From positions 1,408,001 through 1,472,000 of the forward strand of contig CBDBZY010000064.1 of NCBI GenBank assembly GCA_965213685.1: DNA of 64,000 nucleotides, in the 5' to 3' direction. Both the position numbers and the translations under genes were made by a program. The notes below the pieces were generated by a model. It did no database searches and had not been told where the DNA came from. It saw nothing but the letters and a program-made list of their open reading frames with translations. Of this stretch, positions 1-64,000 are shown in pieces. The DNA comes from a bacterium. Its GTDB lineage: Bacteria > UBA8248. How positions within the stretch are numbered: the first letter of the stretch is position 1; every line of letters begins with the position of its first letter.

Positions 1-6
1 AGGTCT

Positions 7-2279
7 ATGACATTACCATCTTTTAGGAAGTACAAGCCTGAAGGTACACAGAGCACGAATACCAGAAGAAAGCTATCCTCAGTTGTTAATCAGAATAGAA
101 CTTCTTTTCCTTGCATGGAAACAGCAAGCACTCTAGGTGAAAAGGCCACAAAACACAATGACAAAACTGTTGAACTTCACAAGCGACCACTTCCTCCCAC
201 TCCCAACAGTCCACAGATATCTCTATCCCACAAGAGTTCCCCAACACCTCAGCACCAAGCATCCTTTTCTCTTGCCATCAAAGAGCAGCCCATGCTCCTG
301 GCTGAAAAAATGGAGTCTGTAGCAGGTGACAAAGAGAGTGTAAGGAAAGACAGTCTTTCACAACCAAAAGATAAACAATATCTCTCAGCCAATGCACATT
401 CATGTACTGCAATGAATTCTAGTGAGCCAAGACTACTTCCATTTTCACCTACCACATCATTCACAGTAGGGCTAGAATCTGTTTCTGATCCAACTTCTAC
501 AAGTAGGGCACTCAACTATGCTGGTACTAATAGTGCAACTGCTGGTAATGATCCAAACTCCCCAAACCCTACTGCCTGTGTGCCTTCAACCCCTTCAATG
601 AAAGCAGTGACATATCTTGGTGAGACCATAAACAAGCATGCTGAACATTTTCCACTCCGTATTCGAGTTCTACAAGGGTATTGCAGTGAAGAATCTGAGC
701 AAAATCTTTCCACAAATGATGAGTTTGACATTCACTTTGTTAAGCACACTCGCATAATATCACTGAAAGACAAAGACGGATACACTCATCATATTCCACT
801 GGCATCATCCATGAAATTTGGATTGGTATACAATCCAATCAATGATTACAATAATGCACTAATTGGGCATGAATTTGAAAAATGCTCTGATATTATGGCA
901 ATGGCACCACTGCCCAAAGTAATATGTGCAATGAATGCTGTTAATAGCACAGAAGACAAAAGCAGCATACATGAACACGAGATTTTGGCTGTAAGGAACA
1001 TACACAAATCAAAATTCCGGGGTCGGAGATGGCTTAAAGTGTTTAGTTTCCTCTCAAATACAGAGAAACTTCTTCCTGATGATTGTGCAGGCCATTTTAC
1101 AACAAAACCTTCCCTAATTTGCTTACATCTTTCACAAATAATTCAAGGTGTAGATAATCCCTTTCCATCACAAGCAGTAGTATATCTAGGAGCTGAGTCA
1201 AAGATGACCAAAAACCTAAGCAACAGTCTGTCTGGTGTTATTACCCTTTGTGACTGCACCACTGAAGCATCATTGGTAGTAAGCCCTGTTGTTGATGGCT
1301 GTGCTGATAATGAGCACCAATTCAGCTTACCACTTAACAGTGTAACATCACAAATTGAAGTACAACCAATTCTATGGGAGATGGATGAACTTGATTACAT
1401 GTACGATGACACATTGACATTCACTAAACATAGAGATCAGCCATATGTCAATCTTATGGACATCTATGAACCAGATAATAACAATGCAAGAAGGGATACA
1501 GGTGGTGACGATACATATGCAACAGTGGAATTGGAAATGGGTGATTCAATTGAACAATTGGACACAAGTACCGAATATGACACAGTTCCTTTTGAAATGA
1601 ATGGAAGTGTACACACTGCTGACCACAATCTTATGGGGGAATCAAGTGCACAGTCCTCAGATATAGAGCGGTAAATGTACTGTGTGTGATCATTGTAGTA
1701 TATTCTTCACGTATACTGTATGTTCCATCAAACCTCAGAATTGAAGACACTCTCAGGAAACTTGCAATAAAAGTGGAATCCTTGGAATCACAGATAAAAA
1801 CCTTATCTAGGCAACCTACTGCATTGTTGCCACAACAATCAAGTGGTTCTTACTGTGACAAGGAACTAAACAAACAATTACTTTCCATGTTGAATGAAAA
1901 TCAAGTGAGTAACTTGCACTCTATTTTTTTGCATTGTAGCATTACCACTTAATACTCTACCTATACTGTCAGACCTAAGGTTGTTGAGCATCTCTACATG
2001 CAATACTTGCTAAGACTGCTAGTTAAAATAATGTACCTGTAGTGACATGTGCTCCAAAGTTGTTATTTGTATACACAGATTGAAGAGCTACTGATTGCTA
2101 TGGATCTTGAACAATACACAGCTAGCTTCAAAACAGAGCACATTACGGGTGCTATTCTACTGGAGTGCAGTGATGAAATTCTGGAAATGGAGTTAGGAGT
2201 GACTTTGAAAGTGCACAGGATTAGACTGATGAACGTAATTACAGGAAAGCAATCTGTCAAAACAATAATGGAGATATAG
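7..2279 (+). CDS. Signalling adaptor with CABIT-like region, Tyr motifs and C-terminal SAM domain (GAREM/Themis-like architecture); exons 7-1670, 1739-1904, 2079-2279; 5' end may lie outside window
   Basis: 555-aa ORF splices in frame (GT at 1671 and 1905; AG at 1737-38 and 2077-78) to a coiled-coil exon and a SAM exon (LIAMDLEQYTASFKTEHITGAILLECSDEILEMELGV..HRIRLM). Has PxxP (KRPLPPTP) and Tyr motifs (YATV, YDTV, YVNL). CABIT call from FPLRIRVLQG..IHFVK..IPL and LPKVICA patterns is by eye. Confidence 0.72.
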
Positions 2280-3253
2280 CTTCTGCAAAGTTATTCTAAG
2301 TTTAATATTGTGCAACAGTTTTCAATAGTATAGATGGACTTTATCACTCACAACTAGAATAGTTGGTAGAAATTACCATCACTCCTTTTTCGACTGCAGC
2401 ACTGGTATATGCAACTATAAAATATAATTCATATAATTATGGAAAAAGTAAAATATTTAATCATGTTTTGTAATAAGAGATATATGAGTTCAAAGTTCAT
2501 GAAGTGCAACTATAGGCGGATACTCTGAGCAGTTGTGTTGCAGCATCATGACATTGCACAAGTGTACTTCACCAATACCATAAGTGCATTCATTACATAA
2601 TTATACGCATCATTAGTGTGCCACATATGCACACATAAGGTAACTTCTACATGATCGGACAATATGGGGGTGGTCAGTGTCAAAAGTGACTGTTTTATAT
2701 TAAATGACAGTTTTGGAGCTATGTGTTCCCTGAATTGGGGTGTGTGTTTCATGATATGTTTGTGAGAAGGGTATGTATTGTGTCTGTGAGAGGGGGTGTG
2801 TGTTGTGTGAGAGGTAGCATGTGTTCTGTTTGGGGGAAGTTCTGTGGTTCTGAGGCCTGTATTCTGTGAGGGGTAGTGTTCTGTGAGAGGGCATATGTGC
2901 TTCTGTGAGGAGAGTGTTCTGTGAGAGGTGTTCTTAATAAGGGGAGTGGTATGGCAAAACTACTGATAGCAGGTGAACACAAATGTGGTAGTGTGTGGAT
3001 CTATTGTAATGGCAGATGGTTTCAACAGCAAGAAGTCGCAACAGCAAATCTGTTGCTGGAAGCAGTATCTAGGCTAGAAAATATGACCAGCAATAGGTAA
3101 TATTAGTGATAGCACAACTTGAAATGTCCCCAACAGAATTGAATCTTCCTTCATGCCTCAGGTTGTTTCCCGGTCCAGATCACTTGCTTTTGGAATGTAA
3201 GGCAATCTGAATCCTCATAGAGCACAACCCCACCCCACAGAACCCTCCACTTT

Positions 3254-4197
3254 ATGAAACACCAGAAGCACTTAACTTCTATATGTACCTGGGTTACCAA
3301 CAATCACCTCACTTTGAATTCTAAGAAGAGTTGTTACATGTTGTTCTCCAGGAAGTCACATCCAACTGTTCCTGCTACTAACCTTTATACTGGAGACTGC
3401 CAACCACTTACAAGAGTTTCCCATTATAAATACCTCGGACTTAATTTTTCTGAGGATCTATCATGGAGCCATCATATTCAGATACAGTGCAAGAAATCCC
3501 GCAAACTGATTGGAATTTTGTTTCGAAACTTCTATGCGTACTGCAATGCTCATACTCTACATGTTCTGTTCAAAACTGTGATTATGCCCCACTTAGAATA
3601 TGGTTGTGTGGTTTGGGATCCTCACCTGCTCAAAGACAAAACAGCCATCAAAAATGTTCACAAGTTTGCTTTAAGGGTGTGCTCAAAGCAATGGAGAGCT
3701 AGCTATGAGTCTCTTCTGACCACTTTTCATGCTTTTTCAATGTCAGAAAGAAGAGTACAACTGAAACTGCTCACATTATTTAATATGGTTAAGGGAAATA
3801 TTTTGCTACCATCGCTTCCATTACAGCCTAGGAATATTCCATATGCCATCAGACATGCAAATCAGCATCAGCTCACTCTCCCTCTGTACCGCACAAACTC
3901 TTTCAAGCACTCTTTTTTCCCTTCTGCCATCACCTACTGGAATGACCTCCCTTTTGACACAATGGAACTATCATCTCCAGCAATGTTTAAAAGACTTGTA
4001 ATGCAGCTCTAGTCAGTAACTATTGCATTTCTTTTTCCTTATATTTCTTTCCTTTGTTTTTGCTGTTCATTCACATTCCCTTTTCCTTGTGTATGTGTTC
4101 TTTTTTCCTTTGGCCTCAGGATTAGTATTAGCTCTTGTAGCTATTTCTTGCAGGCTGTGCACACTTGGCACAAATTTGTCAATTAAAAAAAAAAAAA
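3254..4197 (+). mobile_element. 5'-truncated CR1/L2-type LINE (RT C-terminus, 3' UTR, poly-A)
   Basis: ORF 3254-4012 with YKYLG..LSWSHHI, PHLEYGCVVWDP, SFFPSAITYWN typical of CR1-clade ORF2 C-terminus; A13 tail at 4185-4197. Confidence 0.9.
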
Positions 4198-4513
4198 GCA
4201 CCATGATGTTAGCCTCGTTCCCAGGCTCCCCCCTAGCGTACGCATATGACCTTTGCAGTACAACAATCGAAAAATCAGAGGGAGAGCATTTCATCCCACG
4301 AATGACGTCACAGGGTAAGAACTTTATTGCCGAGCGCCTTAGCGCGAGGCAACTAATTCCGCATCGCATCTCAGAAATAGTTTCTATTTAAGTATGTATG
4401 TATGTATGTACGTCACGCTTAGGAATTTTTTTTTTTTTTTTTTTTTCTATAAAAGTTTATGCCAAATGCAAAGGTTACATACAGTAGCAGAGTGCTAATA
4501 CAAGGTATGCAAC

Positions 4514-7333
4514 CTAAGGACAAAGAAACAAGGGACAGAGAGAAGACTTAAATGAGTGTATAGAGTCAGCAGTTAAAGCCTCGTGGGGTAAATTGTTCCA
4601 TAGTGATATAGAAGAAAGAACAAAAGATGAGAAGAAAGAATTGGTGCGTGCAAAGGGTTGATGAAGAAGTGGTACAGGTGCTGAGATGTTTGACCTAAGT
4701 GGCAATATATCAACAGGAAAGTAAATTAATTTATGAACAATCTTATAAAGAGTACACAACTTAAAATACAGACGACGGTTACGGAGAGTAGGACACTTAG
4801 CAAGGTCAAGTAAATCCTGATAACTCAGATTATCCCATTGTTTAGAACATATTTTCAATGCAAGTTTCTGTGTATTTTCCAGTTTTTTTATGCTTCTGGC
4901 TGTACAAGGATCCCAAACTGGGGCTGCATATTCTAAATGTGGCCTGATTTGTGTGGTATACAGTTCAAAGAGAGTGTCAGATCCAGCACTATTGTAAAAG
5001 CATCCGTAAAGTAGGCCCAAGAGTTTCCTTGCTTTGGTGCAAACAGATTCAATGTGTGGTGTCCAAGAGAGGTCTGACGATAGGATGACACCAAGGTATT
5101 TGATGGTATCGACACATTCCAGTGGAATACCCTCTAGAAGTATGGCTGGGACATCGGTTGGTTTCCTCTTTCGAGACACTCTCATATATTTGCACTTAGA
5201 TGGATTCATAGTCAGATGATGTGTGCGAACCCAAGTATTTAATAAGTCATTGTCCTGCTGAAGGTGTTGAGTGTCACCTGCAGAATTGAGACCTCTGTAC
5301 AACAACATGTCATCAGCAAATAAGTTAATGTAGGTACCAGAGGAGAAAGGCAAGCTAGCAGCATCATTGATGTAGATAAGGAACAGCAAGGGTCCTAACA
5401 CTGAGCCCTGTGGTACTCCAGACAGCACTGGTAAAGGAGCTGAAGATTCGCCACCAACAACCACTTTTTGAAATCGTCGAGTAAGGTAACTTCGCACCCA
5501 TTTCAGAATATGGGGATGAAGCCCAGTAGCTTCTAATTTCTGAAGTAGGGGTACATGAGGAACTGAGTCAAACGCTTTGCGAAGGTCATAGAAGATGGCA
5601 AGAATTTCCTTGCCAGTCTCCAGTGCTTGAAGCCAAGCATGGACCACAGTTAGGAGAGAAGCCACAGCTGACTTTCCATGTTGAAACCCCCACTGGTTAA
5701 GAGCAAGTTGGTAAGAGGTGTTGAAATGATCAGTAAGCAGCCAATGGAAGTGTCGTTCAAGCAATTTGCTCATTATGGAGAGGAGGGAGATTGGCCGGTA
5801 GTTGTCAGGTTTACTACTATCACCACCCTTGGGAATGGGAACGATGGATGATTCCTTCCAACATTGAGGAAACTTGCCAGTCCTGATTGAAATGTTAAAT
5901 AACTTTGTTAGTGATGGAACAATACTCTCAAGTGTGCCTTTTAACATCCTAGAAGAAATTCCATCTGGTCCACTGGCTTTAGACACATCCAGAGAGCGAA
6001 TAAGGGCTGCTACCTCCTCTTCACAACAGAGGAAATCATCTGGACAGTGGTTAGATGGACAATCATTTAGGGGCTCAAGTAATGGTGGAACAGCAGGATT
6101 GAAACAGCTGGAGAAGAAGTCATTCAGCATCTTAGCTTTGGCTGAGTTGGTAGATGCAGACACATCATTTAACATAAGAGTAGGAATGGTTGATTTTTGT
6201 TTGCTAAGACATTTGATTGCTTTCCAAAACTGTTTCTTGTTAGTTGAACTTAAGGTATTGAAGTAGGCTCTTCGAGATTTACGAATCATGGAAGTTACAG
6301 TATTACGCAACATTTGGTACCTCTTAGCACTGTTGCAGTTGGGAGACTTCTTATGTTTTCGAAAAGCAATGTTACGTTTATGAATACACCGAACAATATT
6401 CTGGTTCAGCCAGGGCAGATTGTGCCTCCTTGGCAGTTGCCTTTGAGGAATACACTCCGACATTATCTCAAGAAAGCGTTTTTGCCAGTTACGGGTGGAA
6501 GTGTCAATGTCATTTTCATGTAGCAAGCTGTCCCAGTCAGTGATGCGAATCAGGTCACAAGCCTTGGTGAAATCCGCATGCTTGTAGTCCCAAATTAGGC
6601 GCTGGGATAGTTTGAACTGTCTGTGAGTGGGTTTCCATTTTAGTAGAAGGTGGAGGCCATTGTGGTCAGAATTTGCAAGAGGTGGGGTAGTACAGCACTG
6701 AATAAGTTGAGACATGTCTGATAACAGAGCCAGATCAATGATAGATGGCTCTCCATTTGGTTTAGTGTGAGTTGAAGAAGTGACTGCTTGTGAAAGTGAA
6801 AAGGTATATAAAAACCCATGTAACTTTGGGGAGAGAGGATGGCTGGGATTGCAAAAATCCACATTGAAATCTCCTATAAGTACGAAAGTAGAAAAACGGG
6901 AAGGATTGATGTTGTGTACAATTGAAAGAAGAGAATCAAAAATATTTGCAGGAGACGATGGTGGCCTATAAAACAGTGAGATGCAATGCTTTGATTTGGG
7001 AGGTGGGGAAGAAATGGAAACAGAGAGAAACTCTAGATTGGGAGATCCCGTCATTAGTAATTCACTAGTGACACATGACTTTACATAAATTATGACCCCA
7101 CCACCATGCCTGTTCCGGTCTAACCTATAAAGTGCATAGCCCACCAGGGAAATTTCAAAGTCAGATATTTCAGTGGAGAGCCAGGATTCCACTATGCAGA
7201 TTACAGTTGGTTCAAGATCTTCCACAGTAGCAGCCAGTTCATCAAACTTGGGAAGGAGACTTCTTGCATTGTAATACAAAATTGACAAAGGATTGGAGCT
7301 GGGAGTACCAGGTTGAAAGCTTGCGCCTTCCAC
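4514..7333 (-). CDS. LINE ORF2: APE endonuclease + reverse transcriptase
   Basis: 939 aa uninterrupted. APE motifs YYNARSL, IVESWL, IGDFN, SDH; RT motifs YRPISLL, YDLRKAFD, GVPQGSVLGP, FADD, KYLGV. No AUG upstream of the APE domain. Confidence 0.95.
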   Translation of the reverse strand: MEGASFQPGTPSSNPLSILYYNARSLLPKFDELAATVEDLEPTVICIVESWLSTEISDFEISLVGYALYRLDRNRHGGGVIIYVKSCVTSELLMTGSPNLEFLSVSISSPPPKSKHCISLFYRPPSSPANIFDSLLSIVHNINPSRFSTFVLIGDFNVDFCNPSHPLSPKLHGFLYTFSLSQAVTSSTHTKPNGEPSIIDLALLSDMSQLIQCCTTPPLANSDHNGLHLLLKWKPTHRQFKLSQRLIWDYKHADFTKACDLIRITDWDSLLHENDIDTSTRNWQKRFLEIMSECIPQRQLPRRHNLPWLNQNIVRCIHKRNIAFRKHKKSPNCNSAKRYQMLRNTVTSMIRKSRRAYFNTLSSTNKKQFWKAIKCLSKQKSTIPTLMLNDVSASTNSAKAKMLNDFFSSCFNPAVPPLLEPLNDCPSNHCPDDFLCCEEEVAALIRSLDVSKASGPDGISSRMLKGTLESIVPSLTKLFNISIRTGKFPQCWKESSIVPIPKGGDSSKPDNYRPISLLSIMSKLLERHFHWLLTDHFNTSYQLALNQWGFQHGKSAVASLLTVVHAWLQALETGKEILAIFYDLRKAFDSVPHVPLLQKLEATGLHPHILKWVRSYLTRRFQKVVVGGESSAPLPVLSGVPQGSVLGPLLFLIYINDAASLPFSSGTYINLFADDMLLYRGLNSAGDTQHLQQDNDLLNTWVRTHHLTMNPSKCKYMRVSRKRKPTDVPAILLEGIPLECVDTIKYLGVILSSDLSWTPHIESVCTKARKLLGLLYGCFYNSAGSDTLFELYTTQIRPHLEYAAPVWDPCTARSIKKLENTQKLALKICSKQWDNLSYQDLLDLAKCPTLRNRRLYFKLCTLYKIVHKLIYFPVDILPLRSNISAPVPLLHQPFARTNSFFSSFVLSSISLWNNLPHEALTADSIHSFKSSLCPLFLCP

Positions 7334-7350
7334 GAAAGGAGTAAGTGCTT

Positions 7351-7869
7351 CTAATTGTCTAAAAAAGGCGGTGTATTTACAGGAGGTAGGGAGTCAGACA
7401 ATAGGGAACAATGGGTCACACCGTCTGCACTGATGTCTTCACTGTGAGTAACAATGACTGTGTCTGTAGCAGTTGCAGATGAAGATGTAGAAGATTGTTG
7501 AGCATTGTCTGGTTGCAGTGTAGATGTTTGTGGTTGCTCTGGTTGCTGGCCAGGTAGGACATTGGCAGGAGAGCTGTCTTCATAGCAGTACATATTCTCT
7601 AGTTTCCAACCTGTGTGGGTAGAAATGTTCATCCATTGTTGTTCAAGCATGTTTATGGCAGACAGATCTCCCCGTATTACAAACCACCACCTTTTCACCA
7701 GTCCACATTGCGAGGTTTTGTACTTGCGTTTGATTACCAGGCCACTTGTCAAAGATTGTGTGGGAATGAAGCGCCCAATTGCATTGAATAGTGCTGTCGA
7801 TGTGGTAGACCTCAGAGTGCCCCATACCTTCCTTGCATCTGGGATGAGAGCACGATTCTTGAGTGGTTT
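7351..7869 (-). CDS. LINE ORF1 C-terminal fragment
   Basis: Open frame directly upstream of ORF2 within the element (RKVWGTL..KRWWFVIRG..GWKLE, then Q/S/T-rich tail); the first residues of track ORF 7351-7908 are host sequence. Confidence 0.75.
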   Translation of the reverse strand, partial: KPLKNRALIPDARKVWGTLRSTTSTALFNAIGRFIPTQSLTSGLVIKRKYKTSQCGLVKRWWFVIRGDLSAINMLEQQWMNISTHTGWKLENMYCYEDSSPANVLPGQQPEQPQTSTLQPDNAQQSSTSSSATATDTVIVTHSEDISADGVTHCSLLSDSLPPVNTPPFLDN

Positions 7870-8519
7870 TGCAATTAGTTTGTGCGCTACGCGCAAACGT
7901 ACGTGCATGTGCGCCAGTTAGCATGCAAACGGCAGTACAAGTCGAGGCGCCGGCGCGTATACGACGGCCTACTCCTACTGCAGGCTTCCTGCATGTGAGC
8001 GGCCGTCTCCGTGATCCCGGCCAGCATAATCAAGGTCTTCTCGCCTAGGGGGTTTACCAGCTGATACTAAACTGGGAGTCAGAAAAGTAGTCAAAACTAT
8101 TGCTAACACTTCAACCGCAGAAATTAATTGCGCGAGGCTCTACACTGCGTATACGTATCTCTCAAGTGAAAGCTACCGCAAGCAGTAGAACGCCTACGCT
8201 AGCCAAATACTATGCGAAGCAGCGCGTTGGTTCATCGCTGCATCGTCGGTTCTCTGTGCGAAGCGACACTGAAAGGCGGGTAGAGTCGGGACAAGAAAGA
8301 ACAGAGCCCGCTCAGATAGTTGCGGGAGGAAAGCACGCGGCGTCTTACTAGTTACTGTGAATGTATCTGAGTAGCCCATTTGCTAAGCAGCTTTACGCAA
8401 GCTGCTAACCTTTTCCTTGTATGTGACCTTGAGTGTTCTCGGTACTGTAGTAGTCGCACGGTCTTCACGTTAGCACAGCCTGAGCGCGGTAGAGCGCAGG
8501 TGTGGTTTATTTCCGTGGG

Positions 8520-9180
8520 CAACACCGGTACGCGAATTTTTATCTGACTCACCGTTTTCGAACTTTAGCGTGAGGTCAAGGTTCACAACAAAGAGTGGGA
8601 GCGCGCGGCCGTAGTACACAGCAGTGTGTCCTCTAAACGTAGAGAAAACGTGATGTGACTGGTGAGCTTTCTGTTTCTTACATGGGGGCAGGAATAGGTG
8701 GGAGCAGGGGTGGCCATACCCCCCACACTTGCCAGCTATTGCATTGTATCAAAGCTTATATAATTTTGTAGGCTGACTTTTGTATATGGGTGTGGCTAGA
8801 TGTCCCCTCCACTTAACATGTAGACTCTACTTCCTACTTCCATGTATAAACGCAAAACTCACACTAAGCACTAATTTTGTTTTGTTATGGTGACTGACAA
8901 GGTTTTGTGTTTATACGTTAACTAAGTGGAGGGGGCACCTAGCCACACACATATCCGCCTACAAAAACTGTATAAGCACTACAATAGCTGGAGAGTGGGA
9001 GGCCATGGACACCCCTGCTCCCACCTATTCTTACCCCCTTGTAAGAAACGCTTACCTGTCACATCCCGTTGTCTGCGTTAGGAACGCACTGCCGCCGCAA
9101 GCGCCTCCACATTTTATTGTGAACCTTGACCTCACGCGAATTTCGAAAAGGGTGCGTCAGACTACCGGTACCGTGGCGGG
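8520..9180. mobile_element. Foldback/MITE made of long imperfect inverted arms
   Basis: TTTTCGAACTTTAGCGTGAGGTCAAGGTTCACAA (~8556) is inverted at ~9117-9150; inner arms (~8677-8815 vs ~8925-9048) also complementary; second, interrupted copy at ~43230-44700. Confidence 0.75.
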
Positions 9181-10545
9181 CGAATTTTTTTTGGAACCAC
9201 TTTCGACTTAGACTTTTCTTCAAAGCCGAAGTACGCATGCGCAATCGTGAGACCACACCCCTTTGAACGTTGATCGTGGAAGGAAGGCGCTTACTCTTTA
9301 TATAAAGGGGAGTGTGAAGACGCTAGCAGCGCTTTGTGTGAGACAGTTGCTGTGCAAGCAACAGCTGTAGGAAGAAGGAAGTGTATTCAGTCATGACGAA
9401 AGGCTTGAGCGTCATCAGGAGCTTTAGTCAAGCATCCCGCTAGTTTATCTATGGTAAAGCAGGGGCAAAGGCAAGGTGGGCTCTAGGTACTTGCATACCA
9501 ATCATAAAAACACAGAAAGGGGCATCGCCATGCCTAGCTGTAAAGGTGCAAAGAGTTGGGTTAGCCTGCTGTATAGAGCCTTGCCCTTTGCCCTACAAAA
9601 CTTTGCTGCAGTACCCTTCAACTTCAAGCGGGTAGTTTGCACGTGCGATATAACTAGCAGACAAACTTATACCTTAAAGGCTTTGCCAGCTGGGTAGGCA
9701 CTTAGGCGTTGTATGGCAGCTTTTTGGCCATCAAGAGATAATAAGAAGCGGTAGCTTGTTCTAATGAAACGTGTGCATGTGTACGTGTGTGCTTTGTGAC
9801 TGTGCGTGCATATAGCTACTTCTCACCGACACGACTCCATTGAATATCTACAGTGCATGTCGTTGACGCCTGGTTGAACCCCTATAGCTAGCAAGCTAAC
9901 AGTCTCTCACTGAAATCTTGTACCCCTGTAGCAAGGCCGGCGCAAGCGGTACGGCCGGTACGGTTTTGGCCGTACCACTTTTTTGGAGGAAACTATGCGG
10001 GGGCGAAAGTTTGACAGGCGTCAGTCGGGTCGCCAACGGAAATCTCACGTGATTTTATTTGCAACATGACGTTCATACGTAAGGACCATTTGGCCAAAGA
10101 TGGGAGAAGACGGAGGTGGAGAAACCAGCGGCCCTCGTGTCACGCTCGATCAAAGACATGGAACAGTAAGTTACGGAATAGCTTACCATACAATTTGTGT
10201 GACAAAATACCGGCTGTTGTGGCTGAATGTCTGTTTATAACAGCCGGGAAACGCTATAATCTTCCTCGTGTATGAACCGGAAACTCTGTTTACGTTTACT
10301 TACCGTGGGCTTATAAGTAGCTTCTGGGCTGGAACAGCTTCATACTTGATGTATACATACTTTAGTATAGTAGCTACTGTGCTGCCGAGTTTCTTGGTGC
10401 AATTCGGCTGCCAAAATGGTTTCCTCACTACAAATAATTTGACCCTTGGTACGGCTAAGTACCGTTTTGTGGTATGTAGGCTGTGCTGTTGTTGAACAGG
10501 CATGTCGATTCATATGAAGAGGGTGTACATGATATAAGAAGGAAT

Positions 10546-11343
10546 GAGGGAGAGAGCTCTGTGCGGCCAGCAGTCTGAGGGAGAGAGAGCTCTGTGCGGC
10601 CAGCAGTCTGAGGGAGAGAGAGAGATCTGCATGGCCAGCAGTCTGAGGGAGAGAGAGAGATCTGCATGGCCAGCAGTCTGAGGGAGAGAGAGCTCTGTGC
10701 AACCAGCAGTCTGAGGGAGAGAGAGCTCTGTGCGGCCAGCAGTCTGAGGGAGAGAGAGCTCTGTGTGGCCCATAGTCTGAGGGAAAGAGAGCTCTGTGCA
10801 GCCAGCAGTCTGAGGGAGAGAGAGCTCTGTGTGGCCCATAGTCTGAGGGAGAGAGAGTTCCATCTGGCCAGTAGTCTGCATGGCCAGTAGTCTGAGGGAG
10901 AGAGAGCTCTGTGCGGCCAGCAGTCTGAGAGAGAGAGAACTGTATGGCCAGCAGTCTGAGGGAGAGAGAGAGATCTGTGTGGCCAGCAGTCTGAGGGAGA
11001 GAGAGCTCCATCTGGCCAGTAGTCTGAGGGAGAGAGAGCTCTGTGCGGCCAGCAGTCTGAGGGAGAGAGAGAGAGAGAGCTCTGTGTGGCCCATAGTCTG
11101 AGGGAGAGAGAGCTCTGTGTGGCCAGCAGTCTGAGGGAGAGAGAGCTCTGTGTGGCCCATAGTCTGAGGGAGAGAGAGCTCCATCTGGCCAGTAGTCTGC
11201 ATGGCCAGTAGTCTGAGGGAGAGAGAGCTCTGTGCGGCCAGCAGTCTGAGGGAGAGAGAGAGAGATCTGTGCGGCCAGCAGTCTGAGGGAGAGAGAGAGA
11301 GAGATCTGTGCAGCCCATAGTCTTGAGGGAGAGAGCTCTGTGT
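10546..11343. repeat. Minisatellite, ~30-bp unit GAGGGA(GA)nGCTCTGTGCGGCCAGCAGTCT
   Basis: Roughly 25 tandem copies with variable GA length and variant units. Confidence 0.95.
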
Positions 11344-11349
11344 GTGCTT

Positions 11350-12150
11350 GTGAGGTAGGATCATCTAATTTGGATGTGCCACGAACCTCTGACTTCGACC
11401 TCATCATGGTCCGTATTGCATTCCATAGCTTTGGTTCACCAGCAACACCATCACCTCTTCCAATGTAGGGCTCAATCTGGGTATGTATGAGACTGTTCAT
11501 ATGGCCAATGTCAATTATATCACATAACCCATACCCACACCTGTTCTGACACTTTCCACCAGGGGCCTCAAATCATCATTGCTGGTGGGGTTATTTTGTT
11601 TCAGCAGTGCCAAATGTGACTCATAACATGTAAAGTATACACGATCATTCTTGGCAATATCCCCTATGAAATCTGTGTGCTGATGTAGGTATGCCTGAAC
11701 TACATGTACCTCCGGCTCTGGACAGGGCCTATCATTTCCCACCTGCAAGCATCTACCACATGTCCGACAGTTCCTTTGCCGTGTTTCCAGTACACCATAC
11801 ACTGCAGTAATGGTGCTTGCAAAGGGGTGTAGGGGTAGGAAGAGGATGAGTCATAAATTTTATGTCTGGTGGGAGCACACCAGCACTAATTGTAGCATGT
11901 GCGAATGAGAGTGTAGTACAGTTAAGCACACAACATGGACTTTTTGAGTTTGTCCTCCCCCTTTCCCACCTAGGTGTATGACTTAGGTCTGCTATCACAC
12001 ATGTAACATCCTGTCTGCAAGGGCGGCATACCAAAGAGTCTGAAGACGTAACCATGGACAGCACATATCTCCGTGCATGCACATTCTTCCACTCCTTAGG
12101 TGAACTGATGTGGCTGTGGCAGTCCTGACAGAGATCACAGAGGTCTAAGG
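11350..12150 (-). pseudogene. Degraded Cys-rich (zinc-finger-like) ORF, probably transposon-derived
   Basis: Frameshifted pieces 11753-12082 and 11515-11802 with CxxC/CxxH clusters (VCRPCR, LCKHHY, CRTCGRC, CYESH); no family recognised. Confidence 0.35.
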
Positions 12151-13057
12151 GGATCCAAGAACTCTAGTTGTCTTTTACTTCTCTTATTTGAAGCAAATTA
12201 TATCGTATATATACATGTACGCTGCAAATTACTGTTTACCTTGTGCACATTCCATGGCGCACGGCTTCCACATGGAGCGATTTATCATCGTTTTTTGGAG
12301 TGTCATAACTCTGAGACTACAGCCCGGAACAAAATTTGTTTTTTTGTTACCTATGCCTTCATAATCATAGAGCGTTAGGCTAACAATTTAGAGCAATAGC
12401 GGCCTGCCAAAATAGTTTCCTCACTGCTTTTGCCGAGCTACCCGAAATAAATGTAGCTCGCTTCTAACCTCTGTTGCGCAGCTCCAGGACGGAGTCACCG
12501 CTCATGACTTGCTAGAGGCTAAGTCCTATAGTATATCTCTCAATAGCTTGACTGACTACAGCCTAGCTAACATCAGTGCGTGGAAACGTCTAGGTGAATA
12601 TGTAATTAGAAACGAATACCTTTGACCGCACACTCGCGCAGGCGAACTTCCGCTGCAAATAAAATTGTACACGTATGATGTACTTCCGGTTCCATTGGCG
12701 ACACGACTGGCGTGGCATAACGGTACGCCTCTACCTCTGGAGTTCCGTACCGTGCAGAGACTACAGCCAACTGCTCGCTCTTCAACTTTTCAGTGCCTAA
12801 TGTGCACATGGTATAGTCTCATGAATCAGACTCTCTCTAAGGGAGAGAGTCTGACAAACATGGCATAGGGCACTCGTGTTGCTGAGTCAGGACTGTTAAG
12901 AGTACTTGTAGTAACTATGGTTTTCGCACTCACAACTGTCAAAACCACTTAAGCGCAGTAATGAGTAATGTACACGGCGTAAGCTCGCGTGCACATTCTA
13001 AAAGAAGAGCTATCGTTGAAAGTGCTCGAACTTTAGGTTATAGCGAGCTAAAAGACA

Positions 13058-14803
13058 TGTCACCGGAATTTTGGTCCGGGCGATTTCGGACAGGACGGAC
13101 CAAAATCTCCGATATTGTTCCGCGGGGATTTTGGTCCGACTCCAGTTATTTTGGTCCGGGGCGGTCTGCTGCGGACCAAAATCGTTCCGCTGGGATTTTG
13201 GTCCGCCGGACCAAAATCACTAGTGATTTTGGTTTGACTCCAGCTATTTTGGTCCGGGGCGGTCTGCTGCGGACCAAAATCTCCGATATTGTTCCGCGGG
13301 GATTTTGGTCCGCCGGACCGTAATCACAAGTGATTTTGGTCTGACTCCAGGTCCGGGGCAGTCTGCGGTTCAACCCGCAGGGACATCGATCCGCCGGACC
13401 GAAATCGCCAGTGTGTTTTTGGTCCGGTCTGGTAGCGACTGTGCTTGCAGCAATGCAGTTCAAAACGTAGCCATAAGGCCAAAACGTGTATATCACTGTG
13501 ATAGATCCTGTAGCAGAGTCCTTTATAACAACAGTACAAAATATTTAACAAACAACATTTACAAACCAAGCAAGAACAAAACAGTACAACTACTTTCTAC
13601 AACTACTACAGAACCATGTATCCTGCTTCCAAGCAGCCTCTGGCACTTGGAGAGTGAAACCACTTACGACAACAGTCACAACAGATCATGCTCATATCTT
13701 CAGGCTGTCTGCATGAGCAAAACACTTTGACAGGTATTGTACAGAGTGACTTCTGCTTTCTTTTATGTCGAACTCGACAAGAGAATGCAGAGATTGAGTT
13801 TTGCATCAAGCACTGCAACAGGTGATCACACATCAAATGCTGCACATATAGTTGATTTTACCAGGGTCTTCGCCACCGCAGAGTGATGTGGCAAATGCTA
13901 ATGCATATAGTCCACAATCATTAGAGCCCATCTGCTTCTGCACATGCTGAATGTGCAAAACTATACTTTTATTCTTTGTGAATAAAAGTGCAGCAACCTG
14001 TTGCTTTGTTCGTCTTGGTACACGGGTATTCGGGCCGCTGTCATATATATTAATATGTCCTGGCTGGCAACCAATGTTGGACACAGTTATCCAGTGACAG
14101 CCTGAAACATTCAAAATCTGGACAAACTCTCCTTTTGGAATGTCAAAGGCAAGTGTCTCTCCTAAGATGTTTGCTTTCTTCAGTAGCACCATGATGTTAT
14201 CATTAAGCCATTTTCCTCCTGCAATGATCTCCTTATCTGAAGCGTAGAGTCGCAGAGAGAGCTGACAGCTAGCCTAAAGCTCTCCATGACGACTTACTAA
14301 GAACACTTTTCCAACAGCTACACTCGCATAGATGGCAGAGAGGTGGTAATGTGCTCTATCTGGGTACTTCGAGACTAGCGGATGCTATCTATCCGGCTGC
14401 AACTCGGCCTGCAACCAATCAAATTGAGCTCTCCGGGATAGCAGTCCCGAGCTAAAGCGCATCACCTGCATCAGCTTGGATCCTAAAGGCACTACTACAG
14501 AGTCAGAAGGCTCTCTATGTAGGGATGGCGCCGACACACCCTGAGTGCGCGTACATCAAACTCGCGACGTTTCGCGTCCGTTCTAAGCCTTTCTGGGCAC
14601 CTAGCTGTCCTATGCCAGCGTTTCTCAACCTAATGATACCTCCCAAATACCTAAAATGCATCCTTTGACTTACTCACAGAAAACCAACTTGAGGATATGT
14701 ACCGGACCGTTATCCCCAATGCGGACCATTTTATCTATTGCACAATTTCAGAGTAAATGGTCCCCCGGACCAAAATCCCTGACGGACCAAAATCTCGGTG
14801 ACA
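13058..14803 (-). mobile_element. Ginger1-like DNA transposon derivative carrying Ulp1 protease + PHD finger
   Basis: TIRs TGTCACCG..TTTTGGTCCG / GGACCAAAATCTCGGTGACA; 4-bp TSD GACA (13054-57, 14804-07); many TTTTGGTCCG subterminal repeats. Confidence 0.8.
13606..14240 (-). pseudogene. Ulp1/C48-like cysteine protease followed by PHD finger (frameshifted)
   Basis: KWLND..; FVQILNVSGCHWITV..IYDS..QKQMGSNDCGLYALAFA (H-D-Q-C arrangement); then VFCSCRQPE..MICCDCCRKWFH. Confidence 0.8.
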
Positions 14804-15407
14804 GACATGCAGATAGAAGCCATTGCCAAGCAAATTCAATGGGAGAGGAGCTCCAAGCCTCGTAGAGTACGTCTAACAGTGGTACAGCTGTCACCATAGA
14901 ATCTTTTCCTTCTCCTAGGATCAGGGGGCACAACTCCCCTACGGAGGCAGCGCAGCATCTTCAGTACAGTGGAATGCGATTGCGTTGAGAAATTGCGTTT
15001 TTCCGTTCTCCGTTCCGGAATAGACCTCAGAAGCCCGCCTTCTGCGTATGTGCCTCGCCCTCAAGGCGGAAATGGGGAACACAGAAGGCGACGATCTCCT
15101 CCCCGACATTGCGCTTCCTCAGAGTCGCGGATCTCCTGAAGCGGGTGCATACTGGGATGCCCGTTGTCACACTAGGGTCGGTCCATTTCCGTGGGAGAAT
15201 GACAGTCACCAGGAGATCAATTTTGACGTAAGGATACGAACACTCCTTCTCTTTAACGTGCATTCTAATAAAAGCTCGCTTCAGGGTTGTGTGTACTCTA
15301 GGTTTAAAAACAAAAATATCATGATGTAAGTGTGTTCCTGTAAGTGGTGATGTATGCTATTGTCAATCTTTCTACAGTGTTCCTGAAGTAGTAAAACATC
15401 TACAAGG

Positions 15408-16169
15408 GTGAACATAAACTCAAAAGTGTTCCACCAATATTCAGTTAAGGTGATGAATCCAAAGCGGAGAACAAGTTTTTACGTACACAACATGACAACT
15501 ACACAGAAGTTTCTTTCAAAAGAAGAAACGATGGATGTGTTGTGTAAGGAACTGGGCAGCAAGGTTGAAATGGTTGGATTTCTATCACCTGGACATGGGC
15601 TAAAGGGGAAGCACAATGTTTTAAATAGTGATAGTGATCTTGCACAAATGTATGAGGAGTATAGATTGAAGCGATGTGTTATACGACTATGGTGTCTGTG
15701 TGAAACGAAAGATAATGCTGTTGCTGTTGATACAAAGAAGCGTGGTCATGAAAGTGAAGAAGGTGAACCATTGTCAAGCACTAAGAGGAGCACCTGTCAA
15801 CAATGCATGCAAGCAATTGAGGATATTGTTGATAAGCTGCGTGAAAAACATGAAGGAGAATTCTCTATTGAGAAGCTTAACGCATGGGGTCATATGATAC
15901 ATATGGGCAAACATGCTTCGTATGATAACCCACCAGACTTGCCCTACTTTAAAAAGTGTTCTAAGAAGAGTGGATCTGCTGCACAGCCAATTGTTGACCA
16001 CGTGGTGTCTAATCTGTCCCCTGCAAAACGAGTCCAGTTACGTAGCGAATGTATTGATCAGCTATCCAAGTTGCACTCTTTGTTGGAAAAGGGTGGAATG
16101 CCCACTGAACAGTATAATGCACTGCAGAAGGCAATATTTACTGACATTAAAAACTTTCAGCAGAAATAA
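15408..16169 (+). CDS. Cargo ORF of IS630-like element; possible PB1-like N-terminus and SHOCT-like C-terminus
   Basis: 253-aa open frame inside the TIRs; C-terminal QLSKLHSLLEKGGMPTEQYNALQKAI resembles SHOCT; true start unclear. Confidence 0.55.
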   Translation: MNINSKVFHQYSVKVMNPKRRTSFYVHNMTTTQKFLSKEETMDVLCKELGSKVEMVGFLSPGHGLKGKHNVLNSDSDLAQMYEEYRLKRCVIRLWCLCETKDNAVAVDTKKRGHESEEGEPLSSTKRSTCQQCMQAIEDIVDKLREKHEGEFSIEKLNAWGHMIHMGKHASYDNPPDLPYFKKCSKKSGSAAQPIVDHVVSNLSPAKRVQLRSECIDQLSKLHSLLEKGGMPTEQYNALQKAIFTDIKNFQQK

Positions 16170-16392
16170 TGTTGTGAGTACATGCAAGGATATAGTTCAG
16201 TACACCTGGTGTCATCATTACTCAAGGATATTATCTCAAACTGACGCTGCATTTCATTTGTGTTTCTACTTCCATTGATGTGTGTAAACAAAACTCAGTT
16301 CAGCAATACAATATTGTTTGTGTTTCTACTTCCATTAATGTGTGTAAACAAAGCTCAGTACAGTATTGTGGATTAGCATAATGTGCATGTGT

Positions 16393-17343
16393 TTACTTAG
16401 CATATCCAGAATGAGTAATCCATGCCTCACAGTGATTCTTGGTTATTGCATCAAAACCAGCTTGCAGTACATCTGAAGGGTCTGGCAATGATTGCAGCAG
16501 CTCATCATGTTTTAGGTATTGTTTAACAAAACTGAATGCCTCTTCGACTGGGTTTAAATCTGGGCTATATGGAGGAAGGAACAGGACAACAATTCCAGCG
16601 TTTGAAAGCAGCTCAGTTACATCAGGAATGTGGTGCACAGAGCAGTTGTCCAAAACTAGCACAGAGTGTGAACTACTTCCATCAAACGCTCTCATCTTAG
16701 GAATGAGTGTTCCCCTGAGAAATTCAAAGAATTTTCTCCATTAACTGAATCTTTTGTGATTTCTGTTGCCAAAACTCCCTCAGCCGTTATTGCAGCAATC
16801 GCGTTGACTCTTTGCCCTCTACAAAGAAATCGGTGGCTAACAGGAGTTGTCCCTCTAAGTGTGTAGCCAAACTTCCTCAAACTATCTCTTCTGTCTGCAC
16901 CACTTTCATCGAGCCATACAAACATATTCCGCTGAAACATGAAAGTCTGAGACATGAATGTTCCTCGTAGTGCATCGCATTGTTGTAATGCGACTTGCCT
17001 TTTTTTTTAGTCCGTACCTTTGCAAAAGCCTACATATGGTTGATGGAGACACTTCAATGTCAAAAGTAGACTTGACAGACTGACACATCTCGGAGAGGTA
17101 CAAAGGAGGATTTGCAAGTACTAAACCTACTACATAGAGTTCAGCTCTGTCAGTTAATCTCCTTAAGTTGTGCTCACTGGCTTGCTGGGTTACTTCAATA
17201 CCTCCAGTTCGGTGGAATTGAGTATAAATAAGATTCTTGGCAATTTTCTCAAATGTTAGGTTCCTTGCAATTCTTTGGTAGACTATTCTCCATCTGAGAT
17301 CCGAAGAGTAAGCCTTCTTTCTGGCTGGCTCTGCTGTAAACAT
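16393..17343 (-). pseudogene. IS630-type DDE transposase, two frameshifts
   Basis: HTH region KKAYSSDLRWRIV..LYLSEM..VSPSTICRLL; FVWLDESG; VLVLDNCSVHH; FLPPYSPDLNPVEEAFS. Confidence 0.9.
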
Positions 17344-17665
17344 TTTCAAGCTCTGCGCAAGACGGAAATACACGGATTACTGTACACGTAATGAGGGCGG
17401 AATTCCGGAACCACGGAATTTCTCAACGCAATTGAAAAGCGCTGCAGAGTCGTTGTGCGCAAGCTGTGACGTGGCCTCTGTCACGAGTGTTGTTGCACTT
17501 GTACGCGTTCACACGGGCCTACGCTAAACCACAACCACGCATCTAATTGATTGTCCACGATTTTCGTGGCCCCTCACGACTCAATGTACGCATGTTTGCC
17601 AGACTCTCTTCCGCAGGTAGAGAGGCGTGGTTTACGAGACTACACATGGTAGAAGTGGTACAGTG

Positions 17666-18251
17666 TAGTCTGGCGTAGCCTGACTATTCGCGCTACGCGG
17701 AAGTAGTCAGGGGACGTTAGCATCAATGACTTGTATCTCTGCAACTATAGTTGCAGTCCAATCAGATTGCAGCAAAATCACTAATTGTCCGTGGAATGTA
17801 ATCAACGCACGGCGCCCGCGTAGCTGAACGGGCGGTAGTGCCTTCTGACACCAGCGGCTAGCCTTCTGACAGAGAAGCGATCGCGGCGAACGCTGCTAAC
17901 AAGGCCCAACAGGGCCTGGGATATGCATTCCTGAAACCTGAACAGCTACAGGTTGTGGCAGATGTGTTGTTTGGACGCGATGTCTGTGGAGTGGCCTCGG
18001 AAAGACTGTACTACGCAGTACTTTCGCCTACATTTGACCAAGTGTACGCTGGCAGCCACCCGTCCATTGTCCTGGTAGTATCTATACTGACAGCCATCAG
18101 AGGCTGGGGCCGGCCGGGGGATGTGTATGCGTTCACGTGATAACAGCGCGCGCATTATTACGTAATGTCACATTCCTGAGATACAGGTCGTAGATACTAA
18201 CGTCCCCTGACTACTTCCGCGTAGCGCGAATAGTCAGGCTACGCCAGACTA
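17666..18251 (+). mobile_element. AcademH-like MITE with RecQ fragment
   Basis: ~70-bp TIRs TAGTCTGGCGTAGCCTGACT.. / ..AGTCAGGCTACGCCAGACTA; TSD GGTACAGTG (17657-65, 18252-60); internal LGYAFLKPEQLQVVADVLFGRDV. Confidence 0.88.
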
Positions 18252-19608
18252 GGTACAGTGTGCAAAAAATATCGCCCCGTCCACTTCCTGTGTCAAGCCT
18301 AGAATGCGGACGGCTGCCGCTGCGCGAGCGTGGAGGGTCCGACACGCTGAGGACCCCCCCCGGAATTGGCCGGACCAACTTCAGATTACTTCCGCCGGGG
18401 ATGTGTAGCTAGGCATGATGGCGCTTTGGCGTTGGATGACAGGTTGCAGATAATAAGAAACGACTAGCTTGTCAGACTGATAAAACTTGTTCATATGTGT
18501 ATGAATGCGTTTCGTGACTACGTGTACATGTGAGCTACAGATAGCTGATCCACAGATGGTCAGAATACGAACAGTAATTCCATGACATAAGAGGGAGACC
18601 TTGTAATTGAAGGACTCCGGTCAAAAAAGGGCATTAAAACACTTCGAGGTAAAAATAAGACTTTTGCATGCAGAGTAACGGACTATGACTCAACTATCTG
18701 CTGCCGAAGTATTACAGTCTAAATATATGTCTTGTGTGATTTATAACTTTCAACCTCGCACCAAAAGGGCCTTGTCATATACTTTCACCTCTTTCTGCAT
18801 TCGCCGTGTGGGTAGTTCGCAATATTCGTAGTCTAGAAAGAGCCTTGAAACGCCCATAAGGTAGAGCAAACAGAAGAAACATTCGTGCACAACCCCGAGG
18901 CTTCCAAATATTTTTTTTATTCGTATATTTAAAGAAGAAAACCCGTAAACTAAACCGTAAATCTTTAATGGCCGTTTTCTCAAAGTATACGAACGTCGTT
19001 TTAACGCCCTTTTTGACCGGAGGCCTTCAATTTCAGGTGCGGAAGGCTGCCATCAAACGCATAAGTGCCATCATAGTGGCCATACTCAGCTGGCAAAGGT
19101 ATATAAGTTTGTCTGCTAGCTATATCGCTCTTTACATTGCATGTGCAAACTATCCGGCTGAAGTTGAAGGCTACTGCAGCAAAGGTTTGTAGTGCAAATA
19201 GCATCAGCTAGGCATGGTGGCGCTTCGGTGTTGATTGGCAGCTTGCAGACAATAAAAAGTGACTAGCTTGTCATACTGATGAATGTGTGCGAGTGCGTTT
19301 TGCAAATAACATGCTTCTAAGCTCGCATAACCGTAATGACGTAAGAGTAAGATCCTGTAATTTCGGGTGCGGCTTTTGTTCTGTTGAACGGTGTACACTT
19401 TTTCTTTACGAAGAGAAAAACGGAATGTTGCGCATGCGCAAACAGTGTGGATCACGTCCTCTCCCCGATTTGTGGGAGGGGCCTGGGTTCGAGGCTAGCA
19501 AAGTTTTTAAAGGTGTACGTACATATAATCATATAATTGCTTGGTTTCTCCGTTGAATAGTACACACATTGTACATTTGTGCACCCACAGTTGTTGCAAC
19601 AACTGTAC

Positions 19609-20565
19609 CAGGCCCGTACGCAGAATTCTTAAAAGGGGGTTCGATGACTTCTTTGGCAAAGTGCTGATAATGCGCTGTAATCTGAATTACACATGCGGGC
19701 GCCAGGTCTTTTGAAGTGGGGTGGGCATGAAGCAGGGTGTAGAACTCGAGTATGAAGTGATACGCTAGCGAGAGTTGTGGCGCGCGAAGCGCGCCCTAGT
19801 AGGGGGTCTTGGGGCATGCCCCCCCAGAAAAAATTTGAATTTTAGTCATGCTGAGATCGCATCTAGAGTAATTTGGGAGTAATACTACAAGAGTAAATTG
19901 CATGTTACAAAACCTAGCTTTGACGGCTAAAGTTAGTGAGCAACTGTACATGCATGCAACCTAGTAATTTAGATCTAGTGATGCGAGCGCTTTGAGCGCG
20001 TAAGCACTCATGCAACGAAGAAGACTATGCCCCAGAAAGCTATCCGCTTAGTTGATGAAAGCGGCTGCGAAGTTACGTCTGATAGCGTACTCTCTGAAAG
20101 AGAGGAAACTGTGGAAGTCAGCATCCACGGCGCCTTTGCGTCTGGAAACGTGACAAAAAATACCATGCCTTCTTCTGTAGCATGTGTAAGAATCTGCACG
20201 CGCATACGACACGATAATCGCCTGGCAGCGCCAATCGCGACACTGTTTAAGTGAATTGAACTATTCGAGGTGCCGACTATGTATCTGGGCATGGAGATAT
20301 CGTAATTTTGGGGGAGGGAGCCAAAAACTGGGGCGGTCATGGCCGCCCTGGCCGCTCCTGTGGCACCGGCCCGCCTTCACAGTTCATCGATCCCAGAACT
20401 GAGCGGTAATCAGCGTAGCCCCGTTGCGCATCGTGAACTGGTCCATGTAGAATTCGCCGTGCGTGAGGTGAAGCTTCCCGGAGTTCTACACAGCTTTCTA
20501 ACGGTAATTAAGGGTATGCCTGCGGAAAGGGGAGTTCGTCCGAACCCCCCCTGCGTACGGGCCTG
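19609..20565. mobile_element. hAT-like MITE with 5-bp TSD
   Basis: TIR CAGGCCCGTACGCAG / CTGCGTACGGGCCTG flanked by TGTAC on both sides. Confidence 0.75.
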
Positions 20566-20574
20566 TGTACTATC

Positions 20575-22060
20575 AGAGAGTCGGTAGACTCTCTATGTAG
20601 GGATGGCACCGACACGCCCATAGTGTGCGTACATTAGAAAGCCTTCTAAACTCTTTAGCGCTCGCGTTCTAAGCCTTTCTAGGTACATAGCTATCATATT
20701 CCAACCTTTCTCTATCCAACCATACCCCCCACGTAGCTAAAATGCATCGCCACACTTGCCGACAGAAAACCGCTGAAAGATCAAATTATTTATCTTCATC
20801 TTCTTAAGAGATTTTGTCAAACGGCCTACGTCAGAAGTGGCTGAAGTTTTAGCCGTGGTTTTCGCACCAATCACCTTTATTCGTGTGTGCGCAGTGCCTT
20901 TTACTAACAAATCGATGGTATCTTGGCAAACCTTGGTGAACAAAGTCTATAGAAGACATTTGTCTAATAATGTCACGTGGCATAACTTCGAGCACGTGAG
21001 AGATAACGTGGAGACCACGCCTAGCGCCGCGCTAGCTGAGCGACTCTCTTGTGGGAATAGCGCAGACACTTCCTATTCAAAGGAGCTCTACGTAAAGGCT
21101 AGACGCTATGCATAACGACGTCTCTGAGAGAGTCGGTACACTCCCTATGAAGCAATCGCACCGACCCGCCCATAGTACGTATACACTCGCCCCGGCAGTG
21201 TTCTATCATAGCTATTATCTATGGTTCTATATACACATAGCCGTTGCTTGACCTACGTACGCGCATGCGTGGTCGCTCACGCATGCGCTTACGTTGAAGC
21301 ACTATTACCAGACTTGAAAGATTTCAGAACGAGATTGGCCGAAGAATTCTCCAGCTGCCAAAACATTTCTCTGGTACAGCCGTCAGATTGGCTCTTCAAG
21401 TAGCATCTTACTTCAATGTACTATTAAAGCTACACCTATTATCGCTAGAACACCTACAATATAGCTACTGTAGCAGCTGATTTCATTTTCCTTATGTTTG
21501 CATGCAACAAATGTTGATGATGCTTGGCAGTCACATACATGCAGTGAGTAGCTAAGAACTTTTTAAAGGGGCTCAGCCCCTTCCCCAAGTGGTGGTCCTC
21601 AACTTTATATACTCCCAGCCCATGACACATAGCATAAGTTGTCTGTGGTCACGAGTTTGTTTTTTAGTGCCTGAAGGAAGTGCACTAGAATAGCACCCTC
21701 CTATATGGTGTACTATTATACACCAAAAAATGACACAAACAAGTAAATAAAACATTTTCCAAAAATGTACAGGGATGTAGGGATGGCAGTGCCAAAAACC
21801 ACAACAACTAGGTGTAGAGACAGGGCATACAAACACTGCACAAATAACCCCATCCCTACATCTTTTTTTCATGCACAATATTGTGTCCCAGTAATCTTAC
21901 AGCATAAAGAAATATGTCACGTACAAAAAAAAAGATGTAGGGATGGGGTTATTTGTGCAGTGTTTGTATGCCCTGTCTCTACACCTAGTTGTTGTGGTTT
22001 TTGGCACTGCCATCCCTACATCCCTGTACATTTTTGGAAAATGTTTCATTTACTTGTTCA
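20575..22060 (+). repeat. Dispersed ~1.5-kb repeat family starting with hairpin AGAGAGTC-GGTA-GACTCTCT and ending in a ~130-bp-arm palindrome
   Basis: GACTCTCTATGTAGGGATGGC..CATAGTGTGCGTACA..AAGCCTTTC block recurs at ~14500, 20575, 21125, 26012, 51235, 52335, 62728, 63300, 63570. Confidence 0.75.
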
Positions 22061-22403
22061 CAATAAGTTAATCTTTCATGTATACACAGGTGTAACAAAT
22101 AACGTGTCTAACACATGAGGAGATACATGTACATGTACGTATACACACACCTTTCTAACTGCCACAGAGTGTGGTCTATCACCAATGTTGGATTCACTCT
22201 ACATGCAAAGATCTGACAATGAGGATATTGATGTTTGATTTGTATATAAAGAAACTTGGAATAAGGTTTGAATAGCAATACCTCACTCCCTATTAGAAGG
22301 TGGAGGCAAGGGAGGGTGCATATAAAGACACTAGTAGCTCTGTAGTTGATTGAAAAGGAGTTCAGAAGTGCCAGACATCAAAGAAAAAGTGTTCACACAC
22401 ATA

Positions 22404-25400
22404 TTACACACTGTTATTATGGGATGGGCTAAAAGATGCAGTACTGCCTTCGCTGCATTTTCGCTGGTAGATTCGTATACTGAAGGGTGGGCTGGTCACA
22501 CGTTCACAATCTGTGGTAATAAAATAAGAGGACCAAAGAGAATTGAAGAGTGCACACCAACTAGCAGACACATTGTACAGGTATATTTAAGTGAGCTACA
22601 TGCATGTACCTGTTTGACTAATGGGATCACTTCCTGTAGTTACTGATTCAGCAGATGCAAGCTTGAGTAGGGAAGAGAATGCAAAAAGATGAATACGCTA
22701 GAACTCCACAACAGTTGTAACATTACATTAATATTTGATGACAAGTCCCTGAAGCTCCATTGCTTCTCCATTACTGATGCTGGGATGCACATCACACATT
22801 TCTTCATTGATTCATAAACCTAGACATATGCAAGATAAAATTGTGAATATCAATCATGCTAATTATGCAGTCCTGACCTTTTCATTTCGAAGGACATGTA
22901 GTAGAAAGAAGAAGAGTCCCTACAAAAAAATATTCATACTGTTACATGATACATTAGACCTGCATATGCAGCATTTACCTGCAATGAATTGAGTATGGCA
23001 AATGTCCATGCAAACATGTCAGTGTTTTTCAGTAGTGCAAATGGACCTATGATCCATGTTAGGCCCAGAAGTGGGAGCAGGATAACTGTACTCTTCACTG
23101 TGGTCCTATTTGAGAGATTTAAGGTAACAGAGCACAGTTTCTCTTTGTCATTACGTACATTACAAGCATCAAATTCTTGCTATCCTTGCTACCGATGAAC
23201 TTCTTCCTGCTTCGGATCATGCTGCCAATTGTCACCACTAGAATTACTGAGTTGATCTGCAGCAAATTAGAAGTATGGGCTAGAATTCCATGTCACTGGA
23301 GTAGGGTGACTGTTGAGTGTTGAGGTGCAGCATACATCCCTACCTCAACAAGTTCATACTTACCAGTATGATCATAATCATTGGTCCCAGAAAAGCCCAG
23401 TATGTTCCTTTAGACTGAGATAACCAACAACTGACAAGGGACAGAATGAAAAGGATGCATGGGTATGGGCAGTATCTATTAAAAATGCCCTTTGAACATA
23501 AGTATATATATACCAACATAGAGAAAATGAAAGTAGTTACTGAACATAACAGCTATTTAAGTAGTTAAGGCATCAGAAAACAGTAGCAGATTTACATCCA
23601 AGAACCTACTAGTTGTCGGTTCCATAATCTTTGTGTCTTACACCCAGAGAAATGGCAACAACAGGAAGAGGAAGGCCTGTGTATAGTCAAAAGTAAACAA
23701 AAAATCTATATACCTATTGCTTTTATGGAAAGGTATGGGCATCTACAATGTTGGCTGTGTTTCAAGTTGGTATAGCCTACCCCATCCAAGTAATAGGAGG
23801 TAGTACCACTTCTCAGCTGCAGTGCCAAATACTCTGACCACCAGCATATATAACATGAGTCCTTCTGCCAACATCCAGCAAAACACACAGAGAAAAAGGT
23901 AGTGCAAGAGTGCAGCTACCACAGTACACAACCACTGCAGTAGGAGAATTGATATATTTTTCAGTAAGAAAATAGAGTGAAAACTCCTTCTATAGTGCTT
24001 ACATTATAACCAGTAGCTGACTCTATTCCGATCACAAAAACAGCTAGAGCAAGAGACAGTGAAATGACAAAGTTGATATGAATGTACAACAGCACCCCTT
24101 TATTCAATGCCCTCCTGCAGTGGAAAGAGTAAACGTTAAACAAACATGGCAATGCGTTAAAAATATATCAAGTGCTGACCCAAAAATAACAAAGATGAGG
24201 AGTGAAAGCAGGAGGCAGGCCAGGGAAACAGCACAGCCAATGTAGCTGACTATCCGAAGGGCATTTCTTCCTGCAGTAGCTTCTGCAGACTAGCATATTA
24301 TGCAGGTATAACATGCAGCAATTGCATACTTAATAAGTACATGTCTGTCACACATGAAAGCACATACATAGGTGACCTACTGCTGGATCCACCAGAACTG
24401 CAAAACTTGTAAGGTGAGTGGTACGACATTTAACCTCTCCCAAATCATTCACAGTGTCTGTGAACACTCCAGAGGAAGACCAGACACTATTTGAAGTAGA
24501 AACAAGTGGGAATACATACAAATAGAAATCATACTTGTGCTTACTTGTTAGATGGATCCCAGAAAACACATGTTTCATTTGAATAATTCAACACCTACAA
24601 GAATATAATGCACGGTGCACCTGACACACTCCAGCCAATCATACTGTACAGCAGTTTTGTGGCACAGTTAAAAATCTCTGTAACTTTCATCTCATATACG
24701 TATTCATATATTGTTTACAATTTCTGTAACTACAATCTCTATTGTTATCCATGCAGGAAGAGTGAGCTAGGTAGTGCTCTGTACGAAACACTCACCAGTG
24801 GAGTTGGACTGAAGTACATGTAGATTGGATTGCTTACAATATTATCTAGAAGATTATTACTTCCCTCAATCACTGCCAAAAGCAGCAGGCTATTAACTTC
24901 ACTTCTGTTGCTGTAAATAGAGAATATGACAGGCTGTTATTTTACTACATCTGAATCATGTTTCACACTATCTCACCTTGAAGCAACATTGTCCAGGTAC
25001 TGAGGTAAGTGCTTCGTGACCACTGTTGCTACAACAGCTGGACAGTCTGTAAGGTCTACAAATATCACCTTTGCTGATAGAAGCACACTTACATACATCA
25101 TACCAACATCTCATACAGTATTCATAACTGTGACTACCAAACCTTCTCCCTCACTATACAGTTCATGTGTGATACAAAGCTCTTTTCTCCCCACATGCTA
25201 CTAATATTGCTTACCATTTTGTGCTATATCTTGATCTTGGTTCTCCTCACACAAAAGGCTCAGTGGAATCTCCATTTTAACAGATGCATCATGTACGTAA
25301 TCTATAGCACACAAAGCACAGAATAATGTGTCTGGTTGTGGCTCCCTGTAATGTATCCCTGCTCTATGATACATACTTAGTTAGCTTACATTGTTTCTTT

Positions 25401-28400
25401 GCCAGTTTTAGATTAGAAACAAATGTGCATTGTTCAATTGGCAGTTTGATAAGACTATTTTGTTGAAAGGTACAAAGGCAGGGGAATGATTGGCAAAAGC
25501 AGTTTAAGGAGAAGATAAATGTTTGTTGGGTGCAAAGACCATAACAATACTTCCATGAATATAACCTCCCACCTCCAGAGGGATTTGAGACCATGTCTAT
25601 TGAGCATTCCAGCATTTGTGACACAAAATGTACATATGCCATGCAACTTCACCAAACCTACACATCAATAGTCAGGTGGCTGCTGGTGAAAGGTAGAGAA
25701 GTGAATGCATATTGTGCTAAATGTACAACTTCCATATCCAAGGTGTGTCAAGAATGAGGATGCAGATGCTAGTATTACATACACATGTATGTAAACAAGG
25801 CTGTGAGATGTGCATGAATGCATTACATTCAGAAGAATGGACTAAAGAAAATCAAACTTGTCTGTTACATCAATATGGTGTACTATATGGCTAACAAATA
25901 CAACCAAGCATAACCATGCACACCTAAAGTAACACATGTGGTGATACAGTGTGACTTTGGTCATATCACAGAATGTTGCTGGTGGGTCATATCATAACCC
26001 ATGCTAAATTATGGTAGACTTTCTTTGTAGGGATGGCACTGATACACCTATAATGTGTGTACAGAATGCATGCGTTCTGAGCCTTTCGAGGCATTTAGCT
26101 ATCCTATTCCAGCATTTCTCTACCCTTAAAAAATATATTGCTGACAGAAAACGACAACCTGTCAAATTCATCATCTTTCCTATTCTTAAAAGAAAAATTT
26201 AAACGGGTTTTCTCAAAACTGGCTGAAGCAATCACCATAGTTCTTTCACAGATCCACTGCAAGCATACTAAGTTTGCTAACAAAATCTTAGTACTTTCCC
26301 ACATGAGCAGAAACTAGAAGTCTTGGGAACTTCCCTGTATTAGGAAACCACGATAATTGTCACATGACAATAATTTTAAGCACATGAAGGCTGGGGTCAC
26401 GAAGCCATGCCTATCAATTTCTCGCTCGCTATGTGTCATCAATGGTTAGCCTGTCTACTCCTCTCTTGAGACAGGGTGGGGATTTGGTGGTGGGATTGAC
26501 CAATAAAGTAATGATCCCCAGGGGTGGGGGTTTTGACACTACTCACAGACTATCTGTATTCTTAAATATGGCAAATTACTAATTCCTAGTATGGATTTAA
26601 TATGGTATATAAATCTAAAATTGGATATGAAGTGGGGAATTGACAGCAAAGTTTGCCCCTATTCTTGGAGATTTGACACCAGGGGCTGTCAACCCCCCAC
26701 TATACTCCTTCATTTACATACGTAGGTGGGAGGGTGGTGGTGCATAACATAGAGGTGCATATATGATTTGGGCAGTACTCATAGCTTCACGGAGCCACAT
26801 AATAGGCGTGGTTCTGTGGGACTACTTACTTTACTGTACCACTGTATAATGTATACATCATTACTTGCACATGTAACTGGTATGAGTTAGGCAGTCAGAC
26901 ACATTAATGCAAGAAAAGAGGACACAAACCAGCATTTTCCAAAATGTGGAGGGATGTAAGGATGGCCATGCCAAAAACCACAGAAACTAGGTGTAGGGAT
27001 GGCAGGGTGCAGGCTAGACGTGTTACAAAGACTACACAAGTAACCCTATCTCTCTGTCTTTCATTGGGTTCACAGGGATATGCAACATACATACTACATT
27101 TTGATACGCTCATGGAGTAGCACTTACATATATAACCAATATGAACTAAAACATCGCAACTAGGAAGTTCTGTCTAGTACCATGTCTGTTTATGGAGTTC
27201 AAGATGAGGCCAAGTGGGCTTTTCAAGATGAACTCTCCTAGACAACTATTTGCTCACAAGAGAGTTACAGTACAAAGAGGACATGAGAACGAACACTCAG
27301 CCAAACTTTGGCCCACATCTTAACCACAATAGACATATTTTTTGGCACCACATACTTCAGCAGAAACAAATTACTCACATTCCAATGCCACCCAACTAGC
27401 ACAGCACACAGAATGAGAGTGGCCTACAATTGCTGCTGGACATATTTTCAGTATGCAAAAATCTTACCTTGTGTTTGGTTGGGGAATGTGTAGTGACCTT
27501 TACTTGTATTTTGATCCTGAACTCTCTCAACTGTCATCAATACTGCAAAGGAAGCATTTATATGTACGTACATATACCTTATTGATTTGCCTATAACACA
27601 ATGCGTATAAATTGGTGTGCATTTTATTACAGCTTACGCATGATATGTTGCCACACCCGTACTGCTGGAGGCACTTGGGTGCCAGTGGCTTAGCAGTAGC
27701 CAGCTTTCAAAATTGGCCACACATGGTGTTCTATTTGGTCATGCCCAAAACCTTTCAGAATCCCTGCCAACTCTATTCCTCCCTTCAAACCACACCTAAA
27801 TGAAACATGGGGGTTGATTCAAAGGCAGCATGACCATTTAGATACAGCAATAAGGTGAAGTCGAGTACAACAGCCAACAGTGTGTTACTGTGTGGAGATT
27901 GTACCTGATTCCTGTGGGAAGCTTACTTAGGGTGTTGGTCATGTACGATAAGAAACTTATAACTCCAATATCAAGCAACCCCTTCCTCAGTATAGAGAAA
28001 AATGGAGAGCACTACCATAAAACGTTTGGTATATGTTAGTATTGTCATACCTACCAAATTATAACCCAGTAGCTTTTTGCACATACACTATGCACACCAT
28101 GGTCTACAATGGCTGTCCTTTGAATGGGAGGCTATTCTGAAAACAATACCAAAATGCAACCACAGCTCATCAATCCTTCTTTGCTTTTCCACTCATTATA
28201 AGTGTTGTTGGCTTGCACTATTAATTGCCTACCTTATATACAATTTGCACTTATACACATTCAGTTTTCATGTGTGTACTAGTGTAGACATGTACATCTA
28301 CCTACCAACAGCATTGGTCCCACTGTACTTCAATGGAGTGGAGATAATTTCTCTTTTCAAAGATTTTGCTAGAAGTTTTGCCACAGTTTCAAGATTTTCC

Positions 28401-31115
28401 AGTAAATGTGGTACCAAGTCATCCTGAATATGATTGGAATAAACACATGACAAGCTTCATAAAGCTGGTATGAAAAGCTAGGTCTTAGTACACATAGCTA
28501 AGACATACCTTAATGGGATAGAGCCGGTCACTGTTGTTCCTCAGTGCTTGGTCCAGTAGAGCGACTAACGTCTAAAGAGTTATGTCATAACAAGAAAATG
28601 AGTGGCAATACACCCATTCAATGCTTGTTGGATTGTGGAGTGACAGTAATGAAAATACGGTGACTCCTAATTCACAAAGTAACAAGCTGATGTGATTACT
28701 TAATCCTTACATATCAAGAATTCCTTCTAGATTTTGTGTGAGTCATACTATGTTTACAAGTTGTGTACTGAAGCATATACATGTATATGTAGGTCCAATA
28801 TGTTCTGTGCAATGTACTAGTCTTACTTCTCCAGTGTGATTTGTCATGAGATGAAGGTTGACCTCCTGCCCAAGCTGTTCCAAGAGTTCCTCCATTATGG
28901 TAATGAATGTCTCTAACTGCCTCTGACCAGAAGAGTTTGCTAATGCTGTCAGTATGTGTCCTACTGTTGTTACATTCTGGTTGGATAATGAACCTCCTAA
29001 GGCTTCCTCAGCAATGCGTTCCTGCATGAAATGAAAAACACACGTAGTAATCACTCCTTGGAAATTAAGAATGTGAAATAGATGCTGAAATTGTACTTAA
29101 TTACTAAGGCATGTAGACATTAATTATGATTAGCATTGAAGAATAACTAACCCAATCCCAGTTCATTCAACCAGATGTGTATGTATATGTATCATAATCG
29201 GGTCACAACATATACATTCCCATAATCTCTCTAGTACAGCTGATCAGGTTGGAAATACATCCTTCCCAATAGGATATTTGCCGTTTGTGTTCATATACCA
29301 TGCAGCTTTGTATAATATTTGACCTACGTCAAGACCCCCATACGACAGTACACATTGGACCTATATACTGGCCATATTGACCACAGATTTGTCACAAATT
29401 GATGTGTGTTCCAGAACCTAAGGCCCCACCCAGTCCATTCATAGTCTGTGGTATGTTCTAATATCCATCCGTGGCCATCTTCTGAAATGCAATTACTTCT
29501 TTGTATAGACTGCTGTATGCACATAAACCAAATGCAGTATTAGAAACCTATAGGCTTTTAGCCAGCCATTGAAATTCTGAGCCCACTGTGTATATACTTC
29601 AAGCATTCTCAGCAAAGTTTCCATGCTTTGAGTATGCTATGTGCAAAGTTTACATCCAATTCATTCCCTTGTCAATTTCAATGAAGCCCAGCCATATTTT
29701 CTCGGCTATAATGCCTATTATAATACCAAGGCCCAATGGGTCCCTTCAACTCACACATATATCAATGGTGTCATCTTTAGTGGCTACATTGTCCACACAA
29801 ACCATTAGACAGTGGTCGATGTTGAATGAACTTATCTGCTGACACCTCATATCCATACATGGCACTGTAGCAAAAGACTCTGCCTTGAATCCTTCAGTAC
29901 AAAACCACTCCACACGTACCTGTTTCTGGCTGTCCAGTGTGTAGAGTGAACTTCTCATCATTACACTCTCCGTGGTATGACAGTTGCAGAATGATTGTCT
30001 CTTGAATATTCGTCTCACTAGGATTGAAGCCTATGCACATTATGTAGTAATTAAAGTTTGAGTCATGAGTAACTTCACAGTATGTGAATCTTTCCTGGTA
30101 GTCCAGAAGTGTCATTTGAGTTGCTTGATCACCATCGGACTGATCATTCATGGTTATGCTAACATTAACATTGAAACAACCTGCAGTGTTGTTAAGTGTT
30201 CTCAAGCTCTTGCCTATGTCAAATGTGTGTGTACACCTTTGGAAGCAATTCTGTAGCACACCAATGTCTTCACTAGTTAAGTTTAGACTAAGACTATCAA
30301 AATTTGTTAACTCTATTGATGACAGTGGGTGATAACTGTGCCTGTTATTGTATACTGTGGTAGTATCACCAATGGACATGGTGAATGATAATTCTGAGCA
30401 ATTGACAATACTTGTAGTTGCATATCCACCTCCACCAAGATGAAATTTTGAAATGGAATGGTTACTGCCACAGCATGGCGGAAAGCAACCCTCCACTGTT
30501 ACAATACACTGTTGACTTCTCTCAACGGTGAGCCTTGTAACATACGACACTGCATAGAAAGAACACAAATACGTTATTCAGTGTGTGATAAAACAATATA
30601 CTTCAAAACTAAGGCGGAACACTTGAAACCAAGTAGCTAATCTCAACTGTGTGTAGCCAATACTTACGAGGCTCGACCAAAACGACGTCGACGAATATGT
30701 GGCAATTGCTTCCATTCGCCGTGTCCGATGGCTCCATCACTAGTACAAGTACCACGGATTCTCCTCGCAACTTTTCGATTCCGTCGGCAGCGCACAAGAA
30801 ATGAACCGAGAAATTCCCGCCTCCACTCTCTGTCACGTTGATTAAAGAACAAGAATATGCACTAGAGTAGGTCTCATTGCAGTCATCTCTGGAAGCGTAG
30901 ACGGGAATGCTGTGGTTGTTACTCAGTCTCATGAACGAATCATTTGAGTTTGAGTGGATGAAGGGGAGAAAATGGGTAGAACCACTGAAGAGGGTCATGG
31001 CCAAAGGCTGTCTGTATTGATCGCAAACTGGTGCGCACAGACTATCTATACCCGTGGCGCTCGTAAGCAGCAGAAACACAGAGGCCCAGGTCACTTTGAA
31101 GGAAACGTGAATCAT
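22404..31115 (-). CDS. Adhesion GPCR (class B2) with signal peptide, GAIN/GPS and 7TM; roughly 20 exons
   Basis: Signal peptide exon 30668-31115; exon 29920-30549; helical GAIN-like exons ~28828-29022 and ~28306-28424; CVFWDP ~24550; GPS VWSSSGV..KCRTTHL|TSFAVLV ~24381-24486; TM exons IVSYIGCAVSLACLL, IHINFVISL, LHYLFLCVFCWMLAEG, CWLS..WAFLGPM, LLPLLGLTWI, NSLQGLFFFLLHV; stop at 22404-06. Some internal exons not resolved. Confidence 0.88.
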
Positions 31116-31477
31116 TGTCGGACGAAGTTTCTTTGCGACTTGAGATATACTGAGCTATTTACTACTCGTATGAAGGTATTGTGTGCTAGGAAACACAATT
31201 CATGAATATGCTACGTGACCTTACACTGTACGGATATGCAGTCTAAGTTGGTTCCTTTAAAGGGGACTGCGCTTCTACGTGCCCGGCGCCCCAGACGGAT
31301 TATCGCGCAAAATTACGTAAGCTGAGAGTGAGACTGAGTTTGCCTTAGTGCACCTAAAACACAGGCTGAAGTATAGGAAGCACTCAGTCAAAGCTAGCGT
31401 TCGTACCATGCAAGAAACTAGGGCCTACCTTGCTAAAGTAGCTTTATAAGGTGTATAGGCCTATGCAAGGCATATTC

Positions 31478-31540
31478 TAGTCTCGCTCGCGAGCCAGACC
31501 CTCGTTAATCGGGATTACGAGGGTCTGGCTCGCGAGACTA
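31478..31540. mobile_element. 63-bp palindromic TAG..CTA mini-element
   Basis: TAGTCTCG..CGAGACTA hairpin flanked by exact 9-bp GGCATATTC. Confidence 0.88.
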
Positions 31541-31749
31541 GGCATATTCTACCTAAAAACGTACAAAGAACCCTAACTTACAAATCGACGTCAGATACTT
31601 CTGAGCAGTATCTATGGTATGTCAGCCTCTTATTCACATTTTTAGCGATGTGGGAGGTAGGGTAAGCGTCCTTATTGTGAGACAGAGGGTATTAGTTAAA
31701 ATCATTGAATACTAAATGTCATTGCCCTTAGGTTAATTACTTTGGTCAT

Positions 31750-31844
31750 CTTCAGGAAAAGCAGGTGAACTAGCAAAACAAAACACCGTATTCAACAGTT
31801 GAATACGGTGTTTTGTTTTGCTAGTTCACCTGCTTTTCCTGAAG
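31750..31844. repeat. Perfect palindrome, 47-bp arms, 1-nt loop
   Basis: CTTCAGGAAAAG..TATTCAAC-A-GTTGAATA..CTTTTCCTGAAG. Confidence 0.92.
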
Positions 31845-32534
31845 GATGTGTTGTCCAATAATACAAATAGTGTCTCATTGCCGAGCGCCTTAGCGCGAGG
31901 CAACTAATTCCGCATCGCATCTCAGAAATAGTTTCTATGTATGTATGTATGTATGTATGTATGTATCCATCACGCTTAGGAATGCAATTATTTCGCGCGC
32001 TACGCGCAAACGTACGTACACGTGCGCCAGTGTAGCACACGGCTAAGTCGGCGTATACGACGGCCTACTCCTACTGCAGGCTTCCTGCATGTGAGGGGCC
32101 GTCTCCGTGATCCCGGCCAGCTTTATCAAGGTCTTTTCGCATAGGGGGTTTACCAGCCGAGGAGTGATACTAGCCTGGGAGCGCGGCGCCTCCCCGTGTA
32201 ACGCTTAGGAATGCCAGGAGCAAGATAGAGCCTTCTCTCGCGACAACGGCCAGATCCTACGCCCTCCTACCAGCAGCGCAGCAAGGGAAATACACGGTAA
32301 ACGTCGATAGCTAAAAGTCGAAGTACGTCTGCCACCGTAGTTGAATAGCTGCCTAGCATACTCCTGGGTCCGCAATTGTAAGGCGGTAATCGAATCGGTG
32401 TACATGTATGTTGAGTGTGTATTCAGTGAGATTGTGTGCTCTGCACTGTTTCCATGATTTTGTATGTATGCATTTGCTTTTAGATCAGTTTTTTAATGAT
32501 TTCCTGAAGTTCCAAAAATTGAAGCAACTGTTAA

Positions 32535-33019
32535 CCCTTTCGCTCTCAAAAGTGCGCATTTTTGCGCACTTTCTAAAACAGCGTAAAACTGGAGAATTTA
32601 ATATGGAACATTTGATGATGTAATGTCGGCATGCGGGCAATTTACTGATAAAAGACTCCCACGCACCCCTTGAAGTGGCCTCTCGGCACTTGGATATGGC
32701 GGTCGGAGCTTTGATGTAGCTTTCATCTCTGCTATTGTATACTTAAAAAAGCAAGAAGCCTAGCAGGCAGTGTGATGAAGTGTCAGGGAGGGCTAGAGGT
32801 GGCTGGAGTGAAGTCTGGGCTCTGCACGTAGCCATAAATGGGCCGCGCGGCTTCGATCTGTAGGAATACAAAGATTTGAATTGGTTGCCAGGAGACTTGC
32901 GGGCTATGCCGTTGCCATGGAGGTAGCCAGGGACCGGAAGGGCCGGAAGTAAACGGAAATCTAAGAAAGACCGTGTCACGTCGTTCGCTCGTTCAATTGC
33001 GGGAATGCAAGTGAAAGGG
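32535..33019. mobile_element. piggyBac-like MITE
   Basis: TTAA|CCCTTTCGC..GTGAAAGGG|TTAA; related longer copy at 35062-36008. Confidence 0.8.
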
Positions 33020-33068
33020 TTAATAGACCAGTTGTGTATAACGGTTAAGGAATGCATTATTTATAATT

Positions 33069-33829
33069 GAACGTGACGTCACATTCGGAGTACTTCACGG
33101 ATCGTTCTGGAGTACCAAATGTATGGCGTTCAATGGAGAATCAGGCCGTTTTTAGGCTTCGCGTGCAGCCTGGACATACCGTTTATCCCAACTCAGCGCA
33201 GTTAGTGTGAAACTAGAAAGATTTTCCTTTCTCACATTTTTTCAAAGGAGATCGGTAGCTGTTTTGGCGAGGTAGAACGCGATATATTGACACATCTGTG
33301 CGTACGCTGACATGACTTGTGGTAGCTGTTATCTGTGTCCTAACGCCCGAGCAAGGGATCCTGCTGTCCCTTTTCACCCTTCCCCGTCGAAAGGTCATCT
33401 AAAGCATGAGGTACGACTGCGTGTGCGCCAGTTACTAGGGGGCCACTGAGGTGAAATCGCATTCAAGCTGTTTTCCTGACTGAAACGCAAGCAATGACCG
33501 TGAAAGCAACGTGGGCGATCGGTTTGCCGCTTCCACAAATGAAAGCTTCCTTAAAACCAAACGTGCCAAGCGGAGAGAGTCTAGAACGTAGCTGTCTGCT
33601 CTGCTGAAAGCTCCAGTCTCCAGGGTGGCTAAACGGCTTCCGATCTCCTTCGAACGAACGGTGTTAGAAAGGTAAATCTTTCTAGTTTCACATTACCTGC
33701 GCAGAATTGGGATAAACGGTATATCCAGGCCGCGCGCGAAGCTTGAAAACGGCCTTATTCTCCATTGAACGCCATACATTTGGTACTCCAAGATGATCCG
33801 TGAAGTACTCCGGATGTGACGTCACGTTA
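33069..33829. mobile_element. MITE with ~165-bp terminal inverted repeats
   Basis: AACGTGACGTCACATTCGGAGTACTTCACGGATC.. (33070-33237) inverted at ~33660-33828. Confidence 0.8.
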
Positions 33830-35061
33830 AATTAGCGCTCTCATCTACGTTCTTGGTGGCGTAGTAGTCAGCGGTAGTTGTATGTGTGAAGTTTGTTGAA
33901 CAGTTATTCACTTGTTCGTCTACTGTTCCATAATAGGTACCTTGTCCCATAATATCTACAATGAGGTACTGAAAGAAATATCCATTTTCAATAACACGGC
34001 ATGAGGTAGTAATTGTGGTACGAGTTCTCTATGCAAAGGTGGTTGTGGGTGCAACGTTTTAGTTTCCTACATACACATGGTAGGTTTTTGTGGGCAGGAT
34101 TGCTTGTGTCTCATAACTGGGTCACTTACCCCACGTTTAGATCGCGGTGCGTCTGGTAAAATATATTTTGTACTTGTAGTGTACAGATCTTTACTGACGG
34201 AAAATGTATGAAAAAACCGTGAATCACTCATGGGACGAAATTACATCAGGAAAACCATGAGTCACTCTGACTCATGGGACGATTTTACATCAGAAAAACC
34301 ATGAGTCACTCATGAGGCGATTTTACGTCACTTGATATTCACGTAAATGCACACGCTGTTCACTCGGCTGCTTTGTGACGCCAGGGCGGAGACTGGCTAG
34401 GGGTGACGCAGGGGGCAAGGGCTAAGGGAGGCTAGGCCACTCGGTTTTGTGACGGGGCAGGGGCTAGGAGTAGACTAGTCCCCTCGGTAGGCTAGAAACT
34501 AGTAGCAGCAGGCTAGGACTCGAACGCACAATCATGTAATTGCCCAAGGGCTAGGGGTAGGCTAGAAACTAGCAGCAGTAGGCTAGAACTAGTCTCGTGA
34601 GATAGACCCTCGTAAATCCGAGACTAGGGTAGGACTCGGCCGTTTATCTACGCAGGTGCCGTTTATCCCACCTGATCCCTCGACGTAACGCCGCTTAGCT
34701 TCTTGCGGAAGTTTCTCCACGTAGGGCGAAAGGTTTTCCATGCTGTACACCAGTATGCCCGCAACCGCGTTATGACGTAATCATAAATGACGCAATGAAA
34801 AAGGTCTATATGGGACGATTTTATGTCAGTTGGTAATTGATGATTAGTACAGGGGTAACTCACGTAAAATCTCCCCATATATTAGCCCTCAGCTCTACTC
34901 AGGCCCTATTCTACGCTGGGGCGGGGCAGTGAACTCTGACCTCACGTAAAACGTCCCCATATAAAACGAAGACCTCCTCTTGAGGAACGTTTTATGAGTG
35001 CACCTTGACCTCACGTATACAATTAAATTTAAAACAAATAGTGAATTGTGGAGGGGCATAT

Positions 35062-36008
35062 CCCTTTCGCTCTCAAAAGTGCGCATTTTTGCGCACTTTC
35101 TAAAACAGCGTAAAACTAAAGAAATATGGAACATTTGATGATGTAATGTCGGCATGCGGGCAATTTATTGATAAAAAAATCCCACGCACCCCTTGAAGTG
35201 GCCTCTCGGTACTTGGATGTGGCGGTCGGAGCTTTGATGTAGCTTTCATCTCTGCTATTGTATACTTAAAAAAAGCAAGAAGCCTAGCAGGCAGTGTGAT
35301 GAACTGTCTGGGAGGGCTAGAGGTAGCTGCAGTGAAGTCTGGGCTCTGCACGTAGCCATAAATCGGCCGAGCGGCTTCGATCTGTAGGAATACGGAGATT
35401 TGAATTGGTTGCCAGGAGACATGCGGGGCACGCTGTTACCATGGAGGTAGCCAGGCGACGCCCAGGCGCTAGGCGACGCTTCGACCCGAGGGGTCGGAAG
35501 TAACCAGACATGACGAGTATGTCATGTCTGATAATGCAATACAAGCCCTATTGGAACGCGCTGCAACGGTGGACGCCTCGCCGGCCGGTACGCCATACTT
35601 CCCCTTTAGATGCCTAGGGAACGTTGCTACACTCGCGTCGCCCATGATAGCCCTGCTTAGAACTAGAACAGGGCAGCCACACGTATGTAGCTACTGTAGC
35701 TAGCCGGCCGAAGGTTGTGGACGGCGCGGCAACGCTGCATTTCAAGCGCACGATAAGTCAATTACGCGCTCATTTAATCAAAGCGTGCGTAACTTATAAT
35801 GCAAACGATAATTGTTAACAATTCAAGCAGTGAAAGGACTTATTAGAGACTCATTCTAGGCATAATCATAAACTCTTTCAATAGTAACATTTCCATGTAG
35901 ATTCTTTAGCTGCATCATGTCAATTATAGTGCATTCAATTTCAACATTATTATGTACAGAAACACTGGAAAAAACAGATATTCGTTAGTATTACAAGAAG
36001 TGAAAGGG
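35062..36008. mobile_element. piggyBac-like MITE, second copy
   Basis: First ~390 bp nearly identical to 32535-32930; ends GTGAAAGGG|TTAA; left TTAA absent. Confidence 0.65.
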
Positions 36009-38784
36009 TTAACGAAGAAAATGCATATCCCTAATGTGTACTGCTATGATTTCTTTCTAGTTCATTGTTAATGGATTCAGTTGCAATACCTTTATTCTAA
36101 CATTATAATGTACAGGAAGAGAGAAATAATCATCAATATCTAGAGAAGCAAAGGGGTTAACGAAAAAATTATATATGCCTATGCACTACTGTCACGAAAA
36201 TGTACCAGCACGTGTAGTTTCATGATCATTGGCATTACGGTTATTGAGTTTCGTTTCTTCAACCTGAATAAGAAGAAGAAATAAGTGATTTGCAGGCTCG
36301 GTTGCCACGCGCAATTCAATTACGCGCTTTCACGCGCATGCACATTTGGTCAGAAAAATAACCACTTGTGAAATATGGGAAATTATTCCGCACCTTGCGT
36401 ATATGAAAATAATGCACGCGGAATATCTAGTGTGTAATAAATAATAGTATTATGAAGAATTACAATATTGTACCATACACAACATACCACCAATTTCTGA
36501 CTAGAGTTCCCTTTTCATCTATTCTTAACACTAAATTCTTCAAATGTGAAATGAAATGCATAGTTCAAGTGAAAACTCAAATTTTCATATGTACAGGGTT
36601 GATGCCGAGTGACCTGTGCAATCCCCATATACACAGTGCTACCGTACTGTGTGATAAATGCACCGAGACCACTCCTTTCCAGGATCGCTTCACGGATACA
36701 CTTTGACCCCACGTAAAACCTCCCCATATACAGTACAAGCAGGCTTTACTCCAGCCCTGCATTAAGTGTGTACTTTGACCTCTGGTTCTGCACACTTGGC
36801 TGCTGGGTGAGCCCCAACCAATAACGCTACGCATCGGTAGCACTAACCATAAACAGACATTGGGGGTGGGGCTGTTGTACTACTGGTTGGATCCTTTTAT
36901 CTTGGTTTTCTGGGTGCTTCATTTGTTGCTGAATGTCCTCATGGAACCACGGCTGTACGGAGAGTTTTCAACACACAGGAAAATGATAGATATATGATAC
37001 ATATGTATACTTGGCCGTAAGTATATAGCTTGATGGCTAGATTATGCATGGTTCACTTTGCATTGACCTGTTTACCACCAATAACAGAACATATTTTAGC
37101 AATTTCCTTAGCCAACTTTCATGCCAAGTAAACAATTTTCTCCAGGATTTTCATAGTACTTCCTAAAGAAATAGTTGTATGGCTTCAGTTTATTTTGGGC
37201 TTCTATCTATGTATAATATTATTGTTATACATCTGGCACTACAGCTATATGTGGAGCTGTATAAGTTCACTCATCTATTCAGATAATCTAAGGAGTATAC
37301 TTACTACATTCTCACATGAAATGAACCTAAAAGCAAGCAGTTCGTAGTGTTGTAAAGGGTTTCTCAACATTTCTGCGAAGTATTGAGAAAGGTAAAGGTG
37401 CTATCTATTCATAGTGTAGATAATTATCACTAAGTTTTGAAGTGCTAGCAAAAGGTATTGCCCTGCACTGATTTTACATAATTTAATCATTTGTGCCAAG
37501 TTTAATAGTTAATAAACAGCACAAAATGCACCTACATAAAAGCCAAATGAACGCTTGAAGCATTTGCTCTTTAACTCCAGGAGCAGAACCAAGAACAACC
37601 TTTTGCATCATTACTATTGAAGGATATCCCATATTTTGCACTGCTGACTGTGGTACCCCGAGTGCTTTGAACACTTTGAAGAAGAAGGTCTGTAGTAAAC
37701 AGGTATTCCTCCACATATGCAATGCCTACCTTACAAAAATAGGCTGGTTGAAGGCAATTCCACATTAAACAACATTCCTGACCACAGTAACCACTTCCTA
37801 ATAACTCAAGGTTATGGAGGATACCCAGAGTGTGAAATGTGTTTTGGAGAAAGCAATTTCTTTTGTGCTGATTGTGGTCAGTATCTTTGTAGGGAGTGTA
37901 ATGAATGACATATCACATGCAAATGCCTGGGTTTGGAGTAACTATCAGAATAAAGGGAGATGTAATGAAATTCTTAAGAAATTTTCCTCCTCTTGGCAGT
38001 ACACTGAAGCACATTTAGTTGGAGTATGCCGAAGACAGGATATGTTTGATAAAGCAGATACTGCTGCAACAACAACTTGGGCTTGTTGTGATGTCTGCAT
38101 ATCACAAGGTAATTCTGATGCAGTGTATGAAAATTTTTGAAAGTATTAATTGAAGTAGGATGCAAAGGGAAGTGAAAGTTGCTGAGTGGATACGAGGTTC
38201 CAAGCTGTCCTGGACACAATCATTTAGCAAAACTGTCATGTCATATGGAAATCATATGGGAAAGGATATACAGTTTTGGAGGACATTCATGCGGCAGTGT
38301 CATGTGAGTGGATTGATAAAGCTAGAGCTTCATTCCCTTATTAAAGCACCTTGTAATGGAGTAAAATGATGCAGTGTTTTGGGTTGTCCTTACATTGTTC
38401 CTGTGTGGGAAAAACGATTGTGCCCAACTCACAATTGTTCACTGGTTAAAAGTGATAAGTGTCCAGTTCAATTTGTGTATATTTATCCAGAGGACAGTAG
38501 GGATAAAAGGAGATAAATTGGTGGAATTGTTAGATGTGAAAAAGGACGCATCATCACAATCATCCTTTGCATGGAGCCGTGAAAATTGCCCAATGTGTTA
38601 AGCAGAGGATCCATGAAGCTGCATGGAACTATTTGTCTTTTCCAGATATTTTGAACTTCATTTCTACTAGTTTACCCACCACATCTGGTCAGCTGTTGGG
38701 TATATACTGCACCACACTCTTACCAATAGATACGGCCTTCTTCTTGTGAGGCTGATCATTATCTCTGCATGATGATTTTCGTTT

Positions 38785-40100
38785 TTATTGAGCACCGGAA
38801 CAAAAGTTGCTGCTTCGATCTGGGGGACCATACTGTGCTGACTTATCGGGATTTGCTGATGATTTCAGTTGCTGTTCTCTCCTTTTTTCTGTGCTGGACC
38901 TTCGTGCAGTTTCATCACTAGCCCTGTATGAAACGCTTGTCCCTTCTTCCACAGCAATGTGTTTGCAGCACATCATTTTATCCACTTTATACTCTGCCAG
39001 TTTAAGAGGCTGTGGAATGTTGTGTGTGCTATTGGAATTTTGTTGTTTTACAGCATTAGTTGTTGTTGGGGCTTTACTTCAATCTCCTGGTTGCATAGGA
39101 GTGAATGCTTGTGAAAGCATCTTTAGGTGGGGAGCCCTTGTCCACCATTGGGCCCAGTATTTTGCTACTGACCATACACACTCTTCATCTATGAAAGTAG
39201 CATCTTTGCTGAAAAGTGACGGGAATATGTTCGGAACTTGTCTAGCAGTATGCACACCACACAGAGTTTCAAAACATACAACAACCTTAATTGAGCTCCT
39301 CAAGTTGGGAATTGTGGATGCTATGTGCAAAAACAATGTTTTTTTCACATTGCTTGTTGCTTGATGACACTATTTTATTGACTACCTGTTGACATGATCC
39401 TACCCAATGCACTTTACATCCTTTCAGTAGTTTCTCTGCCTTCTCTTTACCAATTACAAGATGGAGTCCACTTATCTGTGCATCACTCCAATCCACCACT
39501 ACTCCTATTAGGCTTTCTCATTCCAAAAACTGGGAATTGCAAGCTCTACACTTTTCAAAGATTTTTTGAATGCTATAAGCAGTATGCGGCCAAGTTCAAT
39601 TTATCCATTTGTACTCTCGCTATCACCATCCACTGCATAATAGTATGATTGAAGGCAACAGTATTAAGATATTCTCTTGATTCATCGTATGTAACAATTC
39701 TGGTCATAATTGGAGACATTGTAAAGATATAGTTAATGCTGCTTTCAATCCCTGCAGACACAAGGTATGGGCGGCCACACTGAGTATTCTTATTTTCACC
39801 AGATAGAAGACTATCTTCACCATCAATGCTATCAGCAACAGGTTCAAAATCACAAGGAGACCGTCCCTTGTCATTTATTCCCAGAACACTCTTCCCCTTT
39901 TTCAATTTCCTGGCTATTCTCCCAAGGTGGGAACTGGCACAATCAAACCGCGCATGCGCCGCTATATAGGGGTCCTTCTTCAAACTACCATTCTTGACCA
40001 GTCTATTCAAACTATTGCCTGTGCAGATGAAAGCATTAGAGTTCATCTCCACCTCCTGTTGCATCACCCTCTCTGAAGGTTGCAGCTTGGAATTGCAGAG
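38785..40100 (-). pseudogene. Degraded Mutator(MULE)-like DDE transposase
   Basis: Frameshifted pieces with VDWSDAQISGL..LKGCKVHW (D + CxxH), WAQWW..HLKML and PTTTNAV, where the third catalytic residue is expected. Confidence 0.55.
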
Positions 40101-42395
40101 GCCTAAACAATGCCCTAGCTGCCTTACATTAGCTGACTCTCATGCACTGGCTATGGCCATTTGAGACTCACAGGTTCCTCAACGTAATTCCCAACATATC
40201 TGGCCTTGCTATTGCTGACAGACAACTAACTTCTGAGTGTAACCTAACCAAGAGGTGTGGTGGAATTGAAATTTTGTGGAACCATCCAGTGAGGAGGCCC
40301 TAGAGGCTTGGGAGATACAAATATGCTCTTATTGGAAATGATATATCTTGCTAGCCTCGTTCCCATGCCTTTCCCGTTTTTACGTGCGCTTGGTACACGC
40401 GAAACACAGGAAAAATTCGAAAAACGGGAAAGGCCTGGGACAATCAGTCACGTGAGGTAGACGCGTAGGGCGAGGGCCCCCTACCGTGTCTGTGACAAGC
40501 GCTCTTGCAAACGTGTTGGTTGGCACTCTTGCACTGCCGTGTACTGCATTTGCGACGAGGTTTAATCTACAGGTCCCGGTAAAGCCCCGGACACAGTAGG
40601 GGCCCCTCCCCCTAGGCGTCTACCTCACGTCTACCTCACGAGTTGAAGGAACTTAGCAAAATAAGCCTGGAGGTGATGCTTGACCAAGGGCAGGCCCCGA
40701 GTATGAAGAAAAGATGAAAGGGAAGAAATTGACCCAACAATTTGCAGATGTAGGACTACCCTCGAGTGTCAGTCCTGGGAAAGATGTGAGAAGATGTTTA
40801 AAACAAAGATCCCAAGCGATTCAAGACACTTTTACAATCAACCATCCCTGGTGACCAGCTTCTACACAATGGCAAGGTTATTTCTGACCCTCCATCTATT
40901 ATTGACTGCAGCTGCTCTACAAGATTTAGACCACCTACACTGCTTGTCAAATATGAACTGTGATGGCATGAATTCACCACTGAGGAGATATCGAGGCAGC
41001 ACTGAGGAAGTTGAAACCGATAAAAGCCAGTGGAATCGATGGCCTTCAGTTCAAGCACTTTCAATATGGTGTGCCCCTCCTTATTCTATGGTTAAGGCAG
41101 ATGTTTAGTGCTTTTGTGCACTTGGAATATATTCCACCATGCATTCTCACTGGAGTCATTCAACCCATCTACAAGGGCAAGGAGGGCAAAGACCCCTTAT
41201 GCTGTGATAGCTACAGGGGTATTTCCATAACCTCAGTCTTCATGAAGCTATTTGAGTATGCTTGAGAAAATTATGCCTGTGCTGCAGGAGAACGCTGATC
41301 CTGTCCTAACTTTGACAGCATACAGAGAGAAAATTTCATGTCAAGATGCCATCTTTACCTCAAGACGCCATTCAAAACATTCTGCATAATGGGAACACCA
41401 CCTTTCTGTCTCTCAATGACCTAGAGAAGGCTTTGGACTCAATTGAACACCCTATTCTCCTGCAATCACTCTTCCATGCTAGAGTGAATGTGAAATCGTG
41501 GAGGCTCATCAGGGCTTGGTACAGCAATATCTCAGCTGCAGTCAGATCTGCGTCTTCCATATCCTCCCCCTTCCCTAGCGGGGCGTGCAGCAAGGCTCTG
41601 TTTTGTCACCAAACTTCTTTCTGGTTTTGATGGATGAACTCCTCCAAAAGCTTTGTGAAGAAAACTGTGGTACATCTACCTGTGGACTGTACCTTGGTGG
41701 TGCTGCTCATACCAATGATGTGAGGGCCATTGCATCATCTGTGACTACTGCTGAGACACAGGGAGCACTCATCTCAGAGTTTTCTTTTGAAAATGGTCTC
41801 CAGCTTAACAAGGGCAAGATGAAAATTGTCAAAAAATTGCCCATACAAACCACTCTGACCATGAACAACTTAGAATCAACCATCTCCACCCTACACCAGG
41901 CCAAGTGCTTGGGTTTTCTCTGGTCAAGTACTATGTCAGCTAGACCTAGTATTGAGCACAATATCAACAAAACAAGAAAGCAGTTCTTTGCACTGGGCTC
42001 AACTGGTTGTTCCTGGGATACTCCAACTCTCTCTCAGCAAAGGAGATAGTGAAGACATGTGTCATTCCTACCCTGTTATATGGAGCTGAAAATTGGACCT
42101 TGGATAAAGCCTCCTCTCAATCTTCAAGAAGGGTTTCAAGCTGAGCTAGGGAGAAGAATTCTCAAGCTTTCAAAGTATCATTCTTGATTGTCAATCTTAA
42201 TCGGTCTCTCCTGGCCAACAATGAAAGCAAGACTTCTAAAACAAAAGCTCTGTTTCCTGGGGAAGCTACTCTCAGACGACAGAGACAATATTGCCACCCT
42301 GAGTGACTATTGCATTGCAAAATGTGTATAACACCTCTGTTGTTCAGCAGTGTATTTTCCTAAACTCTGTTCTAGGTACCAATGCCACTGCACAT

Positions 42396-42452
42396 TAGTC
42401 TCGTGTAGCCAGACTCTCCTGCTTGCCAAGAGAGTCTGGCTATGCGAGACTA
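42396..42452. mobile_element. 57-bp palindromic TAG..CTA mini-element
   Basis: TAGTCTCGTGTAGCCAGACTCTC..GAGAGTCTGGCTATGCGAGACTA flanked by exact 9-bp ACTGCACAT. Confidence 0.88.
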
Positions 42453-43784
42453 ACTGCACATATCCTTAGCAACCTTGAAAATGTGGAAGCCTCTGTGAAA
42501 TCTCAAGTGAAGTCTATTACATCTGCTGACAGACAGTCTATTCTTCAGGAAGCAGCAAATTATCAGTTGGTTGTGTTAGCATAGGATGTCAATTAATTAA
42601 CTAGCTTCGAGTGTGGGATGCTGCAAGAGACAAGGGCCAATTTTGGACTGGGATTGCACAAGGTGTTTATTAGTCTTGTTCTCAGACCCTCCACTCTCCC
42701 GTTACTAGCTCTACATAATAGTTAGACGCCGAGTCCAGGGAACTATGGTATATAGAAACCCGAAGGCCCTGGGCTGTAGCGTCCCGAGCGCAGCGAGGGC
42801 GCTACTAAGGGCGCGAGGGTTTCTAAGTACACAGCCAAACATAATTGGGCTCGATTCGATGCTGACTGCCGTAAGGCATCGAATAGAGAACGGGATGGAG
42901 CTCGAATCGAGCACTTACGGCCTCGTACCGACACTGGGGTTACATATCGATTCGAGCTGTAAGGCAGACACCGTACATCTGGGACTGCCCCAACTGAACG
43001 TTCCGATACTGTAATTCTGTACCGTATCGCGCACGTTTACGTCCTCCAAATCGGGATTGGCCGTGTACCGTAGATCTATAGTCTCGTGAACCAGACGTAA
43101 TCCCACGGGGAATTACGTCTGGGCACACCTGCCAGGGTTTTGGGCCCTCTGACGGAATGTTATCAGGGCCAATCAGATTGCAGGAAGCGCTTTATTACAT
43201 TCCGCGAAACATTCCTGCCACCGTGCAAGCGTCCCCGTACGCGCATTTTTTATCTGACGCACCCTTTTCGAACTTAGCGTGAGTTCAAGGTTCACAATAA
43301 AGTGTGGGGCGCGCGCGGCCGGCAATGTGTCCCGCAGAAAACGTGATGTGACAGGTGAGCTTTCTGTTTTTTTTTTTTTTTTTACATGGGGGGCAGGAAT
43401 AGGTGGGAGCAGGGGTCCCCCCCCAAATACACACTTGCCAGCTATCGTCACAGTAGTGTATCAAAGCTTTTTGTAGGCTGACGTTTGTTGCTAAATGCCT
43501 CCACTGTTCTTCCTACTCACATGTATAAACGCAAAACTTACACTAAGCACTATTTTTGTTTTGTTATGGTGACTGTGACAAAGTTTTGTGTTTATACGAA
43601 GTAAATGTTAACTAAGTGGACGGGGCATCTAGCCACACCCATATCCGCCTACAAAAAATGTATAAGCACTACAATAGCTGGAAAGTGGGGGGAATGGCCA
43701 CCCCTGCTCCCATCTATTCCTATCCCCATGTAAGAAACAAAACGCACATCACGTTGTCTGCGTTAGGAACGCACTGCCGTGTAC

Positions 43785-44593
43785 TGGGATGGACTACGAG
43801 TTGATGAGGGTCACGTGATATCGCGCAATGCACAGTATACAGTAACAGACGCTGTACATGTACATGTACTAAACGAGGATGGCTAAGTTCGAAAGAGACG
43901 GTAAAAATGGCAGGGTCCAGCCTACTCTCAAGGGCTGCTAGCATGCTAAGAGTGTAGCATCGAGTTCTTGCTTACTGTCACCACATTTTGGTTCTCCTCT
44001 CACGTAGCCTCGCTTGCGAGGCTACCTCTCACGTTGGACGCCTTTTTCACCTGGTCAGTGATTATTCAACTGTCACTGTAACTTGATTTCTATTCAAGAG
44101 ACTTAGTGCTTATTCATTTCACTGCATAAGGTCAATTGTATTCCTCTTCGTCTTCACAACATTCCTTCCCTTGAATTTGTTCCGTCACATATTCACTGAA
44201 TCCCTTCATTTACACAAATCAATCTTACATACCCTGAATGTTGAACTTAGACCTTATGTGATCCGTAAAGAGCGCGAAAGTCAATTGTCAGTCACACAAC
44301 AGAGATAAGAGCTCTACACGGTGTGGAGCTCTTTAATATATCTATGAATCCGTGCGGAGTCGAGCCATGGCAACGAATACAGCACCACAGTGGTTGAAGA
44401 ACACGGGCGTCCTTGATCATTCTAACTATGTGTTATTTCTTCGTGTATACTATACACAATAAATCTGTCTGTAGCACGATGCAGGTATATAAACACGTTT
44501 CACTGAACTTAGCCCCATCTGTACAGCTTGCGCAGTGCGCATTGCGCTATATCACGTGACCCTCATCCACTCGGGTGAACTTAGTCCATCCCC
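43785..44593. mobile_element. MULE-like MITE with 9-bp TSD
   Basis: TIRs (T)GGGATGGACT..GATGAGGGTCACGTGATAT / ATATCACGTGACCCTCATC..AGTCCATCCCC; TSD GCCGTGTAC (43776-84, 44594-602). Confidence 0.78.
44005..44024. mobile_element. 20-bp TAG..CTA micro-element
   Basis: TAGCCTCGCTTGCGAGGCTA flanked by exact 9-bp CCTCTCACG. Confidence 0.75.
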
Positions 44594-44694
44594 GCCGTGT
44601 ACGGGTGCGCCTACACACTTTATTGTGAACCTTGACCTCACGCTAATTTCTAAGTTCGAAAAGGGTGCGTCAGATAAAAATTCGCTCCCGTACT

Positions 44695-44900
44695 ATGGCT
44701 ACAGCTGCCTTCTCCGAGAGGGCGATTGACTTGGCTATACGCAGAGCAGCGGAGAAGCTCGGATACTCCAAGCTACGTCACCAGCAAGTGAGAGCCGTCA
44801 AAAACTTCGTACAAGGCAACGACGTATTTGTGAGTCTCCCAACCGGGGGCGGGAAGTCTCTATGTTACTGCATCCTTCCTGCTACCTTCGACTCGTTGTT
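44695..44900 (+). pseudogene. RecQ-family helicase N-terminal fragment (motifs 0 and I)
   Basis: LGYSKLRHQQVRAVKNFVQGNDVFVSLPTGGGKSLCYCILP. Confidence 0.85.
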
Positions 44901-45021
44901 TGGAGCTGATGGTCGACACCTTGCACGCTGCATCTTCCTCTCAGACTGCGACAATCAAATTCTTTTTGCGTTTAGGGTTAATTATCATTACGTCACCGCA
45001 TACCGCGCAGATCCCAAAACC

Positions 45022-45583
45022 TAGTCTCGCGAGCCTAGTCCACACCCGCAAAAACGGGAAGTGGTCTGGAGACTTCACGTAAATCTCTGGAACGCAATTA
45101 TTGAATAAAGTCACGTGTCAAACGCGTACTTATTGGCGAAGTGACGCGCACAAAACGAGCATGCTGTCGATGTCACAGGTGTGATGGCTGCGTGCGTTCT
45201 CTGTCTGAGCGCTGTGCTGTTGAGTATTTTGCTAACAGTCGTCAGGTTTGCTGGACTAGCAAGTCGGAGTTTACTAGAACACAGGCTGCAGTTACCGCTA
45301 AGTTTTCTAGCTGGCCCGCGAGTGCGGCACTTTCGAGGCAGCGTAGTCTGTCCACAGTTCGAGTACAGACGAGCGTAGCGACTGTTTTGGGTAAGTGCTA
45401 GTCCGAACCACACCCGCGTTTACTCAGTCACCTTGGAATGCATGCCTTAATTATGCGTCATGTGACCATATTACCCTAATTACCCGCTCTGCAGTTTTAT
45501 TGGCTCTATTGAAATTCCGGAAGAGGTTTACGTGAAGTGGTCCCAAATCTCCAGACCACTTGTGGTCTGGTCTCGCGAGACTA
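45022..45583. mobile_element. TAG..CTA element (AcademH-like) nested in the TIR of 43079-45649
   Basis: TAGTCTCGCGAG.. / ..TCTCGCGAGACTA; TSD CCCAAAACC (45013-21, 45584-92). Confidence 0.85.
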
Positions 45584-46229
45584 CCCAAAACCCTGGCAGG
45601 TGCGCCCAGACGTAATTCCCCGCGGGATTACGTCTTGTTCACGAGACTACCGTAGATCCTGTTGGACGAGGCGTCTAACTCTTTTAGAGCACGGCACATC
45701 GTCTGCGCGTTACTGCTGGGCACGGGTCTAGCGGGCCCACGAACGTGCGTAGAGTGCAGACGTTCTTATGTAACATTGCATCACGGTACATGTTTTACGC
45801 ATGCAAGGGGTGGAGTTAATAAACAGGTTCGCAGGCCCGCGGTACCGCGCGCATCACGTGATTTGCTCGAGGCACGAAAAATAGATACCTCGACTTAGCC
45901 TCGCTCTCCCCCGCGCGAGATGTTGATGCGTGATTTTTGAACTGGTAAGCCACGGGGGTCAAAGGTTGCGCGTAACAATCGCTCGAGCAGAGGGCCTGGA
46001 ACGAGGCCAGGTATCTACGAAAAATAGATACCGCTCACAGACCAATCAGATCACCAAATTCGGAGTAGCCGTGCTCTAAGTTCGGAAAACGGAAGAGGAG
46101 GGTCTGGTACAGTTGACACAGTACTCCGCGGAATTTTAGAGGGCCAAATCTGATTGGTTGATTGGCTAATTATTACGTTCCGAATATTCACGCCTGTTCA
46201 CACGCGAGTGAAGAAGCGGACATTGAGGC

Positions 46230-46365
46230 AGCAAATGCAGCAGCGTTTAGCCAACGGCCATCCAGTGGTAAGGCAGAACAGCTGGAGGCCGCGAGAGAGT
46301 TCGTGAAGGGCCAAGACGTCTTCGTATCGATTCCGACTGGCAGTGGGTCGCTATGCTACGCATGA
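46230..46365 (+). pseudogene. RecQ-family helicase N-terminal fragment
   Basis: KAEQLEAAREFVKGQDVFVSIPTGSGSLCYA. Confidence 0.75.
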
Positions 46366-47026
46366 TGGGCTATAGACTTTCGTGGTAGCACTGTAGCCAT
46401 ATTGAACGCTTGGGCCAAGAGGGTTTCGAGCTAGCGCTCTAGCGGTAATAACCATTTCTAACTACACTGCGCTGTTTTTCACACATATTTTGCGGCACCT
46501 TTAATTACCACTCCACAGCATCCCATCAGTGGAGTCCTTCTGTACCAACCGATTTTTTAACGGGAGTCTGGGAACGAGACCCGTCTTTGGACACATGAAC
46601 TGCCATATGTGTGGTTCCTTCATTCCACCTCACGTCAGCATTTCTCCAACTGTCATATTACTAGCTCTGTTAGTCTCAATTCTCTCATGTGTGATCTCAC
46701 CTCTGAGTATCAACTTTCAACTGACTCTTTTGTGTGAAGTCTTTTGTTTGTACTTATAATATTCTTGTATTGTATATCACCATCTACGTCAGTAACACAG
46801 AGTACCAAAATTAATATTGAACAAGAAGCATGACATTGTGCTTTCCATAATTATGCTTTTCATATTGACAAGGAGTACAAGTGAAGAATGCTCTGGATAT
46901 AAAACAAAAGGATGTACAATAGGTTTACTTCCAACTACATGCATACACATGTACATCAATAGCCAAATTGTTCTAAGCACAGTACATACACACATCAGTA
47001 AAGTTGCCTCTATGTGAAATAGTTGA

Positions 47027-47099
47027 CTACATAAAGTAGTCAGGAATACGTCGTGTCACCAGTGGCTCCCCACGACGCGGGGCTGGATCAAACTGCAGG
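47027..47099 (-). CDS. PPP2CA: PP2A catalytic subunit, exon 7
   Basis: (F)[23 protein letters not shown]; AG acceptor at 47100-01; 73 nt. Confidence 0.95.
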
Positions 47100-47197
47100 C
47101 TATAAGGAAGGAAAGGGCCAACAATTGTGAAGAACTTAATTTTCACACCACAACACAGCACATGCAATATAAGTACAGAACCTGCCAAGTCACTCAC

Positions 47198-47356
<159 letters not shown>

Positions 47357-47483
47357 AAGATGAAGTACATGTAGGTGGCAAGGACTGTTGTGTTGCTGCT
47401 CCCCCACACATGTACATGTTGACTGAGGTTTGAACTCTAGCCTTAGGATAGTACCATCAATCCTGCACTCCTCTGCCACCAGA

Positions 47484-47556
47484 GACCCAGTGGCTCAGTG
47501 GTAAGAGTGTCTGACTAGTAATCAGAAGGTACTGGGTTCAAATCCCAGCTGGGTCC
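47484..47556 (+). tRNA. tRNA-Thr(AGT)-like cloverleaf, probably SINE head or pseudo-tRNA
   Basis: Acceptor GACCCAG/CTGGGTC, D arm GCTC/GAGT, anticodon TCTGA-CTAGTAA-TCAGA, T arm CTGGG-TTCAAAT-CCCAG; A and B boxes present. Confidence 0.5.
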
Positions 47557-47649
47557 TGATTTTCTTCAGGACTTCTTCAGCAGCTCAGTGTGTGACGTAG
47601 ATGATTACTCTAATTACATCATGCACATGAATGATTGTGTATTGTGTTA

Positions 47650-47904
<255 letters not shown>

Positions 47905-48069
47905 CTACAAGAAAATATGATGTGATGATGTACAAACTGCTGCATTATGACTAAGGTACACATCATTTACTTCAGGTCTTCATTGTGGATCATGACAGTA
48001 CATGTATGTTCAGTTATTGAGACAAGGCAAAGCAAGGCAACTACGTTCAAGGACAACTCCTCTGTTTTT

Positions 48070-48250
48070 CCGAAGAGAAAACGAACAGCTGCCTCAGGCA
48101 GGATTCGAACCCGTGACGTTCTGTGTGCTAGGCAGATGCTCTACCAACTGAGCCACAGAGGCAGCTCAGCTGGGTAGGCCGAATCTTTAAATGTTATTCA
48201 AGGGCAAAGGTGTCTCTTCCCTGATAAGCAGGGTAACTCAATTCAGTACT
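48070..48250 (-). mobile_element. tRNA-derived SINE
   Basis: Reverse strand GGCTCAGTTGGTAGAGCATCTGCC..GGTTCGAATCC; related copies at ~53220-53340 (-), 53395-53600 (+), 54150-54320 (-), 55945-56045 (-). Confidence 0.75.
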
Positions 48251-49059
48251 GTAGGGTACATGTACCTCCAAACAAGATACTAAAAAAAAGGATGCCAATG
48301 CACCTGTACAGTGTACATGGACATCATTACTCACTTGTTTAAAGTGATGCCCAAGTGGAACATACGGCACCTCTCTAAGTACATGTACGTGCAGAAAAGG
48401 TATTTGCTGACCACACTCTTCTGCTTACTAAACACTGTATTATGCTGGCATATGCTCCTGTGCTATGTGTATCATATTATGCCCAAAATTATGCTGGCAT
48501 AATCCGCCAAGGCCCAGTCAAACTACTGTACATGTAGTTCCTAGCCCACCCCTAGCCCTTGCTTCATACACAACTAACCATACCTCATACAACTAACCAT
48601 ACTTCATACACAACTAACCATAGTTGTAGTCCCTGGCCTACCCTTAGTCCTTGCCCCATCATGAGACCAAACTGCCCTGTGGAAACTTTTTACTTCGTGC
48701 TGTCAGTTCGCTTATTCATGTGATGTGGCAGGGGCTAGGGATAAGCTAGGGGCTACAAGACTAGTTTGACTATGCTAAAATCTTTTTCCACACATACATG
48801 TACATGTACTTAGTGAGGTGCCACGTTCCACTTGATCTGACAGTTGTAGGGTCATGACTCCGTGAGGCTTTGATGAACACAGCTACAATGGCTTAACTGG
48901 TTTTCAGCTTTTCAGCTCTCAAAGTACAGTAGATCATTGGCACTTTTATGATGCTTTCAATAGTCTTTTAACACCATGCTTGGTAATAGAATGACCAAAC
49001 AATCATTGCAACAATTACATGATTATTACACTGCCAAAAGTACGGTCATCTACTTGTTG

Positions 49060-49446
49060 GAAGTTGCTTAGCAACTGAAATTTAAAGGCCCATATCTTGA
49101 AGCTGAAGTGGTAGAGGAGATCATGAGGTGGCTAGAGTGAGTAGGCCCGCAACTTCCAACAAAAGTTACATGACCCTAATTGGGATGCATTCGCCCATGC
49201 AGCTCATGCATCCCAATTTAGGGTCATGTAACTATAATATGTTGTTTGTACATGTATGTACATTTGTTAGCTGTTGCTTAGCAACCAAAATTTCAAAGGC
49301 CCATATCTCGAAGCTGAAGTGGTAGAGGAGGTCATTGGGTGGCTAGGGTTAGTGGGCACCGCAACAGCTAACAAATTTGTTGCAAGACCCTAATTGGGAT
49401 GCATTCGCCCATGCAGCTCATGCATCCCAATTAGGGTCTTGCAACA
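49060..49446. repeat. Tandem duplication of ~210-bp unit, each ending in a ~27-bp-stem hairpin
   Basis: TTGCTTAGCAAC..GAAGCTGAAGTGGTAGAGGAG twice; hairpins at 49164-49233 and 49378-49446. Confidence 0.85.
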
Positions 49447-50807
49447 TGTGTACATGTACATGTACATGTATGTATGGGAGTGTGCAAGCAAATCAGGGCA
49501 TAGAAAGACTACACAAGTAACCTCATCTGTGCATCTTTTTCTTTAAATGGAACATTCTTCTAGTCTCTGCTACGATACTGCATTGTGCAGTTAAGGATGG
49601 TTGGACATCATGAATATTAATGAGGCGACTTGTTGCTATGGAATTATATTTCGGAAAGTATGCTAGCTATAAACGCTGCGATTGTGCCATTATAATGCCT
49701 GCACGCACTACTGCTGATATACAAAGCTTCAGAACTCGCATATCAGATGCTGAAGTGGTAAAATCTTGTTTTGATAAAACTTCCTAACAAAGTCACCTAC
49801 CTCCTTGAAACTTGGGTACTAGGGCTATTCACACTAGACGAATTGATTAATGTGGCCATTTTCACTCTAGCATACACACAAGCACGCGTTTTTGAAAGTT
49901 TCTCAGCGTTGGAGTGTTGAATGTGGAATAACTCCATGTTATGGTCTGCGCCACCTGCTCAGGATGACGCAACGGCTGGAAATCCCATTCCCAAACAACC
50001 CGGAAGAGTTTTACAGAGTTATGCACGCTTAATTGCTACGGCATACAAGGATTTCGTAGTTTTCATGGCAACACCGCAGGAATGTACGTTACGTACCAAT
50101 TAACCTTGTATGCGGACCGAGCCCAATACGTCATCTGGCCGTGAGATCGAGAGCGAGCTAGGAGCAGGCGAAGGGAAGCTTTTGGGTATGTGGTGGCTTT
50201 TAGAAAGGCTGGTTAGAGAGAAAGAAAAAGAAGAAAAGGCAATTAGGGCAGGAAAGTGGGACCCTGAATCAACAGTACAGCACGGTCTCTCTCAGCTTCT
50301 GTCTTACTCTGTACTCCCCGTTGCCAAAGAATGCTATGGAACTCGTCACTTGTCGCACACTGAGACGACCTCACTTCACATACGGCTGAATATGTCAAGT
50401 GAAAGGTGCTGCTCCAGGTGCTTGGCTTGGGTAACAGTGACACGCTTCTCCAGAGACTGAAGAAGCGTGCACATCCGACCTCTCTGTTCCTTATGACCAT
50501 AGACTGCAAAATGAGCCTATAGCATGCACTTGTACATGTAGCTACAAAGGAACTGCAATGTAAATGTGTGCAGCTGTTGCATGTTTGTGGTTTCCACTAA
50601 TTAACCCATGATGCACATTCCCATAGTAGCCATATCTGACCACCCTTTAAAAAAATGAAAAAATACGTAGGAATGGAGTTATAATGTATTTGTGTAGCTT
50701 TTCCATGCCCTGACTTGCTTGCACACTGCCATACATGTACATGGAAATTGTTTTGTAATACTTTTTATGCCTTTTCTGTTGTAACATAGTACCCCAAAGG
50801 AGGACTA

Positions 50808-51020
<213 letters not shown>

Positions 51021-51234
51021 TTATACATGAACTTACATGCATAGTGCACTACAAATAACAGAAAGAAAGATTACAGAGGAGAATAAAAGAAAGACCACAC
51101 ACTAAATTTACAACAGCCTCAATGGCTTAGAAAAGTTTTAATATTTAGAAAACAGCCTCAATGGCTTAGATATCTCCAATAACCTCAGCTTAGAAAAATT
51201 CCTCTCCCACAACTTTAGCAGCTTAAAAAAGTAT

Positions 51235-52985
51235 TACTCTCTATGTAGGGATGGCGCCAGTCCGTCCATAGTGTGCGTACATTGGAAAGCTCGCAAACGC
51301 TCGTGTTCTAAGCCTTTCAGAACACCTAGGTATCCTATTCCGACACTTCTCTACCCAATGACACCACCCAGGTAGCTTAAATGTATCCCTAGACTTACTG
51401 CCAGGAAACGGGCGAAGTGGTGATTGATTTTTTTCCTGATTCTTCTTCTTCTTAAGAGATTTCTTTCAAACGACTACTGGCAGAAGTAATCGCCGTAGTT
51501 CTTTACAGATCAACTATAATCACTACTGCGTATGATCCACCTTAAGGCATCTTGGCATCTTAACATCTTCTCAAATAAGCAGAAAGTAGACGTACTGGAC
51601 AACATGCCCATATTTGTAAGCCATTTTCTAACAATTGTCACGTGACACAGATTGCAAGCACGTGAGGGCTGGCCTCATGTGCTGCGTGCAATCGTGTCAA
51701 GCCGTACTCTAGTAATCCCAAGCGAAAGCTACTATAGGGGCCGAGTGGCCTGTGTCAGCCGTATCTTACTTCACTGTTGTTCCAGAGTTGGTAAATGGGA
51801 TCAACTGGACTTGACGGCCCCAGTGTGTAATCACTTATGCAACAGGTTTTAGCTGTTCCCTAGCCTGTACCTAGCTTACCCCTAACCCTTGCCTGTCACA
51901 TGACTAACCATAGTCATACTAGTCCCTAGCCTACTCCTTGCCCTTGCCGTCACATGACCGTGCAAAGAGCAACTATTGAAAGTACATCCTTGTGGTCGTG
52001 TGATGGGGCAAGGGCTAGGGGTAGGCTAGAAACTAGTAGGACAATGGCTAGTTGTGTGATGAGGCAAGGGCTAGGGGTAGGCTAGGTACAAGTTAGGGAA
52101 CAGCTAAAACCTGTTGCAGAAGTGATTATATTCCATCAACTCCAGTTAATCCGCTCGTGTTAGGCTTTTCAAGCCCTTTGAGCACAGTGGCGATATTCCA
52201 GCGTCTCTCTACCAAATGATACACCCTCCAAGAATCAAAGTTACATCACTGAGCTTCACTTCCGAGTATGATCCCAAGGAAACGGAATCTTAGCAAATTG
52301 TGGTGAACAGTATGTACTATGACATGATCTGGTCATAGAGTCGGTAGTTCTCAGAGGCTAGGTTGGGATGGCACCGACTTGCTCATAGAGTGTGCACATA
52401 AACCTTCTAAAGTCCCCACCGCTAACGTTTTAGCCGTTATAGGCACTTACATTTATCTTTTTTCAGCGTTTCTTTACCCAACGATATTTCCCAAGTAGAT
52501 AAAGTATAAGTTTTGAGGGGCTCAGTCCTTCTTCCACAAACACACTACCATACATTCATATTCAAGGAGTTGGTGCTTAACTTAGAGAAGGCCTCTTGTA
52601 TGGTACTGTGGTACAGCAAAAAAGCATACAAACAAGTATGAAAAACATTTTCCAAAAATGTAGAAGGATGTAGGGATGGCAGTGCCAAAAACCACACAAA
52701 CTAGATGTATGGATGGCAGTGTGCAGAGGACTACACAAGTAACTCCATCCCTACATGTACATCTTTCTTTTTTGAATAGAACGTGTACATGTATCTAAAC
52801 TTTGTTGTGAGATTACTGGAAACAGTTTTGTGTGGATAACAAAAATAAAAAGAAAGATGTAGGGATGGGGGCTACTTGTGTAGTCCTCTGCACATTGCCA
52901 TCCATACATCTAGTTTGTGTGGCTTTTGGCACTGCCATCCCTACATCCTTCTACATTCTTGGAAAATGTTTTTCATACTTGTTTA
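51235..52985 (+). repeat. Copy of the 20575-type repeat family, with nested palindromic MITE 51829-52128 and terminal palindrome 52629-52984
   Basis: Aligns over >1 kb with 62728-64000; inner TAATCAC..AACAGGTTTTAGCTGTTCCCTA inverted at ~52090-52128. Confidence 0.75.
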
Positions 52986-53606
52986 TAGAAAATTATGAGT
53001 ACCCAGATTTGGGTATTTCCGGAACAGTGTATACCAGGCCACTTCTCCCCCCCCCCCCGCATGTGGCCCCTCCCCCTACACATGCCTCCCCCATGCGTCA
53101 TGGCCTGAATATGAGGCTACAGTTAGAACTAATGGAAGTGACATCATGACATCAGCATTAGTATGATGCAATTATGTTATTGTTGACTCAAGACATACAG
53201 TATATACTGCATACATGTACATGTACCATGCAGATCCTCTACCAACTGAGCTATTGAGGCAGCCCAGCTGGGCGGGCCGCATATTTAAAGGGCAGGGGCA
53301 TCTCTTTCCTGATAAACAGGATAATTCTATCTCAGTGATTAGGGGTAATTAACTGACTAAACTGTGAAATGCACTGAGCAATTACATGTATGTAGTAACC
53401 CTGTTTATCAGGGGAGAGACGCCATTTGCCTTGTATAAACTTTAAAGATTCGGTGGCTCAGCTGGTAGAGCGTCTGCCTGGAACGCAGAACATCGCGGTT
53501 TCAAGTCCCACCCAAGGCAGCTCTTCTTTTTCTCTTGGAAAACAGTAGTTGTCTTCAGGCGTCATTGCTTGGATTTGCCTTGTCTCTATGACTGATTATA
53601 CATGTA

Positions 53607-54077
53607 CAGTAGGCGTCATAAAGAAGTTTCTGTACTGTTCGGTTCCATTTGCGTTCTGTTTTGTGTACTATTTGCGTGGGATTTGTGTGGGGCTCTGTTC
53701 CATGTCCATTTACTGTTTGTCTAATTGTACATTCTCATAATTCCGGTACTCTACCAGTGCGAGTGCAAGGTACATGTACATGTACATGTTTTCTGCAGGT
53801 ACAGTCAACAGTTTTCGATTATTACACTAATGAGAAAATGCTTTTCTGTTACTCCGACGGTCGACAGTCCTTCGAGGTTCAGTGGTTTGACGCACGCACA
53901 AATGTTGCTCTTCCGTTTTCAAAAGTTCATGGACCATTTCGGTACTGTTCAAACAGCTTGCATTCTCTGTCCATTCACCATCCGTTCTCTGTCCACTTAA
54001 CGTCTGTTCTTTGTCCGTTTACTGTTCACCGAAAATGAAACGCAAACGGAACAGAAACCTTTTTATGACACCTACTG
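53607..54077. mobile_element. Tc1/mariner-type MITE
   Basis: TA|CAGTAGGCGTCATAAA..TTTATGACACCTACTG|TA, within TACATGTA. Confidence 0.8.
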
Positions 54078-54524
54078 TACATGTAAACTTGGTCATCGAG
54101 ACAAGGCAATTAATGCTAAGAAACCAGGCTTGAAGACATTTTCAGAGAGAAAATGAAGCTGCCTCAGAATGAACTTGAGCCTGTGACACACTGCATACCG
54201 TGCAGATGCTCTACCAACTGAGCTACTGAGGCAGGCCAGTTAGGCATGCTGAACCTTTAAAGGTTATGCAAGAGCAAGGGTATCTCTTCCTTGATAAACA
54301 GGGTAACTCTCTCTCTCAGTGCTAAAGAGTGAACATGTACATGTACAATGTACATGTAAACACAAGTCCTTTTGCCAGTCTGCTCTCTACTCCCTCTATG
54401 CGATAGGGGGCAGTGGAGTGTTGAGACGGTGTACACTGTACATGTGCATGAAAATATGGTACATGTACGAGGCCACTCAGCAAGTCTGTGGCAATACTGC
54501 GAGATGTGGACCCACAACAATATC

Positions 54525-55270
54525 TGCATTCGTTCCTAGGCTCTTTTCGGGGGAGGGGAAAAGAGCCTGGTACACACTGTTTGCGCATGCATTCAATTAA
54601 AGATTTGAAAACCACGTGTTTTAACGTAGGCGTATCGTGGATGACGTATGGAAGAGTAGAGGGCTTTGGCGAAACGTCACAGCGTTCACAATGGCTGGCG
54701 TATTCCTGCCGTTTGTGGCGAGCTCCTGTACTCGCCAAGCATGCAGCAGCTACTCTTAGGCCTACTGCAGCAAAGCAACGATGGTCTTCAAGAATTAGAG
54801 ACCACCTCGGCGTTCAAGTGCGGTTAGACAACGGCCTGCCTCAACACGTTTGTCTGAAGTGCAAACGTGAGCTGCAGACGGTGGAGGGAGCTGCTGAAGA
54901 TAGCGGTGAACAACGACAACGAGGCTGTTGTCTCTGCCAAGCTTCTTGTTAAACATGAACGGCAAACAGATAGACTTTCCGGATCCGGTAGATTAACCAC
55001 ACAAAAGCATCCTTGCCATCAAAAACACACTCTCTACAGGCCTTCTGTTCAGGTCTGAGGGACACAGACGAGTCTCCAACTGTCTCAAGCACGTACACAA
55101 GCGAACGCCCATCTCTCAACAATAACCGCTAACGTGTGACGTAATTAGTATGCGGAGGTGTTACAGCAGTATCCTATCGCCCTGGAATTCCAGGGCGATT
55201 ATATGCATGCACACACAGTGTGTACCAGGCCCTCTCCCGTGTGGGAGGGAGGGGCCTGGGTACGAGGCTA
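54525..55270 (+). mobile_element. TAG..CTA family element with zf-AD-like fragment
   Basis: Right end GGCCTGGGTACGAGGCTA; degenerate left end with hairpin AGGCTCTTTTC..GAAAAGAGCCT; internal RIRDHLGVQVRLDNGLPQHVCLKCKREL. Confidence 0.6.
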
Positions 55271-56037
55271 GCACACACATGTACATATACATGAGGAAAG
55301 GCTGGTCAACCGTGAAAAACCGGCAGCCACTCGGGATTGAACCAGGGGCCTCTGACTTTAGTCTTCAGTACTCTACCACCTGAGCTATGGCCACCAGGTG
55401 ACAGTCAGCCTTCACAATTCTCAATATCACTCCGTATGTGCCATCAGAATCCTGCTAGGGATCGACCGGTAACTCCTCTCCATCAGGGGAGAAGCCACAC
55501 TGAGTGAAAATATTCTGTTCATTCATAACAGTGCACGTGAAGCTGGGTCTCCCTAGGGAGCCACCGAACACAACACGCAAGCTACGTTATACATGTACGT
55601 GAGGAAAGGCTAGGGAATATTTTTAGAGAACCGTGAAAAACCGGCAGCCATCTCATGGGTACATGTACATGCATGTACATGTATGCATCTCATGGGTACA
55701 TGTACATGCATGTACATGTATGCATCTCATGGGTATATGTACATGCATGTATATACACATCAGTCAAAGAGACAAGGCAAGGGAAAGCATCTATGTCAAA
55801 AGACTGAGTATTAAAGGACCATACTCCACACTGAGTAATTACATGTGTGCTGTAAACATCAAAGAGACAAGGCAAGGAAAAACAATAAATGTACATGTAC
55901 ATGTACATGTACACCATACATGTATTTTTCTCACAAAAATATCAGCTGCCTCAGTTACATGTATATGTAGGACTCAAACCGGTGACATACAATGTACAAT
56001 GTACTGACACCATACAGATGCTCTACCAACCAAGCTA

Positions 56038-56310
<273 letters not shown>

Positions 56311-56710
56311 CTACATGTACATGTACATGTACATACATGTATACATTTGTGTGTGTGTGAGTACAGAATGATGGGGCAAGGAGAGAGAGAGAGAGAGTAA
56401 CAAAACAGTGGCCAAAGTTCCTGCAACTGCAATTGAACTTTTTGCATACATTGAACATGTAGTGTTAGCAAGCATGCTTGTCACAACCAGGCAGTCACTA
56501 AAAAACAACTGCAGTGTACATGTACATGTACAGTACATGTACCTCTCCTAATAAAGACCACTCAATAACAGCTGCCAAGAACTTTATATCGTACATGTAT
56601 TAAGGCCCACAAGCAGGCACTCATACATGTACATGTATGTACACATGTATAAGGGTGCCAGACTTAAATAAAAGCTTCTTAGGGAAGGAGAGAAAGTTTT
56701 GATAGGTATA

Positions 56711-57148
56711 CCGTATGGTGCTTATATTTTGTGGGTCAAAAATTTCATGAAAAGCAGTTTTTGACATTTTCGTTGAAATGATTTCGCGAAAATGCTCAGC
56801 ACACCCATGCGCGTAGGCACTAGGGGCTACTCTCCCAGGCACGAAAATATGGGCGGAGCATTGCAGCTCAATAGCAGTAGGAGGCTTAAGCGCAAGCTGT
56901 CACATGTGCCAACTCCCAAGGTTACAGCAACTGAGTGTGATTACCATGTTCATCAGGTACCTGTACATGTATTTTCAGCATATTATATTGGATCTGGTAG
57001 CTTTCAACTCTCTACGCCTGACACGCTTGTGGGATCATGCCTTTCAGTGGGCGGAGTCTCAAAAATTTCATTGAAATAATTTTGCAAACGCCTCCAAATT
57101 CACAAAATTCACAAAAATAAAGACCCGCGAAATATAAGCGCCATATGG
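56711..57148. mobile_element. Tc1/pogo-type MITE
   Basis: TA|CCGTATGGTGCTTATATTTTGTGGGTC..GACCCGCGAAATATAAGCGCCATATGG|TA. Confidence 0.78.
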
Positions 57149-57530
57149 TATACATGTACATGTACATGATTAATAATGGAGACACAATAAACAAAGCAAG
57201 GCATATACAAGGTTGCTGAGAACCCCCCAAAATTGCCATGTTTAACCTCACTGTTGCTAGGAAAGAGACTGTAAATTGAAAGGCTTTGGTGACACAAATA
57301 ACTTAAATCATGGCTGATTACAGTACATACATGTACATGTACATTACATGTACATTGCATCTGATATGAAGCAACCTACATGTACATGTATCTCAGGCAC
57401 TTCATGCCCTCAGATATCTGCTTTACACCACACACATGTATACAGTGTACATGTACATGCACATTGTAGTTACATGTACTGTACCTACACGCACATGTAC
57501 ATGTACATGTATAACACATCACATTAACTA

Positions 57531-57761
<231 letters not shown>

Positions 57762-57948
57762 CTAGGTGTGTGTGTGTGTGTGTGGGGGGGGGAGAAAAGA
57801 AAGGTAGGTAAAAGGAGAGGGGAGAAAGAGATATTATTTTTGTGTGTGGGAGGCCCTTGTCAGCATCATCAGTGCATGGCTGCCAAGTGTCTGCATAGGC
57901 TTTGTATGAATACAGGCCCAGTGTGCCTGTCTTCTTGCAGATAGTTAG

Positions 57949-58040
<92 letters not shown>

Positions 58041-59374
58041 CTGGTGGGTGGGTAAGACAGAGAGATACATGTATTTAGGAGAAAGGAAAGACTAGAGTTG
58101 GGAGGGCTTTTAATTGTTCACTTCACCAGCGGCAGTCCCTGGTGCCCAGGTAAACCTGACCTAATGCAAGCCAACAGGTAAATATTTAGCTTTAGGCCGG
58201 TCATCAGGAAAGTACCCAATTCCATCATAGTTTAACCACAGGTTTCGGCCCCCTTCCGACCCGTGGCTAACTCCGGAGTTGGGTGGGACCACTTCCATAA
58301 ATTGGAGTCTGGCATCCAAGATTAGTTTTAGAGAGATTTTTTGATGTGCCTAGTGAAAGTGTGCTGGACCAGTCATTTCACCAACGGAATAATCACGTGA
58401 ATTTGTTTGCAACGTGACATCATACGACCCTGGTGAACCGTGCAATGGAGCTGGGTGCACCTGTGCCAAAAGTGGCGTCGTTAACTCCAGACTCAAGAGT
58501 CAGTTGAGCGTCTAGTTTGTGTCCAGAGTCGATCCATTCCTGCTAGTACTAACAGTGGCAATTGCATTGGCTGAGTATTGAGGCCTAAAGCTCACTCATG
58601 TAAGTTGAGAACATTATGAAATTTAGATATGATGTGCACGGGACAGTGTTAGAGTGCCAGAGTGAACTGGGTCAATAGTGCATGTTCAGAAAAAATTCGA
58701 CGGTATGTGTTATTATATGGACAATTAAATGTAGACCAAAATACACATACATGTGAAACGCAGAAGTTCCATCACATTTTGTGAGCTAGTCTTCTGAATC
58801 TGATGAGTGCTGGGTGTTTTCACTTTTATCATGGCTGTTACCAAATACCCACACCATCCAGGTCCTCATCAATTTCTTCTTCAATGGACAAGTGGTGTAG
58901 GGGGATGTTTGTCACAGACTTAGGGGTAGCTGTGTTACAGCAGTTCCTGCACTCACACCCCTCTGAGCAGTGCTTCCATTCTTTTTACAGCCATGTATTC
59001 TCACATATTGTGTCAGGCTTACATACGTGAATGGATATATAATGGTGCGGTAGCTCTACCTAGTCAGAATGAACATTCTCACTCCAAATTGCAACGGAGC
59101 TATGGACTATAAATTATGTGTAGACAGCTGACTACTTGCGTTCACAAAACAAATACTCTCCTCCTGCCTCTGAGTCGTAATGATCATGCGACGCAATAGT
59201 TACGTAGTTTCCAATCCTGGTTATGTAGTCTATAGTATCTATGGTTCTAGTAGGCTGCACGCTTGCTTGTGGGTAAATGCATAGAAGAAATGGGTAATCC
59301 GTATGTCTGCATACAAAAGGAATGTTTGCTCTTATTTGACTCCAATGAATTAGGCAGTATGTGGATGTTTTGCA

Positions 59375-59435
<61 letters not shown>

Positions 59436-60505
59436 ACGTGCGTGTGCATGTGTGCATGTGAGTTTGTGTATGTGTGTGTGTGTGATTGAGGATAAGCATA
59501 CAGTTTAACAATTGGAAGAAAATGCACATGTACATGTACATGTACATGTACATGTAGTAGTGGAAGAAGTCATATGTTTTGTGGTGGAGCCACCATTCCA
59601 CATATGCCAAATGTTGACTTCCATTGGCACGCACTGTACAATATGCATGTACATGTACATGTACATCATAAAACTCTATTATGTACTGTACATGTAGACT
59701 CAGTGAAAGAGACAAGTTATTGCTACACCTGAAGACAGCCATTTTTTCACATGGGGGTGATGCAACTGTGTGATCAAATGACATTCTGGTAGCCAACTGA
59801 GCTGATTGTACATGTGGGCACCCCAGCCTATGAATATTGTTATATTATGTTGGTCACTGTCTTATGCAATACTGATTGACCCTACAGGTTCAACAATAGG
59901 CACACTAACAAACACACAATATGTGTACATGTCAGGTACATGTACATGTACAGTACAACATGTACAAGTACAGGTGCAACAGTTTTATCGAAAAGTCAAG
60001 ATGGTAGAGCGACGTCACTTACATGAACCTCCCCAGAACAAAGAGAATTAAGTCAAAAAGCTACTTTCTGAGTACACCTAGCATCCACGTACATTTGCAT
60101 ACATGTACAAACACACGATCAAATCTGGTGGGCCAGAGCAAGCTAGGCAAATGGCAGACAGGTGTTTGAGCGCCATGTACGCACAGGTTGTACCAGTTTT
60201 AAGTACCCCAACATGAGCCTAGTGATTGTGGTTTCAGGGATACATCCACCACAAACAACAGAACTACACCCTAGGGGGAAAAAACACATCAAAAACATAA
60301 TGCCACAGTACAGGGATAGTATGGCAACACGTACATGCACAGTACATACACGTATGTAGCTTGAGTGATACGAACGTGAGCACATGCGACTTTCACACAC
60401 TTTCCCACTTTACATTTCGTGTCTAATGTTACACACAAACCCCGGGAAACCCACTCGATAAAACTAAGCAACGGTCAACGCACTCAACGAGAAAATCAAG
60501 CTAAC

Positions 60506-60607
60506 TTTTTCACAGAGCACTTTGACTTGGCCTTCCTCTAGCTGTTTACAGTCCTCTAGATTAGAAATCCACTCGTCCAGCTCCTTAGCCACGATCTTGT
60601 CCTCCAT
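60506..60607 (-). CDS. PPP2CA: PP2A catalytic subunit, exon 1
   Basis: MEDKIVAKELDEWISNLEDCKQLEEGQVKVLCEK; GT donor at 60504-05; 102 nt; spliced CDS totals 930 nt = 309 aa. Confidence 0.95.
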
Positions 60608-60639
60608 CGTAAGTAGCGGTTGTCTAGCCCAGCCAAGTT

Positions 60640-61000
60640 TAATCACTCACGTGCGAGAGCCATGAAAGTCACATGACAATAACCTCCCAGCGCGCGCGCG
60701 CAGCGCAGACTGTGTCTCATGCCCAGACGCCCCATATGGCAATATGGCCATGTAGGGTCCCTGTAAGTCCATGCATGGCCTATACGGCTCAGGCTCTTGG
60801 GAGGGGCTTGTACGAGGCTAACAGTGAGCCATGCATGGGTGTGGTAGTCTCATGAAGGCCAATCAGATTGCCGCAACGCACATGTCACGCAAATGTCACA
60901 TGATGTAGGCTCTGCCGCACTTGACAAGCATGCATGGGTACGTCACTGAGCTAGGCAAATGAAGGCGGGGGCGGAGCTTGTTCTCATCGTTGGGAAGTAG
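60640..61000 (-). promoter_or_regulatory. Putative PP2A-C promoter region
   Basis: CpG-rich stretch immediately upstream of the ATG, with CCAAT (60859) and GC-box-like GGGGCGGAG (~60968). Confidence 0.4.
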
Positions 61001-62510
61001 CCGGGACACTCTATTAGCGGCTAACTGTTGTAAGCGCCGAGAAGGGTTGACGTATTTCACAACAATGGTAGTCCTATCATAGATATAATAGCTCCGTACG
61101 GAGCTATTATATCTATGGTCCTATAGATCTCCCACCTGCTTTTGTGCGCAAGTGCCATACACTGGCTCTCACAGCAGACGTACGCGTGTATGTAGTAGCA
61201 TGGATAGAAGGTTGTAGATGAGTTATGGAGGCTAGAGGGAATGTGTCGACAGCCATTTGCGAGTACCAATTTCAAACATGAGCTGTTCTGAGGTTAGAGC
61301 CAAATACTGGCACGTGCGATGAGCTAGCAATCACATGATTAGCAAATGACGTAGAGTAAGTGACCCAGTTATGGGACAACAATCCTGCCCACAAAAACCT
61401 ACCATTTGTATGCAGGAAACTAAAACTTTGCACCCACAACCACTATTGTATAGAGAACTTGTACCACAATTACTATCTCATGCTGTGTTATTGATTGCCA
61501 TAAAATGGATATTTATTATTGTGGGACAAGGTACCTATTATGGGACAGTTAAGAAAAGTAGACGGAACAAGTGAATAACTGTTCAACAAACTTCACACAT
61601 ACGACTACCGCAGAACTCACACCACAAGTACCACATCATAAGGTTTTTGAGATCATAGTCAACAATTAACATTTCTATCTCTGCCTTGGTGTATCTATTA
61701 TGAGACACTATTTGTGTATTATTGGACAACGCATCTTTCAGGAAAACCAGGTGAACTAGTAAAACACCATATTCAACTGCATATGACCAAAGTAATTCAC
61801 CTAAGGGCAATGACATTTAGTATTAACTAATGTCTCATTATACCCTCTGTCTCACAATAGGGACACTAACTCATGAAAAGGAAATCAACTAACTGTCCCA
61901 GACTGGGTGGTCTGGAAACGAGACTAGAATCAGACTCAGGTGGAGAGGCATGGTTTACGAGACTATGGGTGTGGACGTGGGGCATCTGAGCACAAGACTA
62001 AGCACACAATGTACATATATAGTCGTCGTTCCCAGACAACTGGCTGCTCATAACTGCATCCATGGGTAGGTTATGGTTACGCAGGTTCACTGACTGTTGG
62101 CACTTCCAGTGTTTTGTGGTTCGTTATGATTTGAAGGTCAACACAACTCCTCAGTCATTGATGCAAGATGTATGCTGCATCAGAGGTACACAGGTGTGGC
62201 TATTAATTTTTTATGTACTACATATGGTTATCCTTGCTTAATCTACTTATACAATACAAGTTCCACAGGGTATTCATTTGATCTACATACTACTATGAGG
62301 ATATGACTAAAACAGAACATTCGTCAGGAGATTGATACTGTACAAAATGTAATAAAACATATAGTGTACATGTATTCACAGCCAGTATGTAAACAAATCG
62401 ACTGTATATACACAGGTATAAAAATATTGTCATTACAGATGATATAAAATTACACCAGAACATGTGTACACATATACACCTACACAAAAGGATGGTTGTA
62501 GTGTCAGTAG

Positions 62511-62668
62511 TCACATTTTAGTCTCCCAACCTTGTTCAACTGTGAGTTCTATCTCTCCAGCATAAGCCTCTTCCAATCCAGCCAACACCATGCTGCCTGC
62601 AAAAAGTTTTCTCCCCAAGTGTTCTTCGGGCAGTGACTGCAGAGGGACATTAACACATCCCAGGAAGT
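62511..62668 (-). CDS. Terminal exon of a C2-domain-like gene extending beyond the window
   Basis: Pyrimidine tract + CAG acceptor at 62669-70; DFLGCVNVPLQSL..GEIELTVE resembles the last strands of a C2 domain; stop TGA. Confidence 0.6.
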
Positions 62669-62727
62669 CTGGAGTTGTTGGAGGGTAGGCAAAAGGAGAG
62701 GAGTCAAAGGTATACATGAAAATAATT

Positions 62728-64000
62728 AGAGAGTCAGTAGACTCTCTATGTAGGGATGCCCCGCCCATAGTGTGCGTACATTGAAAAACCGTCTTAACTC
62801 GTGAACACTCATGTTTTAAGCCTTTCTAGACACTAGCTATCCTATTCCAACATTTCTCTATCCAATGATACCCCCAAGTAGCTAAAATGTATCCCTAGAC
62901 TTACTGCCAGGAAACGGGGCAAACTGGTGATTTCTTTTTCTTTCTGATTCTTCTTAAGAGATTTTTTTCAAACGACTTTGAAACTGGCAGAAGTAATCAC
63001 CATAGTTCTTTACAGATCAACTTTAATCACTACCGCATATGATCTGCCTTAACAGCATCTTAGCATCTTCTCAAATAAGTGGAAAGTAGAAGCACTGGAC
63101 AACATGCCCATATTTGGAAGCCATTTTCTAATAATTGTCATGTGACACAAATTGCTAGCATGTGAGGGCCGGATGCCTCGCGCTTGTGCATGGGGTGCAT
63201 GCAATTGCACGAAGCCACACCCTAGCAATTTCTCCCAAGTGAAAGCTACTACATGTACCGGCCTGTGTTTCAGTAGTATCTTCCTTCACTGTTGTTGGTA
63301 GACTGTTCGTGTAGGGATGGCGCCAACACACTAATTGTGTGTGTACATACAAAAGCGTTCTTAACTAGCAGATTCTCGTGTTCTCTTCAAGCCCCTCTGA
63401 GCACCAAGAGGCATTATCCCAGCGTCTTTCAGTACGCTCCCAAGAATCAAAATTGCATCACTGAGCATGATTCCAAGTATGATCCCAAGGAAATGAAATC
63501 TTAGCAAATTGTCACGGTGGTGAACAGTACTATAACTTGGAAGCCACTGATTTTGTAAAAATAGTCAGAGAGTCAGTCAGTAGACCCTCCAAGGCTATGT
63601 ATAGGGATGGTGCCGACTGGCCCATAGTGTGTGTACATACAAAAGTCTTCTAAACTCCCCAGCGCTTGCGTTTTAGGCCATTCTAGGCACTTACCTATCC
63701 TTTTTCAGCGTTTTCTACCAAAAGATACTTCCCAAGTAGCTAAAGTCTAACAGTTTTGAGGGGCTCAGCCCCTCTCCCACAAACGTACTATCATACATGT
63801 ACATGCATACTAAAGTTGTTGATGCTTAACTTAGAGGACAACAACCTCCTGTATGGTGCTACGGTACAACAAAAACCCCCAAACAATGTAGAGGGATGTA
63901 GGGATGGCAGTGCCAAAAACCACACAAACTACATGTACATGCAGATATATGGATGGCAGTGTGCAGGCAACACACAGGACTACACAAGTAACCCCATCCC
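62728..64000 (+). repeat. Copy of the 20575/51235-type repeat family
   Basis: Starts TAGAGAGTCAGTAGACTCTCTATGTAGGGATG; collinear with 51235-52760. Confidence 0.78.

Follow-up and report, generated by a model that had tools for sequence, protein, structure and literature searches.

The window analysed here, a stretch of 64,000 nucleotides, carries on its minus strand a poly(A)-tailed LINE copy of 3.44 kb (4426..7870), designated family A, that is inserted into another repeat. The insertion is evident from three paralogues of the host repeat, which are uninterrupted and in which the sequence at window position 7871 is joined directly to that at about 4425. A second family A copy (G000:C64:869675-866439) is ~97% identical over 3,260 aligned bases and has the identical start base (AAAACCACTC), and a third copy is 5'-truncated. 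The window element is a young, poly(A)-tailed LINE copy of the Jockey superfamily located in animal-host DNA.

The element had been labelled CR1, and the APE and RT domains of its ORF2 fit this label. However, CR1 elements sensu stricto end in a short tandem repeat and not in poly(A), whereas the 3' end of the window copy is a run of 21 A (4426..4446, minus strand) and that of the third copy a run of 23 A, and the label is unproven. In full-length relatives, ORF1 includes a PHD domain that is mostly below the Pfam cut-off (above it in L053, L074 and L090), and an additional GDSL esterase is present in the ORF1 of L058 and L074. Passages of PMC4120745, the supplements of which include 448 Repbase elements, describe ORF1 types with PHD, RRM or esterase domains in both CR1 and L2 lineages. 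The PHD/esterase ORF1 of the relatives is of the CR1/L2 type and does not separate CR1 from L2.

The part of ORF1 found in the window copy (7351..7870, minus strand) encodes a C-terminal RRM-like region and a tail, and ends with a TAG codon at 7353-7351; from stop to stop the frame spans 7917..7351. The window ORF1 has no Pfam match and is devoid of the N-terminal ~200 residues (PHD region) present in the full-length relatives, and five other LINE loci encode homologues that tblastn detected at identities of 28-48%. ORF2 lies in the -1 frame, which is without stops from 7393 to the stop codon at 4516-4514. Its length, first given as 939 aa, is instead 959 codons from stop to stop, or about 950 codons when counted from the putative shift site (4514..7366, minus strand). 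From this site, a linker of ~26 codons leads into the APE domain (about 6662-7276) and then the RT domain (about 5081-5836), with Pfam matches to RVT_1 (2.7e-34, residues 520-771), Exo_endo_phos (1.9e-07, residues 40-244) and Exo_endo_phos_2 (9.3e-09).

ORF1 and ORF2 overlap by 43 nt (7351..7393, minus strand). As described in the sequence-only reading, the 3' end of ORF1 is CCT TTT TTA GAC AAT TAG, and it includes the slippery heptamer T_TTT_TTA (7360..7366, minus strand), which has the form X_XXY_YYZ in the ORF1 frame with the Z base at ORF1 codon position 3. Again as described, the -1 frame has no Met until residue 113, which falls within the APE domain. From 7393 to the start of this domain the frame is free of AUG codons, and the nearest in-frame NUG is a GTG (7331..7333, minus strand) 18 nt past the ORF1 stop, which encodes the V of VEGASF. 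The number of phased canonical heptamers expected in one 43-nt overlap is about 0.05, based on ORF1 bodies, in which 20,691 nt include 27 heptamers in phase. Contigs from three public runs cross the site ungapped (X2, 7299-7529; X5, 7305-7523; X6, 7295-7871), though these runs may share one host and cannot be counted as independent evidence. A further run, X9, holds a decayed copy with an altered T-run and frame-disrupting deletions (lengths not divisible by three).

Junction-bearing loci were read on host contigs of the same assembly. Two of the 20 loci (C18:54285 and C64:989568) lack a T-run at the junction, and the frames were analysed in 18. The loci represent about 10 diverged LINE lineages, five representatives of which were compared and share 42-48% identity in the first ~300 ORF2 residues. 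At 15 of the 18 junctions ORF2 is in the -1 frame and a phased N_TTT_TTR is present, its Z base again occupying the third position of an ORF1 codon; 10 of the 18 carry T_TTT_TTR, and the remaining three have point changes of the N_TTT_TTR site. Six further loci (L022, L024, L025, L026, L058 and L074) also keep N_TTT_TTR. The relatives were checked for a single fused ORF or a homopolymer indel, and show neither, having a -1 overlap and a phased heptamer instead; the phased -1 junctions of the same-assembly relatives rule out an indel specific to the window copy.

In an anchored comparison of 16 lineages, conservation of at least 75% was seen only for C-TTTTTT-A-G-x-C, with the flanks at background. 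The Phe-Leu pair is encoded by TTT-TTR in all 16 lineages, for which ORF2 codon usage predicts 0.21 per lineage, and a T precedes the run in 12 of the 16 even though the codon it belongs to can specify P, S, V, H, R or N. Lineages with a run of only five T have the identical phase. As judged by these alignments, the conservation of the site and its phase among relatives exceeds what coding constraint explains. Two features of the same lineages count against frameshifting: the A-site codon is UUG in lineages B, F and G, and heptamer position 1 is C or A rather than T in lineages A2, A3, D and G. A G at heptamer position 7 is poor for -1 frameshifting in eukaryotes. A splice-acceptor reading of CCTTTTTTAG was also considered, but it does not hold, since the sequence in lineages B, F and G is TTTTTTGG.

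From other assemblies, 82 loci were retrieved, and an APE-start alignment was obtained for 81. The -1 arrangement with an ORF1 of at least 100 codons was found in 27 loci, and 16 of these include a canonical XXXYYYZ in phase inside the overlap. The other 11 have no canonical heptamer, which counts against frameshifting. Heptamer matches in the 27 loci number 18 in phase, where the frequency in ORF1 bodies predicts ~2.8, and only 2 in each of the other two phases. They belong to the types TTTTTTA, GGGAAAC, TTTAAAC, AAAAAAC, AAAAAAG, CCCAAAC and AAATTTT. Where the heptamer is GGGAAAC or AAAAAAC, the ORF1 tail becomes ...GN or ...KN. In a tree of the APE domain, a clade of 10 rows that includes the window element (SH-aLRT 99) has TTTTTTR throughout, the other heptamer types are mixed in a second group, and a third group mostly has a +1 arrangement with an AUG. 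Several of these elements have long open frames. L022 has an ORF1 of 374 codons starting with Met and an ORF2 of 947 codons, with a 22-nt overlap containing T_TTT_TTA and no AUG ahead of the APE domain, and the ORF2s of L047 and L036, both with GGGAAAC, have 984 and 926 codons. A protein search returned 259 homologues, and there was no named element among the 120 listed. In the aligned sequences, a phased heptamer in a minimal -1 overlap recurs across deeply diverged relatives, with the heptamer type turning over.

An in-frame AUG before the APE domain had been named as one feature that would speak against a programmed frameshift. The window copy has none. Of about 26 lineages with the -1 arrangement that were read by eye, about 17 likewise have no AUG in the interval from the shift site to the APE domain. 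In nine, however, an in-frame AUG follows the ORF1 stop and precedes this domain, which counts against frameshifting.

The sequence-only reading also proposed a stem-loop downstream of the heptamer (GAAGC..CCTT-TCGTGG-AAGG..GCTTTC). Though its segments are present, the pairing is absent from the minimum-energy fold produced by RNAfold, is not significant, and is not retained in lineages A2 and A3 or beyond. The window RNA after the heptamer was compared with shuffled sequences for structures free of pseudoknots. The z values were -0.18 for 50 nt, -0.97 for 80 nt and -1.08 for 100 nt, and a fold as good as or better than that of the window stretch was reached by 25 of 200 shuffles. A scan of 7150-7450 against Rfam, with E values up to 10, returned no match. 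Twelve junctions of the same assembly (z -1.1 to +0.8) likewise include no significant or conserved structure, which counts against frameshifting. Among the relatives with a canonical heptamer, only 2 of 16 have a significant fold (mean z -0.42), and strong hairpins were found ~10 nt past the heptamer in L058 (z -2.3) and ~6 nt past it in L092 (z -2.9). The alignment of junctions across relatives thus bears out the heptamer and the -1 overlap but not a conserved downstream structure.

On balance, programmed -1 frameshifting that yields an ORF1-ORF2 fusion is the probable explanation for this arrangement, as judged from sequence comparison, with reinitiation as the rival discussed below. Ribosomes translating ORF1 would reach U_UUU_UUA four codons ahead of the ORF1 stop, and a small share of them would undergo a slip in which tRNA-Phe in the P site and tRNA-Leu in the A site move back by one base onto UUU_UUU. 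Reading in the -1 frame would then continue via the poorly conserved linker of ~26 codons into the endonuclease and reverse transcriptase. We infer the slip itself, its low efficiency and its product, which would be an ORF1-ORF2 fusion (...PPFL-RQLEAL...) greatly outnumbered by ORF1 protein, in the manner of retroviral Gag-Pol and Gag. The delivery of ribosomes to the site in family A is unexplained, because there is no in-frame ORF1 ATG before 7650 in either the window copy or its sister copy, and both have out-of-frame upstream AUGs. An in-frame CTG (7813..7815, minus strand) that is present in both family A copies, and is replaced by ATG in family H, is a possible non-AUG start of a short ORF1.

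The alternative that survives best, although it is unlikely, is that ORF2 is made separately, by termination-reinitiation or another AUG-independent start just past the ORF1 stop, and that the T-run is conserved for another reason. In the window, translation of ORF2 would then begin with the GTG codon 7333-7331. This codon is homologous to the first residue of an (M/V/L)EGxSS motif in many relatives, which is M, V or L where internal and is encoded by ATG in lineages B, H and L024. Gene calls of many homologues begin at MEG[AVE]SS, though the caller may be prokaryote-style and write GTG or TTG as M. Human L1 is known to translate ORF2 with no need for an AUG, and an AUG is found 7-25 nt past the ORF1 stop in several lineages. 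In L058, the ORF1 stop is overlapped by TAATG followed by a 10-bp hairpin, like the SART1 arrangement (PMC3894237); the window has no such AUG overlapping or adjoining the ORF1 stop. However, the motif and any AUG are missing in C, D, G, L022, L026, L036, L038/L045, L047, L092 and L030, and the close relatives L025 and L026 differ in the presence of an AUG, L026 being without one, yet share the heptamer. Reinitiation also leaves unexplained the uniform choice of TTT-TTR codons and the phase-specific enrichment of several canonical heptamer types.

A change of frame at the level of nucleic acid is far less probable. Stuttering on the six T, either by RNA polymerase II or by the reverse transcriptase that the element encodes, would give some RNAs an extra U that fuses the frames. 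There is a homopolymer of six at the junction, and slippage on such runs is known elsewhere (PMC5009743). However, the runs in the related GGGAAAC, TTTAAAC and CCCAAAC sites are far too short for stuttering, yet these are classical sites of tRNA slippage, and lineages with five T keep the same phase. The length of the run is also invariant among DNA contigs, an observation that applies to DNA and does not address RNA. Equally improbable, and already disfavoured by the junction, codon-choice and ORF1-tail comparisons, is that no recoding occurs, the site reflecting selection on the protein sequence at the end of ORF1 (PFLD) or on a peptide, with ORF2 supplied in trans, or a decay indel in this copy; the ORF1 tail is indeed (P/S)FL(D/V/G/E) in many lineages and the window copy is without an ORF1 AUG, but the TTT-TTR codons are fixed, the wobble base preceding them is mostly T whatever the amino acid, the tail changes alongside the heptamer, and the -1 arrangement is common to diverged lineages and to elements with long open frames.

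The programmed -1 frameshifting proposed for the window LINE resembles a known retroviral system. The heptamer U_UUU_UUA is the HIV-1 type of gag-pol slippery site. Heptamer and phase are identical in HIV-1 gag-pol, where the enzyme ORF also lies in the -1 frame without its own start, and a little fusion is made beside much structural protein, an outcome that would be expected likewise for the window LINE. In HIV-1, a stem-loop follows the heptamer after a short spacer, whereas none is detectable in the window LINE. Unlike retroviruses, LINEs have no protease, and a LINE fusion would stay fused. In LTR retrotransposons, pol is in the -1 frame in 28 of 51 animal elements, many with heptamers (PMC5009743), and an overlap with a phased heptamer, its type varying among lineages, is found likewise in these LINEs. 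The non-LTR cases in the passages of PMC5009743 used here are only a frameshift internal to gag in HeT-A and the start codon of TART.

Other routes to ORF2 have been described for LINEs. In some insect LINEs, for example jockey and R1, -1 overlaps have been noted. SART1 uses UAAUG stop-start coupling (PMC3894237), and reinitiation has been suggested for L1 (PMC1965478). As proposed for the window LINE, both have a bicistronic RNA in which ORF2 translation relies on ribosomes that have translated ORF1. In the window LINE, however, no AUG is found close to the ORF1 stop, and the place of the SART1 signal is taken by the 43-nt ORF overlap with its slippery site. 2A-like StopGo sequences occur in APE-type non-LTR elements including CR1 and L2 (PMC3708506; PMC3894237). 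These also provide recoding near the ORF2 N-terminus within this superfamily, though by skipping of a peptide bond and with no change of frame; an NPG motif was not found in either window ORF, and NPGP motifs were found in four relatives (L040, L043, L061 and L085). In Paramecium LINEs, ORF2 was suggested to be expressed through readthrough, reinitiation or a +1 frameshift (PMC5405496). Recoding was likewise proposed there from the arrangement of the ORFs, in consensus sequences, but these elements belong to a different clade, involve a +1 shift or readthrough, and no slippery heptamer is mentioned in the passages of PMC5405496 used here. In the literature open to searching, which did not extend to subscription journals of the 1980s-2000s, no description of slippery heptamers at a LINE ORF1/ORF2 junction was found, and the parts of the reviews searched do not list frameshifting as a means of translating ORF2.

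The means by which LINEs translate ORF2 from a bicistronic RNA have been debated for decades, with L1, SART1 and the 2A-bearing elements each differing, and the comparisons made here suggest that -1 frameshifting would answer it for LINEs such as the window element. A phase-locked slippery site with heptamer turnover is the comparative signature that revealed gag-pol frameshifting in retroviruses and LTR elements. The chances are about even that a large and old branch of CR1/L2 type, possibly in sponge DNA and represented in many environmental assemblies, routinely makes a Gag-Pol-like fusion by -1 frameshifting, with the heptamer exchanged over time (UUUUUUA, GGGAAAC, UUUAAAC, AAAAAAC) and often without a strong RNA stimulator. 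If the slip is real, annotation pipelines that require an AUG would mis-call ORF2 of these elements, ORF1-ORF2 fusions would function in target-primed reverse transcription, and non-LTR and LTR retroelements would have arrived independently at a common device for controlling stoichiometry. Such a fusion would fix the ratio of ORF1 to ORF2 and would keep ORF2 attached to the ORF1 protein that coats its own RNA, providing a structural basis for cis-preference.

The junction between ORF1 and ORF2 of the LINE, read on the minus strand as ...ACA CCG CCT TTT TTA GAC AAT TAG, was found to carry a slippery site. The ORF1 reading frame extends from 7917 to its stop at 7353-7351 and that of ORF2 from 7393 to 4516-4514, with an endonuclease (APE) domain (Exo_endo_phos, residues 40-244) and a reverse transcriptase domain (RVT_1, residues 520-771) identified by domain search. 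Relative to ORF1, the ORF2 frame is shifted by one base in the 5' direction, which gives T_TTT_TTA (7366-7360) the phase X_XXY_YYZ. The first Met of ORF2 is residue 113, within the endonuclease domain. The sequence-only reading was thus correct on the ORF1 end, the phase of the heptamer, the -1 frame of ORF2 and its first AUG inside APE, while the 939 aa it gave for ORF2 are in fact 959 codons stop to stop, or ~950 from the shift site.

In host contigs of the same assembly, the junction was read at 20 LINE loci, with the T-run absent from two (C64:989568 and the more distantly related element C18:54285), and frames were analysed in 18. In 15 of the 18, the last base of TTT_TTR is codon position 3 of the upstream frame and position 1 of the frame open downstream into APE, and 10 have the full T_TTT_TTR; in the three exceptions this site is altered by point changes (TTT_TAA in two and a four-T run in one). 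Retention of the phased site and the -1 frame in those 15 junctions rules out a decay indel. The analysed loci group into ~10 lineages, five representatives of which are 42-48% identical over the first ~300 ORF2 residues. When 16 lineages (10 from this assembly and six from elsewhere) were compared anchored on the site, only C-TTTTTT-A-G-x-C was at least 75% conserved, with the flanks at background. The Phe-Leu pair is encoded by TTT-TTR in all 16, as against an expectation of 0.21 per lineage (0.58 x 0.36, from codon usage in the ORF2s of three of the lineages), and T precedes the run in 12 of 16, though the amino acid of that codon varies. The fixed TTT-TTR and the preceding T, kept despite a varying amino acid, indicate constraint on the nucleotides and not on the peptide.

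Searching with five aligned APE N-termini identified 82 loci, two from another mis-binned assembly and 80 from metagenomes (L-numbered here), the alignment reaching the APE start in 81. A mechanical classification requiring an upstream ORF of at least 100 codons placed 27 loci in the -1 arrangement; some loci belong to the same family as one another (L038/L045, L053/55/73/94 and L048/62). A canonical heptamer (XXXYYYZ, Y = A or T) in ORF1 phase inside the overlap was found in 16 of these and was absent from 11. The overlaps, totalling 2,160 nt, contain 18 in-phase heptamers versus two and two in the other phases; ~2.8 in phase are expected from ORF1 bodies (27 in-phase per 20,691 nt). The heptamers are TTTTTTA (L022, L024, L025, L026, L058 and L074), GGGAAAC (L036, L038, L045, L047 and L095), TTTAAAC (L035), AAAAAAC (L092), AAAAAAG (L042), CCCAAAC (L030) and AAATTTT (L072). 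In a separate set (L041, L050, L052, L068, L071, L078, L083 and L090), ORF1 is arranged at +1 and ORF2 has an AUG. In an APE-domain tree, built by a quick search and rooted at the midpoint for display only, the window family, lineages B, C, E and H of the same assembly, and L022-L026 fall in one clade (SH-aLRT 99), in which 10 of 10 rows have TTTTTTR; other types of heptamer occur together in a second group, and most members of a third have the +1 arrangement. In L022, a 374-codon ORF1 from Met overlaps by 22 nt with a 947-codon ORF2 that lacks an AUG before APE, and ORF2 of the GGGAAAC elements L047 and L036 has 984 and 926 codons, respectively. Single-ORF relatives (L040, L043, L061 and L085) carry 2A-like ...NPGP motifs such as GQVHTNPGP and DVERNPGP in the ORF2 N-terminal extension, 60-100 residues upstream of APE, in agreement with 2A sequences described for APE-type non-LTR elements in PMC3708506.

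A stimulatory structure was not evident in the 50 or 80 nt after the site at 12 junctions of the assembly (z of -1.1 to +0.8 for folding energy relative to shuffled sequences), the tests covering nested, pseudoknot-free secondary structure. The 100-nt fold after the window site (z -1.08, equalled or bettered by 25 of 200 shuffles) lacks the pairing of the stem-loop proposed earlier, which is unsupported, and Rfam gave no match at the window junction. The 16 relatives with canonical heptamers have an average z of -0.42, and the only two to depart clearly from it are L058, with a 10-bp GC-rich hairpin ~10 nt downstream of the heptamer (z -2.3), and L092, whose long hairpin lies 6 nt downstream (z -2.9). 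L058 (990-1060) combines T_TTT_TTA, an overlapping stop-start TAATG and the hairpin. The heptamer ends in G in lineages B, F and G. Such a heptamer presents a poor A-site codon in eukaryotes, yet F is present as three copies.

A serious rival to frameshifting is initiation of ORF2 just after the ORF1 stop. Among the matches listed, MEG[AVE]SS is the annotated start of many database homologues, those called from further upstream have V, M or L before EG, and the window has VEGASF, its GTG at 7333-7331 lying 18 nt after the ORF1 stop. The peptide (M/V/L)EG(A/V/E)S(S/H) (window 7300-7345, minus strand) occurs in many lineages in a linker that varies elsewhere, ~15-40 codons before APE, and its block is nearly invariant at the nucleotide level among A, the lineage of the window, A2 and A3. 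ATG occupies the MEG position in lineages B, H and L024, and nine lineages in all, including L058 with its TAATG, contain an AUG somewhere in the stretch from the ORF1 stop to APE. However, both the motif and any AUG are absent from C, D, G, L022, L026, L036, L038/45, L047, L092 and L030, the closely related L025 and L026 share the heptamer yet differ in AUG, and reinitiation leaves the phase-specific enrichment of heptamers unexplained. Frameshifting and reinitiation could coexist. A frame change by transcriptional stuttering on the T-run would not work for lineages with GGGAAAC or TTTAAAC, and a splice-acceptor reading of the junction fails on TTTTTTGG lineages.

The 1.64-Mb contig carrying the element (C64) has 44% GC and belongs to an assembly filed as a bacterium/prokaryote, in which most contigs have ~65% GC and a set of large contigs 44-53% (contigs named with this mixture are C64, C18, C41, C16, C7 and C51). 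An ORF2 query matched five low-GC contigs, mostly C64 and C18. Given the GC split and these matches, the window comes from a eukaryotic host whose DNA was binned together with that of a bacterial symbiont. Six of 20 public runs holding the element are labelled sponge metagenome (shares 0.35-0.47), which is only a hint of a sponge host.

A dispersed host repeat surrounds the LINE (window 7871-8078 and 4326-4425). As three uninterrupted paralogues link 7871 straight to ~4425, the LINE occupies 7870..4426 on the minus strand (~3.44 kb, 3' end A21), with a target duplication of one base (A) at most. The uninterrupted copies, at least three (C64:1439940-1440025, C64:1343990-1344060 and C16:421235-421320), are followed by a (CATA)n-like microsatellite. 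Just past the 3' end, on the other strand, lies a fragment of a different LINE (3236-3991, plus strand; 40% identity to ORF2 residues 699-949), and a ~640-bp repeat at 8525-9161 matches itself in reverse orientation at ~69% and recurs in both orientations on C64 and C18. Five ~85-250-bp fragments over 70 kb (C64:960636-1030599, 75-83% identity) all begin at window 7432, span only the ORF1 end, junction and ORF2 start, and may be a piece of a composite or non-autonomous repeat.

A second copy of the LINE, ~97% identical over 3,260 aligned bases, has a different flank and its 5' start at the same base (AAAACCACTC), which suggests a real RNA start; a third is 5'-truncated. Within the element, however, the first ATG in the ORF1 frame is only at 7650, with four out-of-frame ATGs upstream. 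Both near-identical copies have an in-frame CTG at 7815-7813 (minus strand), at the position of an ATG in lineage H; further upstream, a short ORF begins at ATG 7838 and terminates in a TGA overlapping this CTG. ORF1 of full-length relatives has 320-446 codons and encodes a PHD finger at the N-terminus; the corresponding ~200 N-terminal residues are missing from the window family. The segment 7813-7870 (minus strand) could reflect either a subfamily whose short ORF1 starts at a non-AUG codon, or truncation of a master copy.

A poly(A) tail is not expected of CR1 proper. ORF1 of the relatives encodes PHD fingers, with a GDSL esterase in addition in L058 and L074, and PMC4120745 reports PHD/esterase types for CR1 and L2 lineages alike, within the Jockey superfamily. 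The earlier assignment to CR1 is therefore unsupported, and the element is classed as a LINE of CR1/L2 type within that superfamily.

In the literature searched, older subscription papers being outside its reach, no paper was found to describe a slippery heptamer where ORF1 and ORF2 of a LINE meet. In the retroelement passages of a frameshifting review (PMC5009743), LTR elements are treated, with HeT-A gag and TART the only non-LTR cases; the word frameshift is absent from two LINE translation reviews (PMC3894237 and PMC2881922), as are frameshift and overlap from PMC4120745. For Paramecium LINEs, +1 frameshifting, reinitiation or readthrough are suggested in PMC5405496. The proposal that this LINE makes an ORF1-ORF2 fusion by programmed -1 frameshifting is unproven biochemically, but comparison of relatives supports it well.

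Follow-up and report, generated by a model that had tools for sequence, protein, structure and literature searches.

A solo LTR is what remains when the interior of an element is lost between long direct repeats, with the target-site duplication (TSD) kept and the product immobile. Among DNA elements, Drosophila FB elements make a 9-bp TSD and Mutator-like elements make TSDs of 8-11 bp. The formation of short non-autonomous elements by microhomology-mediated miniaturisation is described for the Gnome, Elf and Goblin MITEs of Aedes aegypti, derived from Ozma; there (PMC3814204), the parent is an identified autonomous Tc1/mariner element with a TA TSD, and the microhomologies of 6-8 bp are scattered internally. 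The same paper covers foldback or hairpin MITEs, including PALTA1_CE, Hairpin of Arabidopsis and others, and treats their origin as not explicable by simple internal deletion (PMC3814204). Galileo of Drosophila mojavensis has copies that are near-complete, "2-TIR" with a short middle, or a single TIR, "solo-TIR" meaning one end occurring alone, and the accessible portion of its description (PMC3573991) gives no subterminal-palindrome junction rule.

The family described here was found in a 64,000-nt stretch of DNA (the window), and is an undescribed member of the foldback MITEs and of the class formed by microhomology-mediated miniaturisation; a literature search with most subscription journals and Repbase outside its reach found no paper on these ends or on a sponge MITE with a 9-bp TSD. 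Like Gnome, Elf and Goblin, its short members appear to be non-autonomous products of internal deletion with junctions at short homologies, whereas the parents here are themselves non-autonomous, TSDs measure 9 bp, junctions are concentrated in a conserved hairpin close to the terminus, and the products are of 20-150 bp and are mostly single-copy in the assembly. The family is foldback-like, as is Galileo, and it resembles the foldback and hairpin MITEs in that a whole element can amount to roughly one hairpin, TSD-flanked and non-coding; those elements are usually hundreds of bp with long arms, whereas the short elements of the window (minis) are far shorter at 37-63 bp and have longer two-hairpin relatives, so that junctions can be mapped. 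The likeness to solo LTRs lies in the loss of an interior between repeats at both ends of one element, but the homology here is a palindrome arm of 6-16 nt or only 1-2 nt, both ends are kept, and the product is still able to move, judged by its insertion sites. The family resembles Mutator-like elements in its 9-bp TSD, its varied interiors and the gene fragments that it may have captured, but a MULE transposase between these ends was not found in the searches described below.

Host DNA and anatomy of the elements

The window is eukaryotic DNA inside a bacterial bin (GCA_965213685.1, contig CBDBZY010000064.1). Twenty-two contigs of the assembly, totalling 4.9 Mb, have a GC content below 0.56, and the remainder of the bin is at about 0.65. 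Long ORFs are scarce in the window, which encodes a LINE endonuclease and reverse transcriptase as well as a Tc1-like DDE_3 gene. We also detected tRNA-Thr(AGT) and tRNA-Ala(AGC), whose anticodons we take to be of eukaryote type, and the stretch is found in public runs labelled sponge metagenome. The source is probably the nuclear genome of the sponge host. Eleven features of the window are referred to below.

31478-31540, unstranded: mini 1, a 63-bp hairpin element; TSD GGCATATTC (9/9) at 31469-31477 and 31541-31549
42396-42452, unstranded: mini 2, a 57-bp hairpin element; TSD ACTGCACAT (9/9) at 42387-42395 and 42453-42461
34590-34626, unstranded: mini 3, 37 bp; decayed TSD GGCTAGAAC / GGGTAGGAC (7/9) at 34581-34589 and 34627-34635
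44005-44024, unstranded: 20-bp remnant, TAGCCTCG-CTTG-CGAGGCTA, two 8-bp ends plus 4 nt
12814-17642, unstranded: composite of 4,829 bp, an asymmetric element of the ~570-bp type; TSD CACATGGTA (9/9)
16393-17376, minus strand: Tc1-like DDE_3 gene nested in 12814-17642
Positions 1686-1871, in 12814-17642: high-copy repeat of ~190 bp
17666-18251, unstranded: 586-bp element of the TAGTCTGG subfamily; TSD GGTACAGTG
43079-45649, unstranded: 2,571-bp element with 66-nt terminal inverted repeats; hairpins at 43091-43122 and 45606-45637
45022-45583, unstranded: 562-bp element nested in 43079-45649; TSD CCCAAAACC; empty paralogous sites
60845-61965, unstranded: 1,121-bp element of the asymmetric family; TSD TGGGTGTGG; second right-type end at 61897-61926

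Every end is composed of a terminus T (TAGTCTCG, TA-GTCTCG), a spacer L of 4-5 nt, the hexamer CCAGAC (S), a variable stretch and GTCTGG (S'). In this layout the terminal hexamer is repeated once inverted and once direct, giving a subterminal hairpin, and the S and S' hexamers are probably repeated binding sites for the transposase. Minis have the form T-L-S-var-S'-L'-T', in which both ends are retained and one hairpin is held in common. The TAGTCTCG 8-mer occurs 14 times in the window against 0.93 expected, with a maximum of 3 in 100 shuffles, and terminal inverted repeats (TAGTCTCG..CGAGACTA) are present, with arms of 66-79 nt in long copies. The architecture of long ends was read from 38 long elements: among 68 unique ends of TSD-supported long elements, 37 carry an S-type hexamer (CCAGAC-type) whose exact reverse complement lies no more than 100 nt away, against a shuffle mean of 1.1 and maximum of 4. 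T and S covary. TAGTCTCG ends pair with CCAGAC (43 ends), TAGTCTAG ends with CTAGAC (3/3 parsed), and TAGCCTCG ends use CCAGG-type stems (30 ends tallied, 15 with a parsed partnered hexamer, 12 of these CCAGG-type; 12/12 with such a hexamer) and never CCAGAC. Across 42 unique minis, the CCAGAC-type motif is found in one arm only in 16 and in neither arm in 3.

The family is a non-autonomous cut-and-paste DNA transposon making 9-bp TSDs. Exact 9-bp TSDs flank 51 of 328 candidate end pairs assembly-wide, four shifted-offset controls giving 0, 1, 0 and 0, and the same end pairs give 0, 1, 1, 0 and 0 TSDs of 7, 8, 10, 11 and 12 bp, respectively. Of 48 short palindromic pairs, 31 are flanked by a TSD with no more than one mismatch. 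Paralogous sites lacking the insert were found both for long copies and for minis of 20, 39, 56, 67, 68, 71, 80, 107 and 113 bp. Element sizes are bimodal (76 unique elements: 41 below 150 bp, one at 150-250 bp, the rest at least 250 bp). The minis, at 20-150 bp, are without coding capacity, and long copies of 287-1622 bp hold just broken ORF pieces; long-copy interiors differ from one another and contain some gene fragments. Long families comprise 2-4 copies each at distinct sites, and those of 556-781 bp keep their interiors across copies.

The reading of the window made from sequence alone had placed three such units, flanked by TAGTCTCG..CGAGACTA termini and 9-bp TSDs matching at 9/9, 9/9 and 7/9 positions, exactly where we find minis 1, 2 and 3, and had described the first two as single hairpins. 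Predicted DNA folding agrees, with -28.1 kcal/mol (z -8.2) for mini 1 and -22.9 kcal/mol (z -7.6) for mini 2, and 0/200 shuffles as good; mini 3 does not fold as one hairpin over its whole length (z -2.8). Mini 1 consists of T, spacer, CCAGAC, variable stretch, GTCTGG, spacer' and T', with a 4-bp CTCG duplication in its left arm. It has relatives of 58 bp and ~43-50 bp at other loci and no long relative in the 4.9 Mb of contigs with GC <0.56. Contigs from runs X9 and X11 end within its hairpin and one from X3 ends at its edge, and no empty-site joint was seen for it among the matches listed from public-run contigs. Mini 3 is a half-hairpin derivative of the mini-1 type, in which T, spacer, xxAGAC and CCTCGTAAATC are fused straight to T'. 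The host repeat has four paralogous copies in which GGCTAGGAC is present once, with no insert, and mini 3 is thus an old insertion with one mutation in each TSD copy. We conclude that these 37-63 bp pieces are genuine very small cut-and-paste transposons; as at least some remain able to move, they are regarded as unusually small MITEs and not dead relics. The 20-bp remnant has its own TSD, CCTCTCACG, at 43996-44004 and 44025-44033, and four empty paralogous sites.

Subterminal palindromes in longer copies, also proposed in the sequence-only reading, are located at 12827-12853, 17679-17711 and 43091-43122, and its proposal that long elements share the ends of the minis is borne out by the 37/68 partnered hexamers. 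The first palindrome belongs to the composite 12814-17642, whose ends are TAGTCTCA-TGAAT-CAGAC.. and TAGTCTCG-TAAAC-CACGCC... The left end at 12814 had been partnered with 14377, which was mistaken, the true partner at 17642 being identified by the 9/9 TSD; what had been described as a long copy is an element of the ~570-bp type swollen by nested insertions (the DDE_3 gene, the high-copy repeat and a Ulp1-like fragment). The second lies in the 586-bp element, which has inverted-repeat arms of 79 nt. The third lies in the 2,571-bp element, which has a TSD CCGTAGATC at 43068-43076 and 45650-45658 with an additional TA at 43077-43078, and hosts nested inserts including 45022-45583 and the 20-bp remnant; uninterrupted copies of it elsewhere measure 556 and 567 bp. 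For the nested 562-bp element, public contigs show the joints 45012->45584 and 45014->45586.

Junctions between long copies and minis

Ten minis, picked from the 42 unique ones because BLAST gave a TSD-supported long relative, were mapped against their longer copies. In four the collapse is in register: the flanking alignments overlap by 16-32 nt, the whole hairpin is common to both, and mini sizes are within 0-2 nt of T-L + hairpin + L'-T'. Mini 2 is an in-register relative of a 601-675 bp family, with a left match at 1-44, a right match at 14-57 and an overlap of 31. Another four are out of register, with an overlap (microhomology) of 1-2 nt, and all 8 of their breakpoints fall in hairpins or at their edge. 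For the remaining two (124 bp and 80 bp), the ends of the available long copies give no match that explains them. For minis of the TAGTCTGG-CGAAG type, the 4.9 Mb contain no long relative. Three minis carry both differing ends of asymmetric long elements and therefore had a two-ended origin: in C18:280913 the dissimilar ends of the asymmetric family to which 12814-17642 belongs are brought together, and C18:575316 and C64:1612386 each combine a left loop with a different right loop.

The best explanation overall, to which we assign a probability of about 0.7, is a family of the sponge host in which minis form by loss of the interior between subterminal hairpins, some of them being mobile. According to this scheme, a longer copy would lose the segment that separates its two subterminal hairpins, leaving T-L-S-var-S'-L'-T', either in register between repeated stem arms or via 1-2 nt of microhomology within the hairpins. 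The deletion itself may proceed by slippage, single-strand annealing or interrupted gap repair. The products would retain all recognisable end motifs, with some at least mobile, and further deletions around the hairpin tip would shrink them to remnants of 20-45 bp.

The palindrome-to-palindrome collapse proposed in the sequence-only reading accordingly stands for the four in-register minis but not for the four with overlaps of merely 1-2 nt or the two unexplained ones, and its formula of left end plus right end is right as to the one shared hairpin but wrong in placing the junction at the palindrome centre. The allelic pair it anticipated, a long copy and a hairpin mini sharing one TSD, was not found among the shared paralogous sites. 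Size differences in place were seen at three such sites: a 68-bp and a 45-bp form at one, which points to further shrinkage of some minis, a 90-bp and a 30-bp form at another, and a 771-bp element against a remnant of 11 bp at the third. The alternative form of mini 2 is an empty site. The comparison with a solo LTR is apt for the loss of the interior, but a dead relic left in place does not describe at least mini 2, which has an empty form in three runs.

Mobility, the missing partner and rival origins

Evidence for movement comes from insertion sites. A joint 42386->42453 in runs X9, X3 and X11 omits exactly mini 2 and one TSD copy at single-copy depth; it is represented by one contig per run, placed at 90% likeness, whose shorter side measures 23-32 nt, and empty-site joints of such a kind can stem from repeats or other organisms. 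The intact mini 2 is spanned by one X1 contig with 0 differences. Sibling minis with differing TSDs occupy separate sites in three cases, namely mini 1 and C64:731121, mini 2 and the 55-bp mini at C41:504076, and C16:428348 and C18:556933. Across 71 other metagenome loci, a TSD with at most one mismatch is present in 49/72 minis, compared with 0/72 at up to three mismatches in the offset control; the loci were chosen by the mini pattern itself, which biases the proportion of minis to long copies among them. One cluster of 41 related minis in other metagenome contigs sits at 20 distinct TSD-supported flank pairs. This cluster and the empty-site form of mini 2 indicate that at least some minis move. 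In the present assembly minis are mostly singletons, most are unique in their variable stretch, and, as clusters travel within other repeats, their members usually have one TSD in common, a pattern equally compatible with repeated local collapse and with transposition. Two apparent footprints were rejected, C16:368186 being a microsatellite and a case on C4 a low-complexity region.

Neither the 4.9 Mb nor 526 kb of metagenome loci, a sample covering only a fraction of the host genome, yielded an autonomous copy bearing these ends or a transposase linked to them, and mobility is accordingly inferred from insertion sites alone. Assembly scans with Pfam families (MULE, Transposase_mut, DBD_Tnp_Mut, Tnp_P_element, IS1595-type and hAT) gave no match bounded by family ends. 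PF10551 detected a single MULE-like ORF below cut-off (C18:392141, 24.9 bits) with no T ends around it, and a metagenome protein scan with this ORF returned no relative; PF00872 and PF03108 had no match in the assembly, the PF03108 control being likewise silent. ORFs of at least 250 aa between facing ends in the assembly and metagenome loci included no transposase, and end pairs 6-30 kb apart with a TSD were only composites of carried minis. An 8.8-kb end pair on C16, from pairs with similar arms 1.5-12 kb apart, proved to be a longer inverted duplication around a membrane-protein ORF and does not belong to the family. Merlin is not supported, as the sole DDE_Tnp_IS1595 match belongs to an element that has GGATCATGTGG.. 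inverted repeats and makes an 8-bp TSD, and neither is Tc1/mariner, the family's TSD being 9 bp of varied sequence and not TA. The DDE_3 gene in 12814-17642 was set aside as the family transposase because it belongs to a nested piece, which stops ~198 bp before the terminus and recurs elsewhere without family ends. The 9-bp TSD is within the Mutator/MULE range, and a Mutator-like affiliation is a guess from TSD length.

The closest rival holds that minis are immobile, formed in place by recombination or slippage between the palindromes of the left and right ends. The exact in-register products (4/10), the in-place size changes at 68/45, 90/30 and 771/11 bp, and the variable stretch that is unique in most minis of the assembly would all be expected from it. 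We nevertheless consider it unlikely, given the four junctions with just 1-2 nt, the exact empty-site form of mini 2 with a single TSD copy in three runs, siblings at different sites with different TSDs, the 41-member cluster at 20 sites, and the failure to find a long/mini pair with a common TSD. A hairpin could also arise from one terminus, if a new strand folded at S-var-S' and copied its own spacer and T. Some minis indeed form a better palindrome than does the hairpin of the closest long relative (C64:309207, CCCTCTCGGCA|TGCCGAGAGGG, vs the long copy CCCTCTCGGCAAGCGGGAGAGGG), both arms of the 124-bp mini, and likewise of the 80-bp mini, reproduce a single "big-loop" end, and template switching has been proposed for hairpin MITEs (PMC3814204). 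Single-terminus copying seems improbable, however, since C18:280913, C18:575316 and C64:1612386 carry both unlike ends or loops of asymmetric long elements and the arms are no more alike in minis than in long copies (1.12 vs 0.97 mismatches over the first 12 nt).

The reverse order of descent, with the hairpin unit as the basic mobile element and long copies arising as minis or single ends captured the DNA between them, is about equally improbable. It could account for a TSD-flanked 434-bp element, L084:5192-5625, that has a complete 72-bp mini as its right end, for subfamilies known in the sample solely as minis, and for the heterogeneous, gene-fragment-bearing interiors of long copies. Against it, the 556-781 bp families have conserved interiors at different sites, and long copies have a complete S-var-S' hairpin at each end with no inner spacer'-T', which rules out simple insertion into a mini. 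That the units are not mobile at all, being chance palindromes or bacterial REP-like repeats, might be suggested by the filing of the assembly as a prokaryote genome, but it is refuted by the TSD controls and empty sites and we give it almost no weight: the 9-bp length of the TSD is exact and its controls are clean, many paralogous sites are empty, the architecture and TSDs recur in independent contigs, and the GC 0.65 contigs have zero TSD-supported pairs and at most one TAGTCTCG 8-mer per contig.

Meaning for the family and its host

An assembly filed as a bacterial genome includes ~4.9 Mb of host DNA, which matters for users of its gene content or repeat statistics. The family offers a worked case for the birth of fully palindromic mini-MITEs, as two-hairpin parents and one-hairpin products are present in one genome, which allows direct reading of the junctions. 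Units flanked by TSDs and measuring as little as 20-63 bp can be true insertions or remnants, which standard repeat annotation would miss. A further and rather doubtful possibility is that the hairpin is a built-in breakage and rejoining module: with the terminal hexamer repeated both inverted and direct at each end, the interior of any long copy could be bypassed on folding, so that mobile hairpins of 40-75 bp are repeatedly produced. If so, these hairpins would be among the smallest known eukaryotic mobile elements while retaining every transposase site, sponge genomes would receive a steady supply of new perfect hairpins, and the module would act as a size-limiting counterweight to the growth of DNA transposons, comparable to solo-LTR formation for retrotransposons.

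An assembly of mixed origin and the three window minis

The assembly (GCA_965213685.1) is filed as a single prokaryote genome of 7.97 Mb in 71 contigs, with 94% completeness and 3.7% contamination on record. It is a mixture: 22 contigs, making up 4.9 of the 7.97 Mb, have a GC content below 0.56 (0.44 for C64, the contig that holds the window at 1408001-1472000), and the other contigs lie at about 0.65. The low-GC contigs contain LINE, Tc1, hAT and Merlin elements. We read C64 as eukaryotic because of its low GC, the scarcity of long ORFs in the window, its LINE and Tc1 sequences, its tRNAs (tRNA-Thr(AGT) and tRNA-Ala(AGC), whose anticodons we take to be of eukaryote type), and the presence of the stretch in public runs labelled sponge metagenome, where some contigs show a single difference in about 1,500 letters. 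C64 is most likely nuclear DNA of the sponge host, and marker-gene contamination scores are blind to the 4.9 Mb of low-GC eukaryotic DNA in this assembly.

Coding and tRNA features of the window
4517-7393, minus strand: LINE with endonuclease and reverse transcriptase
13833-14273, minus strand: weak Ulp1-protease-like ORF, nested in a 4.8-kb composite
16393-17376, minus strand: Tc1-like transposase (DDE_3 and HTH) in three frame pieces, nested in a 4.8-kb composite
47484-47556, 48088-48163, 53447-53519 and 54160-54232: tRNA or tRNA-like matches among dense inverted-repeat elements

The matches at 53447-53519 and 54160-54232 are low-scoring and may be tRNA-derived repeats; an ARAGORN 'tRNA-Pyl' call at 55321-55395 is without Rfam support.

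The three short units named in the sequence-only reading, at 31478-31540 (mini 1, 63 bp), 42396-42452 (mini 2, 57 bp) and 34590-34626 (mini 3, 37 bp), were all found in place. Minis 1 and 2 are single hairpins, as it had proposed (DNA folding z of -8.2 and -7.6), both with an exact 9-bp TSD. Mini 3 has no hairpin fold, and its flanks match at 7 of 9 positions; four paralogous copies of its host repeat carry a single GGCTAGGAC and no insert, and mini 3 is therefore an old insertion with one mutation in each TSD copy. The window contains 14 occurrences of the terminal 8-mer, where 0.93 would be expected. With at most one mismatch per end, at most one in the TSD and spacing up to 6 kb, the assembly holds 93 end pairs, every one on low-GC contigs. 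Under a degenerate end pattern applied to the whole assembly, an exact 9-bp TSD was found in 51 of 328 candidate pairs, against 0, 1, 0 and 0 pairs at shifted offsets and 0, 1, 1, 0 and 0 pairs for TSD lengths of 7, 8, 10, 11 and 12 bp. Many elements, including minis of 20, 39, 56, 67, 68, 71, 80, 107 and 113 bp, are nested in repeats of other kinds; the sister copies of those repeats lack the insert and have the 9-mer once.

Architecture of long copies and minis

The ends of 38 TSD-supported long pairs (287-4,829 bp) share a common plan, composed of a terminal 8-mer (T, TAGTCTCG), a spacer of 4-5 nt (L), a subterminal hexamer (S, CCAGAC), a variable stretch of about 10-60 nt, the reverse complement of the hexamer (S', GTCTGG) and a family-specific interior. 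The variable stretch is often palindromic and often unlike between the two ends of one element; the three subterminal palindromes cited earlier are present and correspond to these S-variable-S' hairpins. After carried duplicates were dropped, 37 of 68 long ends had an S-type hexamer matched by an exact complement no more than 100 nt away; shuffles of the downstream sequence averaged 1.1 such ends and never exceeded 4. S and S' are similar to the core of T and covary with it: TAGTCTCG ends have CCAGAC stems (43 ends), TAGTCTAG ends have CTAGAC stems (3/3 parsed), and TAGCCTCG ends (30 tallied) have CCAGG-type stems in 12 of the 15 with a parsed partnered hexamer, CCAGAC in none. Since subterminal repeats are a pattern in other DNA transposons, the three hexamer copies per end are putative repeated recognition sites of one transposase. 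Two 21-bp TSD-flanked units, T-L-CCAGACTA, were also observed at C16:496586-496606 and C41:476874-476894 (further contigs of the assembly); in both, the inverted subterminal hexamer seems to replace the second end, which suggests that it may be able to act as a pseudo-terminus.

Minis have the layout T-L-S-var-S'-L'-T', with primes denoting opposite orientation. By a strict motif pattern, both arms carry the S-type motif in 23 of the 42 unique TSD-supported minis, a single arm in 16 and no arm in 3; a 4-bp duplication places mini 1 in the 'one arm' class. Sizes of the 76 unique elements are bimodal (41 below 150 bp, 1 in 150-250 bp, the rest at least 250 bp). Over 12 nt, mini arms show 1.12 mismatches and the arms of long copies 0.97, so minis are no more symmetrical in their arms.

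In the window, pairing of the end at 12814 with 14377 was rejected; its partner is 17642, with TSD CACATGGTA. This element matches the 572-bp C64:1400051 only over the first 231 and last 197 bp; everything between is nested material. The Tc1-like gene is part of it and is found again at C64:121969-125045, there lacking the family's ends. The element at 43079-45649 (2,571 bp) is a copy of a 556-567 bp family with nested inserts.

Some of the inserts nested in 43079-45649
44005-44024: 20-bp remnant with exact TSD and four empty paralogous sites
45022-45583: 562-bp element

At 43077-43078 an extra TA separates the first base of the 2,571-bp element from its left TSD copy; the right end has none. 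Broken ORF pieces in the long TAGTCTCG elements C64:1013680-1015301, C41:412393-413927 and C41:110227-111144 contain ..LPTGSGKSLCY.., which we take to be a RecQ-helicase-like motif; these may be captured host-gene fragments, in Pack-MULE fashion.

Junctions, empty sites and mobility of the minis

The sequence-only reading proposed testing whether a mini equals the left and right ends of a long copy sharing one palindrome, joined at its centre. Ten of the 42 unique minis, selected by blast against ends for having a TSD-supported long relative, were each aligned to the left and right 150 nt of that relative.

Mapped minis by register
In register: C64:303936 (52 bp), C64:309207 (56 bp), window mini 2, C18:280913 (55 bp)
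Out of register: C64:595934 (67 bp, relative of window element 43079-45649), C18:575316 (107 bp), C64:1612386 (134 bp), C64:987993 (39 bp)

In the four in-register minis the hairpin is covered by the left alignment and is also where the right one begins, with an overlap of 16-32 nt, and lengths equal T-L plus hairpin plus L'-T' within 0-2 nt. The four out-of-register minis overlap by 1-2 nt; all 8 of their breakpoints lie in the hairpin or at its outer edge, and the deletion typically starts at the left hairpin's 3' stem and ends at the 5' stem of the right hairpin. The remaining two (124 and 80 bp), with a 'big-loop' end type mirrored on both arms, were not explained by the ends of available long copies. 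The four in-register minis are what the sequence-only reading predicted; a junction at the centre of the palindrome does not hold as a general rule.

The arms of C18:280913, TAGTCTCG-TAAAC-CACGCC and TAGTCTCA-TGCAT-CAGAC, are the two unlike ends of an asymmetric family that includes window 12814-17642 and C64:1400051, and in the 107- and 134-bp minis a left loop is joined to a right loop unlike it. Both ends of the long copy therefore contributed, and snap-back from one end is excluded as the general route. Derivation of a long copy from a mini by one insertion is contradicted by its two complete hairpins, which are impossible by that route. Local collapse would fit most minis in the assembly, whose variable stretch is unique, and the multi-member clusters, which mostly have one TSD in common, though because their members ride inside other repeats; it is opposed by an empty site of mini 2, by sibling minis elsewhere and by a multi-site metagenome cluster. 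Contigs of the public runs X9, X3 and X11 carry the joint 42386->42453, which skips exactly mini 2 and one TSD copy, with 7-9 letters fitting both sides and depth near single-copy in each run (one contig per run, aligned at 90% likeness with short sides); a contig of run X1 spans mini 2 with 0 differences. Siblings lie at different sites with different TSDs (mini 1 and C64:731121; C16:428348 and C18:556933), as does the sibling of mini 2 at C41:504076 (TSD 8/9). A scan of public metagenome contigs for an exact pattern, in which the mini pattern was what selected the loci, recovered 72 minis from 71 loci (mean GC 0.39), with a TSD of at most one mismatch in 49/72 against 0/72 in an offset control allowing three; 41 of them (49-74 bp) form one single-linkage cluster spread over 20 different pairs of TSD-supported flanks. 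Structurally the collapse idea holds, but its view of minis as relics comparable to solo LTRs is not upheld as a general rule.

Change in place does occur: at one paralogous site a 68-bp mini in one copy corresponds to a 45-bp version without the hairpin tip in another, two further copies of the host repeat being empty, a second site holds 90 or 30 bp, and a paralogue of a 771-bp element is cut to its last 11 bp between TSD copies. At none of the shared sites did one copy hold a long element and another a hairpin mini. In one metagenome locus (L084), a 434-bp TSD-flanked element (5192-5625) has a full 72-bp mini as its right end. Pairing between minis and other ends may mobilise the intervening DNA.

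Relation to known families

No autonomous copy with these ends was found in the 4.9 Mb of low-GC contigs and 526 kb of metagenome loci. The sole Merlin-type transposase was rejected as a partner, its 1,802-bp element (C64:904675-906476) having different inverted repeats (GGATCATGTGGAGAGAACGG) and an 8-bp TSD (CTGTCAAC), as was the sole MULE-like ORF, which has a Pfam score below cut-off and none of the family's ends nearby. Mutator-like and foldback elements typically make 9-bp TSDs, and on this basis Mutator-like is a best guess and no more. Separately, C64:1155380-1157430 contains two arrays in inverted orientation with about 1 kb between them, a foldback-like structure whose 29/49-bp tandem units include TAGTCTC, CCAGTCTC and TGGTCTC and resemble the family end motif.

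PMC3814204 documents MITE birth via internal deletion at microhomologies and lists whole-hairpin MITE families that simple deletion is held not to explain, and PMC3573991 describes '2-TIR' and 'solo-TIR' copies of the foldback-like Galileo. The present family adds two things: the two-hairpin architecture of its parents is conserved and funnels deletions into one small region, and its products are small enough to evade normal annotation. No description of these ends was found in the literature searched, with Repbase, most subscription journals and supplements outside its reach. This is likely an undescribed sponge MITE family, and it provides an instructive route to hairpin minis.
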